DNA of 64,000 bases, from positions 12,772 through 76,771 of the forward strand of contig JAIPEE010000015.1 in NCBI GenBank assembly GCA_021737275.1, given 5' to 3'. Shown here in pieces: positions 1-64,000 of the stretch (positions are counted from its first letter, which is position 1; the number at the start of each line of letters is the position of its first letter). A program made the position numbers and the translations under genes. The notes beneath the pieces are model-generated. The model worked only from the letters and a program-made list of their open reading frames with translations, had not been told where the DNA came from and ran no database searches. This DNA is from Desulfobacterales bacterium. Its GTDB lineage: Bacteria > Desulfobacterota > Desulfobacteria > Desulfobacterales > JAIPEE01.

Positions 1-1
1 T

Positions 2-466
2 ATTCAGCTTCGTGAAAAACAGAAAGTAAGAAGAATGTACGGTCTTTCTGAGAAGCAATTTCGCCAGAATTATGTAAAGGCGGATCGTCAGAAAGGTATT
101 GCCGGTACAAATCTTCTTGTCCTGCTTGAACGACGCCTTGATAACATTGTTTACCGTCTGGGATTTGTAAATTCCCGTACTCAGGGAAGGCATTTCGCAC
201 GTCACAACCACTTTACCGTTAATGGTAAAAAGGTTAATATCCCATCGTATAATGTAAAGGTGGGAGATGTAATTGAGGTTAAAGAAAAAAGCAGAAATGT
301 TCAGGCTATAAATGATTCGCTTGATGCTGTTGTTCGCCGAGGGATTCCGCAATGGCTTGATCTTGAAAAAGATAAGATGAAGGGTGTAGTTAAGAGTTTT
401 CCAGAACGTGAAGATATTACAATGCCGATTCAGGAGCAGCTTATTATTGAGCTTTACTCCAAGTAA
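2..466 (+). CDS. rpsD: 30S ribosomal protein S4, 5'-truncated by the window edge
   Basis: The frame is open from nt 2 (IQLREKQKVRRMYGLSEKQFRQNY...). S4 RNA-binding domain motifs are present (LERRLDNIVYRLGF, HFTVNGKKVNIPSY). rpoA and rplQ follow, as in the conserved alpha operon. Confidence 0.93.
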   Translation: MQLREKQKVRRMYGLSEKQFRQNYVKADRQKGIAGTNLLVLLERRLDNIVYRLGFVNSRTQGRHFARHNHFTVNGKKVNIPSYNVKVGDVIEVKEKSRNVQAINDSLDAVVRRGIPQWLDLEKDKMKGVVKSFPEREDITMPIQEQLIIELYSK

Positions 467-539
467 TAACTGAAATATGGGCAACTGAAACTGAAAGAAT
501 AAACGCTAACATCTTCTGAAAAAAACTGGAGAAAAATAT

Positions 540-1559
540 ATGTCATCAGATGAACTTATGTACATGAACTGGCAGCAAATGATTAGTCCTGAAAAGGTTC
601 AGGTCACGTCTACGCCTTCTTACGGCAAGTTCGTTTGTGAACCGCTTGAAAGAGGCTACGGAATTACAATGGGTAATTCTCTGAGGCGCATAATCCTCTC
701 GTCTCTTTATGGTGCAGCCGTTGTGTCTATCAAGTTTGAAACAGTAATGCACGAATTTAGTACAATTCCAGGTGTTATGGAAGATGTTTCCGAACTTATA
801 CTTAATATCAAAGCAATTAATTTCAAGGTTGATGATTCGGAACCTAAGACATTGTATATAGATAAAAAAGGCCCTGGTGTAGTAACTGCTTCTGATATAT
901 TAAGTGAAGACGGTAAGGCTGAAGTCATTAATAAGGATAATTATATTGCCACACTCACCGAAGAAGGTGAGCTTAAGATGTCAATGACGGTCAAACTCGG
1001 AAAGGGCTATTCCCTTTCAGAAGCAAACAAAGATGATGAAGCGCCCGTGGGAACTATTCCGATCGATGCTGTTTTTTCTCCCATAAAGCGCGTTAATTAT
1101 GTTGTCAGTAATGCACGTGTTGGTCAGAATACTGATTATGACAAGTTGACCCTTGAAGTTTGGACTGACGGAACTATAAAACCTGAAGATTCTGTTGCTT
1201 ATGCTGCAAAAATATTGAAGGAACAGATGACGATCTTTATCAACTTTGATGAAGATGTTGAGCCTGAACCCGGTAAGAAAACCGAAGAGAAGGGTGGACC
1301 GTCATTTAATGAAAATCTATATCGAAGTGTTGAAGAGCTTGAGTTATCTGTTAGAAGTGCAAACTGTCTTAAGAATGCAAACATCCTTAAGCTTTATCAA
1401 CTGGTTCAGAAAACTGAATCAGAGATGCTCAAAACAAAGAACTTTGGCCGTAAATCATTAAATGAAATCAAAGATGTTTTGGTTGAAATGGGCCTATCTC
1501 TTGGTATGTCACTGGAAGGCTTTAAGGCCCCAGAAGAAGATGCTGTGGAAGGAGAGTAA
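540..1559 (+). CDS. rpoA: DNA-directed RNA polymerase subunit alpha
   Basis: 339-aa ORF with N-terminal assembly domain motifs ([23 protein letters not shown]) and the alpha-CTD ([30 protein letters not shown]). GGAG lies 8 nt upstream of the ATG. Confidence 0.97.
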
Positions 1560-1567
1560 TTAGTTAA

Positions 1568-2143
1568 ATGAGACACCAAAAATCCGGTTTAAAATTAAAT
1601 ATGACCAGTAGCCACAAGAAGGCTATGTTTAGAAATATGGTAACTTCCCTGCTTAAGCATGACCGTATCCAAACAACATCGGCTAAGGCAAAAGAGCTTA
1701 GGGGTTGGGCTGATCATGTGATTACACTTGCAAAACGCGGTGATCTGCATGCCCGTCGTCAGGCTCTTGCCATTGTCAGGGAAAAAGAAGTCGTTTATAA
1801 ACTTTTTGATGAAGCTCAGAAACGTTTCGGTAGTACATCCGGCGGATATACAAGATTAATTAAGGTTGGATTTCGCCCGGGTGATAAGGCACCGGTAACA
1901 ATGGTTGAGCTTATCTCTGTTGAAAAGGCACCGAAAAAGAAAAAGGTTACCGGCAAAAAAGCTGCTAAGAAAGTTGAAGCCGTTAAACCTGTAGAAGAGA
2001 CTAAAGCTGTGGAGCAGGAAGAGAAAGTTGAAGAACACGCAGAAGAAGCCGAAGAAGTGAAAGCTAAAGAAGCGGTAGCACCTGAAGCCGACGCTACTGC
2101 TGAAGAGACTCCTTCAGAGCAAGAGGAAGAGAAAAAAGAATAA
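1568..2143 (+). CDS. rplQ: 50S ribosomal protein L17 with a Lys/Glu-rich C-terminal extension
   Basis: [24 protein letters not shown]... is the canonical L17 N-terminus. The core ends near residue 120 and about 70 low-complexity residues follow. Confidence 0.95.
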
Positions 2144-2167
2144 TTCCTCTGATCAAAAAGATAATAT

Positions 2168-2197
2168 GGCTCTGCCGGTTTCGGCAGAGCCTTTTTT
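2168..2197 (+). terminator. Rho-independent terminator of the alpha operon
   Basis: Perfect 10-bp GC-rich stem ggctctgccg/cggcagagcc with a 4-nt loop, followed by TTTTTT, 25 nt after the rplQ stop. Confidence 0.8.
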
Positions 2198-2313
2198 ATA
2201 GATTGAAACTATCAATTAAGGCTGGATAAAGGCGTCTGGCAGATTAAGCGATGAAGACAATTTGTAAATCAGTCTCTACTATAAAGATTAATATTTATTC
2301 TTACTAAATATTT

Positions 2314-3405
2314 TTACTTTGAAAAACTGATGATGTTTGTAGAAACATTTCCCTGCTTATAGCTTGTCTCATCCTTTTTTTTCTTGCTTTTTTCTTTATA
2401 TAACCGTTCATCTGCTTTTTTGATAAGCTTCGCAGGCGTATCCATATCAGGTTCAGATGTTGTGGAAATCCCGCAGCTGAAAGATACGGGGATCGTTTTT
2501 GATTTATTGCGAAGAGGGCTTTTATTAATATTATCGCGAAGCCTGTTTATAAGGTTGTCAGCATTTTTAAAATCAGTTTCAGGAAGAACTAGGACGAACT
2601 CATCACCTGCATATCGAGCAGCAATATCTGTTTCGCGGCAAACGTTAAGGAGATTTTTTGAAAAGTAGACAAGTAACTCATCACCAAAATCATGGCCATA
2701 ATTATCATTAACCGGTTTGAAATTATCAAGATCAATGAAGAGCAGGGAGATGATGTTTGAATAACGATTTGATCGAACTAATTCTCTTTTCAATGCAGAG
2801 TCCAGTGCCCTGCGGTTTAGAAGACCGGTAAGCGGATCCTGATATGCAAGGAGACGGAGTTTTTCATGTGCCGTTACATTTGAAATACACAACGAAACCT
2901 TCATGGCGAGGCGTTCAAGAAGCGATGTATCCATACCGGGTTTAAATCTGTTTTCATTCATATCGCCCTGGTTAAGGCTGCCAATCAGTTTTCCATCAAA
3001 ATAGATAGGAACCATCGCAATTGACTTGATAAAGTATTTTTTTTGATCTGGAAAGAGCTTATAATAATCCCTAAGATCTTCATTGACCAATAATGGTTCG
3101 GAATCAATACCAATAAGTTCCTGCAGTGAATCAATATCAATAATATTCATTTTTCCACTCACAACATCAGACATTTCAAGGTACTTTATCAGATTTGATG
3201 CTTCACTGTTTTCAATAAGTGAAATCCAGACATAAGGAACATTGAATGTGTCCTGAATAGATCCCAGAAGTGTTTCAAAAAGATCCCTATAGTTCAGAAT
3301 AGAAAGGAATTTTGCTTCAACATCATGAAATTTTCTGGTTATTTCCTCATTTTCCTTAAGTCGTTCAAGGATAATCTTGATGTCATGAATTGTATTAATC
3401 TTCAT
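2314..3405 (-). CDS. Diguanylate cyclase (GGDEF domain, AGDEF variant) with an N-terminal GAF-like sensor region
   Basis: C-terminal LTGLLNRRAL...FIDLDNFKPVNDNYGHDFGDELL...RYAGDEFVLVL, with RETD (an RxxD I-site) 5 residues before AGDEF. Confidence 0.85.
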   Translation of the reverse strand: MKINTIHDIKIILERLKENEEITRKFHDVEAKFLSILNYRDLFETLLGSIQDTFNVPYVWISLIENSEASNLIKYLEMSDVVSGKMNIIDIDSLQELIGIDSEPLLVNEDLRDYYKLFPDQKKYFIKSIAMVPIYFDGKLIGSLNQGDMNENRFKPGMDTSLLERLAMKVSLCISNVTAHEKLRLLAYQDPLTGLLNRRALDSALKRELVRSNRYSNIISLLFIDLDNFKPVNDNYGHDFGDELLVYFSKNLLNVCRETDIAARYAGDEFVLVLPETDFKNADNLINRLRDNINKSPLRNKSKTIPVSFSCGISTTSEPDMDTPAKLIKKADERLYKEKSKKKKDETSYKQGNVSTNIISFSK

Positions 3406-3651
3406 AATTTTTTTTAACCCTGAATTTGAACTGATTGTTTAAGAGGTAATAGTAAATGTTTAGTTTTCTTGCAATAAAAAAGTGACTTTCTTTAATTTCA
3501 TCATAAATAGAAATTTTACAATGCCCGATAGTTCTTTCTGTTTATATTAACTAATACTTGACAGATTTTGAAAATTTTGGTCTTATAAACACTTGAATTT
3601 TTTGAGGTTAATTGGGGCTTAACATCAGACCTATATTTTAATGAGGAGGAT

Positions 3652-4734
3652 ATGAAGATGAGAAGGATTTTACTGCTTGCAGCACTTATGTTGTGTGTTT
3701 GCGGAATTATAACCAGCTCTGCACTGGCTGGTGCACCATCACTTGATACATGGAAGGCCGATTTTGACCCTTCAGGCGCAAAGTATAAATGTATCGTTTC
3801 CAATGTTTCTCACCCGGTTATCAAGGGCGTTTATGCCGGTTTTGCAATTCGCGATGAACTGTGGAAACGTTCCAACGGTCAGATTTATATTGATTTCAAG
3901 CCTTTTTCCATGCTTGGTGGAGAAGTTGAAGTCCTCAATCAGCTCCAGATGGGTGCTATCCAAGGTATGGCTGTTAGTTCTGTTGCGGCAACAAATCTGG
4001 GTCCGCGTTTTGGTATGATCAATCTGCCATTTCTTGTAAATTCTTTTGATAAACTTGATAAATTTGTAGCCGGCGGCGAACTGTTTGACCACTTCATGAA
4101 TGCAATGGATCATCAGGGCATTATGGGCATGGATATTACCTGTTATGGTAATTATGGTTGGGCAACAACCACACCGGTTAGAACTATAGCCGATGCAAAA
4201 AAAGTAAAATTCCGTATTGCTGAAGCAGCTGTAAATAAACTCCTCTACACAGAATGGGGTTTCAACCCTGTCGTTATGCCCTGGCCGGATGTACCGGTTT
4301 CCCTGAAACAGGGTGTTATTACCGGTCTTGATCATACACCGACTGTTTGTAATATAACCAAAAAGTTTGAAGTTGCAAAATATTATACGCAGATTAACTA
4401 TGCTCAGGGGCTGTTTATCTGGATTTTCAACAAAGCCTGGTTTAACAGCCTTCCTGAAGATCTTCAGGTGATTTTCAAAGAAACGGTTAACGATGTTTGT
4501 GCTCAGATCCGTAAAGAGGGCAGACAGCAGGAAGCGGAACAGATTGCAAAAGCAAAAGAAAATGGAATTGAATTCTTTAATCTTTCCGATGCTGAAATGG
4601 CACAGTTGAGAAAACAGGGTGATGTTGCCCACCAGAAGTATGCTGAAGAGATTAATAAGCTTTATAAGGGTGATTCCTACCGGCCTGAAAACTTTCTTAA
4701 GGAAGTTCAGACGTATATGGCGTATCAGCCCTGA
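3652..4734 (+). CDS. TRAP transporter substrate-binding protein (DctP family)
   Basis: Signal peptide (MKMRRILLLAALMLCVCG...ALA) and DctP-like length and motifs. The small and large TRAP permeases follow directly. Confidence 0.85.
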   Translation: MKMRRILLLAALMLCVCGIITSSALAGAPSLDTWKADFDPSGAKYKCIVSNVSHPVIKGVYAGFAIRDELWKRSNGQIYIDFKPFSMLGGEVEVLNQLQMGAIQGMAVSSVAATNLGPRFGMINLPFLVNSFDKLDKFVAGGELFDHFMNAMDHQGIMGMDITCYGNYGWATTTPVRTIADAKKVKFRIAEAAVNKLLYTEWGFNPVVMPWPDVPVSLKQGVITGLDHTPTVCNITKKFEVAKYYTQINYAQGLFIWIFNKAWFNSLPEDLQVIFKETVNDVCAQIRKEGRQQEAEQIAKAKENGIEFFNLSDAEMAQLRKQGDVAHQKYAEEINKLYKGDSYRPENFLKEVQTYMAYQP

Positions 4735-4755
4735 GGTGGTTTCTATAAAAACTGA

Positions 4756-4790
4756 GGGAGCTTTGGCAGATGCTCGAGCTCCCTTTATTT
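4756..4790 (+). terminator. Intercistronic hairpin plus T-tract (partial terminator/attenuator) between the TRAP binding-protein and permease genes
   Basis: gggagct (4756-4762) pairs with agctccc (4777-4783) around a 14-nt loop, followed by tttattt. Confidence 0.45.
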
Positions 4791-4823
4791 GTAAGTAAAT
4801 TATTTAAAATAAAAAAGAAGTTC

Positions 4824-5327
4824 ATGATTGGGAAAATATTAAAAGTAATTGATAAGGTACTGACCTTTTTTGAAGAGTGGACACTCTTTATAACAGTGAT
4901 GGTTGCTCTATTGTCACTGTTTGTTAATGTTGTGATGCGGTATATTTTTAACTACTCTCTTTCATGGTCAGAAGAGCTGGTCCGTGAAGTTATTATATAT
5001 ACGACTCTCATCGGTTGCAGTGCGGCCATTAAAAATCGCTCCATGATCAAAATTGATGCGGTTGTTCAACTTGTTCCCGGACTTAAAAAGCCGCTCACTT
5101 ATTTCAGCCATTTAATGACTATAATTTTTTCAGGTATGATGATCTATTACGGCTGGAAAATGGTATTGCTCCAGATAATGACCAGTCAGAAAACAATTAT
5201 TCTACAGATACCGCTGGCATATCTTTATTCAATCCTGCCTGTGATGGGCATAATGATGTTATTGAGAACAATCCATGTTCTCCATCAGGATTATACTGAA
5301 GCACACGACAAAAAGCAGCAGGCGTAA
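4824..5327 (+). CDS. TRAP transporter small permease (DctQ family)
   Basis: Four predicted TM helices in about 167 aa, located between the DctP-like and DctM-like genes. The ATG at 4824 is preferred because the 4770 ATG lies inside the hairpin loop. Confidence 0.8.
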   Translation: MIGKILKVIDKVLTFFEEWTLFITVMVALLSLFVNVVMRYIFNYSLSWSEELVREVIIYTTLIGCSAAIKNRSMIKIDAVVQLVPGLKKPLTYFSHLMTIIFSGMMIYYGWKMVLLQIMTSQKTIILQIPLAYLYSILPVMGIMMLLRTIHVLHQDYTEAHDKKQQA

Positions 5328-5341
5328 GGAGATTCGTTAAA

Positions 5342-6634
5342 ATGGAGTTAAGTCATATCATAATCCTGTTAATCCTCCTTGGTGCCATGGCCGCTTATGT
5401 GCCTGTGTTTATGTGCCTCTTTTTTACTTCCGTTGCCGGATTCCTGGTTTTTACGGATCTTCCACTTTTACTTCTGGCGCAAAGCCTTTTTCGAAGTCTG
5501 GATAAATTTGCACTGGTTGTCGTGCTGTTTTTTATACTCTGCGGTAATATCATGACCGCCGGGTCTATTGTGGAAAAACTGATTAAGGTAGCCAATGCGT
5601 TGGTTAGCTGGCTGCCCGGTGGGTTGGGTATGGCCGGTATTCTGGCCTGTGGCCTGTTTGGTGCCATTTCCGGTTCTACCGTTGCCACAGTTGTAGCTCT
5701 TGGTGGATTCATGATTCCCGCACTTCTCGATAATGGCTATCCGGAAAAATATACTCTGGGGTTGATGACAACATCACCCAACCTGGGCGTAATAATACCG
5801 CCCAGTATCGGCATGATTCTTTTCAGTATGATCAGTAATGTTTCTCTTGAAGGCCTTTTTCTGACCGGTTTTTTACCAGGGGTCATGATCATGCTGATTA
5901 CCTGCGTATACTCTTATTTCTTTTTCAGAAAAAAAACTGAAATAGTAAGAATGCCTGTACCTACTTTTATGGAGACACTCATTGTACTAAAAGAAGGTTT
6001 CTGGTCCCTGATGCTGATTGTTATAATATTCGGCGGAATTTTTTCGGGGGCTTTTACAGCAAATGAAGCCGCTGTAGTGGCCTGTGTTTATGCTTTTGTT
6101 GTCGAAATCTTTATCCATAAATCATTGAAATTTAAAGATGTTAAAAAAATAACCGTAAGCTCAGCAGTTACTTCTGCTACGCTTCTGATTATTGTTGCCG
6201 GTGCCACCTGTTTTGGCCGCTATCTTACGTTGGAAGATATCCCCGGTAAAATTACAGAAGCCGTACTTTACAGTATCCAGTCACCGGTTGTTTTTCTGCT
6301 GGCCATGAACATTATGCTTCTTGTGGTTGGCATGTTTATGGATATTATTTCTGCCACACTTATCCTCGGGCCGGTATTTTTGCCGATGCTCGGTGCGTTC
6401 AATATCGATCCACTTCATTTCGGTCTGATTATGACGGTTAACCTTGCCATTGGTTACTGTACACCACCAATGGGCGTCAGCCTCTATATTACCGGTGCAA
6501 TAGCCAATAGAGATATTATATATGTTTCCAAAGCTGTTCTGCCGTTTATCATTATCCAGATAGCAGTATTGCTCATTATTACCTATATGCCGGGTCTTGT
6601 CCTCTGGTTACCGAAGGTGATGGGTTTTGTCTGA
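5342..6634 (+). CDS. TRAP transporter large permease (DctM family)
   Basis: 430-aa polytopic membrane protein with DctM-like motifs (GNIMTAGSIVEKL, GAISGSTVATV, PPSIGMILF). Confidence 0.9.
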   Translation: MELSHIIILLILLGAMAAYVPVFMCLFFTSVAGFLVFTDLPLLLLAQSLFRSLDKFALVVVLFFILCGNIMTAGSIVEKLIKVANALVSWLPGGLGMAGILACGLFGAISGSTVATVVALGGFMIPALLDNGYPEKYTLGLMTTSPNLGVIIPPSIGMILFSMISNVSLEGLFLTGFLPGVMIMLITCVYSYFFFRKKTEIVRMPVPTFMETLIVLKEGFWSLMLIVIIFGGIFSGAFTANEAAVVACVYAFVVEIFIHKSLKFKDVKKITVSSAVTSATLLIIVAGATCFGRYLTLEDIPGKITEAVLYSIQSPVVFLLAMNIMLLVVGMFMDIISATLILGPVFLPMLGAFNIDPLHFGLIMTVNLAIGYCTPPMGVSLYITGAIANRDIIYVSKAVLPFIIIQIAVLLIITYMPGLVLWLPKVMGFV

Positions 6635-6717
6635 TGTAGTATTCATTTATAAAAGAATAATTTTAAACTACGTTGTTAAAGAGATGACAATTTTTGGTAA
6701 TGTGATTTTTACCACCC

Positions 6718-7134
6718 TCAATCGTCACTTTTGGGTGAAGAACTCTTTTTTAATTTTTTTTCAAGCTCTGCAAAAAGTGATTTTTTCTTTTCATCCTGTT
6801 GGGCCTTAAATGATTCAACTTTTTGGGTCAAATCTTTTCTGGAGTCCTGAAATTTTTTCAGGGCTTCATCCAGCTTACTTTCGGTTTGATTCTGAGGAAT
6901 ATCCTCAAGTTTTAGATGGTCCTTAATAAAGAGACGTATCCCATAGCTGCCTTCTACTGCAGAGATGATTTCCATTTCCACGAGCTTTCTGATCATGAGA
7001 GATGTCTGTTCGGGAGAGAAGGAAAGCGCTTCTGAAAGATCCTCATCAGAGGGCGGTCGTTTTTGTTGATACTCAAGTACACGGATTGCGGATACAACGA
7101 GGTGTGCCTGATAATAAATTTTTGTTCCTTCCAT
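6718..7134 (-). CDS. Hypothetical protein, possible winged-helix N-terminus with a charged coiled-coil tail
   Basis: ORF with normal composition. The start was chosen at MEGTKIYYQ. No family was recognised. Confidence 0.45.
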   Translation of the reverse strand: MEGTKIYYQAHLVVSAIRVLEYQQKRPPSDEDLSEALSFSPEQTSLMIRKLVEMEIISAVEGSYGIRLFIKDHLKLEDIPQNQTESKLDEALKKFQDSRKDLTQKVESFKAQQDEKKKSLFAELEKKLKKSSSPKSDD

Positions 7135-7311
7135 GTTAATCCGCCAAAAAAAGAAGTTAATATTCAATAAAATTGGATCAGTTTACGGAATAAAACCTGT
7201 TTCAATAATAAATATAAATATATAAAATTTATAGCTATATAAACTAAAAAAAATAAAAATGCAATGCAAGATGAGCGTCAGAAAAAGCACATTCTGAAAG
7301 ATGTTCATTAC

Positions 7312-8687
<1,376 letters not shown>

Positions 8688-8718
8688 TATTGAAAATAGT
8701 TAGAATGCAAAGATTAAA

Positions 8719-8750
8719 ACAGGCGCCCAGGGATGCGTGAAAGCGCCTGT
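8719..8750 (+). terminator. Hairpin downstream of eno (possible terminator, no clear U-tract)
   Basis: acaggcgc (8719-8726) pairs with gcgcctgt (8743-8750). Confidence 0.3.
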
Positions 8751-8833
8751 ATTATAATGATAATTGACAGTTGAGTTTACTTATTTTTTGTAATAGACAT
8801 GATACAACAATTTTATGTCCATGTAATTAACAT

Positions 8834-9754
8834 ATGCTACAAACTTTTAAACGTACACGAATAGACCATACAATAAAAAATAGACCGGAAGACTCCCCGC
8901 GGCCGGCCGTCGGGAGTCTCTTTTTGCCTGCCGTTTGTGTAAGTATTTTTATTGGGTTGTTTTTATCTGCTACTGCTTCAGCATATGTTCTGTCGGGTTC
9001 ACATCTCCTTGATCGGATGACAAAAAAAATTCAAACCGCTAAAAGTTTGTTGGTTAAGCAACAGCAGATTTTTTATGGTCCGATACAAGAAGAAAATCAT
9101 CAGGGTCAGGTTGTTATTGAAGAGACGTTAAGGTATGTTGTTCCCGGAAAATTCAGAGCAGAAATCAGTAACGAACAAATACAGCGGGTTCATGTTGTTT
9201 CAGGAGGTGACGTGCTGACAGCAATTGACGGCAGTGTTGCCATAAATGCTGAAAGCCTTTTTGATTATTATAAAGATCTGTTTCTTTATAGATCTCGGGA
9301 TTTTCTTGAATACCATCTTCTGAGACTGGGTGTTGATGTAAATGTATCAAGCTTTGGGCGGTTTGAAGGAAAACCGGCATATGTTATCGGTGCCCAATAT
9401 CCTGATGAGTCGGTTTCCCAGCTTTGGATTGAAAAAGAATCCTTTTTACCGTTCAGGTGGATTATTTCAGAAAAGGGCTCGCTTTTTGAAGTACGTTATC
9501 TGAATTGGGGTAAGTTTGAAAAATCTTTTTATCCCATGCGGATAGAGTTTTATGATAATGAAAAAATTGTTCGTGCAATAAAGGTTACCACTGTTGAACT
9601 AAACAGCAATTTTCCGGAAGGGTTCTTTGATGTCAATTATCTAAAGACTCTTTATCAGCCTGCTGAAAAAGTGCCGACAACAGAAAATAGCTCTGATGAA
9701 GCGTTGAGTGAAATCCAGCAGGCAATTGAAGATTTTAAAAAACGATATAAGTAA
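8834..9754 (+). CDS. Hypothetical membrane-anchored or exported protein
   Basis: 306-aa ORF with an N-terminal hydrophobic anchor (LFLPAVCVSIFIGLFLSATASA). A LolA/RseB-like fold is only a guess. Confidence 0.45.
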   Translation: MLQTFKRTRIDHTIKNRPEDSPRPAVGSLFLPAVCVSIFIGLFLSATASAYVLSGSHLLDRMTKKIQTAKSLLVKQQQIFYGPIQEENHQGQVVIEETLRYVVPGKFRAEISNEQIQRVHVVSGGDVLTAIDGSVAINAESLFDYYKDLFLYRSRDFLEYHLLRLGVDVNVSSFGRFEGKPAYVIGAQYPDESVSQLWIEKESFLPFRWIISEKGSLFEVRYLNWGKFEKSFYPMRIEFYDNEKIVRAIKVTTVELNSNFPEGFFDVNYLKTLYQPAEKVPTTENSSDEALSEIQQAIEDFKKRYK

Positions 9755-9797
9755 TTGTTATATGACGACATTGGTTAAATTCCGCTTATATTTTTGA

Positions 9798-11492
<1,695 letters not shown>

Positions 11493-11497
11493 TATTT

Positions 11498-14400
11498 TTA
11501 ACTTAAAGCCGAAACAATATATTCAGCCGTCTTTTCAGCGGACTTACCAAAAAGCATTTTCATGTCAACTAATTCAAGGAATTGATCCTCAAAAGTGATA
11601 CTGTTTTCCTGAACGATATTTTTAATTCTTTCATATTTGCCACCCAGAGCCTTAATTTTAACGGCAAGTTCAACTTCATCCCTGAATGCAATATTTAACA
11701 GGAGAAGATTTTCAATCCTGTTGGGCATAGCAGGGTCCGCGGAAATAATCGGTATGACGATGATGGTTCTGTTATCTTTTCGGCCGATGCCAATATAAAC
11801 ATTTCCTTCACGGACAATGATGCGCTTGGTGCCCTTGAGTCGGTTATCTTTTTCAACGCGTGATGGGATCTTTTCAAGTACACCTGATTTTTTGATGATT
11901 TCAATAGTTGATATGTCAGTAGGTTCACCCAGCAGATTGAGATTGTCAATCTTATAAAAAATAGAACCCTTGATATCAGATACAATGCCTTGAAGGTTTT
12001 TAAGTACGATAATATTATTATTGGAAAGCGTAGACGGTGATACTTCATGTTCTGTCAGTTTGTCAAAAAGAATACCTTCAAGCTTATCGCTGATACGACT
12101 GGTACCGACCGTAACCGTTTTAGCCTGGTGCTTTATTGCATCAACAGGTCGGGCCATTGAGTTAATCAGGTCTCCAAGGTTGTCAAAAAGAATAATCAGC
12201 AGATTTTTAGCGGTACCCTTAATGCCGAAATCAAGCTCAAAGTCAGATACGGACATCCTGCCCATGAGATATTTCATCACCAGTATCAGGTTGAGCGTTG
12301 CATCAATCCCCATGGTAGTCGGAAGCTCATTTGCCATTTTTTTCTTTCTGAACTCATAGTAAAAGGCAGCCACTTTTTCCCTGAATGACTTTTCAAGAAC
12401 AATCTCATATATATCAAGACCATTTTTTGCATGCTCATCAATGGATTTTTGAATTTCTTCGCGGGCATGGTGGAGAAACCTGGAGCCTTCATTGATAGAC
12501 AGGGCCGCATAATAACCCCACAAATGACCGGCCAACGTATTTAAAACCGGTGCCAGGTGTTCATCGACAAGCGGTACATTAAAGACAGCTTCAGCATAAG
12601 GCGTAAACCGGTCTTCACCTTCATTTGCAATAACAATGGGTGTTGCTTTATGCGCATGAAAAATCGCCGTATCTTTTATGATATCCCCGATAACTGAGCG
12701 CCTGGCACCTGCAGCGCAGACGATTATCAGCGGCTCCGAAGAGAGATCAATATGTTTTTTGTCTTCAACAAAATCAGTTGAAATGGTTTTATAGCAAAGC
12801 TCGCTGAGTTTAATACGGATTTCATCTGCAGAGGCTTTGTTGGGGCCACTTCCAACAACTGCCCAATACGTTTTTGAAACAGCTGATTTTTTAGCAGATG
12901 CTTCAATTTTATCCCTCATGGAGAGTACTTTCCTCATGTGTTCGGGCAATTCGAGAAGGCTTTTAATCTGTTCTGAAATAAAGTCGGCAGAGCGGCGATT
13001 TAGAATTTTTGATAGTTGGAGGCTGATTATTGCACCGGCAACGATCTGGGCATAAAAAGCTTTGGTTGATGCAACAGACATTTCAATATCTCTGCCGCTG
13101 CTGGTGTAGAATACACCATCCACTTTAAAGGTGATATCAGATTCCCTGCGGTTCACAATGGCCAAGGTTTGGCCGCCACGCTCCTTCACCATATCAATGG
13201 TCCGGTTGGTATCTGTTGTCGTGCCTGACTGACTGATTGCAATGACAAGAGCATCGGACATACTCTCGCTGTCATCTTTATCATTTAAAATAAAACCACT
13301 CAGTTCAGATGCTTTTAATGGTTTGACATACATTGACGGATTATGGAGGTAGTAATTCAGTATGTCAGCGCAAGCTTGGGCCGCAATACCGGCTGTTCCC
13401 TGACCTATAAAGAAAACTCTTTTGATTTTATTGTTTTTCAGGGAAACTTCTAATCTCTCAGGGAAAGTTGTTTTATCAAGAGAGATGATATGATGGCCGT
13501 ACTGTCTGTCAATTTTCCACCGATTCTGAAGTGTTTTTTCCACAGATTTCGGAGATTCAAGAATTTCCTTGAGAAAGAAATGAGGAAACTCCTGGCGGTC
13601 GATATCTCTTGAGGAGATTTCTGTGTAATTGATATCTTTTTCAGTAAGCTCAATAGGAGTACCGTCATAAGTCAAAGCCTTAATGCCGTTCAGTCCATTT
13701 CCTGATTCCTGATCCAGGATTAAAATCCGGCCATCGGAATTCCCGATCATTTTAATGTATGAAGGGGTCTCTTCAATAAAACCATAGACTTCGGATGTCG
13801 GCATGTAATGATCAGTTGCAAGGCCAATAAAAATTGCCTGACCGCTGCCCTTTTGAGCAAGAAATAACTTACCGGGCGCAAGGTCCGTATGCATCGATAT
13901 GGCGTGAGATCCTGTAAAATCACTTACTGCCAGGCGAAAAGCCTCTTCAATTTCAAAACCTTTTTCAAGATAATGTGTAACCCTGACAGGAATTATTTTG
14001 GTATCAGTTGTGATCTCTTCAGGGATTTTACTGCTACTTGTCTCATATATTTTTTTCAGCTCAAGGTAGTTATCAATATCACCGTTCAGGCAGGCATGAA
14101 TAATACCGGTCGTATTAACGGCAGTAGTATTATTATCTACAGGGTGACAATTAAATTCGTTTATGGAACCGACAGATGCCCAACGAGTATGAGACAATAT
14201 TGTATAGTTGAGATGTTCAAGACATGCCAGATCCTGCAGAATTATATCAGATATTATCTGTTCGCGAATAAAGCTGATGTTATCGCCAAGGTTGCCGATC
14301 TCTTTGGCAACTTTATAGGTCATGACAACAGCAATCTTTTTATTGTCTGACTTATTGACCCCGATGCTTTTATTCACAAGAATATTATCAGATGCGCGTT

Positions 14401-15190
14401 CGTTAAATTCATCTCTCAGGCCTTTATCCATAATTTTTTGCTGGAATTTATCATATTCGGAAACCGGCAGTGTAAACAGGATGGAGATACCGGCTGAATC
14501 TCTTCCGCGAACTTCAAGCCGGTCAATACTGTTTAAAACAGCATTGATTTTTTTATAAACAGCGAGTGAACTATCCGGTACCAGTGAATACTCAACCGGA
14601 TAAAGCTTTCTGATTCGGGAAAGATTATCGAGAATCTCTGCGGTTATACACCAGGCGATATCTTTTAAAATTGCAATGCGAGTGGACATTATATCAACAT
14701 CCGCTGCATCAAGGGTTCCCATCTGTTTGATAAACTGTTCAGATTCTGTAGCAATTATATATTTGAGGCGTTTTGAAGTATCTGAAAGTACGGTTTCTAA
14801 AATGCTGTCACGGGATATCCTGATAAAGACACTATCTTCCTTCAGGGCTCTGACTTTTTCACGAAAGGATGAAATCTGTTCAGGTCCTGAAAGATAAGAA
14901 TCTTTAAAGGCAGCCTGACTATTACTGCAGGCTGAAAAGCCGTATTTCTCAACTTCACGGATAGCATCATCCAGAGGAGTAATATCAAAATTCGCCACAG
15001 ATTTACTACCCCTTGCAATGGCAACGATACCGGTAAACCCGCAACAGAGCGTAGAACTACAGCAAGGGAAAAAAACAATTGCGTTTTCCGGCATTTTCGA
15101 TAAATGTTTACACCAGAAGACATTTGTTCGAAGAAGACCGAATAAAAATTTTACATACTTCCAAAGCGTCAGAAAAAAAATTGTACACAT
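11498..15190 (-). CDS. Giant GlmS-like protein: split class II glutamine amidotransferase domain, two SIS domains and a C-terminal extension
   Basis: CGFTGIV ... LEVRGRDSAGI, HTRWASVGS..NCHP, NGDIDNY (GATase-2). ISQSGTTTDT and VVGSGPNKASADE (SIS x2). AKTVTVG resembles the GlmS tail. Start is uncertain (15190 or 15094). Confidence 0.8.
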   Translation of the reverse strand: MCTIFFLTLWKYVKFLFGLLRTNVFWCKHLSKMPENAIVFFPCCSSTLCCGFTGIVAIARGSKSVANFDITPLDDAIREVEKYGFSACSNSQAAFKDSYLSGPEQISSFREKVRALKEDSVFIRISRDSILETVLSDTSKRLKYIIATESEQFIKQMGTLDAADVDIMSTRIAILKDIAWCITAEILDNLSRIRKLYPVEYSLVPDSSLAVYKKINAVLNSIDRLEVRGRDSAGISILFTLPVSEYDKFQQKIMDKGLRDEFNERASDNILVNKSIGVNKSDNKKIAVVMTYKVAKEIGNLGDNISFIREQIISDIILQDLACLEHLNYTILSHTRWASVGSINEFNCHPVDNNTTAVNTTGIIHACLNGDIDNYLELKKIYETSSSKIPEEITTDTKIIPVRVTHYLEKGFEIEEAFRLAVSDFTGSHAISMHTDLAPGKLFLAQKGSGQAIFIGLATDHYMPTSEVYGFIEETPSYIKMIGNSDGRILILDQESGNGLNGIKALTYDGTPIELTEKDINYTEISSRDIDRQEFPHFFLKEILESPKSVEKTLQNRWKIDRQYGHHIISLDKTTFPERLEVSLKNNKIKRVFFIGQGTAGIAAQACADILNYYLHNPSMYVKPLKASELSGFILNDKDDSESMSDALVIAISQSGTTTDTNRTIDMVKERGGQTLAIVNRRESDITFKVDGVFYTSSGRDIEMSVASTKAFYAQIVAGAIISLQLSKILNRRSADFISEQIKSLLELPEHMRKVLSMRDKIEASAKKSAVSKTYWAVVGSGPNKASADEIRIKLSELCYKTISTDFVEDKKHIDLSSEPLIIVCAAGARRSVIGDIIKDTAIFHAHKATPIVIANEGEDRFTPYAEAVFNVPLVDEHLAPVLNTLAGHLWGYYAALSINEGSRFLHHAREEIQKSIDEHAKNGLDIYEIVLEKSFREKVAAFYYEFRKKKMANELPTTMGIDATLNLILVMKYLMGRMSVSDFELDFGIKGTAKNLLIILFDNLGDLINSMARPVDAIKHQAKTVTVGTSRISDKLEGILFDKLTEHEVSPSTLSNNNIIVLKNLQGIVSDIKGSIFYKIDNLNLLGEPTDISTIEIIKKSGVLEKIPSRVEKDNRLKGTKRIIVREGNVYIGIGRKDNRTIIVIPIISADPAMPNRIENLLLLNIAFRDEVELAVKIKALGGKYERIKNIVQENSITFEDQFLELVDMKMLFGKSAEKTAEYIVSALS

Positions 15191-15211
15191 ATATTACACT
15201 TATCCTCAGTG

Positions 15212-16279
15212 TTACATTTTAAGGTAAAGCTCCTTAATGCGGTTTTTCGTCATGATATTTTTCCAGTCTTTGCCGAGCGCATTTTCCCAGAGCGGAACAA
15301 GACCCAGTGCAACATTAATCATGATATCCAATTGCTCAGGTTCAAGATCTTTCACCAGCCCCCGCGGAAGGGAAACATTATGTTTTTTCAGCATTTGCCT
15401 GAACTCAGCAACACCTTCAGGGTAGTAATCTTCAAGATAGTCAAACACAATACTGTTACCGATGCCGTGATGCGTTCCCAGAACAAATGAAAGGCCATAA
15501 GACATGGCATGGGCAATACCTACCTGGGAATAGGCAATACTCATGCCCCCAAAGTAGGATGCCATCATCAGCTTATCATTACTGTCAGAAGGGTTCTCAA
15601 GAAAAACTTCTCTGCAAAGATCTATCGATTTTTCACCAAAGGACTGGCTGAAGGCGTTCAGGTATGTTCCGGTAAGGGATTCGACACAATGGATGTAGCA
15701 ATCCATTCCGGTATAGAACCACTGATCTACAGGAACATCTTCAATCAGCTCAGGATCAAGCACCATCTGATCAAAAACCGTATAATCGGAATTGATACCC
15801 AGTTTTTTTTCGGGGCCGGTTAAAACGGTTGTTCGTGAAATTTCAGCGCCGGTGCCGGAAAGGGTAGGGATACCCACATGATAGATAGCCGGAATTTTGA
15901 TAAGATCCCAACCCTGATAATCAGCGGCAGATCCGGGATTGGTGAGCATTAGTGAAACAGCTTTACCAAGATCCATGGCACTGCCGCCGCCGATACCGAT
16001 AATACCGCACGGCAGTTTATCAGAATAAGTCCTGATTTTTTCGACAAGAGCGTCAACATATGTTGTTTTTGGTTCATCCGTAACATCTGCCCAGAGGACA
16101 AGATCCTTGCCTTTCAGCGGGAGCCTGTCTTTAAGTGGTTTATTTTCAAATACATTGTCGACAATAAAAACCATGAATGCATCCGCATCCGGCCGCTGTT
16201 CTGCCAGAATATCATCCAACTGTTTAAAACAGCCGCGTCCGAATATAACGCGCGGTACTACCTTGAAATTTCTATACAT
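15212..16279 (-). CDS. Iron-containing alcohol dehydrogenase family protein, KdnB-like (sugar-acid oxidase/dehydrogenase)
   Basis: Fe-ADH motifs GIGGGSAMDLGKA and the His-rich metal site region (DCYIHCVES, GIAHAMSY). Adjacent to a DegT-family aminotransferase, as in the Kdo8N kdnB-kdnA pair. Confidence 0.75.
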   Translation of the reverse strand: MYRNFKVVPRVIFGRGCFKQLDDILAEQRPDADAFMVFIVDNVFENKPLKDRLPLKGKDLVLWADVTDEPKTTYVDALVEKIRTYSDKLPCGIIGIGGGSAMDLGKAVSLMLTNPGSAADYQGWDLIKIPAIYHVGIPTLSGTGAEISRTTVLTGPEKKLGINSDYTVFDQMVLDPELIEDVPVDQWFYTGMDCYIHCVESLTGTYLNAFSQSFGEKSIDLCREVFLENPSDSNDKLMMASYFGGMSIAYSQVGIAHAMSYGLSFVLGTHHGIGNSIVFDYLEDYYPEGVAEFRQMLKKHNVSLPRGLVKDLEPEQLDIMINVALGLVPLWENALGKDWKNIMTKNRIKELYLKM

Positions 16280-16316
16280 AATGCTACCTGCTTGTTTTTA
16301 GGTTTATATAAAATTG

Positions 16317-17507
16317 TTATATTGATTTCAAAACACCACAAATTTTTTCAATGCGCTGTTCAATAGCTTCCTGTGACCATGAAAGCTTAATCTGCATAGA
16401 GATTGCCCGGCCCATAATGGCATCTGATGCCGGAAGCTCAAGCCGGCCGTAATCAGGGAAGTTGTCGAGCAGCATCATGGGTAAACGTGCTGCAACAGCC
16501 ATTTTTTTCAGGTGCCCCCACTGTCGGATATAGTGCCAGTTATTATCATACCAGTAAAAGCATCCATCAACACCTGCCTCTGACAGCGCCTTTGCAGTAG
16601 CCCTGGTGGTATCCTCATCCGGCATAAAAAAAGATAAAAATGTTGCTGAATCGCCGGCTTCGTCAGGGAGTTTTCTGAATGTTACGTCCGGAAACGCAGC
16701 CATGGCATCTTTTATAACTTTTTTATTGGCACGTTGAAGTTCAAGAATTTTATCAAGCTTGCGTAACTGGGCCAGGCCAACTGCGGCATTGAGTTCACTG
16801 ATTCTATAGTTGCCGCCCAAAATCAGATGATCTTCAAGGCCGCGGTCATTTCCGATGTGATCATGACCGTGATCCGAGTAAGCATCTGCTGTTTTATAAA
16901 CAGCTTCATAATTGCTAATGACGGCGCCACCTTCGGCACAGGTAATTGTTTTTACAAAATCAAAAGAGAAGCAACCCGCTTTTCCAAAGGATCCGATTGC
17001 CTTGCCTTCAAATGTACTTCCGAGAGACTGGCAGGCATCTTCAATCAGTGTAACACCTTTGCGATCGCAAATGTTTTTTAGCCGGTCAATCTGGGCCATG
17101 GCACCGCACATATGAACCGGTACAACCGCTTTTGTTTTAGGCGAAATGGCTTTTTTTACCGCTTCCGGATTGAGACAGAGGGTCTCATCAATATCTGCAA
17201 ATACCGGCGTTGCACCGGCCAGTAGAACAGCTTCGAAAGTAGCAACAAAAGTAAATGGTGGAACGATGACCTCATCGCCGGCACCGATACCGCAGGATGC
17301 CAGTGCAATCGATAACGCTGCTGTTCCGCTTGAGCAGAGGTGACAGTAACCGACATCCAGTTTTTCAGTCAGTTCCTTTTCAAAGGATCCGGCTTTCCAA
17401 TGACCGCTTCTGACCTGGTCAAAGTTATAACGAAAAAGAATGCCTGTATCAAGCACATCCAGAACTTCCTTACGTTCTTCATCTCCAAAAATTTCAAAAC
17501 CCGGCAT
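16317..17507 (-). CDS. DegT/DnrJ/EryC1/StrS-family PLP-dependent sugar aminotransferase, KdnA-like
   Basis: Full-length family resemblance (CSSGTAALSIAL, VIVPPFTFVAT, SFDFVKTITCAEGG containing the presumed PLP lysine). Confidence 0.85.
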   Translation of the reverse strand: MPGFEIFGDEERKEVLDVLDTGILFRYNFDQVRSGHWKAGSFEKELTEKLDVGYCHLCSSGTAALSIALASCGIGAGDEVIVPPFTFVATFEAVLLAGATPVFADIDETLCLNPEAVKKAISPKTKAVVPVHMCGAMAQIDRLKNICDRKGVTLIEDACQSLGSTFEGKAIGSFGKAGCFSFDFVKTITCAEGGAVISNYEAVYKTADAYSDHGHDHIGNDRGLEDHLILGGNYRISELNAAVGLAQLRKLDKILELQRANKKVIKDAMAAFPDVTFRKLPDEAGDSATFLSFFMPDEDTTRATAKALSEAGVDGCFYWYDNNWHYIRQWGHLKKMAVAARLPMMLLDNFPDYGRLELPASDAIMGRAISMQIKLSWSQEAIEQRIEKICGVLKSI

Positions 17508-17547
17508 AATTAAACTCCTTATCCTAACTGTATATATTATCTGATTA

Positions 17548-18927
17548 TCAGGATTTGCCTGTTTTCTGCTGTTTAGCTGTATTTTGTGAAAAATAGTTGT
17601 TGAAGTAATATTTTATGGCCATTCGGGCATATTCGGTGGCCCGGGTTCCAATATACGCTTCATGGCCCACAACAACAGATACCGTAATCTTTTCCGAACC
17701 GTTCTTTTCAGATGCAAATCCGACAAACCAGTCAAACTTTACATCATTGGTCCGGTTGTTGATCGAACCGGTTTTACCACCGATGTTAAGCTTTGCAAGC
17801 GTTTTGTCTGTTCCGCAACCCCTGAAAGCTTTACGGCCTGTACCGGACTTGATAGTTCTTTCCATCAGCTTGTTTATAATCATAGATGTGTCTGCCGTAA
17901 TAGCCTGATGGTGCGATACTGTATTATTCTGATAGAGTATTCTGCCGTCCGGGGCGCTGATCCGGTCAATAATGGTAGGTTCAATTATCTTGCCATTATT
18001 AATAATGGTTGCCGGGATCATAGCACCGTAAACAGGCGTTATCATAGTATCACGATTAAAACCGCTGGCAATTTCCGCCCAGTGGTATGAATCATCTTTA
18101 ATAGTCGTAAGGCTTGTTGTCAGGGGAATTTCAAAATCAAAATCCCTGTTAAAACCAAATGCTGAAGCATATTTTTCAAGGACCGGTTTGCCAAGGTACA
18201 GAGAACCGATTTTACCAAAAACAGGATTTACAGATTGAGCGAATGAATCTTTAAATTTTATAGAATTGGTATACTTGTTTTTTTTATCTGTCAGCTGAGA
18301 CTTGTATAAGGTGTATTTACTTCCATTAAAACTCAGCATTGAATCCGGATTAAAATTACAATGCTCTACTGCTGCCGCTGCTGTAATAATCTTGAATATG
18401 CTGGCTGCAGGGAAACGGCTGTTTGTGCAGGTATTGTTTGTCGGATCAGTTTTATCGTAACCAACCATAGAAAGAACACGGCCTGTATCTGCCTCCATTA
18501 TTACGATACCAATGTAACGGGAAGTCGACAGCTGTAATTTACTGCTCATGTATTTCTGAAGTGATGCATCAAGGCTGGTTTTTATCCAGTAGTGATTATC
18601 ATCGGAAACAATATCAAAGCTTGTCTGCTCGAGGTTAAACAGATTGTTGCCATCCATAAGTTTCTGAACGGCCAGTTTGTCGAGATATTGATCAGATGGT
18701 TTGACCTTTTCATTTTGAGAAGAGGGGCTGGCCTGCACATAGTGTTCAAAAAACTTGTCAATTCCAGTGATTATACCATAAACAATAAATACAAGAATGG
18801 TCACAGCTGAAACATAAAATAGAAATTTCTTAGGCGCTTTTTTCTTTATGGGTGACCGTTTCAGTGTGGCCTGGTAATCACGCCATGTGCTGTTTGTATC
18901 ACTTTTTCTGTTTTTGAAAACGTTCAA
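17548..18927 (-). CDS. Penicillin-binding protein, transpeptidase type (short, single N-terminal TM anchor)
   Basis: SxxK (ASIFK), SxN (QSVN) and KTG (GGKTGS) motifs in the correct order, plus an N-terminal TM helix. Confidence 0.8.
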   Translation of the reverse strand: MNVFKNRKSDTNSTWRDYQATLKRSPIKKKAPKKFLFYVSAVTILVFIVYGIITGIDKFFEHYVQASPSSQNEKVKPSDQYLDKLAVQKLMDGNNLFNLEQTSFDIVSDDNHYWIKTSLDASLQKYMSSKLQLSTSRYIGIVIMEADTGRVLSMVGYDKTDPTNNTCTNSRFPAASIFKIITAAAAVEHCNFNPDSMLSFNGSKYTLYKSQLTDKKNKYTNSIKFKDSFAQSVNPVFGKIGSLYLGKPVLEKYASAFGFNRDFDFEIPLTTSLTTIKDDSYHWAEIASGFNRDTMITPVYGAMIPATIINNGKIIEPTIIDRISAPDGRILYQNNTVSHHQAITADTSMIINKLMERTIKSGTGRKAFRGCGTDKTLAKLNIGGKTGSINNRTNDVKFDWFVGFASEKNGSEKITVSVVVGHEAYIGTRATEYARMAIKYYFNNYFSQNTAKQQKTGKS

Positions 18928-18988
18928 TGGCTTTCCTATGATACGGTTTTATAAGTTCAAATCCAGTAATACCAACAATACCATACAA

Positions 18989-20911
18989 TTATGACAGGGG
19001 AGTGCCGGATGGCACTTTACTATCCAATGTTGCCACGACATGACTTTTCCTATCAGCTGCAGCCAGGAGCATGCCGTTTGACAAAATACCCATCAGTTTA
19101 GCCGGTTTCAGATTGGCAACAATAACGACCTGTTTGCCAATAAGATCATCCGGTTTATAGCTTGCAGAGATGCCGGCAACAATTGTTCTTTTTTCGCCGA
19201 GGTCAACTTCCAGCTTAAGCAATTTTTTTGCTTTGGGTACCGCTTCAGCTTTTGTAATAGTTGCCACACGGAGATCAACTTTAAGAAAGTCTTCAATACC
19301 TATTTCAGGTTTAATTTCCGATATATCAGCTTTTCCCGGTGTCACGGTTTCCTGCTTGGGGAGCACTTTTTCAGGATCAATTCTTGGAAATAATGTAACG
19401 GCCTTGGGTAGTGATGTTCCGGCAGGTAATATATTCCAGGCCTTCAGTGTGCCAAGCCGATAGAATTCTGCTTCCGGGTCAAGACCAAGATGTTTCTGCA
19501 TGGTTTTAGCTGTTTGAGGCATGGCCGGATAGACCAGGCCGGAAACAACCCGAAGCCCTTCGAGCAGGTTATACATCACGTAAGCAAGTTGTTTTCTGCT
19601 GGATTCATTTTTGGCCAGCTCCCATGGTGCGGTCGTATCAACACATTTATTCATCTGGCTGATAAAACCCCACACAGCAGCAATTGCTTTATGGAAGGCA
19701 AAGTTATCCATCTGTCTTTCGTATTCATCGATGGCCTCTTGTGCCTGTTGTGCCAGATCAAGATTGAACTCATTTTCCATATTGAGATCAATTTCAGGTA
19801 CTATTCCGTCAAAATATTTTCGGGTCATGGCCAGCACCCTTGAAAACAGGTTGCCGATATCGTTAGCGAGATCTGAATTGATTCGCTGAACAAGCGCTTC
19901 TTCACTGAAGCCGGCGTCCAGGCCGAATGCCATTTCCCGCAACAGGAAAAACCTGAAAGCATCGCACCCGTACTTGTCTTTCATCTGTAACGGTTCTACA
20001 ACATTGCCGATGGTTTTGGACATTTTGGATTGGTTAATATTCCAGTAGCCGTGAACGTTAAGATGCCGGTATAAAGGAATTCCGGCCGCCATCATCATGG
20101 TGGGCCAGTAAATACCATGCGGTTTAAGTATGTCCTTGGCCACAATATGCTGTACGGACGGCCAGTACTTTTTATATAGTTCACCATCCGGATAGCCCAG
20201 TGCAGATATATAGTTGATCAGTGCATCAAACCATACATAGGTGACGTAATTTTCATCAAAGGGGAGGGTAATGCCCCAGTTAATTCGTGATTTGGGTCTG
20301 GAAATGCAAAGATCTTCAAGGGGTTCTTTCAGGAAGGAGAGTACCTCGTTTCGGTATCTTTCCGGTCTGATAAAATCAGGATTTTTCCGTATGTGGTCAA
20401 TCAGCGCACCCTGATACTTGCTCATTTTGAAGAAGTAGTTGGATTCCTTTATAACTTCAGGCGGTGCATCATGATCAGGACATTTGCCGTCTACCAGTTC
20501 TTTTTCTGTATAAAATCGCTCACATCCGTAGCAATAGAGCCCCTCATATTCGCTAAAATAGATATCGCCGGCGTCATATATTTTCTGAAGAACCTGCTCA
20601 ACGATAGCGATATGATCAGGATCTGTTGTCCTGATAAACCGATCGTTATTGATGTGAAGTTGCGGCCAGAGGGCCCTGTAGAGACTGCTGATATGATCAA
20701 CATACTCCTTTGGTGATTTCCCTTCAGCTTCAGCTGCACGGATAATCTTGTCCCCATGTTCATCAGTTCCGGTGAGAAAGAAAACATCATTTTCCTTCAT
20801 GGTATTAAATCGTGCCGCAACATCAGCAATGATTGTCGTATAGGCATGTCCCAGGTGCGGCCTGGCATTAACATAATAAATCGGAGTAGTTATATAAAAT
20901 GCATCAGACAT
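18989..20911 (-). CDS. metG: Methionine--tRNA ligase with a C-terminal tRNA-binding (Trbp111/EMAP-like) domain
   Basis: HLGH (PHLGHAYT) and KMSKT motifs, Zn knuckle CYGCERF...CPDH, and a C-terminal OB domain (VDLRVATITKAE...). Confidence 0.97.
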   Translation of the reverse strand: MSDAFYITTPIYYVNARPHLGHAYTTIIADVAARFNTMKENDVFFLTGTDEHGDKIIRAAEAEGKSPKEYVDHISSLYRALWPQLHINNDRFIRTTDPDHIAIVEQVLQKIYDAGDIYFSEYEGLYCYGCERFYTEKELVDGKCPDHDAPPEVIKESNYFFKMSKYQGALIDHIRKNPDFIRPERYRNEVLSFLKEPLEDLCISRPKSRINWGITLPFDENYVTYVWFDALINYISALGYPDGELYKKYWPSVQHIVAKDILKPHGIYWPTMMMAAGIPLYRHLNVHGYWNINQSKMSKTIGNVVEPLQMKDKYGCDAFRFFLLREMAFGLDAGFSEEALVQRINSDLANDIGNLFSRVLAMTRKYFDGIVPEIDLNMENEFNLDLAQQAQEAIDEYERQMDNFAFHKAIAAVWGFISQMNKCVDTTAPWELAKNESSRKQLAYVMYNLLEGLRVVSGLVYPAMPQTAKTMQKHLGLDPEAEFYRLGTLKAWNILPAGTSLPKAVTLFPRIDPEKVLPKQETVTPGKADISEIKPEIGIEDFLKVDLRVATITKAEAVPKAKKLLKLEVDLGEKRTIVAGISASYKPDDLIGKQVVIVANLKPAKLMGILSNGMLLAAADRKSHVVATLDSKVPSGTPLS

Positions 20912-21730
20912 TTATTTCTCCTGTTTTTTATCCTCTACAAGCGTGGCCTTGTCTACATCCGTTTCATATTCCGTATTATTATCAATCAGAACGGCAATTC
21001 GGCCACGGATGATATTTTGTCGTATCACTTTGCCCCTGCCACCAGGTGTATCGACTATTTTCCCCATTTTTGGAAACTTTTTCTTGAGCTCCCTGTAGGT
21101 TTCATTTTCATATGTAAGACAACACATCAGGCGGCCGCACTGACCTGAAATTTTTGTAGGATTCAGTGAAAGTCCTTGTTCTTTGGCCATGCGGATGGAA
21201 ACCGGCTCAAACTTGTCCAGAAATGAAGAGCAGCATAACTCTCTGCCGCAACGGCCCATACCGCCACACATTTTGGATTGGTTCCGAATGCCGACCTGTC
21301 TCATTTCAATTCGGACGCTGAATTTTTTTACAAGTGTTTTTACAAGCTGCCTGAAATCGACCCTGCCTTCTGATGTAAAGAAAAAAGTCAGTTTGCTGGC
21401 GTCAAAAGTGCTTTCAACAGCAAAAAGGTTCATTTTAAGGTCCAGTTTTTTGACCCACGCCAGACAATAATTATGAGCATTCTTTTCTGTTTCAGAATTT
21501 TTTTCCAGCTGGGCAAAGTCTTTATCGCTTGCCATTCTATATACTTTTTTAAGTGGATTTTTTATGGCACCTTCATCAAAACCGGCCGGTGGTGAAACGA
21601 CAGTGCCAAAACCAAGCCCCTGTTTTGTTTCAACAACAACGTTATCCCCGGGGTTCAGTACAAAGGCGCCGGCATCAAAATCATACACTTTGCCCGCTGG
21701 TTTAAATCTTATACCTACAACTTTTTTCAT
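20912..21730 (-). CDS. PSP1 domain protein (RicT/YaaT-like)
   Basis: PSP1 C-terminal domain with Cys cluster CGGMGRCGRELCCSSF...CGRLMCCL. Conserved position next to holB. Confidence 0.85.
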   Translation of the reverse strand: MKKVVGIRFKPAGKVYDFDAGAFVLNPGDNVVVETKQGLGFGTVVSPPAGFDEGAIKNPLKKVYRMASDKDFAQLEKNSETEKNAHNYCLAWVKKLDLKMNLFAVESTFDASKLTFFFTSEGRVDFRQLVKTLVKKFSVRIEMRQVGIRNQSKMCGGMGRCGRELCCSSFLDKFEPVSIRMAKEQGLSLNPTKISGQCGRLMCCLTYENETYRELKKKFPKMGKIVDTPGGRGKVIRQNIIRGRIAVLIDNNTEYETDVDKATLVEDKKQEK

Positions 21731-21733
21731 ATA

Positions 21734-22759
21734 TTAAATTCCGGCAAGGTTCATCATCAAAGATTCCATTGCCAGCCGTAAATTTACGTTATATTTCAGC
21801 TTATTCTGCATCTCCTGTACGGCTTTAATTCTGGAGTGCAGATGTTTATCAGTTGTCCTTTGTGAAACATATTGAATTCTGTTGGTCAAGTCCTTATTCA
21901 ATATTTTCTCAGGGTCAGATTGATATACCAGTTGATCCCTGAACCATGTGGTTAATAACAAAAGAATGTCAGGCAACGCTTCCTTATTTGATGCAAGCGA
22001 TTCCGCAAGGGCCAGTATCTGGTTCTTTGGCTTTTCAGCCAGCGTATCAATTTCATTTAAGAGCCAGTTGCGTTTTCTTAGCCATTTGTCAGTTGTCATT
22101 GTAACCGCTTTTATATAGCTGCCTTTTGCAAGAATTGCCACTGTTTTAGCAATGGGCGGTTCAATTTTTATATTGTTTATAAGAAGGTGCTCAACTCCCT
22201 GATTGGAAAGCGGGTTAAATCGAATATGCTGACATCGGGATAAAATGGTGGGCAGAAGGTTTGTCGGTTGTCCTGTAGTCAGGATAAAAATGGTTCGATC
22301 CGGTGGCTCTTCCAGTGATTTTAAAAGTGCATTTGCCGATTCAGGGTTCATGGTATGTGCTTCAGAAATAATGACAACCCGCATTTGTGCTTCATAGGGC
22401 CTCATGGAGATGGTTTCAAGGAGTTCACGGATCTGGGCAATTCGAATGATTGGGCCGGAAGGATTTACCTGTATGATATCCGGGTGATTTTCAGAAAGAA
22501 TTCTTTTACAGGACTTGCAGTTGCCACATGGGGAAAAGATATTATTTGGCACCTGACCGCTCCGGGTTTCTCCGGTGTTTTTTTTTGAATGTAAATCACC
22601 GCAGTTGCAAGCCATAGCAAAGAGCATGGCGCAAGTACGTTTGCCAATACCCTCAATTCCTGAAAAAAGGAGGGCGTGCGGAACAGCACTGTTTTGAATC
22701 AGTGTGGATAAAATACGGACAGGTCGATCCTGATCAATTATCTGTTCGGTTTTGATCAC
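21734..22759 (-). CDS. holB: DNA polymerase III subunit delta'
   Basis: AAA+ clamp-loader fold (HALLFSGIEGIGKRT), Zn module CGNCKSC, and SRC motif (LSRCQHIRF). Confidence 0.9.
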   Translation of the reverse strand: MIKTEQIIDQDRPVRILSTLIQNSAVPHALLFSGIEGIGKRTCAMLFAMACNCGDLHSKKNTGETRSGQVPNNIFSPCGNCKSCKRILSENHPDIIQVNPSGPIIRIAQIRELLETISMRPYEAQMRVVIISEAHTMNPESANALLKSLEEPPDRTIFILTTGQPTNLLPTILSRCQHIRFNPLSNQGVEHLLINNIKIEPPIAKTVAILAKGSYIKAVTMTTDKWLRKRNWLLNEIDTLAEKPKNQILALAESLASNKEALPDILLLLTTWFRDQLVYQSDPEKILNKDLTNRIQYVSQRTTDKHLHSRIKAVQEMQNKLKYNVNLRLAMESLMMNLAGI

Positions 22760-22763
22760 AAAA

Positions 22764-23039
22764 TTAGTAATCTACCCGTTTTTTCAACTCTTTTCCTGGC
22801 TTGAAAAAAGGGAGTTTTTTGGGTTTAATGACAACTTTATCTCCGGTTTTAGGATTTCTGCCTGTATAGCTTTTATATTCCTTTACAAAGAAACTGCAGA
22901 GTCCGCGAATTTCCACACGGCTGTCCTTTGCCATGGCATCAGACATTGTATCAAAAAAGAGCTGTACGATCTTTGCCGCTTCTGATTTTGAAATATTAGC
23001 TTCGGTTTTTAAGGCGGAAATAAGCTCCAGCTTGTTCAT
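22764..23039 (-). CDS. Integration host factor / HU family DNA-binding protein (IHF-beta-like)
   Basis: 91 aa with the GRNPKTGDKVVIKPKKLPFFKPGKELKKRV arm motif. Confidence 0.85.
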   Translation of the reverse strand: MNKLELISALKTEANISKSEAAKIVQLFFDTMSDAMAKDSRVEIRGLCSFFVKEYKSYTGRNPKTGDKVVIKPKKLPFFKPGKELKKRVDY

Positions 23040-23214
23040 TGATCCTCCTTTTCACAATCGGTGAAGCGTGTTCAAACGTTATTAATATAAATAATCCGTT
23101 GTCGGTATTTCGATCAAATTTGTGTGCCTGTTTTCTGTAACTGAATCTATTAGCATAACTTGATGAAAAGTCAAGTACTTATACTATGTTCGGGCTTAAT
23201 CCGGTGGAATAGTC

Positions 23215-23730
23215 TCAAGGAATAATTTCAATATCCGACTCGCCCACCTCAACACCGGCAAACTGGCCAAGTGCATCAATGTGAACAACAACACGGCCCT
23301 GGCCCCGAAATTGAGAAAACTCACCTGTTACGCCTGTAAAAGGCCCTGATATAACAATAACCTTATCTCCTTTTTCAAACCGGGCGCCGGTAAATATCTG
23401 CCGGTCAGAACTGACCATGAGGCTAAGAGATTCTATTGTGTCAGACGGGACCGGTATCGGTCCGTCCTTGTTGCCGATAAATCGCACAACGCCGGCAGTT
23501 TTAAGAACTTCTAGCTGTTGTCTTGGATCCAGCCCTGTTTTTACAAAAACATATCCCGGGAACAGGGGTACCCTGAGTACAACCTTTCTGTCACGGCGTT
23601 TACTCGGTGTTTGAATTTTTGGGAGGAAAGCGTCAAATGATTTTTTCAAAAGCCCTTCATTTACAACATTTTCAAAACGGCTTTTTGTATGAAGCACATA
23701 CCATGAGGGAATTAATTTGTCTCGTACCAT
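23215..23730 (-). CDS. NusG-family paralogue (NGN plus KOW domains; RfaH/UpxY-like specialised antiterminator)
   Basis: WYVLHTKSRFE...LFPGYVFV (NGN domain) and GDKVIVISGPFTGVTGEF (KOW domain). Not in the secE-nusG-rplK context expected for housekeeping nusG. Confidence 0.8.
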   Translation of the reverse strand: MVRDKLIPSWYVLHTKSRFENVVNEGLLKKSFDAFLPKIQTPSKRRDRKVVLRVPLFPGYVFVKTGLDPRQQLEVLKTAGVVRFIGNKDGPIPVPSDTIESLSLMVSSDRQIFTGARFEKGDKVIVISGPFTGVTGEFSQFRGQGRVVVHIDALGQFAGVEVGESDIEIIP

Positions 23731-23749
23731 AAGAATATCTCAAGTCATT

Positions 23750-23938
23750 TCAGCATCTGCTGCCACAAATGCATATATTTTCTGTCTTTAAAGTTCTGCC
23801 ATTTAGATCAATATTTTTAATCGTAATTCCTGATTTAAAAGGCTGATAAAATCTATAATTACAATTTGGAAATTTTAAACAAATATCATACGTTTTTTTA
23901 AAATAATCAATACTTAACATACTTTCCGTATTTGTCAT
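23750..23938 (-). CDS. Possible small Cys-containing protein (62 aa) overlapping the lptD stop codon
   Basis: The ATG overlaps the lptD TGA (gtGATGAca). The frame stays open through very AT-rich DNA, where stop codons should be frequent. No homology was recognised. Confidence 0.25.
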   Translation of the reverse strand: MTNTESMLSIDYFKKTYDICLKFPNCNYRFYQPFKSGITIKNIDLNGRTLKTENICICGSRC

Positions 23939-26388
23939 CACTCTGTATCTTCAGTTCCGGAAAAATTGTCCCAGAGGCCCTGGACGCTGCTGCCGGCCAG
24001 TTCATTCCGGACATGGCCAAGACCCATGAGGTCAATCATAAACATGTACCGTCTGTCGCTTTTTTCTTCGGTATAGTTTACATCGACAGACCAGCACTGG
24101 CTTTTGTAGATAATTCCAGTACTTGTTTTAAGGGTAATATCATCAAGCAGGTTCTTTTCATATTCACTATAGACGCCCCAGCGATCAGTGAGGTTTATAA
24201 AAAGATTTGTATAGATGGATTCCTTTTCATCGTGTTCATACCTGTGCTCTACAAACAACTTGTCATTTCTGTTATCTTTAAGCGTAACGGATATGTTGTG
24301 AGATATCAGCTTGTCCTTATAGTGGTCCCAACTGGCATCGGCCTTGAGGTTCAGGTAGTCTTTTGGGGTAAGTTCAAGTTCGCCGTACAGATCATCCCAC
24401 GGTTTTCGATCACCCTCATCCTCTATCAGACCTGACTCGTTTTCTTCGTTAAAATCATATTTCTGCTCAAGCTTAAAACGGCAAAACTGATTGTATGTGT
24501 ATGATGGTGGAATATAATTCGTACCGGCCCCTGTAACAACCGGCCCGGTTTCTTTATTGCTTTTATCTGAACCATCATCTTCAAACGTTGGTGTTTCTTC
24601 AGGGCCCCTGAGGATTCTTGATGTAAACAGGTTCGTCAGTCGGAATGTGAGGCTATTTTCTTTTTCAATTCGGTCAATTTCATCAAAATCGGGGAGATTA
24701 TTCTGGTCTACATTAGGAATATAATCGTATATGATCCTAGGCTGAACAGTATGCTTAACCGCATTAATCCGTTCTCCGTCAAGATCAAAAATACTGTAAA
24801 GTTCGGAAAGCAGATCCAGTTTTATATCCGGTATACTGCGGTGCCGGGTTGTATAATCTTGTGACGTATCTGTATGTTCAGTTCGCCAGAAAGTTTGACG
24901 TGTACCGACAGAAGGTTCGAATTCAAGGTAATGTTTCAGGTTCATCGGCAGATAGAGACGCGGATGGATATCGGTCCGGTGCCCTCTTTCACCGTCATCC
25001 CTGTAAAAATAGTTATAATCGGCGTTTGCATCAACATAAAACGGAGTTTTATAAACCTGCTGTTTTAAAGCATCATACGTGATACTCGGCAGTTGCTGAA
25101 GGGTTTTGTTATTAAGCTCGGTGTTCTGTCGCTTGATAACATTATCATACCACCTGAATTCAGCATTGAGGCTGTGAAGTGCCCAGCTCTTGTTAAAGTT
25201 TAAAGAGTTGACCCTTGTCGTATCATTGTAGTCATCCAAACCTCTTCCAAAAGTATCTTCATAGTATTCATCAGACGTGTCAAAGCCGGTATAAAAATCC
25301 CTGAACTCCTTCAGGTAGTCCTGGTCACTGACAATATCAAGGTCAAGCTTACCGGTAATTCCAAGCGGCAACATTCGGTCATTCTTCATCCTGAACCAAT
25401 AGCGGTCAGTGTTGGTGCGGAGATACTTATCATCATCATATCCCCAGTCTTCACTGGAAGTACCGGTGCCGTCATCTATCTGTTTGTCATCCAGATAATT
25501 AAACATGACTGTCCCTTTGGCATTTTCATCCAAGAGATAACGATATTCAGCACCATGCTGGAGACCTCTGTTGTCCATATAGTGCTCGTAAAAAGTTGCA
25601 TCACTGCTATCATTAATGGCCCAGAACAGGGGCTGTAGTAATTCTGCACCCTTCCTGTCGGAATATGCAAACTGGGGTTGCAGGAGACCGGATTGTCTTT
25701 CAATTTTTACAGGAAAAAAAAGGTAAGGCGTATAAAGTAGTGGAACTCTTCTTGCCCAGAGAGCCGCATGGCCGGCATGGCCATATCCTTCGATGGTAAC
25801 ATCGATACGCCGGCTTGTGATTTTCCAGGCCGGTTTGTCTCCATCACAGGTTGTGGCGGTTGCATCTTCAATAAAATAGGTCTGTTCTCCTGTTTTTGCA
25901 ATTTTGCTACCCTTGATATAAAAATGATTATCCGAAATAAAGACAGTGCCGTCATAAACGATACCCGTTTCACTATTCAGATCCATTTCCATCCGTTGAC
26001 CTTCAAGTATATCTTTTCCGGAATCAAGCTTTACATTGCCGGATGCCATTATGGTCATTGCTTTCTGATCAAAGCGAATAAGATCAGCAGAGATCTGTTT
26101 ATTCTTTTTAGAAATAACAACATTGCCATTTGCAATATATTGATCATTGGTGCGATCGTATTCAATCTCATCAGCAGCAATGTGCCAGGGTATTTGGGGT
26201 GAGTTTTCAAACAGACTGGAGGCGGAATAATCACCGGCCAGACTTATTTGGGCCAATGTTAAAAAACATAAAATTATTACCGGCAGTTGTGAAAAGAAAC
26301 GGCAGAAGGCTTGCTTATTAATATTTCCAATAGAAGTATTTATACAAAAAGGTTTGAGTATGTTTCTAATCGTATATCGTTCAGGCAT
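23938..26388 (-). CDS. lptD: LPS-assembly protein LptD (OstA family)
   Basis: 816 aa with the N-terminal OstA domain (ADLIRFDQK...GNVKL...TTCDGDKPAWKI...VPLLYTPYLFFP) and a large beta-barrel region. Confidence 0.9.
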   Translation of the reverse strand: MPERYTIRNILKPFCINTSIGNINKQAFCRFFSQLPVIILCFLTLAQISLAGDYSASSLFENSPQIPWHIAADEIEYDRTNDQYIANGNVVISKKNKQISADLIRFDQKAMTIMASGNVKLDSGKDILEGQRMEMDLNSETGIVYDGTVFISDNHFYIKGSKIAKTGEQTYFIEDATATTCDGDKPAWKITSRRIDVTIEGYGHAGHAALWARRVPLLYTPYLFFPVKIERQSGLLQPQFAYSDRKGAELLQPLFWAINDSSDATFYEHYMDNRGLQHGAEYRYLLDENAKGTVMFNYLDDKQIDDGTGTSSEDWGYDDDKYLRTNTDRYWFRMKNDRMLPLGITGKLDLDIVSDQDYLKEFRDFYTGFDTSDEYYEDTFGRGLDDYNDTTRVNSLNFNKSWALHSLNAEFRWYDNVIKRQNTELNNKTLQQLPSITYDALKQQVYKTPFYVDANADYNYFYRDDGERGHRTDIHPRLYLPMNLKHYLEFEPSVGTRQTFWRTEHTDTSQDYTTRHRSIPDIKLDLLSELYSIFDLDGERINAVKHTVQPRIIYDYIPNVDQNNLPDFDEIDRIEKENSLTFRLTNLFTSRILRGPEETPTFEDDGSDKSNKETGPVVTGAGTNYIPPSYTYNQFCRFKLEQKYDFNEENESGLIEDEGDRKPWDDLYGELELTPKDYLNLKADASWDHYKDKLISHNISVTLKDNRNDKLFVEHRYEHDEKESIYTNLFINLTDRWGVYSEYEKNLLDDITLKTSTGIIYKSQCWSVDVNYTEEKSDRRYMFMIDLMGLGHVRNELAGSSVQGLWDNFSGTEDTE

Positions 26389-26650
26389 TTATCAATTGAT
26401 TCTCTTTGTTCTTCCTGTATTGGTTCAATATAAATCAGCAGCTGTCAGCACTTTACATGTTTATTATTTTAAAAATTGTAATAACCTGTTAAACTTAACA
26501 AATTTTTTTATTTATATCTTACCTGCTTGAAAAATCAAGGCGTTGTTGAAAATAGCCTCTTTAATTCTTTATGAAATTGATGTAATATCATTTATTTAAA
26601 TTTTTGGTTGTAAAAAATCGGGTATTTTGCACCCGGATAGTGAAATGTTG

Positions 26651-27412
26651 ATGAACATTCTTTTGACAAATGATGATGGCATATTTGCGCCAGGCCTCTG
26701 GGCATTGCACAAACAATTTTCAGCAAACCATGATATAACTGTTGTTGCGCCGGACAGGGAGCGAAGCGCCATCGGCCATGCCATTACACTTCATGAACCG
26801 TTGAGGCAGACATTTATGACGGTTAACGGGTATGGAGAGGGCTATGCCGTAAACGGTACACCTGCGGATTGTGTCAAGCTTGCGATAACTGAATTGCTTG
26901 ATGTTAAACCCGATATTGTTATTTCCGGCATCAACCCCGGTGCCAACGCCGGTGTCAATTTGAACTATTCGGGCACCGTATCGGCTGCCAGAGAAGCAGC
27001 GTTGAGCGGTATTGATGCTATTGCTGTTTCAATGTTCGGTTTTAATATAACGCATTTTGATGTTGCAGCAGGATTTATTGATAAACTGGCGCTGCAATTT
27101 AAGAATAACCGTTTGTCGTTTGGAACCTTTTTGAATGTTAATGTCCCGGATCTGCCGGAGGTCGAAATTAAAGGCGTTGATGTGACCCGGCAGGCCGCAA
27201 CGCGTGGAAATGAGTATTTTGAAACGCGGGTGGATCCCAGAAATCGTAAATATTACTGGCAGGGGCTTGAGCATCTGCCTGAGACGGAATCACTCGATAC
27301 GGATCTTGCTGCAATTTGCAATAACAGGATCTCCATTACACCGATCAAGTGCGATATGACGGATTACAGCCTCATGGATACCCTTCAGACATGGGAGCTG
27401 ACCGGCTCATGA
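26651..27412 (+). CDS. surE: 5'/3'-nucleotidase SurE
   Basis: MNILLTNDDGIFAPGL..., SGINPGANAG and YSGTVSAAREA motifs. Confidence 0.93.
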   Translation: MNILLTNDDGIFAPGLWALHKQFSANHDITVVAPDRERSAIGHAITLHEPLRQTFMTVNGYGEGYAVNGTPADCVKLAITELLDVKPDIVISGINPGANAGVNLNYSGTVSAAREAALSGIDAIAVSMFGFNITHFDVAAGFIDKLALQFKNNRLSFGTFLNVNVPDLPEVEIKGVDVTRQAATRGNEYFETRVDPRNRKYYWQGLEHLPETESLDTDLAAICNNRISITPIKCDMTDYSLMDTLQTWELTGS

Positions 27413-27467
27413 GCTTTATATATTTTGAACACGACGACGTTTAACCTGGTAAAAAAGGAACCGATGA

Positions 27468-28424
27468 ATGAAAAAACAGTTTATGGATACGTTGAGTGCC
27501 GGTGATCTGGTTGATGACCTTTTCGCCCTTGCCGAGAAAACAATTGCCCGGAAACGTGACGGCAATAATTACATGAATGTCAAGCTTCAGGACAAAACCG
27601 GTAATATTAAAGGTGTTGTCTGGGATAATGTTGATCAGATTTCTGAAAATGTCTCTTCAGGTGATGTGGTCCATGTGCAGGGCAGCGTTTCGGAATACAA
27701 AGGTGTTCTTCAACTGGTTGTAAAATCAATGAGTCCTTGTGATGGGGGCCGGATCGATCCGGCCGATTTTCTTCCGGCCACCAGTCGTGATATCGGGAAA
27801 ATGTTTGATCGGCTTTTAACGATCATTGAAACTGTTGAATCTGAAGATATTAAAAACCTGCTTGACGCTTTTTTCAAAGATCCGGAATTTGTAAAAAAAT
27901 TTAAAACTGCGCCGGCCGCCAAGCTGATGCATCATGCCTATATCGGCGGATTGCTTGAGCACACCCTGTCCATGTCAATTCTTGTGGACAAGGTGGCGGG
28001 GCATTACGGTCAGGTGGACAGGGACTTGTTACTTGCAGGGGCCATGCTGCATGATATCGGTAAGATTAAGGAGCTTGAGTATGATCTTCAGATAGATTAT
28101 TCCGATCAGGGCAGAATGCTGAGCCATATCATTATCGGTGTAGAGATGATTAATGAGAGACTTGCAACGATAGATGCTTTTCCTGAAGAGAAGGCATGCC
28201 TCCTCAAGCATATGATTATCAGTCATCATGGATCCCGTGAATTTGGTTCTCCGGAACCGCCCAAAACAATAGAGGCTGTTCTCCTTAATTATATTGATGA
28301 GATGGATGCCAAAGTAACTGCAATCCGGAATTTTATGGCTGGAGAAGATGAAAACGCATCGTGGACCGCTTATCACCGTTTGCTGGGACGCCATTTTTAT
28401 ATGGGCAACAGGAAAGAAAACTGA
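27468..28424 (+). CDS. OB-fold plus HD-domain 3'-5' exoribonuclease (YhaM-like)
   Basis: N-terminal OB fold (KLQDKTGNIKGVVWD) and HD domain (HHAYIGGLLEHT...MLHDIGK...ISHHG). Confidence 0.8.
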   Translation: MKKQFMDTLSAGDLVDDLFALAEKTIARKRDGNNYMNVKLQDKTGNIKGVVWDNVDQISENVSSGDVVHVQGSVSEYKGVLQLVVKSMSPCDGGRIDPADFLPATSRDIGKMFDRLLTIIETVESEDIKNLLDAFFKDPEFVKKFKTAPAAKLMHHAYIGGLLEHTLSMSILVDKVAGHYGQVDRDLLLAGAMLHDIGKIKELEYDLQIDYSDQGRMLSHIIIGVEMINERLATIDAFPEEKACLLKHMIISHHGSREFGSPEPPKTIEAVLLNYIDEMDAKVTAIRNFMAGEDENASWTAYHRLLGRHFYMGNRKEN

Positions 28425-28426
28425 GT

Positions 28427-29059
28427 ATGTTTATTACACTTGAGGGAATTGAAGGATCCGGTAAGACAACACAGATGGAAAACATGGTCGCCTTTCTGGA
28501 AAACAGAGGCCATTCCTGTGCCGTAACCAGGGAGCCGGGCGGTACACCCATTGGCCGGAAGATCCGGTCAATACTACTGGATCCTGAAAGTAAAGGAATG
28601 GATCCGCTTACCGAGCTGATGCTTTATATGGCGGACCGGGCGCAACATATCAAAACAGTCGTTTTACCGGCAATGAAGGACGGAAAAATAATTTTGTGCG
28701 ACCGTTATTTTGATGCTACGCTTGTGTACCAGGGTATGGCACGCGGTCTTGATGTTGATCTGATTAATAATCTTCATAATATGGTGCTTGACGGATTGAA
28801 GCCTGATATCACCTTTCTGCTCGATCTTCCCCCCGAAGTGGGGCTTTCCCGGGCCTGGAAACAGATAAACAGTGGTGACCGGACAGGAAGTGAAACCCGG
28901 TTTGAAAACGAGAAACTCGCATTTCATGAAAAGGTCAGGGCCGGTTATCTTGAGCTTTCAAGACTTGAACCTGACCGCTACAATGTGGTAGATGCAGTGC
29001 AAAGTGCCGAATTGGTGCAACGGTCGATTGAAAGCGTACTTTCATCTTTTATTAAATGA
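28427..29059 (+). CDS. tmk: Thymidylate kinase
   Basis: MFITLEGIEGSGKTTQ P-loop, DRY motif (CDRYFDATLVYQG), and an ATG 3 nt after the upstream stop. Confidence 0.93.
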   Translation: MFITLEGIEGSGKTTQMENMVAFLENRGHSCAVTREPGGTPIGRKIRSILLDPESKGMDPLTELMLYMADRAQHIKTVVLPAMKDGKIILCDRYFDATLVYQGMARGLDVDLINNLHNMVLDGLKPDITFLLDLPPEVGLSRAWKQINSGDRTGSETRFENEKLAFHEKVRAGYLELSRLEPDRYNVVDAVQSAELVQRSIESVLSSFIK

Positions 29060-29155
29060 TGATTACTGGTACATAAGGATCGGGTGTTTAATATACTCCG
29101 GCCCGGAACCTGAAGCGGATATTGGTTTTAAAAGGTAAACTTAACAGGAAATAAA

Positions 29156-31432
29156 ATGAGCTACTCAATTCTGGATGCCATCGGTAATACACCGCTGGTT
29201 GAGATAAAACATCTGAATCCCAATCCCAAAGTCCGGATTCTTGCAAAGTTGGAATATATGAATCCGGGTGGATCAGTCAAGGACAGGGCCGCACTTTATC
29301 TGATTGAAGCAGGAGAAAAATCCGGAGAACTAACCCATGAAAAGATAGTTATCGAAGCAACCAGCGGGAATACAGGTATCGGGCTGGCTATGGTTTGCAG
29401 TGTAAAAGGTTACCGGCTTTTGCTGGCGATGTCTGACGCGGTGAGTATCGAGCGGAGAAAAATCCTTAAGGCACGCGGCGCAGATATTCTTTTGACCCCC
29501 GGACATCTGGGAACGGATGGCGCCATAGAAGAGGTTTACAGGCTGGCAAGAGAAAATCCGGATAAGTATTATATGGCAGATCAGTATAATAGTGAAGCCA
29601 ATTGGAAAGCTCATTATAATGGCACTGCAGTAGAGGTATGGGATCAAACGGATGGTGCGGTGACAACGCTTGTTGCAACCATTGGAACCACAGGCACGCT
29701 TATGGGGATGTCGCGGCGACTCAAGGACTATAATCCGGACATCCGCATTGTTGGCGTCGAGCCGTACCTGGGACACAAGATTCAAGGCCTTAAAAATATG
29801 AAAGAGGCCTACTGCCCTGAAATATACAATAAAAAACTGCTTGATGTAAAAGTTAATATTGATGATGAAGATGCCTTTGAAATGGCACGGAACCTTGCCA
29901 GGGTAGAGGGGTTGTTTGTCGGCATGAGCAGCGGGGCTGCAATGGCCATTGCGGTTAAGGAAGCCGAAAAGATGGAAGAGGGCACCATTGTGGTTATGTG
30001 CCCTGACAGCGGTGAAAGGTACCTGAGCACCACTCTTTTTGCCGAGCAGGAAAAGATCGAGATGCGGGTGTTCAATACCATGAGCCACTCCAAGGAACCA
30101 TTTGATCCGATTCATCCGGGAAAAGCCTCTGTATACTCCTGTGGCCCAACGGCTTATGCCCCTATACATCTCGGTGAGGCCAGACGGTTTATCTTTTCAG
30201 ATATTTTATGCCGCTATCTTGAATTCCGAGGGTATGATGTCAATCACATCATGAATATTACGGATCTGGATGATAAAACCATCATTGATTCTGAAAAGGC
30301 CGGCAAACCGATAGAAGCATTTACGGGTGAACATATTGCATCATTCAAGAGGGATCTTAAATCTCTTGGCATAAAACCGGCCGCAAAATATCCACTGGCC
30401 AGTGAGCATGTAGAAGATATGGTCCAGCTGGCAGACAAGCTTACACAGAAGGGTTATGCATATGAAAAACTCCGGTCGCTCTATTTCAATATTTCCCGAT
30501 TTCCTGAATATGGCCGCCTGTCCGGCATTGATCTGGACAAAATAAAGCTTGGCGCCACTGTGGATCTTGATGAGTATGAAAAGGAAAATCCCAGGGATTT
30601 TACGTTGCTCAAACGATCAAAGCTTTCCGAACTCAAAAGAGGTATCTATGCCAAAACGGCCTGGGGAAATGTAAGACCCTCATGGCATATCCAATGCCCG
30701 GCCATTTCCATGAAACATCTGGGTGAGCGTTTTGATATCCATACCAGCAGCAGGGAGCTTGTATTCCCCCACCATGAAAATGTTCATGCCATTGCATCTG
30801 CCGTAACCGGTAAACCACTGGTTAAATACTGGATGCACTGTGATAATGTTATGGTTGAGGGCAAGCAGATTGGCGATAAAGGTGACCGGATTACCTTAAA
30901 AGATTTAACGGATAAAGGCTATACGCCAAGGGATATTCGCTACTGGCTACTGGCGACACATTACAGAAAGCCTGTTATTTATTCTGAAAGTAGTCTGGCC
31001 AATACAAGTCAGGCGCTTAAGCGGCTGGATACATTTATTGCAAGTCTTAAAAATCATAAATCGGGCTCTGAATACCAGGACCTTGATCAATTGTTATATG
31101 ATATAAGAAACGGGTTCATTCGTGCGATGGATGATGATCTTAATATGTCTGCAGCGCTGGCATCGTTGTTTAAAATCGTAAAAAAGGTCAACATTCTTAT
31201 GTTTGAAGGCGGCATTGATAAAGATGGCGCCCTGAAGGTTGCAGGGATATTCAATGATATTGATTCAGTGCTGAATATTTTTTCAATGAAAAAAAATATT
31301 GCAGACAATAATGTTGAAAATCTTCTTGAAAAAAGAGAACAGGCAAGAAGGGAGAAAAAATTTGAACTTGCCGATTTGCTTCGCAATCAGCTTCTGGATA
31401 TGGGCGTAGAAGTAAAGGATGAAAAAATTTAA
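29156..31432 (+). CDS. Fusion protein: cysteine synthase (PLP fold type II, CysK/CysM-like) plus a cysteinyl-tRNA-synthetase-like domain with degenerate HIGH/KMSKS motifs
   Basis: Residues 1-300 carry SVKDR, TSGNTG and GTTGT. Residues about 305-758 align with CysRS from memory (SCGPT, WHIQCP, FPHHEN, AMDDDLN). HIGH is HLGE and no KMSKS is recognisable. One uninterrupted ORF. Confidence 0.85.
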   Translation: MSYSILDAIGNTPLVEIKHLNPNPKVRILAKLEYMNPGGSVKDRAALYLIEAGEKSGELTHEKIVIEATSGNTGIGLAMVCSVKGYRLLLAMSDAVSIERRKILKARGADILLTPGHLGTDGAIEEVYRLARENPDKYYMADQYNSEANWKAHYNGTAVEVWDQTDGAVTTLVATIGTTGTLMGMSRRLKDYNPDIRIVGVEPYLGHKIQGLKNMKEAYCPEIYNKKLLDVKVNIDDEDAFEMARNLARVEGLFVGMSSGAAMAIAVKEAEKMEEGTIVVMCPDSGERYLSTTLFAEQEKIEMRVFNTMSHSKEPFDPIHPGKASVYSCGPTAYAPIHLGEARRFIFSDILCRYLEFRGYDVNHIMNITDLDDKTIIDSEKAGKPIEAFTGEHIASFKRDLKSLGIKPAAKYPLASEHVEDMVQLADKLTQKGYAYEKLRSLYFNISRFPEYGRLSGIDLDKIKLGATVDLDEYEKENPRDFTLLKRSKLSELKRGIYAKTAWGNVRPSWHIQCPAISMKHLGERFDIHTSSRELVFPHHENVHAIASAVTGKPLVKYWMHCDNVMVEGKQIGDKGDRITLKDLTDKGYTPRDIRYWLLATHYRKPVIYSESSLANTSQALKRLDTFIASLKNHKSGSEYQDLDQLLYDIRNGFIRAMDDDLNMSAALASLFKIVKKVNILMFEGGIDKDGALKVAGIFNDIDSVLNIFSMKKNIADNNVENLLEKREQARREKKFELADLLRNQLLDMGVEVKDEKI

Positions 31433-31463
31433 GGTCAGGTTATTTTCTTAATCTTAATCCGGT

Positions 31464-31503
31464 TCGTACGCGTAATCGACTAAGATCAGGATTACGAGTA
31501 CGA
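31464..31503. repeat. Hairpin-forming repeat built from CGTA(A/C)TC-type units (family 1)
   Basis: tcgtacgcgtaatc (31464-31477) pairs with gattacgagtacga (31490-31503), with 1 mismatch and a 12-nt loop. Related to the element at 46736-46813. Confidence 0.7.
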
Positions 31504-31560
31504 TTTGTTACCCCATAATATTAATGAAGAATCAAGGCTAAAACAGAGATATAATAAAAA

Positions 31561-32535
31561 ATGAAGCCGATATATTTTCCATATACATGTGTGTCCGGAC
31601 AGGTTATGACTGTCTTAAAAGATTTTTTTGAAAGTATTATCGTGTGCTTTCCTTCGAAACTGGATATACCTGAAAGCATGCAAACGTTTCAGAATGATGG
31701 TTTTCTGGAGATAATAACACCGGTGGCAGGAGATGAGGATGCTATTCGGAAAAGTATGGCATCATTTCAATCCTGGGCAAATATTCATGAGGGCCGAAGC
31801 CCGGCATTTTTGAAAAGCCGGAAGGAGAGCGTCCCCTTTTATGATGATACGGTGACAACCCATATCCGAACTGAGATTAACAGGTATAAAGACGACAAGC
31901 TTGAAAATGCTGATGCATCAACAATTTTTCCCGCCAGACTATTTCTTCAGATTGCCCATGATTTTGATCTAAACAGTCTTGATGCAGAAAACACGCTCTC
32001 TTCCCTTGGTGATACGGAAAAAAATATTATGACAGAACTGAAGGGCGGAAAAGATGTGCTGTTTCCTGACCATACAGGAGGAGTAGTGCCGGCGCCCGGC
32101 GGGGTCTCCAACTATATGGTTCCGGAAAGAATCCGGGCATGGTGCCGGCTCATGCTTCAGTCCGATGATATCCCTTCTGTTTTTATAACGGCCGGACGAA
32201 CCGCATATGAGTATATGCTTGATAATATGCCTGAAGCGACTACTGTTGTTGAAAATATACATACTAATTCCGGTGGAAAATCCGGTAAGGTTCTTGACGG
32301 CTATCTGAAATCACTTGCTGTTAAAGGGGCTGTTGCAGATGCCGGTATTGAGGCGGCTTTGGCGGAAGCCGGACAAAATGGGAAAATGGTATCTTTATCC
32401 ATAAGTGTATTGGCCGGTGTTAAACCAGGCATTTTTCTGGCAAAATGTTCGGGTTCTGAGAATATGGATTTAGATTCGGACCCGGATAAAAAGGTATGTA
32501 CCAATACCGTAGTGGTATTGGTTGAGCTTATATAA
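31561..32535 (+). CDS. Hypothetical protein (324 aa)
   Basis: Long ORF with typical coding composition. No recognised family. Confidence 0.45.
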   Translation: MKPIYFPYTCVSGQVMTVLKDFFESIIVCFPSKLDIPESMQTFQNDGFLEIITPVAGDEDAIRKSMASFQSWANIHEGRSPAFLKSRKESVPFYDDTVTTHIRTEINRYKDDKLENADASTIFPARLFLQIAHDFDLNSLDAENTLSSLGDTEKNIMTELKGGKDVLFPDHTGGVVPAPGGVSNYMVPERIRAWCRLMLQSDDIPSVFITAGRTAYEYMLDNMPEATTVVENIHTNSGGKSGKVLDGYLKSLAVKGAVADAGIEAALAEAGQNGKMVSLSISVLAGVKPGIFLAKCSGSENMDLDSDPDKKVCTNTVVVLVELI

Positions 32536-32646
32536 GCTATTGTAATTAAAGATTGTAATGGCTGCCGGAGGAATTTGATTAAAGATTCTAATCTGTGATA
32601 ATGGGACTTGAAAAGTTTTTATATTAAATAAAACAGGTAAGAATCC

Positions 32647-32673
32647 TTGACTCATTATTTTAATTGGTATAAT
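32647..32673 (+). promoter_or_regulatory. Extended -10 promoter upstream of the ferredoxin gene
   Basis: TTGACT (32647-32652), 15-nt spacer, TGgTATAAT (perfect -10 at 32668-32673), 66 nt before the ATG. Confidence 0.45.
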
Positions 32674-32739
32674 GAATTTTCCGTCTTAGCCAAAAACTAA
32701 TGTGCCATCAGGCAATTATATTATGAAAGGAGCACTTAA

Positions 32740-32928
32740 ATGTCTTTTAATCCTATCGTAGATCAATCAAAATGTGAAGGTTGTGAAGAGTGTGTAGATG
32801 TTTGTCCCGTTGAAGTATTTGAAATGGTTGACGGCAAATCTTCTCCTGTTAATGCAGAAGAATGCCTGGGTTGTGAAAGCTGTGTAGAAGTTTGTGAACC
32901 CAATGCAATCGTAATCGAAGAAGACTAA
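32740..32928 (+). CDS. 2x[4Fe-4S] ferredoxin
   Basis: 62 aa with CEGCEECVDVCP and CLGCESCVEVCEP cluster motifs. AGGAG lies upstream. Confidence 0.88.
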   Translation: MSFNPIVDQSKCEGCEECVDVCPVEVFEMVDGKSSPVNAEECLGCESCVEVCEPNAIVIEED

Positions 32929-32938
32929 AATTTTTAGG

Positions 32939-32981
32939 AATATTCCCCTGGCGTATTTTTTTGTATGGCCGGGGGAATATT
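32939..32981 (+). terminator. Hairpin downstream of the ferredoxin gene (possible terminator)
   Basis: aatattcccc (32939-32948) pairs with ggggaatatt (32972-32981). The loop contains a T-run and tt follows. Confidence 0.35.
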
Positions 32982-33176
32982 TTATCCTCCCTGACAAAAT
33001 CTTGTATTTTATCTGCAGAACAATATTTCTGTATCAGAATAATCATACGATACAGATTGTTGATTGTTGAAAAAGTTTTTTAACAGCCAATATGTTCGAA
33101 AATATTCCCCTAAACTACAACTCTTGGTATAAATTTTTCATTGCACCACTATATCACGTATGCTAAGTACGTGAAG

Positions 33177-33509
33177 ATGAAACAATATGTCATAGATGAA
33201 TTAAGATTTGAAGATTATGATAAATTAAAGCTCTATCTCGATAAACATCTTAACGATCGTTCTTTTGACGGAGTTTACTGGATACCTTTAGAATCTGAGC
33301 TGTTTTCTGAAGTACAGGCTGAACATAAAGATTGTCAGCCCTATTTTTTTGCCCTTGAACTGGAACAACATCGCATTTCATGCGAACTGCTTGTGCGTAC
33401 AAAAGGTAAAATCCGGTGTGACTGTATATGCCATGCAAATGAGATTCAGCGAAACTGGCTTATTGATTATATGGATGCAATACTGGAAAAACTTGAAATT
33501 ATTGCATAA
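33177..33509 (+). CDS. Hypothetical small protein (110 aa) with a CxC...C..H cluster
   Basis: ORF upstream of rnj, containing RCDCICHANE. No recognised family. Confidence 0.4.
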   Translation: MKQYVIDELRFEDYDKLKLYLDKHLNDRSFDGVYWIPLESELFSEVQAEHKDCQPYFFALELEQHRISCELLVRTKGKIRCDCICHANEIQRNWLIDYMDAILEKLEIIA

Positions 33510-33604
33510 ATTTTGATAGAGTACCTTATTTTAAAATAATTTATTGATCTTAATTGCTAACGATAATACCGGAAGATGAATTTGATTGTTAAGGAAATGC
33601 TGAA

Positions 33605-35254
33605 ATGTTGAAAATCATACCACTGGGCGGGCTGGGCGAAATTGGCCTAAACATGATGGTAATTGAATATGGGGACACCATTTTTATTGTTGATGCCGGT
33701 TTGATGTTCCCTGAAGATTTCATGCTGGGGATAGATTATGTTATTCCGGATATGGCCTATATCCGTGAAAACAGATCTAAAATTTTTGGTATTATATTAA
33801 CCCATGCTCATGAAGACCATATCGGCGCACTTCCATTTTTTCTGAAGGAAGTCAACGTTCCCGTTTTCGCTACACGCTTTACACTTGGTATAGTGAAACA
33901 CAAGCTTGAAGAGCGTGGTTTGCTTTCCTCAACGGCACTTCATGAAATTGCCCCGGGGCAGCAACTCAAGATCGGTGTTTTCGATATCGGCTTTATTCAT
34001 GTTACGCACAGCGTTGTTGACGGTGTCGGCCTTGCCATCAGAACGCCGGTGGGACTTATTGTGCACACCGGTGATTTCAAGATTACCAATGCATCCCTGG
34101 ACGGTATCAAAACCGATGTAAACAAATTTGCGCTTTGTGGCCAGGAGGGCGTTCTGGCATTGCTTTCCGATTCAACCAATGTTGAAAAAGAGGGCTATAC
34201 CATATCAGCCCAGAAGATTCAGGAAGCCATCGGCAGAATTGTTGCCGATTGCAAGGGCAGGGTTATTATTGCACTCTTTGCATCCAATATTACCCGCATT
34301 CAGCGTGTTATCAATATTGCGGAACATGAAGAACGCAAGGTTGTTTTTGACGGCAGAAGCATTGAGGTCAGTATCAAGATCGCTCAGGAGCTCGGATTTC
34401 TCAAAATTCCACCGGGTATGGAAATCGGTATAGATGAAATGGACAGCTATCCGGATGATGAAATTATCCTGATTACAACAGGCAGTCAGGGTGAGCCCAT
34501 GTCGGCATTGGCCAGAATGGCAACCGGCACACATAAAAAGATTAGTGTAAAAAGAGCAGATACGATTGTTCTCTCTTCCAAATTTATCCCTGGAAACGAG
34601 CGTGCTATTACAGGCATTATCAACAAGCTTTATAAACGTGGTGCCAACCTGATTTATGAAAAAATTTCTGAAATTCATGTGTCGGGCCATGCTTTCCGGG
34701 AAGAACTTAAAATGATGATCAATTTGACCAAACCAAAATATTTTATCCCCATACATGGCGAATACCGGCACCTGCTGCTCCATGCACGTCTGGCTGAGGA
34801 TATCGGAATTCCCAGAGAAAACGCCATACTTGTTGAAAACGGTCAGGTTGTAGAGTTTAGTAAAGATGATGTTCGTATTCAGGGCAGTGTGCCGACCGGT
34901 CGGGTTCTCATCGACGGAAAGGGCGTTGGTGATGTCGGCAGGAGTGTTCTTAAGGAAAGGCGGGCTCTTTCTGAAGATGGCCTGGTTGTTGTCAATATGT
35001 GGTTTGATGAAGAGACCGGTATAGTAACATATGGCCCGGAGATTGTTTCCCGTGGATTTGTTTTTGAAACGGCAACAGGTCATCTTATAGAAGATGCAAA
35101 ATGTGTTGTTCTTGAATGTGTGGATAATGTTGATTTTGATGAACCGGACAGAACGGAAAAGATCAAGGTACAGGTCAAAACTGCATTAAAACAGTATTTT
35201 TATTTTGCCATCAAGCGGAGACCGGTAATACTGACATTTATTCAGGAAGTCTGA
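33605..35254 (+). CDS. rnj: Ribonuclease J (metallo-beta-lactamase/beta-CASP family)
   Basis: IIPLGGLGEIGLNM, HAHEDHIG and TGDFK motifs, beta-CASP region, 549 aa. Confidence 0.92.
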   Translation: MLKIIPLGGLGEIGLNMMVIEYGDTIFIVDAGLMFPEDFMLGIDYVIPDMAYIRENRSKIFGIILTHAHEDHIGALPFFLKEVNVPVFATRFTLGIVKHKLEERGLLSSTALHEIAPGQQLKIGVFDIGFIHVTHSVVDGVGLAIRTPVGLIVHTGDFKITNASLDGIKTDVNKFALCGQEGVLALLSDSTNVEKEGYTISAQKIQEAIGRIVADCKGRVIIALFASNITRIQRVINIAEHEERKVVFDGRSIEVSIKIAQELGFLKIPPGMEIGIDEMDSYPDDEIILITTGSQGEPMSALARMATGTHKKISVKRADTIVLSSKFIPGNERAITGIINKLYKRGANLIYEKISEIHVSGHAFREELKMMINLTKPKYFIPIHGEYRHLLLHARLAEDIGIPRENAILVENGQVVEFSKDDVRIQGSVPTGRVLIDGKGVGDVGRSVLKERRALSEDGLVVVNMWFDEETGIVTYGPEIVSRGFVFETATGHLIEDAKCVVLECVDNVDFDEPDRTEKIKVQVKTALKQYFYFAIKRRPVILTFIQEV

Positions 35255-35351
35255 TTTTTCGTGTCTGATTTGCCCATTTACTTCGTTACAAGGGGTTCGC
35301 TGTAGAATGACTAAAACTTCACCTTTGAGGTCTTGTTGAGAGAGGATTTAC

Positions 35352-37514
35352 TTGCGTAAAGAAATAATCGGAATAGTATTATTTTTTTTAGTTGTTTTTA
35401 CGCTTATCAGCCTGTTGTCGTACAGCCCTGCTGATCCTTCTATTAATAATGCCGCCTCATCGGGTAATATCCATAATCTGTTCGGTCTTGTCGGTGCCCA
35501 TCTTGCCGGGGTCCTTATCGGGCTTTTTGGTCTGGGTGCATTCTGGATTCCCTTTTTACTTCTTTTGTCAAGTGTTCAACTTTTTGGCGAACATACAAAA
35601 CGGACCATTTTTACTACTATTGCCGGCGGTATTCTTTTGATTCTGACAACAGGATGTCTTCTTGCCGTTAGTAAAAATCATTATATAATTTTTGGCGTCA
35701 AATTTTCGGCCGGCGGCATGATCGGTATCCCAATTAAATCCTTTCTGGTTAAGATTGCAAACATTTCGGGCGCAACAATTATATTTGTTTTACTCTGGAT
35801 AATTGCGCTGATATTGGCGACAGACTTTTCACTATTCTCCTTTTTTAAAAAAAGCTGGACATTTTGCCAGGTATCGTATGAGCAAATAAAGCTTTTAATA
35901 ATCAAATGGAACGAGCGCAGAAAAAAAGCAAAAAAAAGATCTGTTGTTAAAAAGGAACAGGCAAAGAAAAAGCCCAAGGCTATTGCCATAAAAACAACCA
36001 TACCAACACCGGTAAAAGAGTCGCCTGCACCTAAACAGGAAGTCTTTGAGTTTATGAAAAACGGTAATGGTTATCAGAAGCCGTCCATTAACTTTCTTGA
36101 TGATCCTGAAGAACGCCCTGCTGCAGTAGATGATGAAAACCTGCGGATGCAGTCAAAACTGCTTGAGAAAAAGCTAGAAGATTTCGGCGTCAGGGGGCAG
36201 GTTGTTGCCGTTTCACCGGGACCGGTTATTACAACATTCGAGTATGAGCCGGCGCCTGGTGTTAAAATTAACAAGATTGTTACACTGACTGATGACCTGG
36301 CACTGGCCCTTCGGGCGATGAGTATTCGTATTGTAGCACCGATCCCCGGTAAGGCGGTTATTGGTATTGAGATACCCAATACTGAAAGGGAAATTGTCAG
36401 GTTTAAGGAAGTGGTTTCTTCCCGTGCGTTTGAAAAATCAGATTCAAAACTGACCCTGTGTGTGGGTAAGGATATCGTCGGCAAACCCGTTGCGACGGAA
36501 CTGGATAAAATGCCCCACCTTCTTATCGCCGGTGCGACAGGTGCGGGTAAAAGTGTGGCACTTAATACCATGATCTGCAGTTTTCTCTATAAGGCTGATC
36601 CGGATGAGGTAAAACTGATTATGATCGATCCGAAAAGGATCGAACTTTCCATGTATGATGGCATACCGCATCTGATTACGCCGGTTGTGACGGATGTGAA
36701 AAAAGCGACCAATGCACTTTACTGGGCAGTAAAAGAGATGGAGAGAAGATATGAACTTCTTTCTGAGGCAAAAGCCAAAAATATTACCCAGTATAATAAA
36801 AAGATTGATAAGCTGTTAAAGGATAATAAAGAGACGGAAGATCCGGAAAAACCGCTGGAGAAACTGCCTTACATCGTTATTATTATTGATGAACTGGCCG
36901 ATCTTATGATGGTGGCTTCAAGAGATGTTGAGGTGGCGCTTACAAGACTGGCACAGATGGCCCGTGCTGCCGGAATTCACCTTATTCTCGCTACCCAGCG
37001 TCCATCAGTTGATGTTCTGACCGGTATTATCAAAGCAAACTTTCCGGCACGTCTGACATTTCAGGTCTCTTCCAAAACAGATTCAAGAACCATTATTGAT
37101 ACCAATGGCGCTGAAAATCTGCTGGGCAATGGCGATATGCTGCTGCTGCCTCCGGGAAGAGCACATCTTCAGCGTGTTCACGGTGCCTACATCTCCGAAG
37201 CAGAACTTGCACGGATTACCCAATTCCTTAAAGAACAGGCTGAACCGGAATATGATGAATCTATAACAACCACGCCGGTTGAAGATATCACTGATGACGG
37301 TGAAACCGAATATGATGAAAAGTACGATGAAGCCGTTGCCCTGATCACTAAAACCCGTCAGGCATCAATATCCATGATCCAACGCCATTTGCGTATCGGT
37401 TATAACCGGGCTGCACGGATCATCGAAGTAATGGAGAAAGAGGGTATTGTCGGTCCGTCTGATGGTGCCAAAGCAAGGGAAGTGTTGGTTGGTGGCTATG
37501 ATGATATGCCTTGA
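35352..37514 (+). CDS. ftsK: DNA translocase FtsK
   Basis: TTG start with AGAGGA upstream. N-terminal TM helices, Lys-rich linker, motor domain (AGATGAGKSV Walker A, IIIDELADLMM Walker B) and C-terminal gamma winged helix (ISMIQRHLRIGYNRAARIIE). Confidence 0.93.
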   Translation: MRKEIIGIVLFFLVVFTLISLLSYSPADPSINNAASSGNIHNLFGLVGAHLAGVLIGLFGLGAFWIPFLLLLSSVQLFGEHTKRTIFTTIAGGILLILTTGCLLAVSKNHYIIFGVKFSAGGMIGIPIKSFLVKIANISGATIIFVLLWIIALILATDFSLFSFFKKSWTFCQVSYEQIKLLIIKWNERRKKAKKRSVVKKEQAKKKPKAIAIKTTIPTPVKESPAPKQEVFEFMKNGNGYQKPSINFLDDPEERPAAVDDENLRMQSKLLEKKLEDFGVRGQVVAVSPGPVITTFEYEPAPGVKINKIVTLTDDLALALRAMSIRIVAPIPGKAVIGIEIPNTEREIVRFKEVVSSRAFEKSDSKLTLCVGKDIVGKPVATELDKMPHLLIAGATGAGKSVALNTMICSFLYKADPDEVKLIMIDPKRIELSMYDGIPHLITPVVTDVKKATNALYWAVKEMERRYELLSEAKAKNITQYNKKIDKLLKDNKETEDPEKPLEKLPYIVIIIDELADLMMVASRDVEVALTRLAQMARAAGIHLILATQRPSVDVLTGIIKANFPARLTFQVSSKTDSRTIIDTNGAENLLGNGDMLLLPPGRAHLQRVHGAYISEAELARITQFLKEQAEPEYDESITTTPVEDITDDGETEYDEKYDEAVALITKTRQASISMIQRHLRIGYNRAARIIEVMEKEGIVGPSDGAKAREVLVGGYDDMP

Positions 37515-37838
37515 TAGTTAAAAATATTAAAATATGCAGTATATTTTAATACTGTAGGAAATGCTTCCGTTTTTTATTTTGAACCATCATTCGCTTTCAA
37601 AAAGCAAGTTCTAATCAATTTGCTAAATTTTTCAAGTTTTCTTGTGGAAACGTTATAATTTTTCTAAAATTCTTCATTAAAATTTTAAGTACAAAAGAAC
37701 GCCAAATTATCCTAAATATCTAAATTAATATTCATAAATATAGACTTTACCTTTTTGGCATGAATAATGCATGTGCCAGTTTTTAATTGTATGTACACGG
37801 CATTTATCCGGCAAAAATAACATAAGGAAGGTAATACT

Positions 37839-39218
37839 ATGTCTCAAGGTTTAAAAAGAGAATTGAAAAGTCGGCACTTGGCCATGATTTCCATCGGCGC
37901 AATTATCGGCACGGGGCTGTTTCTAAATTCAGGCTACACGATTAGCTCCGCGGGACCCGGCGGTAGTTTGCTCTGCTACATAGCCGGCGGTTTTCTAATG
38001 TGGCTCGTGATGGTCTGTCTGGCAGAGCTTGCCGTTGCCATGCCGGAATCCGGGTCGTTCCATGAATACAGCAGCCGACTGGCATCTCCTGCTGTTGGAA
38101 ATGCCATTGGATGGCTTTACTGGTTTTCATGGGTGCTGACTATTGCATGGTATCTGAGTGCTGTGGGCATCTATATGCAGTACTGGTGGAAAGGTAGTCC
38201 GCTCTGGCTATGGTATTTGGTATTCGGAGCGGTGCTTTTTATTTTCAACTGCCTCTCCGTGAAGGTTTTCGGGGAGGGCCAATTCTGGTTCGCTGGGCTC
38301 AAAGTGTTTGCTGTCCTGATTTTCATTTTGATCGGCCTGGCGGCGGTCTTTGGCGGTTTTGGCGAGAAGGTGCCCGGCCTTCAAAATCTTATGGCGGTTA
38401 AAGGATTCTTTCCAGTGGCATTTATTGCGGTTCTTCCGGTAATGATGAATGTCTCTTTTTCGTATCAGGGCTGTGAGGTGCTGGGAAATACGGCAGGAGA
38501 AAGTCAGAATCCGGCTAAGGAGATTCCCCGTGCCATTCGAAGCACGGTTTTGCAGGTAACCGGCGTTTACGTCGTCAGTGTTTTGGTCCTTATGACCTGT
38601 CTGCCCTGGACAAGTTTTGGAATGGATGAAAGTCCTTTTGTCACAGTTCTCAGCCGGCTCGGTATTCCGGGAGTTGACCATATTATGAATATTATTGTCA
38701 TAACTGCAGCGCTTTCCGCTGCCAATTCGGCTGTTTATACCTGCACGCGGTTTACATACAGCCTTGCCTTAAAAGGTGCGGCACCAAAATCCATGATGTT
38801 GCTGAATAAGAGAAAGATCCCTTTTAATGCGCTGCTGCTTACCAGCGCAGGTATCGCTATTTGTATTTTGAGCGGCGAAATTCCTCTACTGGCCAATACC
38901 GTCAATGTCTGGATGTGGGCAGTATCAGGCATTATCGGGGCGATTGCCTGGATCATGATTGGTATCTGCCTTATTTTGTTCCGGAGACATCTTGCCAGGG
39001 AAGGAAAATCCGTTTCGGATCTTGCCTACCGATCGCCAGGATACCCGCTGGTTCCAATTCTTGTGATTGTTCTGAACATAGCGATACTGTTCAGTATGCT
39101 GGCGTCACCAGACCAGCGTCTTTCTTTGTATGTTGGCGTTCCGGTTGTGGTGGTGACGTTTCTTTTTTTCTTCTTTAGAGAAAATACTAAACAGGTGAAC
39201 GAGAAAAAAATGCTATAG
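37839..39218 (+). CDS. Amino acid permease (APC superfamily, AAT family)
   Basis: LKRELKSRHLAMISIGAIIGTGLF signature and about 12 TM helices. AAGGAAGG lies upstream. Confidence 0.88.
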   Translation: MSQGLKRELKSRHLAMISIGAIIGTGLFLNSGYTISSAGPGGSLLCYIAGGFLMWLVMVCLAELAVAMPESGSFHEYSSRLASPAVGNAIGWLYWFSWVLTIAWYLSAVGIYMQYWWKGSPLWLWYLVFGAVLFIFNCLSVKVFGEGQFWFAGLKVFAVLIFILIGLAAVFGGFGEKVPGLQNLMAVKGFFPVAFIAVLPVMMNVSFSYQGCEVLGNTAGESQNPAKEIPRAIRSTVLQVTGVYVVSVLVLMTCLPWTSFGMDESPFVTVLSRLGIPGVDHIMNIIVITAALSAANSAVYTCTRFTYSLALKGAAPKSMMLLNKRKIPFNALLLTSAGIAICILSGEIPLLANTVNVWMWAVSGIIGAIAWIMIGICLILFRRHLAREGKSVSDLAYRSPGYPLVPILVIVLNIAILFSMLASPDQRLSLYVGVPVVVVTFLFFFFRENTKQVNEKKML

Positions 39219-39274
39219 GGGTTTTATAATAGACCGTTATGATTCTCTCATAAAGCGGAAAAAGGAGAAATAGG

Positions 39275-40699
39275 ATGAATACCGTTATACCGAAAATTAC
39301 CGTATTAAACAGCGACCAAATAGCCGTTGTCCATGATTATTCCTTAAAAATTCTGTCTTCCACGGGGATCCGTGTCGACTCGGTCCGGGCTAGAAAATTT
39401 TTTGAAGATGCCATAGGCAAACCATCGGAAGACAACCGGGTACGGATTCCGGCCGAACTGGTGGCCCAGGCGCTGGAAACCGCACCGCATGAGATCAGTG
39501 TTTACAACCGAAAAAAACAGCATGCCTTCACCCTGGGAGACGACCAGCCGCGTTTCGGCATCGGGGTAACGAATCTCTATTACCAGGACCCGGCTACTGA
39601 CCAGGTAGAGCCTTTCACCCGAAAGCATATGGAGATTTCCACAAGACTGGGCGAGGCTCTGCACAGTTATGATGTAGTTTCCACTATTGGCATTGCAAGG
39701 GATCTTCCGGCAGATGTCGCCGATTTTTACGGCACTCTGGAGATGGTTGCCAATACGGTGAAACCGCTTGTTCTTCTGGTTTCTGAAGAGAAGTGTTTCG
39801 CCCCTGTGCTGGATCTTTTAGAGCATCTGCACGGTGACTTGGCGGAGAAACCTTTTGTGGTGCCGTATTTTAATCCCATCACCCCCCTGGTCATTAACGA
39901 GGGCACTGTCGATAAGATGATTATCGCCATAAAAAAGGGGTTGCCCATCATCTATTCAAATTACGGAATGTCGGGTGCATCGACGCCCATAACCCCTACC
40001 GCTACACTGGCCTTGATGAATGCCGAACTTCTGGCCGGGTTGGTACTCAGCCAGCTTATCAAAGAGGGTGCCCCTGTTATTTTGGGCAGTCTGCCGGCCA
40101 GCTTTGATATGAAAACCTCGGGGACCGTGTACACGCCCACCAGCCTTCTGGTCAACATCGCTTGTGCCGAAATGATGGACTATTATAGAATTCCCCACTG
40201 TGGGACCTCCGGAAGCGGTGCAGGCTGGGGGCCGGATTTGACTGCGGCAGGTCCGTTGTGGATCAATCATTTGACCAGTTGCCTTGGGAAAGTTGGATTG
40301 GCACCTTTTGTGGGAGGGAATTTTGATTCTCTGGCCTTTTCACCTGCAACGGTCGTTTATTCCGACCAGATTATCCGGCAGTCGCGTCAATTCGCAAAGG
40401 AATTTGAATTAAATGAAGAGACGATTGCAATGGATGAGATCAATTCGATCGGGCCAGGAGGAGATTATCTGACGGCTCCCCTGACATTGAAACTCTTTCG
40501 CAAGGCTATGGCCGGTAATGATATCTGGCCGAATTTAAGCCTGGAAAAGTGGCAGCAGGAGGCGCGACCCTGCCGGGGCGATGATTTTCTTAGAAAACGG
40601 ACTATGGAGCTGATTGACGGCCTTCAGGCCCCTCAAGATCATGATATGCTGATCGAGCGAGGCGAAGCATTTATCAGCAAAGGGGCAGGGGCCAAATGA
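39275..40699 (+). CDS. MttB-superfamily (trimethylamine methyltransferase-like) protein, non-pyrrolysine type
   Basis: 474-aa uninterrupted ORF with an MttB-family N-terminus (LNSDQIAVVHDYSLKILSSTGIRV) and TIM-barrel length. No in-frame TAG. Confidence 0.8.
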   Translation: MNTVIPKITVLNSDQIAVVHDYSLKILSSTGIRVDSVRARKFFEDAIGKPSEDNRVRIPAELVAQALETAPHEISVYNRKKQHAFTLGDDQPRFGIGVTNLYYQDPATDQVEPFTRKHMEISTRLGEALHSYDVVSTIGIARDLPADVADFYGTLEMVANTVKPLVLLVSEEKCFAPVLDLLEHLHGDLAEKPFVVPYFNPITPLVINEGTVDKMIIAIKKGLPIIYSNYGMSGASTPITPTATLALMNAELLAGLVLSQLIKEGAPVILGSLPASFDMKTSGTVYTPTSLLVNIACAEMMDYYRIPHCGTSGSGAGWGPDLTAAGPLWINHLTSCLGKVGLAPFVGGNFDSLAFSPATVVYSDQIIRQSRQFAKEFELNEETIAMDEINSIGPGGDYLTAPLTLKLFRKAMAGNDIWPNLSLEKWQQEARPCRGDDFLRKRTMELIDGLQAPQDHDMLIERGEAFISKGAGAK

Positions 40700-40940
40700 T
40701 TGGCCAATAGTTGGAATTACGTGCTTGTAATCAGCTGTTCCGGCTCGTCGGATTCGGGTGAAATAAAGACCGGGCTCTCTGGAGTAATTCCGTTGTTACC
40801 GTTAAGGAGGAGATAAATATGCAATGGTAGTTGTCGAGGCCGTTGGCAAGGCGTTAAGGTACTTGGACATCAGTCATATTTTGGACTTTCGCAACTCGGT
40901 ATGGCGGGTTGCGAAAGCATTTAAAATGGAATGTCTCCAA

Positions 40941-41651
40941 TTATAACCCCAAATTTTTCATAAAATCATCATCAACAGCGGATGTATCCGGTTCAGGCGC
41001 TTTTTTAGAACCGTTTGCCTTAAAGTCTGCCATAATCTGATCCGGATCGATTGTCTCTTCATCTTCCTGCACAAAAGAAAAGAGCTGGGTGAACTTGGTG
41101 TTTTCAATAGCGGTTTCCATGTAAAATGGGTAACCGGAAGAGGTTTTAAATGAAATTCTGCTAAATAATGGTCTGTCAATCGCAGCAGCAATTGAGACCA
41201 TGAGTTCTTTATTAATGACAATCATCTTGGGCTGGTTCTGATTTACAGAGACCCTGAGTGTTCTTTCCAGTTCAACCCTGAAATCACCGATGATCTGATT
41301 CATCAGTTCACCAAGGCTGTCCGCCACTTCATCGGAAGTATGGAGACTGGCCAGTTCATTTTCAGGAAGCCCCATGCTCATCATGTATTTTTTATAAATC
41401 TCCACTGCTGAATCAGCTGAGAAATTTATTATAACAAGGCCGGAAAAACCGCCGTCAAAAAGAACAAAACAACCGATATCCGGCTTTAAACAGGTTTTGG
41501 ATGTTTTTTGTATTATTGGTGAAAAATTAATTTCTGTTTTTGTTGTGAGTTCCAGAACTTTTTTTGTGGATTTACATAAAATCTTCAATACATCATCGGT
41601 TGTTTTGGATTTTTTTGTAACCGTTGATCCCTTTTTAGCCGTTGTTGTCAT
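40941..41651 (-). CDS. Hypothetical protein, possibly with a CheX-like fold
   Basis: Start chosen at MTTTAKKG. The central region (GCFVLFDGGFSGLVIINFS...LGELMNQIIG) resembles CheX-type phosphatase domains, but recognition is weak. Confidence 0.4.
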   Translation of the reverse strand: MTTTAKKGSTVTKKSKTTDDVLKILCKSTKKVLELTTKTEINFSPIIQKTSKTCLKPDIGCFVLFDGGFSGLVIINFSADSAVEIYKKYMMSMGLPENELASLHTSDEVADSLGELMNQIIGDFRVELERTLRVSVNQNQPKMIVINKELMVSIAAAIDRPLFSRISFKTSSGYPFYMETAIENTKFTQLFSFVQEDEETIDPDQIMADFKANGSKKAPEPDTSAVDDDFMKNLGL

Positions 41652-41992
41652 GGTACTCTCCGTAAAATTTGGGGTTATCCGGAAGGTTTTTTCCGGAAAT
41701 TGGATTAAGCCCGGAAACACTGTGAGAAATTACATTAATTTAAAAATATAACAGAACACTTTATATGTTTAAAGTATAAATTGAATAAATTGTTTTTAAA
41801 TCCAAAGAAAATAAATATCATTTAAAAATTCAAATCAGAATAGGATTTTGCTAATATTATAGTATTGATCAATCTTTACTTTTGTGATGATAATCAAACT
41901 TTTATAAATATACGGACTACAGATAAAAAATGTTCATAAAAGTATAAGTATTTTATTTATTGGGATATATTCATTCAGGGTTAAATATTAAA

Positions 41993-42328
41993 ATGGTTGA
42001 TAAAGATAGCGCAATAGCGGAAATTCAAAGATTAAAAGATGAGATTAAATCTGTAGAAAGCAGGGTCAAATTGTATCTGCATGACAGGAAAAACAATCCG
42101 CATCCCGAACATGAAGAGTTTGTAACCCGTGTCAGGATAAGGGAATCTGTTTTAAGAAAAACAAACAACAGGGATGTTATATTCTGGCTGGATAACCTTA
42201 TGCATAGTTTGTCGGTATATGATCATTACTGGCGAAAAGATTTTGAAGATGATGCAGAACAAATGCGTAATAGAATCAGGGAAAAAACAAATTCTGAAGT
42301 TATTGACCTTACCCGCATTGTACGATGA
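41993..42328 (+). CDS. Hypothetical small charged protein
   Basis: ORF in an AT-rich region, ATG at 41993. No recognised family. Confidence 0.35.
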   Translation: MVDKDSAIAEIQRLKDEIKSVESRVKLYLHDRKNNPHPEHEEFVTRVRIRESVLRKTNNRDVIFWLDNLMHSLSVYDHYWRKDFEDDAEQMRNRIREKTNSEVIDLTRIVR

Positions 42329-42662
42329 TATTTTCTGTAACTAAAAGCGGATGGGGCCAATACAATGACTTTTAGGAAAATTGATACCGGGTTGAAGTCA
42401 TCTCCACAATTTTGTAGAGCGTGCGAATATTAAAATTATACTACGTATCTCTTATGGATATTCCGTTAGTGTGGCGTCATCCGGTTTATATTAAACTCAA
42501 AAAGTATAATCGAAAAAAGCGACTTTTGGATATATTTCGTCTGTTTCACAGGTTGAACAGATTTTGATTGTATTAACCCGTTTAAAGTGTTATCAAGCAG
42601 GACAAATGTTGTTGCAAAGATAATAAAAAACGCAGCAATAAATGAATTTAAAAGGTTATTGA

Positions 42663-43412
42663 ATGGCCCAAAATCAGACTTGTCGGATTTTATCATTATT
42701 TATATTTTTTCTGTTTCTATCTTTTGCTTTTTGTTTTGACGCCGCAGAGTCTGGCGTTATTGAGTCTCGTTCCTATTTTAAGCAGGTAGGATCCGACTCT
42801 TTTAATGCTATCTGGCAGCTGGCAAAGACAGATCAACTCGTTGTTTTGTGGGAAGAGCCTGCTGAAAAAACCATAACAACAAATAATTTCTCCCTTGAAA
42901 CCCTTCATTGGGAAATCAGTAATCCTGAAAACAATACAAATGCTTCTATAAGAAGAGAGGGAAATATTCTTTATGTCACAGGAACGCTCAACGGCAATCC
43001 TATAGATAAAAAGAAAGAGATTGATGGCAGCCCCTGGTATCAGTCAACAGCCGTATCATTGAGACCCTTCATTGTCTCCGATCAGGAGAATCTTGATTTC
43101 TGGTCCGTCAGGGAAGAGACACTGGGCATTCATAAAATAAGGGTCACCAAACTAAGTGAAGAAATACTCTCGATAAATGGTGAAAAGATCCCGGTTCAAA
43201 AGGTAAAAATTTCTCTTACCGGAATCCTGTCTGCTTTCTGGAAAAGCCATATCTGGTATAGACAGTCAGATGGTGTCTTTGTTCGTTTTGAAGGTCCCAG
43301 TGGACCACCCGGTAGTCCACATATGATCGTTGAACTGATAAGTCAGGATAACGGTCTGATCGTGCCGGCAAAGTTTGAGGGCAACCCTTTTAAAGTGTTT
43401 ACCGACTATTAG
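42663..43412 (+). CDS. Hypothetical secreted protein
   Basis: N-terminal signal-like sequence (ILSLFIFFLFLSFAFCFDAAES), 249 aa. Confidence 0.5.
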   Translation: MAQNQTCRILSLFIFFLFLSFAFCFDAAESGVIESRSYFKQVGSDSFNAIWQLAKTDQLVVLWEEPAEKTITTNNFSLETLHWEISNPENNTNASIRREGNILYVTGTLNGNPIDKKKEIDGSPWYQSTAVSLRPFIVSDQENLDFWSVREETLGIHKIRVTKLSEEILSINGEKIPVQKVKISLTGILSAFWKSHIWYRQSDGVFVRFEGPSGPPGSPHMIVELISQDNGLIVPAKFEGNPFKVFTDY

Positions 43413-43433
43413 AATCCATCTTAAAAATATATG

Positions 43434-44723
43434 CTAATCAATTCTGAGGGTTCTAAATATTTTCTGTCCCTCTTTTATCTTTAAATCAGGCAGTTCAATT
43501 TTTCTTGTAGCCGTTCCTCCCTGACGTAATACAATATTGAGATCATGTGTGCCTGCTGGTAGTGGTATGCGGAGTAGTCTGATTTCAACCGGCAGTGTTT
43601 TCCAGCTTCGGGTGTCAGCGGATTCAACGATGATAAAAAGCGTTCGCAGCAAAAAGCCCAAGTATAGCTCATCATTCTCATTTATGCTTCTGATAATCGC
43701 TTCTTTAGCCGCTATTCTGGTTATCTCCTTGGCAATGATCAGTTTTTGACGCGCATCCAGAGATTTATCAGCAACAAGATCCAGTCGGGTATTGATCTTT
43801 ATATCCGTTGCGATCATTTTGTTGTCTTTCGTTTCAATATCTATTGTTATCGCCGGTGCAACGGATTTCATGTATACAGGGATGGAAAAGCGGAATCCGG
43901 GCGGCAGAATAATATCTTTAGATCGTTTTTCCGGAATGCGACCATTTGCAATAAATAGAACCAGCTCACTTTCGTTAAACCGGTTCTCAATGGTAATTTT
44001 TTGTTGATCCAGTTTTTTCTTATAAAATGCAGCTTCATCCATAATCCCCAGACCATAAGAGAGCCGGTAAAGCTTCGGCAGCAGAATATCAGCGTCCGGC
44101 ATTGACTCGGCAAGATTCTTATAGGCAATATAGGCATCATTATTTTCATGAAGCAGCTCATAACAAAGAGCTGTCAGTGCCTTTGTGTAATAGTCCTCTT
44201 TAAGCGGAACCGCATACGTTTGCTGTATTTTAAGCGCCTGTTTGCCTTCAACAAGTGCATCTTCATAAAGATCCTGAAGAAGATAGTTCATCATCAAATA
44301 AGTATGGATCCACAAGCGTTCGGCATATTCGCCTTTATAGGCTTTTATCCAGTCATTTGTAATAAGGGAGGCTGTTTCGGCCGTCAGGCTGATAAAATCA
44401 AGCCGTTTTAAAATTTTTGAAGCCTGGAGAAAGGCCAGGGTGCTGTTTTCATAATCACCAAGATAATGAAGGACGGTGCCTTTTTCCATATAAAAAAGAA
44501 GAAGATCCTTTTCAGCATAATCCGTATCATCTTCAAGAGCATCGGCTGCAGCAGCCGGATTACCACTGTAATATTTGTTTGTGGCGGTTGTGAGGCTGGA
44601 CGCACAACCGCCGGTGATCAATAAAGCAGCAAGAAGAGATAAGATGAAGCTATGGCGCAGTAAACCAAAACGTTTACCGGCGTGTGTAAAAAATCCGGCA
44701 CTCATAAGGAGATTACCATCCAA
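43434..44723 (-). CDS. TPR-like lipoprotein, unknown function
   Basis: Lipobox LLITGGC|ASS and TPR-like helical repeats (YYSGNPAAAADALE, GDYENSTLAFLQASK, YEDALVEGKQALKI). Last gene of the gsp-linked string. Confidence 0.55.
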   Translation of the reverse strand: MDGNLLMSAGFFTHAGKRFGLLRHSFILSLLAALLITGGCASSLTTATNKYYSGNPAAAADALEDDTDYAEKDLLLFYMEKGTVLHYLGDYENSTLAFLQASKILKRLDFISLTAETASLITNDWIKAYKGEYAERLWIHTYLMMNYLLQDLYEDALVEGKQALKIQQTYAVPLKEDYYTKALTALCYELLHENNDAYIAYKNLAESMPDADILLPKLYRLSYGLGIMDEAAFYKKKLDQQKITIENRFNESELVLFIANGRIPEKRSKDIILPPGFRFSIPVYMKSVAPAITIDIETKDNKMIATDIKINTRLDLVADKSLDARQKLIIAKEITRIAAKEAIIRSINENDELYLGFLLRTLFIIVESADTRSWKTLPVEIRLLRIPLPAGTHDLNIVLRQGGTATRKIELPDLKIKEGQKIFRTLRID

Positions 44724-45333
44724 TAATCGGTCTGGATGCTTCCCTTACAATTTCTGCGCTGTCAGCCCATGTAATCAAACCGGTAACAATGTCCGTCAAC
44801 TCCATATTCAGGCTGTAATATTTGAGTGATTTTTCAGTTACCCGTATACCGCGCCCTTCTTCACTGTCAATAGAGCGTAGTGTGCCTGTCAGCAGATACT
44901 GGGCACCAATCTGCCGGTAGCGTACCATGCGTGTTTCAGGTGCTACATTCGGCCCATATTCATATTTTAACTCTTTATCAATATTTTCACGCTGTGTTTC
45001 ACTCAGGAAAAGAAATTTGCCGGACATTACCAGCTCCTGCCGGATGTCATCTGTAATACCGCTTGTACTGATATGCTCGGATGTCCGATTGGCCACACCA
45101 TATATAATTACAACCGGTTTTTCAGGTTGATCGGTCAAGTGGTTTGTTCTGGAGAGCAGGGAGTCCACAAGGTCATTAACTATAGCTTTTTTATCCGAAA
45201 AATCATAAGCCTCATCGTAATGGACAATGTCATCCGGTGAATAGGTTTTGGTTGTCGTTGAGCATCCGGCCACAAAAAATAAAAGCACAGCTAAAACAAT
45301 CCATATTATGCTGTTAATACGAAGATTTTTCAT
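44713..45333 (-). CDS. LpoB-family (penicillin-binding protein activator-like) lipoprotein
   Basis: Lipobox FFVAGC|STT. Blocks IYGVANRTSEHISTSGITDDIRQELVMSGKFLFLS, IGAQYLLTGTLRS and LNMELTDIVTGLITWA parallel E. coli LpoB (recalled from memory). Confidence 0.65.
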   Translation of the reverse strand: MKNLRINSIIWIVLAVLLFFVAGCSTTTKTYSPDDIVHYDEAYDFSDKKAIVNDLVDSLLSRTNHLTDQPEKPVVIIYGVANRTSEHISTSGITDDIRQELVMSGKFLFLSETQRENIDKELKYEYGPNVAPETRMVRYRQIGAQYLLTGTLRSIDSEEGRGIRVTEKSLKYYSLNMELTDIVTGLITWADSAEIVREASRPIIGW

Positions 45334-45412
45334 GATATTTCATTATCCTTTCAAATGAACGGGTTGTTTTTTAAAAATATAACTTAATTATACCCAATTG
45401 TTACTATATGTA

Positions 45413-46348
45413 TCAATAGTTAATTTTGAAAGACAGAATTAATCCCTTTTCGGCCGGTGCCGCAGTGAGGTCTATTTTTGTATTCTCTTTCAGATAATCA
45501 ATATAGTTATTTGTCGTTTTACGGTTATATTTATGTGCACTGCCGACTGCACCATAGATATTTCCGGCATAAAAGCCTACCTCAACGAGGGAGATAACAG
45601 CGCCAAGGGCAACCATATCATTATCAAAAGATTCATATGCAGCAAGGATAAGTCCGGTATTGAGCAGAAAAGCGATCAGCGCATCCTGATAACGCTCACA
45701 GTACAGTTGTCCGGCGCCGGGTAAAATTGAAAGTGTGCCGGCCAGCCCGGGGTTTTTCATTTTAATAAGTGGTTCATTTTCTAACATTTCTGAAAGCTCA
45801 TCAATACGATAATCTGATCTGTTTTGTGTGCTTATTTTATCAAAGTGTCGGGCAGCCCGACCAAAATCAGCCATCTCAATATAACACCATCCGATTTTGT
45901 AATTTGCTTTATCTGCGACAATTATATCTTCAGTCAGTATTATCAGGTTTTGAAGTGTAGTAATGGCCTGTAGCGGGTTATTGGTCATTTTATGGCATTC
46001 GCTTAGCATGAACCATGATTCAATACCCAGCCGGGAAAAGCCGTACCGGTCAATCAGTTCATTAAAACCGGTAATGGCATTGGAATATTGCTTTCCCCTG
46101 AAACAAGCGATGCCAATTTGATATCTGGCTTTTTCACCACGATCATCATTTGGGAAAAAGTGGAGAAAACGTTCGTATTCCGCAACCGCTCTCCGGTATT
46201 CAGCTTTCGAAAAGGTGTGTTCGGCAAACGCAAACTGGCTGTCGGCATCAATTACGATAACGTTTCCGGCAAATACCGGGGAACTGAAGGCAACGCAGAC
46301 CAGAATTGAAAAAATAAACAGGCCGGCACGTAAGTGGATATTAGTCAT
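45413..46348 (-). CDS. Exported TPR protein with a C-terminal two-helix membrane domain
   Basis: Signal peptide, TPR repeats (YRRAVAEYERFLHFFP, KARYQIGIACF) and C-terminal NPGLAGTLSILPGAGQLY plus hydrophobic helices. Confidence 0.55.
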   Translation of the reverse strand: MTNIHLRAGLFIFSILVCVAFSSPVFAGNVIVIDADSQFAFAEHTFSKAEYRRAVAEYERFLHFFPNDDRGEKARYQIGIACFRGKQYSNAITGFNELIDRYGFSRLGIESWFMLSECHKMTNNPLQAITTLQNLIILTEDIIVADKANYKIGWCYIEMADFGRAARHFDKISTQNRSDYRIDELSEMLENEPLIKMKNPGLAGTLSILPGAGQLYCERYQDALIAFLLNTGLILAAYESFDNDMVALGAVISLVEVGFYAGNIYGAVGSAHKYNRKTTNNYIDYLKENTKIDLTAAPAEKGLILSFKINY

Positions 46349-46354
46349 ATGAAT

Positions 46355-46759
46355 TTACCACCAGAAATTGTTATTGCTTGTTGGGTCATAAACGTGTTTT
46401 TTACCATTTACCCAGACAGTATCTGAAAGGTTTACTTCATCCCTTCCGCATCGTATAAGTCGGTCACATGTCATCACCCATCCCTTTATGATGCCATGCT
46501 CATTAACGGCATCAGCTGCATAATGTGAACATGACGGGTACATGGCACAGCGGTCTCCGTCAACAGGTGATATATATTTTTGGTAGAAACGGATTGGGAC
46601 CGGGGTAATGTTTTCTTTAGAAGAATCCTCTGATTCATGTTTATCAGCCTCTCCGGCAAAAGCCGGCAAGCTGAAGAAGATAACTAAAACACAAAAAAAT
46701 GTAATGAAGCGTAATTTTGTCATAGTTTGCCGAACCTTCGTACTCGTAATCGTACTCAT
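46355..46759 (-). CDS. YidD-family (DUF37) protein with an N-terminal signal/anchor and C-terminal extension
   Basis: FYQKYISPVDGDRCAMYPSCSHYAADAVNEHGIIKGWVMTCDRLIRCG matches the YidD signature. At 134 aa it is longer than the usual 70-85 aa. Confidence 0.7.
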   Translation of the reverse strand: MSTITSTKVRQTMTKLRFITFFCVLVIFFSLPAFAGEADKHESEDSSKENITPVPIRFYQKYISPVDGDRCAMYPSCSHYAADAVNEHGIIKGWVMTCDRLIRCGRDEVNLSDTVWVNGKKHVYDPTSNNNFWW

Positions 46760-46813
46760 AATCTCAAACTTTTAAAAACCGATTAAGCGTAAGATTACGA
46801 GTAGGATTACGAA
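46736..46813. repeat. Hairpin-forming repeat, hexamer-periodic (family 1, second copy)
   Basis: Left arm cttcgtactcgtaatcgtactcataatct and right arm gattaagcgtaagattacgagtaggattacgaa are imperfectly complementary. They share gtactc/gtaatc units with 31464-31503. Confidence 0.65.
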
Positions 46814-46849
46814 AAAAGTATACTTTTCAGTCCTATGTCTCAGATGTCG

Positions 46850-48586
46850 TTAGGAAATATGCGTTACTCTGAGAACCTCCCCTATAGTCGTAAGACCGTC
46901 CAGTACCTTTTGAATTCCATCATTTCTCAGTGTAATCATTCCATTTTTCAACGCTTCTTTTTTGATTTTGTTAGCGTCATATGTTTTCAGAATCAAGCTC
47001 TTCAGCTGTTCATCAAGTTTCATGATCTCAAAAATAGCAATACGCCCCCGATATCCGGTATTAAAACATTTTTCACATCCCTTTGCTGTGTATACCTTAT
47101 GATTCTTAAATTGGTCAGGGCTCATGTTCAGACTTTCAAGGGTTGTATCATCCGGTGTATACCGTTCCTTGCAGTCATCACAGAGCATTCGCATAAGACG
47201 CTGTGCAACAACAGCAATAACAGATGATGAGATTAGAAAAGGTTCAACGCCAATATCGACAAGGCGTGTAATGGCACTGGCCGAATCATTGGTATGAAGC
47301 GTTGAAAATACAAGATGACCTGTCAGTGCGGACTGTACTGCTATTTCTGCTGTTTCATGATCACGAATTTCACCCACGAGGATAATATCCGGATCCTGGC
47401 GAACAATTGAGCGAAGACCGCGTGCAAAAGTCAGGTTTATCTTCGGATTAACCTGTATCTGGCTGATACCTTTGATTTGATATTCAACAGGATCTTCAAT
47501 CGTAATGATATTGACATCCGGTGTATTCAACGTTGTTAAAACCGAATAGAGACTGGTTGTCTTCCCGCTTCCGGTCGGTCCTGTAACGAGTACAATACCG
47601 TTTGGGGACTGAATGATTTCTGAAATCTCTTTAAAATGACGTGCAGAAAGCCCGAGGTCCGGCAAGTTTAGCACGGCATTTGTTTTGTTTAGCAGTCTCA
47701 GTACAACCCGTTCTCCAAAAGCAGTGGGGATGGTAGAGACACGAATATCAATATCCTGATCGCCCAGTTTAACTTCCAGGCGGCTGTCCTGGGGCAAACG
47801 TTTTTCAGCGATATTCATTTTTGACATGACCTTGATACGAGAGATCAGGGCCGGTTGAATCCATTTGGGCGGTGTCAGCAAATCGTATAAAATGCCATCT
47901 ACGCGGTAACGAACTTTAAAACTGTCCTGATAGGGTTCAATATGAATATCGCTGGCACGTGCCTTAACCGACTGAGATAAAATGTGATTGACCAGCTTGA
48001 TAATGGGTGCATCACTGGTATCATCCAGAAGGTCGGCCGTATCCTCTATCTCATTGATGATGGAATCGCCGTTTTCCTCCATGTCCTGAACCAGTTGCTG
48101 GGCTGAATCTCTGCTAAAGTTATAGGCCATATTAATAACTGAAAGAATTGCTTCCTTTGATGAAAGAACTATTTCGTAATCATTAATTTTGAGCAACCTG
48201 ACAAGATCATCAAGCGGCTGAACATCTGCAGGATTATTTATGGCGATGGTGCAGGACCGGGAATCAGGCGTCGATGGGTCGTCAGTTTTATCAGTATTAT
48301 GGTTGTTTTGGAGTGGAACAATATAATACTTTTTCAAAAACTGTATTGGCACAAGCTTTGTAAAACCAATACTGATATCATCAATCTGAAGGTCGGTTCG
48401 GAAAGGGAGATTGTACTTCTTGCCAAGTGCATCAAGAAGCTGGAATTCAGTAATAATATCCTTTTGGACAAGAACATCCGTTGGTCGTATATCTTTTTCT
48501 TCAGCAATCCGGCAAGCCTCTGCTAATGTATCCTCAGGGATACCGGTATGTTCACGGATTGTTTCTAAGATCGGTTTAAACATCAT
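46850..48586 (-). CDS. gspE: Type II secretion system ATPase GspE
   Basis: N-terminal T2SSE_N domain, Walker A (GPTGSGKTT), Asp/His boxes, and tetracysteine CDDC...CEKC. Confidence 0.92.
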   Translation of the reverse strand: MMFKPILETIREHTGIPEDTLAEACRIAEEKDIRPTDVLVQKDIITEFQLLDALGKKYNLPFRTDLQIDDISIGFTKLVPIQFLKKYYIVPLQNNHNTDKTDDPSTPDSRSCTIAINNPADVQPLDDLVRLLKINDYEIVLSSKEAILSVINMAYNFSRDSAQQLVQDMEENGDSIINEIEDTADLLDDTSDAPIIKLVNHILSQSVKARASDIHIEPYQDSFKVRYRVDGILYDLLTPPKWIQPALISRIKVMSKMNIAEKRLPQDSRLEVKLGDQDIDIRVSTIPTAFGERVVLRLLNKTNAVLNLPDLGLSARHFKEISEIIQSPNGIVLVTGPTGSGKTTSLYSVLTTLNTPDVNIITIEDPVEYQIKGISQIQVNPKINLTFARGLRSIVRQDPDIILVGEIRDHETAEIAVQSALTGHLVFSTLHTNDSASAITRLVDIGVEPFLISSSVIAVVAQRLMRMLCDDCKERYTPDDTTLESLNMSPDQFKNHKVYTAKGCEKCFNTGYRGRIAIFEIMKLDEQLKSLILKTYDANKIKKEALKNGMITLRNDGIQKVLDGLTTIGEVLRVTHIS

Positions 48587-48594
48587 TATCTGGT

Positions 48595-50727
48595 TTATTC
48601 CATTTTTTCAGCATCTTCAAAATCAGGTTCACCTGTTTCCGGCTGTTCAATAGTAAAGACTTCCGAGCCGATTATTTCATTTTCAACGGTAATGGATTCT
48701 TTCATTTCAATTACTTCAGGAACGGTTATATCCGGTTCTGAAACATCTTTATTCATATCTTTCGGTTCCGGCAAAGAGGTGTTATAATACTTTTTAAGTT
48801 CGGGGTTGTTCTCAATATCAATAAACTTATTTTTCTTTTCAGAATAAATTTCTTTTGCCTCTGCAGGTGTTCCAAGTACGCGGGGTGTAATAAAAAGATA
48901 AAGATTGGTTTTATTTCTCGTTGTGCCACTTGATCTGAAGAAATTTCCCAAATAGGGAATGTCTCCCAGGCACGGTACTTTATACTCTGTGCCGGACATC
49001 GTATCATCAATTAGTCCGCCAATAACAACCGTATCACTGTCTTTTACAATAACGGTTGTATCAATAGATCGTTTAAAAGTTGTCGGAGTAAGTGAAGACT
49101 GCCCGGTAAGTTTTGTAATTTCCTGGGATATTTTAAGACGGACCAGACGATCTTTGCTGATGTGAGGTGTTATTTTTAGTGTTACACCAACATCTTTATA
49201 TTCGAAGGAGCTGTATATCTCGGTTCCTGTTGTGCTGGCTGTAGAGCGGGTCTGATAAGGAATATTTTTACCAACCGTAATGGTTGCTTCCGCATTATCG
49301 GTTGTTAAAAGCTGCGGTGTTGAGAGAATATGGACATCGTCATCCTTCTGGTAGGCTTGAACAATAGCAGCAAGATTGGGAAAAATAAGATCTCCAATCT
49401 GAAGTGCTTCACCAAAGACACCGAGAGAGAATCCTGGCGGTAACGGTATGGGGGCTCCGGAAGGAGAGACAGAAGCGAAGCCCGGATCGCCGCCGGCAGC
49501 ACCGCCGGCAAATCCGCCGCCATAAATACCCTGCTTGCCATTATCATAAGTAAAATCATTACCGGCCGCCCACTCCACACCGAGCCTGAAGTCTTTATTT
49601 ACGTCTACTTCCATAATAAGTGATTCAATATAAACCATGGCCCTGGGGACATCCAGCTTTTCTATAATCTCTTTAATGACCTGATAATCTTCATTACCCG
49701 ACATGATAATAAGACTGTTTGTAGCCTTGTCGGCTGTTATTCTGGCCTTTGATGAGATAAGCGCCATGTTGGACGCCGTCTTATCCTGGGTTGCACCTTT
49801 AGTCGGAAGTTCCTGTAGAACTTTGGCTAACGCTTCGGCGTCGGCATTTTGAAGATAATAAACCTGAATTTTGCCTTTACCCCTGGGTGCTTCACGATCG
49901 AGTTCGATGACGAGTGTTTTTATCTTCTGCGTATTTTCTTCACTGGCAAGAATGACAACGGTATTGGTGCGTTCATCTGCAACAAATTTTACGATATTCT
50001 CGTTTACATCGGTTTTCTGATGGGGGGATACTGCAAAAACCCTGCTCAGAATATCTACCATGTTTTTCGCACCGGCATATTCAAGATGTATAACGCTTAG
50101 TTTGTTGCCAATACCGGTAATATCGATTTCATCAACAATTTTCATGAGTCGCTGGATGTTGGAATAGATGTCCGTCACGATCAGCATGTTCGTCGGCGGA
50201 TAATCAAGAATCACACTGTTTTTGGATACAAGAGGTGTAAATAGGTGTTTTATCTGGGTTGGATCCGCATATGTTAACGGAATGAGCTGGGTGACAACCC
50301 TGTCTTCCGGAGAGATCATATCGGAATTAAACCGGGTTTCTATGTTTTTTGTCCGGGCATCAGGAGAAGGGATAATTTTGATGACCTCACCGGCTTCAAC
50401 AGCTGCAAAACCATGTACCTCAAGCACGGATTGAAATACCCTATACGCTTCCCGGACAGAAATCCTGGCGGGCGAAATAATGGTGACCTTGCCCTTTACC
50501 CGTTGATCAATAACAAAGTTTCTTCCAGTCAGTTCACTGATAAACTTAATAAAGACACTGATATCAACATTGTTGAAATCAATATTTACCGATCTGTCGG
50601 TCGGTGATACGTCGTTTGCTGGGCCTGTTTCCTTTCTTTCTGCGAAAGATGGTGTCGTAAAAGTAAGCAGCACTGAGATTATAAGCATTCCAAAAATAGT
50701 AGTTGAGAGATAGCCTCTTGTTTTCAT
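48595..50727 (-). CDS. gspD: Type II secretion system secretin GspD
   Basis: Signal peptide, N0-N3 domains (NFVIDQRVKGKVTI) and C-terminal secretin domain (VVIGGLI...VPCLGDIPYLGNFFR, LYLFITPRV). Confidence 0.92.
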   Translation of the reverse strand: MKTRGYLSTTIFGMLIISVLLTFTTPSFAERKETGPANDVSPTDRSVNIDFNNVDISVFIKFISELTGRNFVIDQRVKGKVTIISPARISVREAYRVFQSVLEVHGFAAVEAGEVIKIIPSPDARTKNIETRFNSDMISPEDRVVTQLIPLTYADPTQIKHLFTPLVSKNSVILDYPPTNMLIVTDIYSNIQRLMKIVDEIDITGIGNKLSVIHLEYAGAKNMVDILSRVFAVSPHQKTDVNENIVKFVADERTNTVVILASEENTQKIKTLVIELDREAPRGKGKIQVYYLQNADAEALAKVLQELPTKGATQDKTASNMALISSKARITADKATNSLIIMSGNEDYQVIKEIIEKLDVPRAMVYIESLIMEVDVNKDFRLGVEWAAGNDFTYDNGKQGIYGGGFAGGAAGGDPGFASVSPSGAPIPLPPGFSLGVFGEALQIGDLIFPNLAAIVQAYQKDDDVHILSTPQLLTTDNAEATITVGKNIPYQTRSTASTTGTEIYSSFEYKDVGVTLKITPHISKDRLVRLKISQEITKLTGQSSLTPTTFKRSIDTTVIVKDSDTVVIGGLIDDTMSGTEYKVPCLGDIPYLGNFFRSSGTTRNKTNLYLFITPRVLGTPAEAKEIYSEKKNKFIDIENNPELKKYYNTSLPEPKDMNKDVSEPDITVPEVIEMKESITVENEIIGSEVFTIEQPETGEPDFEDAEKME

Positions 50728-50763
50728 ATGTCCCTGGTTCGGTATTTTTTTAATATTAAGTTA

Positions 50764-51675
50764 TTATTTGATATCATATTCTATCATCTTAGACATACCG
50801 CGTCTTTGTACTTCAAGCTTAAGATTATCAGCGTCTTTCATGGCTGAGTAAAACTGAAGTGCATCATCCACACTTTCAATTTGTTTTCCGTCGACATTTT
50901 TAATAATGTCTCCGGAGCGAAGGCCAAGCGAGCTGAAAAAAGTATTGGGTTTAATACCCATAACAACAATGCCGTCCGCTTCACCATTTCTGAAATGAGG
51001 CCGGATAATGGCTTGTTTCATGAGGTCATTGACATTCTGAAACGCATCATTGATCCGGCTTCGGTTCAGGGAAACATGCCGAAGGTCACTTTCTGGAGAT
51101 TTGTGTAAAGTGGGTTCCATATCAACAGCAGGCCGTTGAATAGATGAATCGGAAGGGATAATCTTTTCGTCCATTCCAAGGATCTCATCTTTACCATTAA
51201 CGGTTAATACTACTTTTTTTCGTAAAATAATCTTGACGGTTGCACGCTGAATCTGATCACCGATCATACAAAGAAGCTGTTCTTTTTTTTTCTGATCTTC
51301 AATAACGGCATAGGCGCCATTATCACCGTCTGCCACCGTGCCCCGGAGCTTCAGTTTTAAGGTGGTTTGTTTCAACTTATCAATATCCGGCAGGAAGAGG
51401 GGTTTTTTGCCTGTATCTGATGCGGTATCAAAAAGGTTTCGTTTTGAAATAGTTTCATAATTCTTTAATGGCAGAGGCTTGTCATCATTAAAAGAAGTGT
51501 ATTTAAATGTTGACGTATAAGTTTGACGGTCATGAATAAAGCCAGTGGAAAGAATGCTGTAGAATATCCTGACACCAAGGAAAATTATAGCCGTAACCAG
51601 CAGCAGGTTAAGTACTATGAAATGCTGTTTAGTTGGTGAAAAGCGACCCGCTATTTTACGAATGTTTGATATCAT
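50764..51675 (-). CDS. gspC: Type II secretion system protein GspC-like (TM anchor plus C-terminal PDZ)
   Basis: N-terminal TM helix and PDZ-like C-terminus (GIKPNTFFSSLGLRSGDIIKNVDGKQI). Located immediately upstream of gspD. Confidence 0.65.
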   Translation of the reverse strand: MISNIRKIAGRFSPTKQHFIVLNLLLVTAIIFLGVRIFYSILSTGFIHDRQTYTSTFKYTSFNDDKPLPLKNYETISKRNLFDTASDTGKKPLFLPDIDKLKQTTLKLKLRGTVADGDNGAYAVIEDQKKKEQLLCMIGDQIQRATVKIILRKKVVLTVNGKDEILGMDEKIIPSDSSIQRPAVDMEPTLHKSPESDLRHVSLNRSRINDAFQNVNDLMKQAIIRPHFRNGEADGIVVMGIKPNTFFSSLGLRSGDIIKNVDGKQIESVDDALQFYSAMKDADNLKLEVQRRGMSKMIEYDIK

Positions 51676-52532
51676 TTTCTTGAATTAAAATCCAGTTTGT
51701 CAAATGTTCCACCAATAGTAAATGAAAACCCTTTTGTACCGGGTCTTTCCTGTTGAAATATGGCTGCACTCACCTCTTCACTCAGGCTTGCCAACAGCGT
51801 GTGATGGGGCTTGAACATTCCTGACAGCGTCAGTCTGCTTTTCTCCAATGGTGTTTTAAGTGTAATGCCGCCTGAAAGTGTTCCATCAATTTGTGCTCCC
51901 TTCAGGGTGCAGCTTTTGATCCTGATAATGTCATTGCTAAGTAAAATTTCAGATTCGATTTTTTCGAAGCTGATGCTTTCAATTGTAAAGAATGGTTCTG
52001 ATAATGTCAGCGCTCCGTTGATTAGCTTCAACGTCGCCAAAGCTTCCCGGCCTGCAGCAGATGAGAGTGTGTAATCAATCTTTCCGCTTAAAAGGCCTGA
52101 CAGCTGTTGTTCAGTTAAAAGGCCCAGGGCCTCAATCCGGTCAATGTTTATCTCATTAAGATTAATTACCGTGATTGAGTTTTTTTCTAAAAATATGGTG
52201 TGACCCGAAATATTTCCGCCAAATAAACCGGATTTAAAATTAAAACCCTTACCCGCTTTAAAAATAGAGGTATAATGGGGAGATACTTTAATCCCCTTAA
52301 TCCCGGCAATGGGCAGTCCGGTAGGTTGAAGTAAGAAATGGATTTTTTTAAGGCGGATACCCGGCAGAAGTGTCGGCTTTACATCATTAATTTCAACAGC
52401 AATTCCCGACATTCCGGATGCTGCATGATATGCAATAAACTCTCCAAACTTTTCTGACGGAAAAAGCACATATATAAACAGTGCCGTTATCGCTATTATA
52501 TAAATCGTTATGTATGTTCCGGCTCTTTTCAT
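51672..52532 (-). CDS. GspN-like T2SS protein
   Basis: Single N-terminal TM helix, 286 aa, Gly/Leu-rich beta-type repeats. Position between the gspM-like and gspC genes. Assignment is mostly by context. Confidence 0.5.
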   Translation of the reverse strand: MKRAGTYITIYIIAITALFIYVLFPSEKFGEFIAYHAASGMSGIAVEINDVKPTLLPGIRLKKIHFLLQPTGLPIAGIKGIKVSPHYTSIFKAGKGFNFKSGLFGGNISGHTIFLEKNSITVINLNEINIDRIEALGLLTEQQLSGLLSGKIDYTLSSAAGREALATLKLINGALTLSEPFFTIESISFEKIESEILLSNDIIRIKSCTLKGAQIDGTLSGGITLKTPLEKSRLTLSGMFKPHHTLLASLSEEVSAAIFQQERPGTKGFSFTIGGTFDKLDFNSRK

Positions 52533-52544
52533 TTTTTTTAACGT

Positions 52545-53069
52545 TTATACCGAAGCTGCCGCTACTTGTAATACAACATCAATAAGGCCTTCAGTCGTAT
52601 TTTGCCGTGTGATGGAAATCCTTTTTATCGTTACCATATTTTTAGATGATTCTACCCGGTAGAGATAAGCCACAAGCTGCTTCATTGTCAGGGACTGAAT
52701 CTTAAGCTCAACCATGGAAATCTTGTATTGGCCGGTCTGATCATTTTTGGTAGAAGGCCGCATATAAGTAATGTTGTCCTTGATGTTTGCTTCACCGGCC
52801 TCCCTGTCCAGAAAAGAAAAAAGCGTAAAATTTTTTTCTCTCTTTGAAATACTTTTAATGGATAGTTCCGAATTTGTTTTCAAATCTTCATATTCCGCCT
52901 TAAGTTGGATCATTTCATCGAGCATTACAGATCCGGCCTGCAGGGAACGTTTCATTGACGCCCTTTTTTCGAAAAAAGGAGAAATGACTACCTGCAGGAT
53001 AATAAAAATAAACAGGGCTGCCACAGCCGAATAAATCGAATATTTTTCCCGTCGGCTGAGTTTTTTCAC
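52545..53069 (-). CDS. GspM/PilO-like T2SS assembly protein
   Basis: 174 aa with an N-terminal TM helix and coiled region, followed by a ferredoxin-like C-terminus. Overlaps the gspL-like stop. Confidence 0.55.
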   Translation of the reverse strand: MKKLSRREKYSIYSAVAALFIFIILQVVISPFFEKRASMKRSLQAGSVMLDEMIQLKAEYEDLKTNSELSIKSISKREKNFTLFSFLDREAGEANIKDNITYMRPSTKNDQTGQYKISMVELKIQSLTMKQLVAYLYRVESSKNMVTIKRISITRQNTTEGLIDVVLQVAAASV

Positions 53070-54550
53070 GATGTCTGCTCCTGTTCGGCCATATCAGCAC
53101 CGAGCTGTATCTGCAGTTTGAACTTGACTTGTTTATCTGTTCGGTCGCTGTTGGCGGAACTGATGGTTACCTTTGAAAATTGCGGGATTTTTTCAATACG
53201 GGTTTTAATATCATTAACAGTATTGAATGTATCCGTAGTCCCTGTAATTGAAACCGTGCCGGCGCCCATCACAAATTGTGAAAATATAACCTTGCTGTCC
53301 TGGGATACTTCAGTACTGATACGGTTAATAATATCTATAACGCGTGGGTTTTCAGAGAGCTCTCTGTTGCCGGATGTATGTTGAAGTAACGTTCCGGTTT
53401 CGGCCTTCATCATCTGGTATTGCATATCGGGCATTTTTACTTTGTTTGATACATCAGGGAACGTTGATTTGAAAATTTCATGGATTTGATGATTCTGCCT
53501 TTCGGTTTGTCTCTTCAGGTGCCAGGTGTCTATCCCAAGATAAAAAATACCGGCCAGCAACAATAGTCCGGAAAGAATGCCTGTTCGGATGAGTTCTTTT
53601 TTATAGGTGATCCACCTTGTTCTTAAGGCAAATCTGCCTCTTCGGAAATTTATTCCGCCCATACTCTCTGTTTCTGAGATAGCCAGTGCAAGGACGCTAT
53701 TCAGTCGATCCGGATTCCAATCAGATGGAAGCTCATTCAGGATTGGAAATCTTATTTCATTTAACAGATCTATGCGTCGGACGGGAATCGACATTAGTTC
53801 TTCAAGATCATGTTCGGGCTGTTTGCCTGAAATTCCTGCGCCGGTAATAAGAATAGCTTCAGGTATAAAATTATGAATCTGCTGTGCTTCAAGAATGCCC
53901 AAAGATTGAATTACCTGATCTGAAAGTTTTTTTTCAAAAGCGTCTGTGTCGGCTGATACCGGAAAAGAACGTATAAGGGCTATTTTACCGGAAGAGATAA
54001 CAAAAACGGTTGTATCGTTTTCATTAATATCCAGCAGAATTGAATCCGGTGGTATATCCGACATTTCAGCCGACAGATTTGCCAGCGCATAGCCGCCGAT
54101 AGTAATCATTTTGGGTGATAAGCCGTGTACACCGATATTATCAATATATGATTGTAAAAAATCAGATTCAACAGAAGCAGTCATAATACTGCCCTGTTTT
54201 GACGCCTTAACAGGTTTAAAGTCAATTACTTGTGACTCCACGGGAAAGGGGAGTGATGGCTCGAGTTCAAAAGGTAGCACCTGTCTGATTTTTGCAGAAT
54301 CTTTAAACGGGAGGTGGATATTTCTGAAGGATATAGTGCCTGCAGGAAGAGCGATCACACACACGGTTTCTGTGATATCTGCCTGGTTCGAAATATCTTC
54401 TATTGCTTCCTGTAAACAAATACTACTATTTTTATCAGAAAAAGGCATGTGTGTGCATGCTGCGATAACATTTCCCTTGATACTGTTTTTTAAGAGAACA
54501 GCGGAAACAGAATCTTTTTGAATATCTATGCTTAATATCTGTTTTGCCAT
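53066..54550 (-). CDS. GspL-like protein (PilM-type actin-like cytoplasmic domain, TM helix, periplasmic domain)
   Basis: 494 aa with an N-terminal PilM/GspL-like domain and a central TM helix (GILSGLLLLAGIFYLGI). Operon position. Confidence 0.65.
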   Translation of the reverse strand: MAKQILSIDIQKDSVSAVLLKNSIKGNVIAACTHMPFSDKNSSICLQEAIEDISNQADITETVCVIALPAGTISFRNIHLPFKDSAKIRQVLPFELEPSLPFPVESQVIDFKPVKASKQGSIMTASVESDFLQSYIDNIGVHGLSPKMITIGGYALANLSAEMSDIPPDSILLDINENDTTVFVISSGKIALIRSFPVSADTDAFEKKLSDQVIQSLGILEAQQIHNFIPEAILITGAGISGKQPEHDLEELMSIPVRRIDLLNEIRFPILNELPSDWNPDRLNSVLALAISETESMGGINFRRGRFALRTRWITYKKELIRTGILSGLLLLAGIFYLGIDTWHLKRQTERQNHQIHEIFKSTFPDVSNKVKMPDMQYQMMKAETGTLLQHTSGNRELSENPRVIDIINRISTEVSQDSKVIFSQFVMGAGTVSITGTTDTFNTVNDIKTRIEKIPQFSKVTISSANSDRTDKQVKFKLQIQLGADMAEQEQTS

Positions 54551-54682
54551 TTGTCAGCCAAAAGCTCTCTTTCAATATATAGCTGTAGATACAGGCTCTG
54601 CTTGTTCATAAAAAAGCAAGAACAATAGTCTTAAATTGCTAAAATCGTTACATCTGGAAATTTTTTTGGATAGATTAATACT

Positions 54683-55756
54683 TTATAATATATGCCATTC
54701 CAAAATAGTGCAATACCATTTTCCCGATTTCTGGTATTTTTCTCTTTGAATCACAGTGACTATGCCAAGTTTGCTATTGTTGATTTCTGCAACAGCGTTA
54801 ATTCTGAATATATCGCTATTTGTTCGAATAACAGTTTCATTCAGTTTTATATCTGACAGCCCCGGTATATTGTTATACCAACCCGGTGCCGTAAGGCCAT
54901 TTATATAGGTGTCACTGTTTTTTTCATCACGGTATTCGGCCATGATCATGGCCAGGTTTTTATCACCCTGCGGAAGCAGAGCCGCCAGAACAGGAACTGC
55001 AGCTGTATTAATATTGATTTGTCCCGGGAAGCCGGGCGTATCGCCTGTGTCTAAAGAGGTGATGCCATGAACGGTAATAAATTCATATAATCCGGGCATA
55101 CCTTCGGTGCCGTAAAAAAATTCCGGTGTGATACCTTTGACCATCAATATATTATCGGGATGATCAAACGGCAGGTTGGTGCAGATATATGCCGGATCAA
55201 GTAAAACGTAATAATCTGATTCGGCACCGGTAAGACCGGTAATGGCTTCATCATCGCCCGTATCGATCCAGTCCTTTAAAGAATTAATAATTTCAGCCTG
55301 GGAGATATCTTTATAATGTTCGCTTACAGTAACGGCATTTTCAATAAAACGTTCCCAGACTTTCACCTGTTCCGGGTTAAAATCACGCCTGTCCGGATAT
55401 GTTACGATCGAATTAACCTGAATTCTGGAAAGTTCATCGGAAATCCGGACCGTAACTTTGCCATCATCAAACAAAAGTGTATCTGTAATGGCGGCAACTT
55501 TTTCAGGGATAGCCCAGTCCTCCTGAATCGTATCAATTTCCGATTCAGCCCTGTCTTTAATGAGGATTGCCATAGCCGCATGGATACCGGATGTTGCCAT
55601 GTTAAGCATTTTATAATGGTCCCTGGTGTTAGCCGTGGTCATAACAGTATGGCGAACACTTTTATTCAATGTCATTGCAACGGTAATCAAAATTGCAGCG
55701 ACCGATATGGTTATCAGCAGCGCAACGCCCCGATTATTAGTAATGGCCTTGTTCAT
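54683..55756 (-). CDS. gspK: Type II secretion minor pseudopilin GspK
   Basis: NRGVALLITISVAAILITVAM N-terminus, size, and the helix-hairpin-helix-like INTAAVPVLAAL motif typical of GspK. Confidence 0.8.
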   Translation of the reverse strand: MNKAITNNRGVALLITISVAAILITVAMTLNKSVRHTVMTTANTRDHYKMLNMATSGIHAAMAILIKDRAESEIDTIQEDWAIPEKVAAITDTLLFDDGKVTVRISDELSRIQVNSIVTYPDRRDFNPEQVKVWERFIENAVTVSEHYKDISQAEIINSLKDWIDTGDDEAITGLTGAESDYYVLLDPAYICTNLPFDHPDNILMVKGITPEFFYGTEGMPGLYEFITVHGITSLDTGDTPGFPGQININTAAVPVLAALLPQGDKNLAMIMAEYRDEKNSDTYINGLTAPGWYNNIPGLSDIKLNETVIRTNSDIFRINAVAEINNSKLGIVTVIQREKYQKSGKWYCTILEWHIL

Positions 55757-55759
55757 AAA

Positions 55760-56464
55760 TTACGATTTGTCCTGTTTGCCAAATAATGGCAGTGCAACCC
55801 GTGTTTCAAAAAAGTATGATGTCTCTTCTGTGCCGGTTTCAAGTGTAATCAATACAGACTTTGGCAGGGACTTTTCAAAGATGTTATCTCCCAAATCCCA
55901 GTAGTCATTCTCAATACCCTCTTTATCAAAATATTGTAGTGTCAGCGATTTTACATTTTTGCACAAAATTGGATCACTATCCGATTCTTCAAATTCAGGA
56001 TACGGAAAAATATTATCAGATCTTCTGATAACCATGTCACCGTTAGCCGTTTCATTAACATAATATACAATATGCGCTATGCCGGATTCCTTTCTGCCTC
56101 TGAAAGAGCAGTGTGCAAAAGAGAAAAATTGCAACCTGGAAAATGTTGATGAGTAAATATCATATGTTTCACCTAAAAAATTATAGCGGAGTGCCTCCGC
56201 ATCTTCCTTTGCAAAGTCATAAGGTGTCGCATAGATAGAGCTAAGATCAATCGTCATACGGGCCATGCAGTTCTGCGCCATTTCATATGCCTTATTTCCT
56301 TTTTCAATATCTTCAGCACTTGAAAATACAATTCCGTATGATCCGAATATGGTGGAGATGACGATGGCGAATATGGATATGGCGATCAGGATCTCAATGA
56401 GAGTGAAACCATTATTATAAAAATCTTGTCTCTCACCCGCTTCGTTCGAGCTCACAGAGGACAC
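55760..56464 (-). CDS. Minor pseudopilin GspJ-like
   Basis: Prepilin motif G|FTLIEILIAISIFAIV. No ATG lies between the repeat and the motif, and in-frame GTG codons occur at 56464 and 56455. The ORF-track start 56563 reads through repeat copy A. Confidence 0.65.
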   Translation of the reverse strand: MSSVSSNEAGERQDFYNNGFTLIEILIAISIFAIVISTIFGSYGIVFSSAEDIEKGNKAYEMAQNCMARMTIDLSSIYATPYDFAKEDAEALRYNFLGETYDIYSSTFSRLQFFSFAHCSFRGRKESGIAHIVYYVNETANGDMVIRRSDNIFPYPEFEESDSDPILCKNVKSLTLQYFDKEGIENDYWDLGDNIFEKSLPKSVLITLETGTEETSYFFETRVALPLFGKQDKS

Positions 56465-56497
56465 AGAGAAAAGCTTGAAAGCATTGCTTTGCAAAAG
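56425..56497 (-). repeat. T2SS-locus repeat element, copy A (about 73 nt)
   Basis: Hand alignment to copy C is gap-free, with about 60 of 71 positions identical (cYtgtctctcacccgcttcgYtcgag.tcacagag...cagagaaaagc...attgctt.gcaaa). Confidence 0.85.
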
Positions 56498-56580
56498 ATA
56501 CCAAAACCTGATTTTCAAGGTTTGAGGTATACATGATAAATGTTTTAAATAAATAAAATTCATTTTTGTTTATAAAATTC

Positions 56581-56620
56581 TTTTCTCTGAGCTCTCTGTG
56601 AACTCTTTGAGAGACAAGGG
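56581..56620 (+). repeat. T2SS-locus repeat element, copy B (short, inverted relative to A)
   Basis: The reverse complement cccttgtctctcaaagagttcacagagagctcagagaaaa shares 25 identical nt (gagttcacagagagctcagagaaaa) with copy C and lacks the cccgcttcgctc segment. Confidence 0.8.
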
Positions 56621-56721
56621 TTTAATTTATTATTCTTGTAATATACATGTAAGGGTGATTCAGGTTGTACATCTACCCCCATACCTTGTTTTTCTCTTTT
56701 ATCTCTCTTGTGCTCTCTTTT

Positions 56722-57132
56722 TTACCTGAAATACCGATACCCCACCACCTCGTAAACCATCCCGCCTTCATTCCGATTAACCACAACACTTATTTTCTTA
56801 AGCCCATTAACCGTATCACCCAACTCCTCATTTTCAAAATCTTCAACCGCTACCTGCCAGAAATAATCCGGATAATTTTCCCCAAAATTTCCACTGTCGT
56901 CTGTAAGATCATTCAACTGACGTGTTTCAATTTCAACCATTTTGCCTTGTGCTAAAAGCGGTGCAACCGTATAAAATCGGGCATTCATGTTCATGGATAT
57001 AGTTTGTGCATGAAGCTGGTATACTGCCGTCAGTACTATCGCAATAACAGTAATGGCTATCATGACTTCAAAAAGTGTGAAGCCCTGTGGACTTTTAAGT
57101 ACCCGGCTATTTTTAACGCTATTATCCATCAA
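56722..57132 (-). CDS. gspI: Minor pseudopilin GspI
   Basis: Prepilin motif QG|FTLFEVMIAITVIAIVL. Size (136 aa) and position between the gspH-like and gspJ-like genes. Confidence 0.78.
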   Translation of the reverse strand: MMDNSVKNSRVLKSPQGFTLFEVMIAITVIAIVLTAVYQLHAQTISMNMNARFYTVAPLLAQGKMVEIETRQLNDLTDDSGNFGENYPDYFWQVAVEDFENEELGDTVNGLKKISVVVNRNEGGMVYEVVGYRYFR

Positions 57133-57676
57133 TATTAATATGACCGTCTTCTATCTGAACATTAGCGAGAAAGGGTTCAATAATTACTGAAAGTTGTCTG
57201 CCATCACCTTCAATATGTATAACGGTTTTGTCCGAATAACCTTTATTATAAAAATAAATGCTTGTTACACCGCCAGAAAAAATTTCATCATCCGGAAAAG
57301 AGATATTTGAAATTATAACTCCTCCAGGAAACCGGTATGCTTTTTCTTCAGCTTCAGCCAACTATTCGTCAGGCATGTTTTCAGCTGTTATCCAGAGTTG
57401 ATTGACATCCATATTAATATTGAGCAGGTAGTTTGTTCTGGTGGTTTTAGCTTTTTCTTTCAATGCAGGAACATTAGATATAAACCACCGTGTTGATGCA
57501 TTTATATCATTATCAAAAAAGGTGGTGTTAAATTTGGGAACAGTAAAAGTGATCATAATGCCGAGAAGTGCAATGACAATAATCAGCTCTATGAGGGTAA
57601 ATCCTTTGGTAGATCTTAGCCGTGAAGTTTTCACGAAAGGTTGATTGTTCTCCTTAATAAAAACCCTGTCTCTCAC
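57122..57676 (-). pseudogene. GspH-like minor pseudopilin interrupted by a single in-frame TAG (57362-57364)
   Basis: GTG start at 57676 and prepilin motif KG|FTLIELIIVIALLG. The 104-codon and 79-codon ORFs are in the same frame (...gac gaa TAG ttg gct gaa...). Together they have GspH length and the C-terminal beta domain (YRFPGGVII...IYFYNKGY...IEGDGRQLSVII). Confidence 0.65.
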
Positions 57677-57736
57677 CCGCTTCGCTCGAGTTCACAGAGA
57701 GCTCAGAGAAAAGCGTAAAATTATTGCTTCGCAAAT
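57665..57736 (-). repeat. T2SS-locus repeat element, copy C (about 72 nt)
   Basis: See copy A. The gspH-like GTG start (57674-57676) lies inside the element. Confidence 0.85.
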
Positions 57737-57799
57737 CCCATACTGTTTTTTATATAAACGTTTGGATTCAGTGAAAGACATGTTTTATGATTTTCTCTT

Positions 57800-58258
57800 T
57801 TATTCAATATCCCAATTATTAATATCCGCATCAAACTCCTCGCCACCCGGCACACCATCAGCCCCATAGGAGATAATATCAAAATCACCATTTACACCAG
57901 GTGAAAGATATATATATTCACCATTCCACGGATCGCCTGGAACCTTTCTTTTTTCAAGGTATCCGCCTCTTTGCCATTTCTTTGGGATCTTCCCTGTCTG
58001 GGGCATTTCAACAAGAGCCTGCAACCCCTGTTCAGTTGATGGGTAGAAACCATTATGGAGCTTAAACAGATGAAGTGCAGTTTCCAATCCCTGGATCTGA
58101 GCGTGTGCTTTGGTTACCTTGGCCTCATCCGGTTTATCCATGAATCGAGGCACAACAATAGTTGCCAGTATACCGATAATGATAATAACAACCATGATTT
58201 CAATTAGTGTGAAGCCCTGTGTGCTGCGAATAAAACCTGTGACTCTTTTATCTTTCAT
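57800..58258 (-). CDS. gspG: Type II secretion major pseudopilin GspG
   Basis: MKDKRVTGFIRSTQG|FTLIEIMVVIIIIGILA, with DPWGNEY-like (DPWNGEYIY) and GADGVPGGEEFDADI motifs. GGAG lies 7 nt upstream of the 58258 ATG. Confidence 0.9.
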   Translation of the reverse strand: MKDKRVTGFIRSTQGFTLIEIMVVIIIIGILATIVVPRFMDKPDEAKVTKAHAQIQGLETALHLFKLHNGFYPSTEQGLQALVEMPQTGKIPKKWQRGGYLEKRKVPGDPWNGEYIYLSPGVNGDFDIISYGADGVPGGEEFDADINNWDIE

Positions 58259-58423
58259 TATTTCTCCAGACACCTGCAATCTATTACTTGGATTCAAGTT
58301 ATGTTTTTCGCACCTCATTCCTGAAATAAGCAGGAACCCGGCACACTTTAATTTTGTTTATCGGAGATTGGTATGGACGCTACCATAACTTCTCTTATAA
58401 TGCAAATTAAGTATGAACATAAT

Positions 58424-58474
58424 TTTGTGAAGCAACAAGTATTTCAAGCCCTACTCTGTGCCTTCTGTGAGAGA
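58424..58474 (+). repeat. T2SS-locus repeat element, copy D (diverged, same orientation as B)
   Basis: ttttgtgaagcaacaagtatttcaagccctactctgtgccttctgtgagag parallels the reverse complement of copy A (ttttgcaaagcaatgctttcaagcttttctctgtgtcctctgtgag). Confidence 0.6.
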
Positions 58475-58614
58475 TTGCTGTTTCCGATTTTTTTTCTCAG
58501 AAGGCCTACACTACTTTAGTATGATTTTTTCGTATTTAATAAAAAAATGTTGACCCCACAGAATTAAAAAGGTAAGGGTTATAAAATTTTATTTTTTTAT
58601 TTACTGTTATTAAA

Positions 58615-58691
58615 CCAAGTAGTTCCCAAGTAGTTCCCAAGTAGTTCCCAAGTAGTTCCCAAGTAGTTCCCAAGTAGTGCCCAAGTAGTAG
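58615..58691. repeat. Tandem repeat, 11-nt unit ccaagtagttc x7 (last two units degenerate)
   Basis: Five perfect units (58615-58669), then ccaagtagtgc and ccaagtagtag. Confidence 0.95.
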
Positions 58692-58776
58692 TACATAGTT
58701 TCACATAAATTATTATAATAAATGAGGTCTTTGGTGTTTCCAAGGTCTTCGTAAGTATTAATTAATCATATTAAAC

Positions 58777-59347
58777 CACCAGCTATGCTGGTGCGAACCT
58801 GATAGGCTCTGCCGGTCAGGCGTGATATACCTCCTTCCCGAGAGCCCCGGAAGGCAAAAGAGAAGGAGGTAATATGAGAAATTACAAGAGTTTATCCCAT
58901 GTAAGATGGGAATGCAAATATCATGTTGTATGGGTTCAAAATACAGAAGGAAAAAGCTATACGGCAAATTAAGAAGAGGGTTTGGAACAATAATAAGGGA
59001 TTTATGTAAACAAAAAGGCATAGAGAAATTATAGAAGGTCATGCGATGTATGACCATGTTCATATGTGTTTGAGCATACCTTCCAAGTATAGCATTTCAC
59101 ATGCAATCGGTTTTTTGAAAGGGAAAAGCGCCATAATGATACACCGGGGGCATTTTAGGAATATGAAAGATGGTAAATCCTTTTGGGCGAGAGGTTATTT
59201 TGTAAGTACAGTTGGTCTGGATGAAAAAACAATCAGAACCTATATCAAGAAACAAGAGCAGTCTGAACAGCGTCAGTTGGAGTTTGAAACCGAGATAAAC
59301 TAAAGCCCCTTTCAGAGGCTCTCCTCAAGCTACCAGCTATGCTGGTA
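58777..59347 (+). mobile_element. IS200-type (IS200/IS605 family) insertion sequence, decayed
   Basis: Sub-terminal hairpins caccagc-tat-gctggtg (58777-58793) and taccagc-tat-gctggta (59331-59347) flank a Y1 transposase gene. An RBS-sequestering stem cctccttc (58830-58837) / gaaggagg (58862-58869) is present. Confidence 0.8.
58874..59303 (+). pseudogene. tnpA: IS200 Y1 transposase TnpA with two -1 frameshifts
   Basis: Frame A gives MRNYKSLSHVRWECKYHVVWV. Frame B from about 58939 gives KYRRKKLYGKLRRGFGTIIRDLCKQKGIE. Frame C from about 59020 gives EIIEGHAMYDHVHMCLSIPSKYSIS...GYFVSTVG. Each segment is shifted by one nt. Confidence 0.8.
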
Positions 59348-59612
59348 GTCTGTGACTTATTGATATCAGACAGCTGAGAATATTGTTGACAATGATTTAT
59401 TTTTGCAATAAAAAAATTAGTTTTTAAGAGCCATTTCCAAAAAATAATAATTCAGTAATATTGAAGTAAACATTATAGTGGGTTGTTAAGCTGTTTTCTG
59501 CTTTATATACGCAGAGCGGCAGAAACACATTTGGATTTCCATGCGCATATTCGAATAGATATATTCATATAATATACATGAAGCATATGGAAATTTTAGA
59601 AAGGAAGTTATT

Positions 59613-60491
59613 TTGAAACGAATATTATTATTTTTGATTTTAGTTTTTTGCTTTTCAATATTCAATACATTTGCAGAGCAAGATTGTGAAATATGTCCAT
59701 GCGAAAAGGAAAAACAGCAATCTCCTGAAAACCAAGCTACTTTTCCAGATAACTTTAATACACCATCTGAAACATGCCAAGATGAAAATGCAATACAATT
59801 TATTTCCTCCAGTGATCAAGAAGTTGGAGTAAACGGAGGGGCAACAGTAACAGTAAGTAACGGATCGGGAACATCCTTAACATGGGAACTTGATGGCACG
59901 GGATTTCAACTCTTAGAGCCTTCTGACGGCACTCCAAATCAGATGGTGGTAGTCCCCGATACTGGAGCTTGTGAAGGTGTAACTGTCCGGGTTAGAAGAT
60001 CTGATTGCCCTGATGATTCTGGCGCAGAATGGTTTGTGAGATATACTGGAGGAAGTGGACAGTGGGAAGTTGTAGATCCTCCAAGGGTCGAATTGACAGG
60101 TCTTCCTGACGAAATTGATTCTTGGGGTAATTATTATAAAACCTTGGGGAAATATAAACAAAAGGTTCATTATACTTTTGGGGGTGGTGGTGGATCATGT
60201 TGGGATCCTCCTGGTGATTGCGGTCAAGAAAAATATGAAAATGCTTCATATTGTGCAAGACAAGACTTGAGTTTTTATGTTCATCCTACATTGGGTTGCA
60301 CTGAAATACTTACTGTATCCGGATTTGATGGGTGGGATATTCAGGAACATCCATTTTATTATGATCTCAATTGTAGTGACACTCCACAACTTGTTTGGGG
60401 GGTAATGCGAGTTATGTGTACTTATAATTATTCCGTATGTTATACAGGAAGTATAGATTTATGGGAGTGGGAAGAAACTTGTTCTCAGTAA
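59613..60491 (+). CDS. Hypothetical secreted Cys-rich protein
   Basis: TTG start with AAAGGAAG upstream, signal peptide MKRILLFLILVFCFSIFNTFA, and 16 Cys in the mature part. No recognised family. Confidence 0.5.
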   Translation: MKRILLFLILVFCFSIFNTFAEQDCEICPCEKEKQQSPENQATFPDNFNTPSETCQDENAIQFISSSDQEVGVNGGATVTVSNGSGTSLTWELDGTGFQLLEPSDGTPNQMVVVPDTGACEGVTVRVRRSDCPDDSGAEWFVRYTGGSGQWEVVDPPRVELTGLPDEIDSWGNYYKTLGKYKQKVHYTFGGGGGSCWDPPGDCGQEKYENASYCARQDLSFYVHPTLGCTEILTVSGFDGWDIQEHPFYYDLNCSDTPQLVWGVMRVMCTYNYSVCYTGSIDLWEWEETCSQ

Positions 60492-60679
60492 AAAATATTA
60501 TGCAGTATCCCAAGATACATTACCATATTTGTGTTGTGGTATTGTTAGCGTTATATGAAAGTTTTTCCCTAAATCTTTATTAAAATAATTCTAACAAGCC
60601 TTACATTTTTAAAAAGCTTTTAAATATTTAGATGCATCCAATCTTTTGGAGATTAATTTATCATAAGGAGATAGTGAAA

Positions 60680-61513
60680 ATGAAAAATACAAATTGGTAT
60701 AAAATATTGATCTACAGCTTGACAGTTGTATTGTTGCTATCAGGGTTAGTATGGGCAGACTCCATTGACGGGAATTTAACACTTAACAGAACACAGAATG
60801 TAGATCAGATACGCCGGTTGACGATTGAAGGTGCCCAAAACAACGGTACAAACCCCTATGCCAGTGTAAAATTTAAAAACTATGACAAGACTAACACCAC
60901 TGATTATATTGGTGCAACAATTGAGGCATTTAGTAAAAATGGTCTGGAAAGCGGCAATCTGGTATTTTCCACAAAAGATGAAACTCCGGGTTTACTTACT
61001 GAAAGAATGCGAATTGGGAAAGATGGTACTGTTAATGTAATTGGAACATTAACTTCTGCAGAAATTGATGTGACCGGAACCATCTCTTCCAATGACTTGG
61101 CCGTAGCAGGTGTAACAACATCCAATTCGCTGGATGTAACTGGCCTGATTACATCCAGCGAATTAACGGTTGCCGGCAAGATAACTGCGCAGGAGATTGA
61201 AGTAACCGATGTGGGAGATTGGCCTGATTATGTCTTTGGAGATGATTATGACCTTCTTCCTCTTCTTGATCTGGAAGCCTATATCAATCAAAACAAACAT
61301 CTCCCGGGTATGCCGTCTCAAGTAGAAATCGAGGAAGAGGGTTTGAATATATCAGGCATAGTGAAAATTCAGATGGAAAAGATTGAAGAACTTACGCTTT
61401 ATATAATTGAGCACAAAAAAGAAAATGATGCACTTAAAGAAGAAAGCGACAAGCTCAAAGAGCAGATGAGCGTAATTGAAAAACGCCTGTCCGCTCTGGA
61501 AGCAACTCGTTGA
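60680..61513 (+). CDS. Fibre-like surface protein: 11-residue repeats plus a conserved C-terminal domain and coiled coil
   Basis: AAGGAG lies 8 nt upstream. N-terminal hydrophobic segment, then five 11-aa repeats (SAEIDVTGTIS/SNDLAVAGVTT/SNSLDVTGLIT/SSELTVAGKIT/AQEIEVTD), then WPDYVFGDDYDLLPL..LEAYINQNKHLPGMPS and a heptad-rich tail. Confidence 0.55.
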   Translation: MKNTNWYKILIYSLTVVLLLSGLVWADSIDGNLTLNRTQNVDQIRRLTIEGAQNNGTNPYASVKFKNYDKTNTTDYIGATIEAFSKNGLESGNLVFSTKDETPGLLTERMRIGKDGTVNVIGTLTSAEIDVTGTISSNDLAVAGVTTSNSLDVTGLITSSELTVAGKITAQEIEVTDVGDWPDYVFGDDYDLLPLLDLEAYINQNKHLPGMPSQVEIEEEGLNISGIVKIQMEKIEELTLYIIEHKKENDALKEESDKLKEQMSVIEKRLSALEATR

Positions 61514-61577
61514 TAACAGCCATTTAAAAATAATTATAATAACTGAATTGGGTTTGGCTAATATTAAGGGATCAATC

Positions 61578-64000
61578 ATGAAAAAAAACATACTTCTTGT
61601 TGCAGCACTTCTTGTTTGCAGTATGTTCATCGTAATGACTGCTGTTGCCGCAGATCTGTTGCTGTTCGGCCCACTGGATAGTGGCGTGTATATCTCTGAC
61701 GGTAATATTCTTACAGATGAAACAACTGGATGTACCATCGCTTCCGGCAACCACGTCCAGTTTGTGACTAATAGCAGCATTTTTCTCAAACCCGGTTTTC
61801 AGGCAAGTAGTGGAAGTTATTTTACAACATATGTTAATCCGGCTGATTCGATTGATGTGGATGATGACGGACTTGATGATTCATGGGAGCTTCTTTATTT
61901 CGGACATCTGGGTTTCGGGCCGGATGATGATAATGACAATGACGGATTAACCAACTACGAAGAGTATTTCTATGGGTATGACCCTACGGACAGCAACTCC
62001 TATCCGATTCCGATAGTTAATTATGAAGACTATAAGGATATCGGTTATGGTGTTTCTGATAATGAACAGCAGGGCGGCGGCGGACTTATTTCAGGTAATG
62101 TCCGCATATTCAACGGTAATGCCCTGGAATTCAGAACAGATCTTAACTTTCCATCCCCAAACAGTATGGGGCTCCCCTTTAATGCATTTTACAACAGCAA
62201 ATCAGATATAAGTGGTATTCTCGGTTATGGCTGGACGCATAGCTACAGTGCAAGTCTTACACCATCTGTAACAATTGGCGGGGTAAACTATATCAAAATT
62301 ATCGATGCCACCGGAAAAGGTTATTATTTTTTGCAAAACGATGGAAGTGGCGCCTTTAATGAACACTCAAGTGTTGAAAATATTTCAGGCGAATATTTAT
62401 GGACACGTCGAGATGGTACACAACTCAACTTTAATTCATCCGGTAAACTGACCTGGATGGATGATGAAAAAGACAACCGCATTACCATCTCTTATAATGC
62501 CGGTAATAATCTGCAAAGCGTAACTGACAACGCAAGCGGCCGCATAATGACTTTTCATTACGATACAGACAATCTTCTTAAAAAGATCAGTATGCCAACC
62601 ACCATTATCGATGGTACGGATGACTTCTGGGTAACTTATGGCTATACAGATGGGAACCTGACATCTGTAAGTTATGCAGACGGTTCCGGTATAATCTATG
62701 AATATAATGACACTAACGATACTCATAACCTGACGGCCAAAAAGACAGTTCTGGGGCATGCCCTGAATGAATGGGGATATGACCATGTTGATCGAGCCAC
62801 CAGTGTGACCAGGCAGGGACGCACAGATGTTATCGATTATTTCAGCGGTGATACGGTTTATGTTAATGACGCCTATGGTAATATTTTAACATATACGATC
62901 GGGGTTGTGTCTGGTATGCATCGCGTGACCGCACTTGCTGGTATTGGCGCAGAATCTAGACCAAATGATGTTATCGAATGGGCATATGATCCGGCAAATA
63001 TGAACCTCAACAGAGTTGATTTGCGTAATGATACAGCAATCGCTTACAGCAATTTTGATACTAATGGAAATGCGCAGCAGATTGATATTTTTGGTAGAGA
63101 TGGTATGATCAAGCGGACCATAAACTTCACCTGGCACTCAGTCATAAATTCAGTCTTAACTCGATCAGAGGCAAGTGTGCTTGGTTCTGGAGACAAAGAA
63201 ACCATCTATGATTATGATGATGATTATAATACCACTTACAATGAAAGCCCGACATCAAAAATTCATCAAATTATTGAAAAAGGATTTTCATATAATGATG
63301 CCGGTTCTGTAGTAACTTATACAAGCACAAGCAAAATGGTTTATAACAGCAAGGGGCAGGTCACATCTTTGGATGGTTTCAAAAATGGTACAGGAGATAC
63401 CTATCTTTTTACCTATGACATTTCAACCGGTAATCTGCTCACAATCACACAACCAATCATAGGAATTACCACAATATCTGATTATGATAATACCGGCTTA
63501 CCATCAACAATTACAGATGTTAATAATCAGGATACCCTTTTAGCCTATGATGGCAGAGGGCGTAAAATTTCAACCACACATGATGCTGATAGTAGTGTAT
63601 TCAGTACGGTTTATAATATTGCCGGATTACGGGAGAGCACGACAGACGAAGACGGAGTTTCACGCACTTACTCGTATGGTAATAACTATGGTCGATTGGA
63701 TTTAATCATTGACCCCAAAAACAATTACATAGATTTTGAGTATAATGATCAGGGGGATTTGGAAGAGAAGATTTATCTTGATGAGTACAGTTCCTTGACT
63801 AGATGGCAAGGGTTCAGTAATGCTCATCCGGAAATTCCCGGTAAACTGTGGAAAGAGATTAATCATGACGGTACCTTTAAAGAATATGATTACAATGCAA
63901 CTACAGCAAACCTTGAATCTGTTACGGATCCCAGTAATAATACGACAACAATTGAATACGATACATTAAACAATTTGTGGAAAGTGACTCAGCCCGGAAG
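61578..64000 (+). CDS. RHS/YD-repeat protein, 3'-truncated by the window edge
   Basis: My own translation from the ATG at 61578 stays open to the end of the window; this ORF is absent from the ORF track. It has a signal peptide, a Dx[DN]xDG-type acidic motif (DVDDDGLDDSWELLYFG...DDDNDNDGLTNYEEY) and many YD repeats (TYGYTDGNLTSVSY, FTYDISTGNLLTITQP, LAYDGRGRKIST, FEYNDQGDLEEKIY, IEYDTLNNLWKVTQPG). Confidence 0.85.
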   Translation, partial: MKKNILLVAALLVCSMFIVMTAVAADLLLFGPLDSGVYISDGNILTDETTGCTIASGNHVQFVTNSSIFLKPGFQASSGSYFTTYVNPADSIDVDDDGLDDSWELLYFGHLGFGPDDDNDNDGLTNYEEYFYGYDPTDSNSYPIPIVNYEDYKDIGYGVSDNEQQGGGGLISGNVRIFNGNALEFRTDLNFPSPNSMGLPFNAFYNSKSDISGILGYGWTHSYSASLTPSVTIGGVNYIKIIDATGKGYYFLQNDGSGAFNEHSSVENISGEYLWTRRDGTQLNFNSSGKLTWMDDEKDNRITISYNAGNNLQSVTDNASGRIMTFHYDTDNLLKKISMPTTIIDGTDDFWVTYGYTDGNLTSVSYADGSGIIYEYNDTNDTHNLTAKKTVLGHALNEWGYDHVDRATSVTRQGRTDVIDYFSGDTVYVNDAYGNILTYTIGVVSGMHRVTALAGIGAESRPNDVIEWAYDPANMNLNRVDLRNDTAIAYSNFDTNGNAQQIDIFGRDGMIKRTINFTWHSVINSVLTRSEASVLGSGDKETIYDYDDDYNTTYNESPTSKIHQIIEKGFSYNDAGSVVTYTSTSKMVYNSKGQVTSLDGFKNGTGDTYLFTYDISTGNLLTITQPIIGITTISDYDNTGLPSTITDVNNQDTLLAYDGRGRKISTTHDADSSVFSTVYNIAGLRESTTDEDGVSRTYSYGNNYGRLDLIIDPKNNYIDFEYNDQGDLEEKIYLDEYSSLTRWQGFSNAHPEIPGKLWKEINHDGTFKEYDYNATTANLESVTDPSNNTTTIEYDTLNNLWKVTQPG

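Follow-up and report, generated by a model that had tools for sequence, protein, structure and literature searches.

The window analysed here, a stretch of 64,000 nucleotides from a Desulfobacterales bacterium (GCA_021737275.1, contig JAIPEE010000015.1), harbors a gene that very probably combines a normal CysK half with a non-activating cysteinyl-tRNA synthetase (CysRS) paralogue of the RR-type lineage, which carries a Zn-thiolate pocket, reads the GCA anticodon and is co-transcribed with an orphan gene and a ferredoxin gene (Table 1). The fusion represents a large uncharacterised family of sulfate-reducing bacteria that is labelled as an ordinary tRNA synthetase in databases. Its architecture, the selective retention and loss of residues, purifying selection across the family, the conserved operon and the nested phylogenetic position of the degenerate forms are all matters of observation. 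As to function, our best explanation, which we hold possible rather than probable and which is drawn by analogy, is that the non-charging module may sense tRNA-Cys and cysteine and thereby couple cysteine synthesis to the status of tRNA-Cys. The initial annotation was not aware of a characterised protein of this type, and the literature searches agree, since no prior description of a CysK–pseudo-CysRS fusion was found in the literature searched.

Table 1. Position of the fusion gene, its domains and motifs, and its operon partners within the window.
Feature	Coordinates	Strand	Basis
Complete fusion gene (758 aa), cysteine synthase of CysK/CysM type and CysRS-like module	29156..31432	+	Single ORF, domain matches
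PLP-dependent cysteine synthase domain, aa 5-284	29168..30007	+	Pfam PALP, E 5.8e-69
Short linker AEQEKI, ~aa 297-302, ~6 residues	30044..30061	+	Gap between CysK and CysRS alignments
CysRS-like Rossmann/CP catalytic core, aa 303-617	30062..31006	+	Pfam tRNA-synt_1e, PDB alignments, position-by-position comparison
HIGH-equivalent HLGE, aa 338-341	30167..30178	+	Comparison with canonical CysRS
GGGxDL-equivalent TSSREL, aa 530-535	30743..30760	+	Comparison with canonical CysRS
KMSKS-equivalent loop KQIGDKGDR, aa 570-578, degenerate and poorly conserved	30863..30889	+	Alignment, comparison
Helical DALR_2 and C-terminal anticodon-binding domain, aa 654-757	31115..31426	+	Pfam DALR_2, CysS_C
unk324, orphan protein of 324 aa, N-terminal YFPFT motif	31561..32535	+	Conserved operon partner
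2x[4Fe-4S] ferredoxin of 62 aa, third gene of the trio	32740..32928	+	Two CxxCxxCxxxC(P) motifs

The uninterrupted 758-codon frame proposed in the initial annotation was borne out: one open frame encodes 758 aa and ends in a stop, and its product matches, at 100% identity, a MAG protein that GenBank lists as 'cysteine--tRNA ligase [Desulfobacterales bacterium]'. Alignments to CysK stop at aa 295-298 and those to CysRS begin at aa 302-303; the linker, initially read as AEQEKIE, and the CysRS-like module that follows it from MRVFNT (aa 303 onwards) were both recovered in the translation. Homology to CysRS extends over the full length of the module, from the Rossmann fold through the C-terminal anticodon-binding domain (8qhp, E 2.7e-101; 1li5, E 1.6e-78), with Pfam matches to tRNA-synt_1e (aa 316-617, E 8.1e-82), DALR_2 (aa 654-709, E 2.2e-8) and CysS_C (aa 719-757, E 2.8e-6), and with the AMDDDLN motif at aa 657-663. 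The database name of cysteine--tRNA ligase arises because the fusion passes the cut-off of the NCBIfam cysS model TIGR00435 (365.5 vs 340) with all cysS domains present. That an error of sequencing or assembly merely merged two ordinary genes, cysK and cysS, is practically ruled out: an uninterrupted fusion of 758-765 aa occurs in 120 independent database proteins, the same architecture is found at 80 reference-genome loci and in Desulfonema magnum, whose genome is closed, and the motif changes are common to the whole family. Nothing was found in favor of such an artefact beyond the existence of a split version in other organisms.

The CysK half looks like a catalytically complete O-acetyl(phospho)serine sulfhydrylase, with an activity and substrates that are inferred. 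It exceeds the cut-off of the NCBIfam cysKM model TIGR01136 (356.4 vs 344.15), and the best PDB matches of its PALP domain are cysteine synthases (E 1e-74 to 1e-69); as the cysM- and cysK-specific equivalogs both score below their cut-offs, its CysK or CysM subtype is undecided. The CysK motifs quoted initially were all located, namely SVKDR with the PLP lysine K42 (nt 29279-29281), TSGNTG (aa 69-74), which is the carboxylate-binding loop, and GTTGT (aa 177-181), which is the phosphate loop. Q143 is also present, and K42, TSGNTG, Q143 and GTxGT are invariant across the family. In OASS, TSGNTG and Q143 bind the free alpha-carboxylate of the substrate, and their invariance argues that the PLP site still acts on a free amino acid. 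The PALP domain also shares 60% identity with the PALP protein that is encoded separately in a split operon (locus L003).

The CysRS module has selectively lost its ATP site. We compared 191 members of the clade with 194 canonical CysRS in E. coli numbering, 94 positions being near-invariant, i.e., conserved in at least 90% of the canonical sequences. The clade keeps 74 of these 94 positions, and the 20 changed ones, including G226S, G227S, D229E, M267V, K269E, S270, G272 and N273, are concentrated in the HIGH, GGGxD and KMSKS elements. In alignments to solved CysRS, HLGH becomes HLGE, IHGGG(N/S)DL becomes IHTSSREL and KMSKSLGN becomes QIG-DKGDR, and the initially reported HLGE, TSSREL and, at the KMSKS site, VEGKQIGDKGDR are all present. 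Of the 194 canonical sequences, 172 have N and 22 have H as the fourth residue of HIGH (position 40), whereas of the 191 clade members 146 have E, 27 have Q and none has N or H; since this position is otherwise always N or H, it is the E/Q that constitutes the true HIGH anomaly. Similarly, G226 is universal in canonical CysRS (194/194) and replaced by S in 152 clade members (G in 36 of 191), D229 (193/194) has become E in 172/191, and position 228 is R in 175/191. As for KMSKS, the first lysine (K266) is kept in 135/191 relatives and is Q in the window protein, the second (K269) falls from 194/194 to 7/191 (E in 116), and S270, found in 194/194 canonical sequences, is variable in the clade. 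The loop is one residue shorter than the canonical one (18 vs 19) and unconserved, with top-residue fractions of 0.33-0.6, and no compensating invariant lysine is apparent among the 191 clade members compared. The window protein thus meets none of the signatures H-[ILV]-G-[HN] for HIGH, two-lysine KMSKS and GGGxD(L/N).

This comparison at 94 positions supports the earlier inference that the module may bind cysteine, and perhaps tRNA, and is unlikely to adenylate. Loss of aminoacylation nevertheless remains an inference without direct evidence. Cell-free translation was reported to proceed even with the K266A and K269A mutants of E. coli CysRS (PMC5660078), and the loss of these lysines alone is therefore no proof of inactivity.

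The residues that recognize cysteine and tRNA-Cys had a very different fate. The clade keeps the Zn/cysteine pocket (C28, G29, T68, W205, H206, C209, H234 and, in part, E238), which corresponds to C329, T369 (E. coli T68), W510, H511, C514 and H539 in the window protein. The ligands initially recognized in SCGPT (C329), WHIQC (C514) and FPHHEN (H539) are present, but the fourth one, E238, is replaced by V543 with an adjacent His. The window protein hence retains 3/4 Zn ligands in addition to the T68 and W205 equivalents, whereas the clade consensus has 4/4, the fourth position being E in 155/191 relatives. In the C-terminal domain, R727, R731, F736, D740, R743, G750 and D755 are equivalent to E. 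coli R423, R427, W432, D436, R439, G446 and D451. All of these except W432 are conserved at ~0.99 in the clade, and position 432 is occupied by W in 165 and by F in 23 members; the set persists even in fully degenerate fusions. R427, W432, D436 and R439 contact the anticodon in PDB 1U0B (PMC13449415), and the window protein possesses the corresponding GCA contact residues R731, F736, D740 and R743. The mean conservation of the CysRS core in the clade (0.79) compares with that of the CysK half (0.84) and a CP stretch of ~50 aa is almost invariant, which argues that the module is not a decaying relic. The actual binding of tRNA and cysteine is predicted only, no binding data being at hand.

The fusion is widespread in Desulfobacterales, since the check across genomes recovered it at full length in 80/80 listed reference genomes. 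The same pairing also exists as a split operon of adjacent cysK and cysRS-like genes with a gap of 2 nt, a Rosetta-stone type of evidence in favor of a functional coupling such as the one we propose. The CysK-associated, RR-type CysRS lineage is monophyletic (97/100). Its degenerate forms arose once (83/100) and branch from within members still carrying KM(S/A)(R/K)S, which is the usual path of a paralogue freed from a housekeeping role. Fusions such as P0125 of D. ferrophilus, and also P0129 and P0131, have in addition lost the Zn cysteines and kept the anticodon readers. The lineage thus forms a series in which first the ATP site and then the Zn site of a canonical enzyme is lost, the anticodon readers always being kept. 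Because these readers outlast the Zn cysteines, tRNA-Cys binding would be the feature that all members of the lineage share. A Nanoarchaeota MAG encodes a fully canonical fusion of CysK and CysRS (P0124), and near-canonical fusions are P0122 and P0280; P0124 groups with ordinary CysRS and is an independent fusion.

These patterns of conservation bear on the possibility, unlikely in our estimation, that the module is a mere structural or localising appendage, which would anchor CysK to tRNA-Cys, to the translation machinery or to the orphan protein, or serve oligomerisation or stability without any ligand-dependent control. Such a role would fit the most degenerate lineages, where nearly all active-site residues are gone and a fold-level match and the anticodon readers remain. 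It would also fit the known moonlighting of CysK in complexes, where it partners or regulates other proteins, in the CysE-CysK cysteine synthase complex, in CymR-CysK and with the tRNase toxin in CdiA-CT-CysK, although the C-terminal Ile tail mimicking CysE is not conserved in the fusion. However, in Desulfobacterales the Zn/cysteine pocket is under strong constraint, as are E40, S226, R228 and E229, newly conserved residues that line what was the ATP site, and this constraint disfavors a passive anchor.

It is very doubtful, yet worth considering, that the fusion is instead a working divergent CysRS, possibly the housekeeping one, in which CysK would channel fresh, oxidation-prone cysteine onto tRNA-Cys. 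The module shares with canonical CysRS (E. coli CysS, 1LI5/1U0B; archaeal-type 8QHP) its full-length homology, Zn/cysteine pocket and anticodon contacts, and differs by HLGE, TSSRE, the degenerate KMSKS loop, the CysK fusion and its RR-type lineage. Passage of the cysS equivalog cut-off, very strong conservation, the intact cysteine pocket and tRNA readers, and the canonical and near-canonical fusions, for which channelling is the natural reading, all favor an active synthetase. Three further points favor it and equally weigh against a sensor. Fusion neighbors are constitutive housekeeping genes (tmk, surE, holB, lptD, rnj), with the fusion directly after lptD in Desulfobacula-type loci, as would be expected for a primary synthetase. 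A second canonical cysS was not demonstrated in fusion-bearing genomes, as no whole-genome search was made; the sole and indirect hint of one is that the annotated 'CysS' of D. toluolica Tol2 lies three genes after an AcrB-type MdtC, a context that is not found beside the fusion at the Desulfobacula locus with listed ORFs (L083). Finally, there are the functional KMSKS-lysine mutants of E. coli (PMC5660078). On the other side, three ATP-site elements are altered together, with G226 and D229 replaced by S and E, an R conserved at 228, and a KMSKS-equivalent loop both unconserved and shortened. The loss of Zn cysteines in sister lineages makes sense only if another enzyme charges tRNA-Cys, and P0124 is an independent fusion that groups with ordinary CysRS.

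The gene is not isolated, and fusion, ~325-aa orphan and 62-aa ferredoxin form a conserved operon. The orphan, unk324, is the next gene after the fusion in 51/80 loci by tblastn or 58/79 by an ORF-based count, usually beginning 0-20 nt past the fusion stop, and the reverse check of this linkage holds. At locus L087, a homologue (hhalign probability 99.4%) is encoded upstream and overlaps the start of a near-canonical fusion. No match to unk324 was obtained in Pfam, NCBIfam or PDB sequences, nor by Foldseek with its AF2 model (pLDDT 75.8). The ferredoxin is located 1.0-1.3 kb past the fusion stop in 54/79 loci, Fer4 being called in L001, L002, L088 and L090, and no terminator-like site was detected on the + strand across 28300-33700. 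Neither partner gene is near the D. ferrophilus-type fusion. The initial annotation, which had rightly recognized the domain fusion and the motif loss, missed these conserved operon partners, as well as the large family and the degeneration series.

A pure sensor has no obvious need for the orphan and the ferredoxin, and these raise another explanation, which we regard as fairly unlikely, where the three proteins would use aminoacyl-tRNA-Cys as a substrate and not as a signal. Either Sep-, Ser- or dehydroalanyl-tRNA-Cys would be converted to Cys-tRNA-Cys in a SepCysS- or SelA-like manner, or Cys-tRNA-Cys held in the Zn pocket would be modified or transferred, e.g., by persulfidation or cysteinyl transfer. 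Cyclodipeptide synthases, which resemble class I aminoacyl-tRNA synthetases, have lost the ATP motifs and use aminoacyl-tRNA, offer a resembling case. Anticodon readers are kept everywhere, even without Zn pocket, the Desulfobacterales clade has both the Zn-thiolate pocket and the near-invariant CP/acceptor-side region that would be required to bind a cysteinylated 3' end, the very short linker puts the PLP active site beside the tRNA-binding module, and the conserved, translationally coupled orphan and the ferredoxin suggest an enzyme of several components in which one step is redox chemistry. As in the SepRS/SepCysS(/SepCysE) and SelA systems, a PLP enzyme stands next to tRNA-Cys and synthesis is tied to tRNA. 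However, SepCysS and SelA are fold type I PLP enzymes acting on esterified substrates, whereas the PALP domain of the fusion is of fold type II and its invariant TSGNTG loop and Q143 fit a free amino acid and not an esterified aminoacyl-tRNA. Furthermore, no link to SepRS is established: in the portions available, the bacterial carriers given by the SepRS surveys are Parcubacteria and Chloroflexi. Desulfobacterales are not named there, and the one other mention is of a group with a degenerate SepRS-like protein, possibly deltaproteobacterial. The absence of the partner genes near the D. ferrophilus-type fusion also argues against such an enzyme, and the ferredoxin linkage could be synteny inherited within one order. 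The literature leaves room for it in noting that the mechanisms of RNA-dependent cysteine biosynthesis may be diverse (PMC5424206). A PLP-dependent persulfide synthase activity reported for CARS links CysRS, PLP and sulfur chemistry (PMC5660078); the window protein lacks three of the four lysines reported to bind PLP in the E. coli enzyme (K76, K266, K269). In a broader form that we consider quite unlikely, fusion, orphan and ferredoxin would make up an unknown tRNA-Cys-dependent sulfur or cysteine system, in which tRNA-Cys is gripped by the ATP-less CysRS module and chemistry takes place on the tRNA-bound residue in the Zn pocket. Its outcome may be an ATP-independent formation of Cys-tRNA-Cys, or conversion to a persulfide or another product; in an extreme version, Desulfobacterales would be without canonical CysRS and would depend on the fusion as their route to Cys-tRNA-Cys.

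Known relatives of synthetases include precedents for regulation. The fusion combines motif loss with physical coupling to another enzyme, as defines a non-catalytic aminoacyl-tRNA synthetase paralogue. HisZ is a HisRS paralogue acting as regulatory subunit of the ATP phosphoribosyltransferase in histidine synthesis. Like HisZ, the CysRS module is a paralogue, presumably without aminoacylation, that is coupled to the biosynthetic enzyme of its cognate amino acid and has retained its pocket, a regulation being unproven for the fusion. HisZ is a separate subunit without anticodon-binding domain, whereas in the fusion the coupling is covalent and no part is conserved more persistently than the anticodon domain. 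Similarly, the eukaryotic kinase GCN2 carries a degenerate HisRS-like domain fused to another enzyme, which serves tRNA sensing and binds many uncharged tRNAs. The fusion partner is here a biosynthetic enzyme and not a kinase, and, unlike in GCN2, the specific GCA readers are kept, implying specificity for tRNA-Cys. Conversely, the MshC-like ligase role considered initially is disfavored, because ligation needs the ATP site that the fusion has lost; the protein also fails the MshC model TIGR03447 (182.8 vs a cut-off of 485.1), PDB matches to MshC span only query residues 15-323, and the anticodon domain is kept. MshC itself keeps HIGH and KMSKS and has no tRNA anticodon domain. The resemblance lies in a CysRS paralogue with Zn/cysteine pocket and a non-translational role, MshC adenylating cysteine and ligating it to GlcN-Ins in mycothiol synthesis (PMC2922099).

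Coupling of cysteine synthesis to tRNA-Cys status, the explanation we prefer, could operate as follows. The CysK half would make free cysteine, and the pseudo-synthetase would bind tRNA-Cys through its anticodon domain and through the CP region, which is basic and strongly conserved, so that the Zn pocket could probe the 3' end of the tRNA or free cysteine. Occupancy would then adjust the closely tethered CysK dimer, in its activity or its assembly, to the translational demand for cysteine: with uncharged tRNA-Cys and scarce cysteine, synthesis would increase, and it would decrease when the pocket is occupied. The orphan, and possibly the ferredoxin, may be accessory subunits of the complex. 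This proposal draws on the selective loss of the ATP site in a module that is apparently no relic and has retained the cysteine pocket and anticodon readers, and on the precedents of GCN2 and of HisZ with ATP-PRT. It suffers from the lack of direct evidence for regulation, tRNA binding or loss of charging, and both the allosteric coupling and the existence of a separate housekeeping CysRS in fusion genomes are only inferred. Sensing of cysteine or of a charged 3' end would not be a universal function, given that the D. ferrophilus type has no Zn pocket.

A strongly conserved protein of the ecologically dominant marine sulfate-reducing Desulfobacterales is thus automatically named 'cysteine--tRNA ligase' despite lacking three ATP-site signatures. 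Genome annotation and pathway reconstruction may therefore be wrong, and, by inference, so may marker-gene counting. The degeneration series represents an unusually clean natural experiment on the conversion of a synthetase into a tRNA-binding module, and the orphan, unmatched both in sequence and in fold, joins the ferredoxin in hinting at undescribed chemistry. If the module does prove to be a sensor, the fusion would be the cysteine counterpart of HisZ and GCN2, linking amino-acid synthesis to the state of tRNA by covalent fusion.

The fusion gene is a single open frame in which Pfam recognizes the PALP domain of the cysteine synthase (CysK) half, followed by domains typical of cysteinyl-tRNA synthetase (CysRS). 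Together with the NCBIfam assignments, this bears out the initial annotation, which had described one uninterrupted reading frame joining a cysteine synthase to a CysRS-like module. The N-terminal half was recognized as cysKM (356.4 for a cut-off of 344.15), and the C-terminal half slightly exceeded the cysS equivalog cut-off (TIGR00435, 365.5 vs. 340) and scored far under that of MshC (182.8 vs. 485.1). Because the cysS cut-off is passed, annotation pipelines name the fusion cysteine--tRNA ligase, and in fusion-bearing genomes it could be counted as a cysS marker or as a duplicate.

Features of the window (positions in nucleotides, or in residues of the fusion protein where marked aa; the trio comprises the fusion, the orphan gene unk324 and the ferredoxin)
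Feature	Position	Strand	Remark
Very large ORF	11498-15190	-	1230 aa
HD/OB-fold (YhaM-like) gene and tmk ORF	27468-29059	+	overlap of 64 nt with upstream GTG start
Fusion	29156-31432	+	758 codons and stop
PALP	aa 5-284		Pfam, E 5.8e-69
tRNA-synt_1e	aa 316-617		Pfam, E 8.1e-82
DALR_2	aa 654-709		Pfam
CysS anticodon-binding domain	aa 719-757		Pfam
unk324	31561-32535	+	trio member
Ferredoxin	32740-32928	+	trio member
ORF between ferredoxin and RNase J	33141-33509	+	122 aa, several cysteines
Amino-acid permease, then MttB-family (trimethylamine methyltransferase-like) gene	37839-40699	+	MttB-family gene uninterrupted, 474 aa, no in-frame stop

The fusion is neither an artefact nor a one-off. A MAG protein filed in GenBank as cysteine--tRNA ligase [Desulfobacterales bacterium] matches the window protein at 100% identity. 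Each of the 119 database matches ranking after it is a full-length fusion, 758-773 aa long and 68-72% identical, and one of them comes from Desulfonema magnum, whose 8.03-Mb genome is closed. When one genome per species was scanned, at least 564 candidate stretches emerged, the best 80 of which were looked at and proved to be full-length fusions except for a few cut by contig ends, identity at rank 80 still being 54-57%; some of the other 484 may be single-domain relatives. Hosts among these best 80 include Desulfobacula, Desulfospira, the isolate Desulfobotulus alkaliphilus, Desulfatitalea, Desulfosalsimonas, Desulfococcus, and Desulfosudaceae. Scanning the window for Rfam families and tRNAs gave no match, and neither a T-box, a leader RNA nor a tRNA-Cys was found nearby. 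Elsewhere in the window, the MttB-family gene is presumably a non-pyrrolysine member. AF2 modelled the full fusion poorly (pLDDT 67.5, pTM 0.45, with core segments under 50), probably owing to a shallow alignment. The C-terminal Ile of CysE is known to plug the CysK site, and the window protein ends in DEKI; mimicry of the CysE tail was rejected, as a terminal Ile is shared by just 12 of 120 relatives.

The CysRS-like half aligned with CysRS of known structure (8qhp, E 2.7e-101; E. coli 1li5, E 1.6e-78), and comparison at residue level upheld the substitutions initially read in HIGH, GGG(S)DL and KMSKS: HLGH is replaced by HLGE, IHGGG(N/S)DL by IHTSSREL and KMSKSLGN by QIG-DKGDR. The description of HIGH as degenerate has to be refined, since its fourth position is canonically N (172/194) or H (22/194) and the anomaly thus consists of E/Q at that position. 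Likewise, the Zn/cysteine ligands said to be kept are so in general, but the fourth, E238, is Val in the window protein. Conservation was quantified in an alignment of 194 canonical CysRS, 191 non-identical members of the Desulfobacterales fusion family (the clade) and E. coli CysRS, whose numbering was transferred from the structure alignment. Among the 94 positions conserved at 90% or more in canonical CysRS, 74 have the same residue in the clade. These include the cysteine pocket and core (C28, G29, T31, R42, T68, D69, K73, W205, H206, C209, H224, the FPHHEN block with H234, and E238 at 0.81), as well as a C-terminal cluster (D349, N351, R423, R427, D436, R439, G446, D451; 0.88-1.00). The ATP site is altered at G226S, G227S, D229E, M267V, K269E, S270, G272, and N273; other changes are V32A, Y33H, T115S, R168T, W184L, W194T, G201V, G204S, E208Q, S210A, Q241I, and S242A. 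Position 226, a Gly in 194/194 canonical enzymes, is Ser in 152 and Gly in 36 of the 191 clade members; Asp229 (193/194) is Glu in 172 of them, and Lys269 (194/194) persists in only 7. Position 228 is a conserved Arg in the clade (175/191), and the loop equivalent to KMSKS is one residue shorter, with top-residue fractions of only 0.33-0.6.

The residues that read the GCA anticodon in the E. coli complex are Arg427, which bonds G34, Trp432, Asp436 and Arg439 (PDB 1U0B, PMC13449415). At these four positions the clade has R, W (165/191; F in the window protein), D and R. Since ATP-site residues changed while cysteine-pocket and anticodon-contact residues were kept, the loss is selective: the adenylation site has been dismantled, and the Zn-thiolate cysteine pocket and the putative readers of tRNA-Cys maintained. 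The domain is not decaying; its mean top-residue fraction is 0.79 (CysK half, 0.84), and some 50 consecutive residues of the CP region hardly vary in the clade.

Class I synthetases rely on HIGH and the second lysine of KMSKS to stabilise the transition state when the amino acid is activated. With three distinct elements of the ATP site changed together and the loop equivalent to KMSKS unconserved in the clade, ATP-dependent activation of cysteine at the CysRS-like site would be unlikely, and a fusion that still works as an active CysRS to which cysteine is channelled appears highly improbable. However, this inference is tempered by the K266A and K269A variants of E. coli CysRS, with which cell-free translation still proceeded (PMC5660078). 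In the CysK half, the Schiff-base lysine is retained, as are the TSGNTG loop and Q143, the two elements that hold the free alpha-carboxylate of the substrate in O-acetylserine sulfhydrylase. Retention of these two points to a predicted ordinary production of free cysteine, and away from reactions on an esterified aminoacyl-tRNA.

Divergent full-length relatives, retrieved by an exhaustive search with the whole fusion and compared by motifs read in the alignment, form a series of increasing degeneration. A 768-aa fusion from a Nanoarchaeota MAG (P0124) is fully canonical (HIGN, GGIDL, KMSKS), and P0122 and P0280 are nearly so (HLGN or HIGL, KMSRS). HIGH, GGGxD and KMSKS are gone in the clade of the window; the P0121 type additionally lacks H37, T68, and C209, and in P0125, P0129, and P0131 both Zn cysteines and almost the entire set of active-site residues are missing. 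CysK signatures are intact in every fusion of the series, R423, D436, G446, and D451 are unchanged in every member, and R427 and R439 are either R or K. P0125, the 775-aa Desulfovibrio ferrophilus type found in a complete genome, is annotated simply as cysteine synthase; all of its ATP motifs are lost, and R423, R427, D436, R439, and D451 are kept.

In a distance tree, all members of the series except P0124 fall in one clade, named RR-type for its R42-R43 pair, which also holds stand-alone CysRS-like proteins and is set apart from 70 canonical CysRS with 97/100 bootstrap support; the degenerate forms have a single origin inside it (83/100). P0124 groups with ordinary CysRS, which rules out a single clade for all CysK-CysRS fusions. 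It is probably an independent fusion, judging from its position in the tree, and probably one that really feeds cysteine into tRNA charging, in an archaeon with a reduced genome. Moreover, two metagenomic contigs carry a 296-aa PALP gene that ends 2 nt ahead of a stand-alone RR-type gene (P0142, HIGT/KMARS). Since the same two components thus occur as adjacent separate genes, and the PALP protein shares 60% identity over its whole length with the window protein's CysK half, the pairing is taken as functional rather than as the chance outcome of a single fusion. A 372-aa unannotated gene near one such split operon is not an unk324 homologue.

On whether fusion-bearing genomes also encode a canonical CysRS, three observations give no more than a hint of a second enzyme. 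Judging from sequence, the fully degenerate relatives cannot charge tRNA. The consulted portions of published SepRS surveys name Parcubacteria and Chloroflexi, and not Desulfobacterales, as bacterial carriers. In D. toluolica Tol2 the annotated CysS lies three genes after an AcrB-type MdtC, a context not seen beside the fusion in the one Desulfobacula locus with listed ORFs and differing from that of Desulfobacula-type loci, where the fusion always directly follows lptD; published supplements yielded only TOL2_C10990 CysS. A tblastn search with canonical CysRS gave no match in 980 kb of flanks, which do not represent whole genomes, and the cluster names of 20 representatives included no Desulfobacterales. 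Three candidates for the Desulfobacterales cysS were discarded: P0146, the best-scoring canonical representative, has Zixibacteria- and Acidobacteria-type relatives, and P0250 and P0428 lie in gene contexts that look non-Desulfobacterales.

The surroundings of the fusion are variable upstream, with tmk in the majority of loci and a divergent lptD where the locus is of Desulfobacula type, and constant downstream. The order surE, HD/OB, tmk and fusion is common to many Desulfobacterales loci, and in the window the true tmk start is probably an internal ATG (MFITLEG...). A gene of about 320-340 aa lies within 300 nt downstream of the fusion in 51/80 loci by tblastn and 58/79 by ORF analysis, typically starting 0-20 nt past the fusion stop or overlapping it, and a 62-aa 2x[4Fe-4S] ferredoxin follows 1.0-1.3 kb past that stop in 54/79 loci. 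In many loci lacking these genes the contig breaks off shortly past the fusion, and several further loci have an unk324 homologue 2-3 kb downstream. No terminator-like site was found on the + strand between the trio genes of the window. Beside the near-canonical P0122, a 370-aa unk324 homologue lies upstream and overlaps the fusion start (hhalign 99.4%, E 2.7e-21); the two genes have therefore stayed neighbours although their order changed. In a reverse check, two divergent unk324 homologues identified by profile search each immediately followed a fusion (of 763 and 761 aa) and preceded the ferredoxin. The D. ferrophilus-type fusion has neither gene adjoining.

The unk324 protein had no match in Pfam, NCBIfam or PDB by sequence and profile searches, and its database homologues are all hypothetical proteins of Desulfobacterales. 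Its AlphaFold model is usable (pLDDT 75.8, pTM 0.74) and presents an alpha/beta core with a long helical hairpin, for which Foldseek found no match in PDB (best E 2.8). GenBank calls a 309-aa hypothetical protein (K9L30_08745). As the invariant N-terminal YFPFT motif of the family (F6, P7, T9) lies upstream of that start, the real gene is probably the 324-aa ORF beginning at 31561.

A tRNA-linked enzymatic role, which we otherwise consider unlikely, is kept in view by the conserved orphan partner, by the ferredoxin and by a CP surface that hardly varies. That the CysRS-like half is a passive anchor is a quite improbable reading. The most economical reading of the fusion, which we hold only tentatively and by analogy with the HisRS-like domain of GCN2 and with HisZ, is that of a sensor. 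Occupancy by tRNA-Cys and by cysteine or a charged 3' end would then tune the fused synthase.

Literature searches turned up no account of a CysK-CysRS fusion or its pseudo-synthetase, and the closest paper on non-canonical class I synthetase-like proteins does not cover it. The recruitment of a synthetase paralogue to the biosynthesis of its amino acid is a known principle; the CysK-pseudo-CysRS instance, the persistence of its tRNA reading and its orphan partner appear to be new. Preserved across the whole lineage would be a cysteine synthase, inferred to be active, tethered to a module inferred to bind tRNA-Cys specifically, and in Desulfobacterales the predicted cysteine pocket would be preserved as well.

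Follow-up and report, generated by a model that had tools for sequence, protein, structure and literature searches.

The 64-kb stretch of Desulfobacterales DNA analysed here (the window) carries on its minus strand the pseudopilin genes of a type II secretion operon, the identity of which, already proposed in an earlier note on this DNA, is supported by Pfam matches to T2SSG, T2SSJ, T2SSK and T2SSL/M and by N_methyl motifs. The gspG-like gene for the major pseudopilin (57800-58258; T2SSG, E = 3e-40) has its probable start at ATG 58258, after a GGAG motif. The gspH-like gene (57122-57634) probably starts at GTG 57634, with the leader MKTSRLRSTKG|FTLIE and an AAGGAG at 57655-57650, and contains one in-frame TAG (57362-57364). 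It is followed by a gspI-like minor pseudopilin gene (56722-57132; N_methyl) and by a gspJ-like ORF, which in its present form encodes 267 aa (55760-56563) with N_methyl at residues 50-72 and a T2SSJ match (E = 2e-4) below the Pfam cut-off.

Four copies of a short repeat, designated A to D, are distributed over 2.1 kb of this region. Copy A (56417-56495, minus strand), the long arm of a composite element described below, comprises in gene-sense order a mini-hairpin (TTGCAAAGCAA, 56484-56494), two CTCTGTGnn units, the core CTCGAACGAAGCGGGTGAGAG (56430-56450, an exact core match) and an A/T tail, and was recovered by nhmmer with a profile built from the same genome (E = 2e-17). Copy C (57657-57735, minus strand; E = 1e-17 with the same profile) is a solo unit in the gspG-gspH spacer, with the mini-hairpin TTGCGAAGCAA at 57724-57734 and an exactly matching core, CTCGAGCGAAGCGGGTGAGAG, at 57670-57690; its 3' end adjoins the AAGGAG Shine-Dalgarno sequence of gspH. 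A and C align without gaps, as the earlier note had observed; 67 of 79 bases were identical in the present alignment (85%; 56417-56495 versus 57657-57735). Also in line with that note, the frame analysis showed that the reading frame through their common end differs between gspJ and gspH. The two remaining copies are, again as described there, inverted and partial, both lying on the plus strand and lacking the core, and both are statistically significant. Copy B (56579-56628; E = 4e-6 with the own-genome profile), the short arm, consists of CTCTGAG/CTCTGTG units and a GAGAGACAAGG tail, without the CGAGCGAAGCGGG insert; its 26 nt at 56580-56605 are fully complementary to C (26/26) and 85% complementary to A, and the tail at 56608-56627 matches too. 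Copy D (approximately 58423-58474) is a diverged unit, TTTGTGAAGCAA...TTTCAAGC...CTCTGTGCCTTCTGTGAGAGA, situated upstream of gspG and antisense to the gsp genes; it reached only E = 0.16 in the nhmmer search with the own-genome profile, and its local alignment score against A was 35, compared with maxima of 25 in 2000 shuffles and 28 in about 3000 random segments of the window. The A/C alignment, the complementarity of B and the score of D above shuffles thus confirm that the four copies are real. Nor did the 64 kb yield any further copy: a degenerate 26-mer search of the window returned A, B and C only, with none expected from shuffles, and A-D were the only copies that the genome-wide nhmmer search placed on this contig. 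With about 20 copies per 4.26 Mb, a cluster of four within 2.1 kb exceeds chance by far (~1e-6 after scanning).

The basic unit is about 80 nt long. In sense order, it comprises a small hairpin (at this locus, TTGCRAAGCAA), a pair of CTCTGYG units set 9 nt apart and the 21-nt core CTCGAGCGAAGCGGGYGAGAG, itself containing a GCGAAGC mini-hairpin motif, followed by an A/T-rich tail. A CTCTGYG-like unit stands directly before the core in 87% of copies among the matches listed, and the 65 nt upstream of this unit fold at -19.8 kcal/mol, compared with -13.2 kcal/mol for shuffles, the downstream 65 nt being equal to shuffles. Two inverted units form a long imperfect palindrome, in which the CGARCGAAGCGGG insert of one arm remains as an unpaired bulge. 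Taken singly, units A and C showed no more folding stability than their shuffles (z = +1.45 and +0.77), and consensus scans detected neither terminator-like nor promoter-like sites in A, B, C and D; an intrinsic terminator, in the form of a G+C-rich hairpin followed by a T run, was accordingly rejected for these copies. Searches with Rfam covariance models gave chance-level matches only at 55500-59500 and nothing on the element at 16 loci of other genomes.

Copies A and B, together with the AT-rich spacer between them, make up a composite element of 212 bp (56417-56628) within the former leader-coding region of gspJ. Its inverted termini, ATAAAAATCTTGTCTCTCA... and ...TGAGAGACAAGGGTTTAATTT, pair in the predicted fold of the transcript strand (-71.1 kcal/mol, z = -7.6), and it is flanked by a 6-bp direct repeat, ATTATT (left, 56411-56416; right, 56629-56634), a putative target-site duplication; identical 6-mers at this spacing flank only 0.0004 of window positions and 0.0012 of AT-rich positions. 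When the two flanks are joined, an uninterrupted GspJ precursor frame without a stop is obtained (MGVDVQPESPLHVYYKNNGFTLIEILIAIS...; MGVDVQPESPLHVYYKNNG|FTLIE...). What is left of the start that gspJ putatively had before the insertion, ATG GGG GTA GAT ... (MGVDVQPESPLHVYYK), is located at 56635-56688 on the minus strand, in a frame that now enters the element and stops there; the predicted empty-site junction on the plus strand reads ...GTGAAACCATTATTCTTGTAATATAC....

Since the joined flanks restore the GspJ precursor, the A+B doublet appears to have inserted into the leader-coding part of gspJ, duplicating ATTATT, and we infer that it moved there by transposition. Such an insertion would have separated the original gspJ start codon from the mature protein, which begins at G|FTLIE (~56410), so that gspJ would be translatable only from start codons within the element. 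Every in-frame start upstream of G|FTLIE (ATG 56563, one TTG and two GTG) does lie within the inserted element, which bears out the earlier statement that the repeat runs into the gspJ coding start. The element may have side effects on gspJ expression: a hairpin of -71 kcal/mol in the operon transcript would be predicted to lower or otherwise alter GspJ synthesis. A clear flanking direct repeat was found at A+B only, the flanks of two other doublets (contigs C44 and C77) and of the copies in other genomes being ambiguous. For direct evidence of an empty site, an exact-protein look-up and a metagenome scan found no close relative, the nearest GspK being 49% identical. A comparison of filled and empty sites between related soil MAGs met a flank that is itself repetitive and genomes that are too distant.

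The corresponding claim for gspH, that its GTG start forms part of the element, was not confirmed. GTG 57634, with its leader and AAGGAG, is the likelier start, and copy C therefore lies wholly upstream of gspH; the "start" at GTG 57676, within C, is probably an ORF-finder artefact. Because gspJ has lost its original start and gspH contains an in-frame stop, type II secretion by this operon may be partially compromised.

The repeat, which the earlier note considered private to the pseudopilin region, is so in the window only. Genome-wide BLASTN and nhmmer searches revealed 16 matches with E < 0.01, or 23 with E < 1, spread over at least 10 contigs; their neighbours are unrelated genes: mutL/gatA, ampG-like/pckG, flgK/flgL, adenine deaminase, udg/coaBC, trpE/cinA and an ABC-type binding protein. 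The hundreds of copies which that note expected of a generic REP are thus not present (about 20 were found), although the lack of association with gsp genes, which it named alongside, is. Copies in this genome are only 75-85% alike, and for this reason none of them is regarded as recent. Where a solo copy separates co-directional genes, it is sense-oriented in each of the six independent cases. Element strand shows no correlation with GC skew, and a replication-linked orientation was rejected on that ground; the sense-only placement of solo copies without such a link hints at a constraint at the transcript level.

Many other genomes of sulfate reducers also harbour the repeat. An exact scan for the core located at least 118 loci, which belong to Syntrophorhabdus, Desulfosarcina, Desulfobacterales and 'delta' MAGs as well as to MAGs of Verrucomicrobiota and Fermentibacteria. 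The copies in other genomes have the same heptad-plus-hairpin architecture, the module being multicopy in distant genomes and preceded there by a genome-specific hairpin and then a T-rich run; a profile built exclusively from these loci recovers C and A of the window (E = 1.4e-13 and 2.5e-13, respectively). The shells differ: Syntrophorhabdus contains doublets of ~330 bp with the core at both ends, and a set of soil MAGs contains an element of 325 bp whose outer inverted repeats read TTAACGGTCTC. Distribution is patchy: of 301 genomes sampled from the phylum to which the organism belongs, only five contain the exact core, and the element is missing from all 20 orthologous gspG-K loci examined. 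An orientation census of the loci in other genomes was unreliable owing to spurious ORFs in G+C-rich DNA. No recurrent protein family was found beside the copies in the loci listed (at least 118), and a limited search found neither an autonomous insertion sequence with the termini of the element nor an inverted pair of cores enclosing a transposase. The family seems undescribed, since there is no Rfam model for it and no paper containing the core sequence was found. A purely selfish repeat would not usually keep a 21-nt core conserved across phyla in elements of different build.

Taken together, these data are best explained by assigning the repeats to a dispersed family of MITE/REPIN-like, non-coding DNA, itself undescribed but of a known kind, and we put the probability of this reading at roughly 0.7. 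The repeat is probably mobile DNA. Both unit (~80 nt) and doublet (212 bp) are within the size of MITEs (less than ~500 bp) and lack a conserved ORF, A+B has terminal inverted repeats, and many dispersed copies exist. The MITE-like alternative of the earlier note, a small repeat that had colonised the operon, is therefore the one that prevailed, on the strength of the dispersed copies, the inverted termini and 6-bp direct repeat of A+B, the restored gspJ frame, the absence of the element from all 20 orthologous operons and the multicopy module of distant genomes. Besides the doublet inserted in gspJ, the operon would then hold a solo unit, C, between gspG and gspH, and a decayed unit, D, upstream of gspG. 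Clustering of the four copies most likely reflects local spread or copying, in keeping with the identity of B to C over 26 nt, and does not indicate a role in pseudopilin control.

Several known systems resemble this family. Correia/NEMIS elements of Neisseria are bacterial MITEs of small size and without coding capacity that are scattered through intergenic DNA, in many cases being transcribed together with their neighbours; their terminal inverted repeats form a long hairpin, they are accompanied by a short target duplication and they can alter the expression of adjacent genes. The element described here is likewise small, non-coding and dispersed, with inverted termini forming a long hairpin and, at A+B, a putative short target duplication, but a limited search turned up no parent insertion sequence whose ends match, copies number about 20, and a conserved internal module occurs in varied shells. 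Palindromic elements of Rickettsia (RPEs), too, can enter protein-coding genes, where translation continues through them in frame. They are Rickettsia-specific and lie within mature coding regions, whereas the palindromic repeat in gspJ occupies a leader peptide that is cleaved off, and it has displaced the start codon. REPINs are REP doublets moved by transposases of the RAYT type (Bertels and Rainey, 2011; Nunvar et al., 2010, PMC2817692). Similarly, the unit here is single or an inverted doublet with a variable spacer, the doublet appears to be the moved unit, and the host genome encodes many Y1 (IS200-like) transposase domains, with 12 Y1_Tnp loci, one of which is an IS200-like pseudogene in the window (58968-59255). 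REP sequences are 20-40-nt palindromes with a conserved, GTAG-like tetranucleotide at the 5' end; the unit lacks a head of this type, and its ~20 copies are far below the hundreds of typical REP families. A RAYT/REP assignment was rejected because the element does not border the Y1 genes, of which the intact ones (320-350 aa) carry inverted repeats of their own (GGGGTCAAG.../GGGGACGTCC...). Movement of the IS200/RAYT type is, moreover, not expected to leave a 6-bp duplication, and the occurrence of GCGAAGC in REP tables was judged coincidental. Finally, the Gmet_I class 2 'paired sites' of Geobacter metallireducens are multicopy, intergenic sites on opposite strands at variable distance, of unknown function, each composed of three tandem repeats with the consensus TCTCCGTS[Y] (Aklujkar et al., 2009, PMC2700814). 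These repeats are close to the CTCTGYGnn units found here, of which there are two per arm, in inverted pairs; the published description (PMC2700814) makes no mention of the 21-nt core.

According to one alternative, which we consider unlikely, the module is a host-domesticated transcribed spacer acting on mRNA stability, processing, termination or insulation, with the gsp copies adjusting the relative amounts of GspG, GspH/I and GspJ/K. Roles of this kind have been proposed for REP/BIME, ERIC and Correia elements. The uniform sense orientation of the six independent solo copies without GC-skew correlation is consistent with such a function, although the sample is small (two-sided p ~0.03), and so are the core conserved across phyla, the genome-specific hairpin and T-rich run before the module in other genomes and the very stable A+B hairpin in the operon transcript. 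In addition, relatives often have a hairpin after gspG, exactly at the place of copy C. The single units A and C, however, fold like shuffled sequences and hold no terminator-like or promoter-like site, and the patchiness of the family, both in the phylum sample and among the orthologous operons, also argues against a domesticated spacer.

Somewhat less probable still is a role of the module as the site recognised by a recombination system, site-specific or acting on single strands, by which gene cassettes would be assembled much as at integron attC sites; on this view the dispersed copies are strays or have decayed. It is suggested by a Desulfosarcina chromosome on which 25 of the 26 copies are grouped, on the same strand, into two arrays (7.2425-7.2611 Mb and 7.3161-7.3257 Mb) between small toxin-antitoxin and nucleotidyltransferase/HEPN gene pairs, by the long imperfect hairpin of the doublet with its conserved asymmetric bulge, a feature shared with the unpaired bases of integron attC sites, and by three integron-integrase genes above the NCBIfam cut-off in the genome of the window. 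Yet the module lacks RYYYAAC/GTTRRRY boxes, a rule-based search found no canonical attC in the Desulfosarcina arrays, and these arrays, whose ORFs face both ways, are megabases from the intI genes of the same genome. In the genome of the window, copies are dispersed between housekeeping genes, and neither arrays nor copies were found beside the intI genes (contigs C63, C1 and C32), where the contigs end. By analogy, the CTCTGYG units and the bulged CTCGAGCGAAGCGGGCGAGAG hairpin could constitute the cis site of an undescribed Desulfobacterota system for recombination or ssDNA mobilisation, with the gsp copies as stray sites, an idea to which we give a similarly low weight. If it were true, a recombination or mobilisation system would be building same-strand arrays of toxin-antitoxin and defence-like mini-cassettes, such as those of Desulfosarcina, attC-like in manner and different in site and enzyme.

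A promoter, operator or translational control element specific to the pseudopilin locus and governing pseudopilin stoichiometry, as the earlier note had also envisaged from four copies at the gene junctions of one operon, and to which the supply of the only available gspJ start codons by copy A might be added, is hardly credible, given that the same unit stands beside at least 10 unrelated loci, that it is absent from the 20 orthologous operons, that its single units fold like shuffles without promoter-like or terminator-like sites, that the gspJ overlap is explained by insertion with a putative target duplication and that the gspH overlap is probably artefactual; the genome-wide dispersal already contradicts such a locus-specific reading.

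Under the favoured interpretation as a MITE/REPIN-like dispersed repeat, the apparent "pseudopilin control element" of this window is selfish or generic repeat DNA, and not a purpose-made gsp control, because its copies adjoin unrelated genes throughout the genome and one landed within the signal-peptide coding part of gspJ. Annotators should accordingly not take the 267-aa gspJ ORF and the gspH start at GTG 57676 at face value. The family as a whole shares a 21-nt core of unusual conservation, found in several orders and phyla within differently built repeats, and in one Desulfosarcina genome the family forms cassette-like arrays, which makes these repeats a tractable handle for finding the protein that recognises them in sulfate reducers.

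The pseudopilin genes, whose identities are supported by Pfam matches, lie on the minus strand: gspG (57800-58258), a gspH-like gene, gspI (56722-57132), gspJ (mature part from ~56410 down to 55760) and gspK (54683-55756), after which come gspL/M-like genes. The four repeats that the earlier note described among them are real, at approximately the coordinates it proposed. Copies A (56417-56495) and C (57657-57735), both on the minus strand, align without gaps over 79 nt (85% identity). On the opposite strand, copy B (56579-56628) matches C over 26 nt without a difference and A over the same nucleotides at 85%, and its tail also matches, whereas copy D (~58423-58474) is weaker, yet significant: its local alignment with A scores 35, against maxima of 25 among 2000 shuffles and 28 among ~3000 random window segments. 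A degenerate 26-mer scan of the window recovered A, B and C only, with a chance expectation of none, and a whole-genome nhmmer search returned A-D as the sole matches on this contig, which upholds the claim that the 64 kb holds no further copy. Four copies within 2.1 kb, compared with about 20 in 4.26 Mb, are far beyond chance. Upstream of gspG, between D and an IS200-like remnant, there are also some 7-8 tandem copies of the 11-nt sequence CCAAGTAGTTC (58604-58702).

Read in the sense direction, a unit opens with a mini-hairpin (TTGCRAAGCAA) and about 15 nt ending in TTTTCT, continues with two CTCTGYG units at a spacing of 9 nt and the 21-nt core CTCGARCGAAGCGGGTGAGAG, which together form what we call the module, and closes with an A/T-rich, GGTTTTTAT-like tail. 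The insert CGARCGAAGCGGG is missing from B and D, so that CTCTGTG joins AGAGA directly in these copies. A and B form an inverted doublet: their short and long arms pair, leaving the insert as an unpaired 12-nt bulge, and the RNA read from the minus strand across 56405-56640 has a predicted fold of -71.1 kcal/mol (z = -7.6). Single units fold no better than shuffles (z +1.45 and +0.77).

The doublet has the structure of an insertion. It spans 212 bp (56417-56628), has inverted termini and is bordered on both sides by a 6-bp direct repeat, the plus strand reading ...GTGAAACC ATTATT (ATAAAAATCTTGTCTCTCA ... TGAGAGACAAGGGTTTAATTT) ATTATT CTTGTAAT..., with the element in parentheses. A pair of identical 6-mers this far apart is seen at 0.04% of window positions, rising to 0.12% if only positions with AT-rich sequence at both junctions are counted. 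Upstream of B, a short ORF begins ATG GGG GTA ... (MGVDVQPESPLHVYYKNN-KLNPCLS...*), enters the element and then stops; when the flanks are joined with one ATTATT, the frame runs uninterrupted (MGVDVQPESPLHVYYKNNG|FTLIEILIAISIF...) and specifies a complete prepilin-type precursor with AAGG preceding its start codon. On the simplest reading of these junctions, the doublet would have inserted into the leader-coding part of gspJ. As 218 bp cannot be divided by three, the old gspJ start no longer shares a frame with the rest of the gene. The overlap of the element with the gspJ start, proposed earlier, is borne out: the in-frame starts upstream of G|FTLIE (ATG 56563, one TTG and two GTG) all lie inside the element, none with a recognisable Shine-Dalgarno sequence, and the frame is open for 51 codons across AT-rich element DNA. 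Translation of gspJ could, we infer, begin from a new start within the element.

A conserved GTG start of gspH had also been placed within the element, and the start called by the ORF finder (GTG 57676) does fall within C. The alternative GTG 57634 yields a short basic leader of typical form (MKTSRLRSTKG|FTLIE) and is preceded by AAGGAG (57655-57650), directly past the last base of C. Given this leader and the AAGGAG, we think that C is confined to the spacer between gspG and gspH, and we regard the "conserved start codon" as an artefact. The gspH-like gene itself carries one in-frame TAG (57362-57364, minus strand; ...NMPDE*LAEAEEK...), which separates 104 and 79 codons of the same frame and could mark a pseudogene, a sequencing error or a recoded stop.

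The element is not private to the pseudopilins. In the draft genome (4.26 Mb, 41% G+C; closest GspE sequences in Desulfobacterales MAGs and Desulfosarcina, 65-72% identity), BLASTN and iterated nhmmer found, across at least 10 contigs, 16 matches with an E-value below 0.01 and 23 with one below 1, with neighbours unrelated to secretion: gatA and mutL, an AmpG-like permease and GTP-dependent PEP carboxykinase, flgK and flgL, adenine deaminase and an amidohydrolase, uracil-DNA glycosylase and coaBC, trpE and cinA, an ABC-type binding protein, and a duplicated Kelch/lipase-like gene pair. The last, on contig C35 (61884-68188), is a tandem duplication of a Kelch-repeat gene and a lipase-like gene with one copy per pair spacer; its two copies are therefore not independent insertions. 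Two further inverted doublets (C44:69579-69815 and C77:41777-42007) resemble A/B in that the unit tails face outward in all three.

Of 121 genomes of the order, 108 encode a GspK homologue (best identity 49%). In 20 fetched gspG-K loci, the element was detected neither with the profile of the family nor with a loose pattern for the core. Pseudopilin genes of relatives are spaced by 11-430 nt, in one case 1411 nt; compact operons have short leaders (e.g., MSASNKG|FTLFE), while long spacers in several genomes carry long hairpins after gspG. In one relative (locus L150, 2900-3200 and 3535-3750), heptamer arrays (CATCGAG, CCAGAAG and similar) fill the gspH-I and gspI-J spacers and continue in frame into the pseudopilin leader peptides. 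The junctions thus generally tolerate foreign repeats, and the element does not belong to the conserved design of the operon. A dedicated pseudopilin control element is accordingly unsupported, given copies beside non-secretion genes and absence from the 20 orthologous loci.

A scan for the exact core, with one genome per species, gave at least 118 loci, although a few matches in G+C-rich coding DNA look like chance. Hosts include Syntrophorhabdus/Syntrophorhabdaceae, Desulfosarcina, Desulfobacterales, many "delta proteobacterium" and Thermodesulfobacteriota MAGs, and single MAGs of Opitutales, Limisphaerales and Fermentibacteria. Among the matches listed, a CTCTGYG-like unit stands directly 5' of the core in 87% of copies; further 5' there is a genome-specific hairpin, often with a CYTCTCA loop, and then a T-rich run. 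The upstream 65 nt of foreign copies fold at -19.8 kcal/mol versus -13.2 for shuffles, and the downstream 65 nt fold the same as shuffles. A profile built from foreign copies only recognises C (E 1.4e-13) and A (E 2.5e-13), which places both in one family with them. Its distribution is patchy: of 301 genomes sampled evenly from the organism's phylum, only 5 hold the exact core, namely this genome and four of one other family, and about a third of 30 same-order relatives give weak partial BLAST matches.

The shell around the module differs between genomes. In Syntrophorhabdus, doublets of ~330 bp carry a core at each end and enclose two different hairpins. In soil "delta proteobacterium" MAGs (L028, L048, L066, L076 and related loci), the module is internal to a 325-bp element with outer inverted repeats (TTAACGGTCTC / TTAACGGTCTCAAAATAATA.../...TTATGAGACTGTTAA) and a possible TA duplication, whose 3' end usually lies 70-280 nt upstream of a same-orientation gene. 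Locus L063 (5100-5760, minus strand) has three tandem copies of a 254-bp unit, each a module followed by a small Cys-rich ORF (MNVNSNHGFHCGQRNHETTSRCPPGS). In a Desulfosarcina MAG chromosome (L255-L259), 25 of 26 copies form two arrays of 13 and 12 on one strand (7,242,527-7,261,121 and 7,316,111-7,325,724), separating mini-cassettes of toxin-antitoxin (PIN/VapBC-like, GNAT/RHH-like) and nucleotidyltransferase/HEPN gene pairs. These arrays contain no canonical attC boxes, and they lie megabases from the integrase genes of the MAG, on either side of an exosortase/polysaccharide gene island with IS elements.

A functional reading of the element is less likely, but some observations speak for it. 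Solo copies between co-directional genes are in sense orientation in 6 of 6 independent cases, a small sample in which the two C35 copies count as one (p ~0.03), and do not track local GC skew; their orientation thus looks tied to transcription, not replication. A further point in favour is conservation of the core across phyla, in shells of different build. Against a function, neither terminator-like nor promoter-like sites fall in the copies, the fold of single units is unremarkable and the distribution is patchy. The MITE-like repeat suggested in the earlier note is supported by the dispersal, the inverted termini of A+B, the direct repeat and the restored frame; against it, no recurrent protein family neighbours foreign copies among the 118 matches listed.

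The two kinds of candidate mobiliser considered, Y1 transposases and integron integrases, fit poorly. The genome has 12 matches to Y1 (IS200-like) transposases, including a decayed gene at 58968-59255 (plus strand; Pfam Y1_Tnp positions 24-121, one in-frame TAA) ~500 nt from D, for which no connection to the element was found. Six encode Y1 N-terminal-domain proteins of 320-350 aa (C44:72185-73159, C35:68237-69202, C35:251-1288, C32:84304-85323, C12:1260-2279 and C15:42840-43883), each gene bracketed by its own short inverted repeats (GGGGTCAAGTCT.../GGGGACGTCCGTGA...); at C35:68237 and on C32, the 3' end of the gene and the repeat are tandemly duplicated. Y1 transposases were rejected as mobiliser, since intact genes have their own inverted repeats and the element is not at their flanks. 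IS200-type movement is also not expected to leave a 6-bp duplication. Beside the three integron-integrase genes above the curated NCBIfam TIGR02249 cut-off (C63:203814-204734, C1:6147-7094 and C32:77992-78930), neither element copies nor arrays were found; C63 breaks off exactly at its integrase gene and C1 measures just 7.7 kb, and the assembly therefore probably lacks whatever cassette arrays may exist. No attC boxes are present in the module, and an attC-like role for it is improbable. No Rfam model matches the element, and the core is in no paper of the literature searched. Of the published descriptions found, the nearest, alike by description only, concerns Geobacter metallireducens (PMC2700814), whose class 2 "paired sites" are made of TCTCCGTS[Y] repeats in tandem, lie on opposite strands and have no known function.

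The repeats belong to a family that seems to be undescribed but is of a well-known kind: its members are small, palindromic, dispersed, non-coding and probably mobile. One doublet would have disrupted the 5' end of gspJ, with a solo unit before gspH and a decayed unit before gspG, and any effect on pseudopilin expression would be a side effect of insertion. The residual interest lies in the 21-nt core shared across phyla and in the cassette-like Desulfosarcina arrays.
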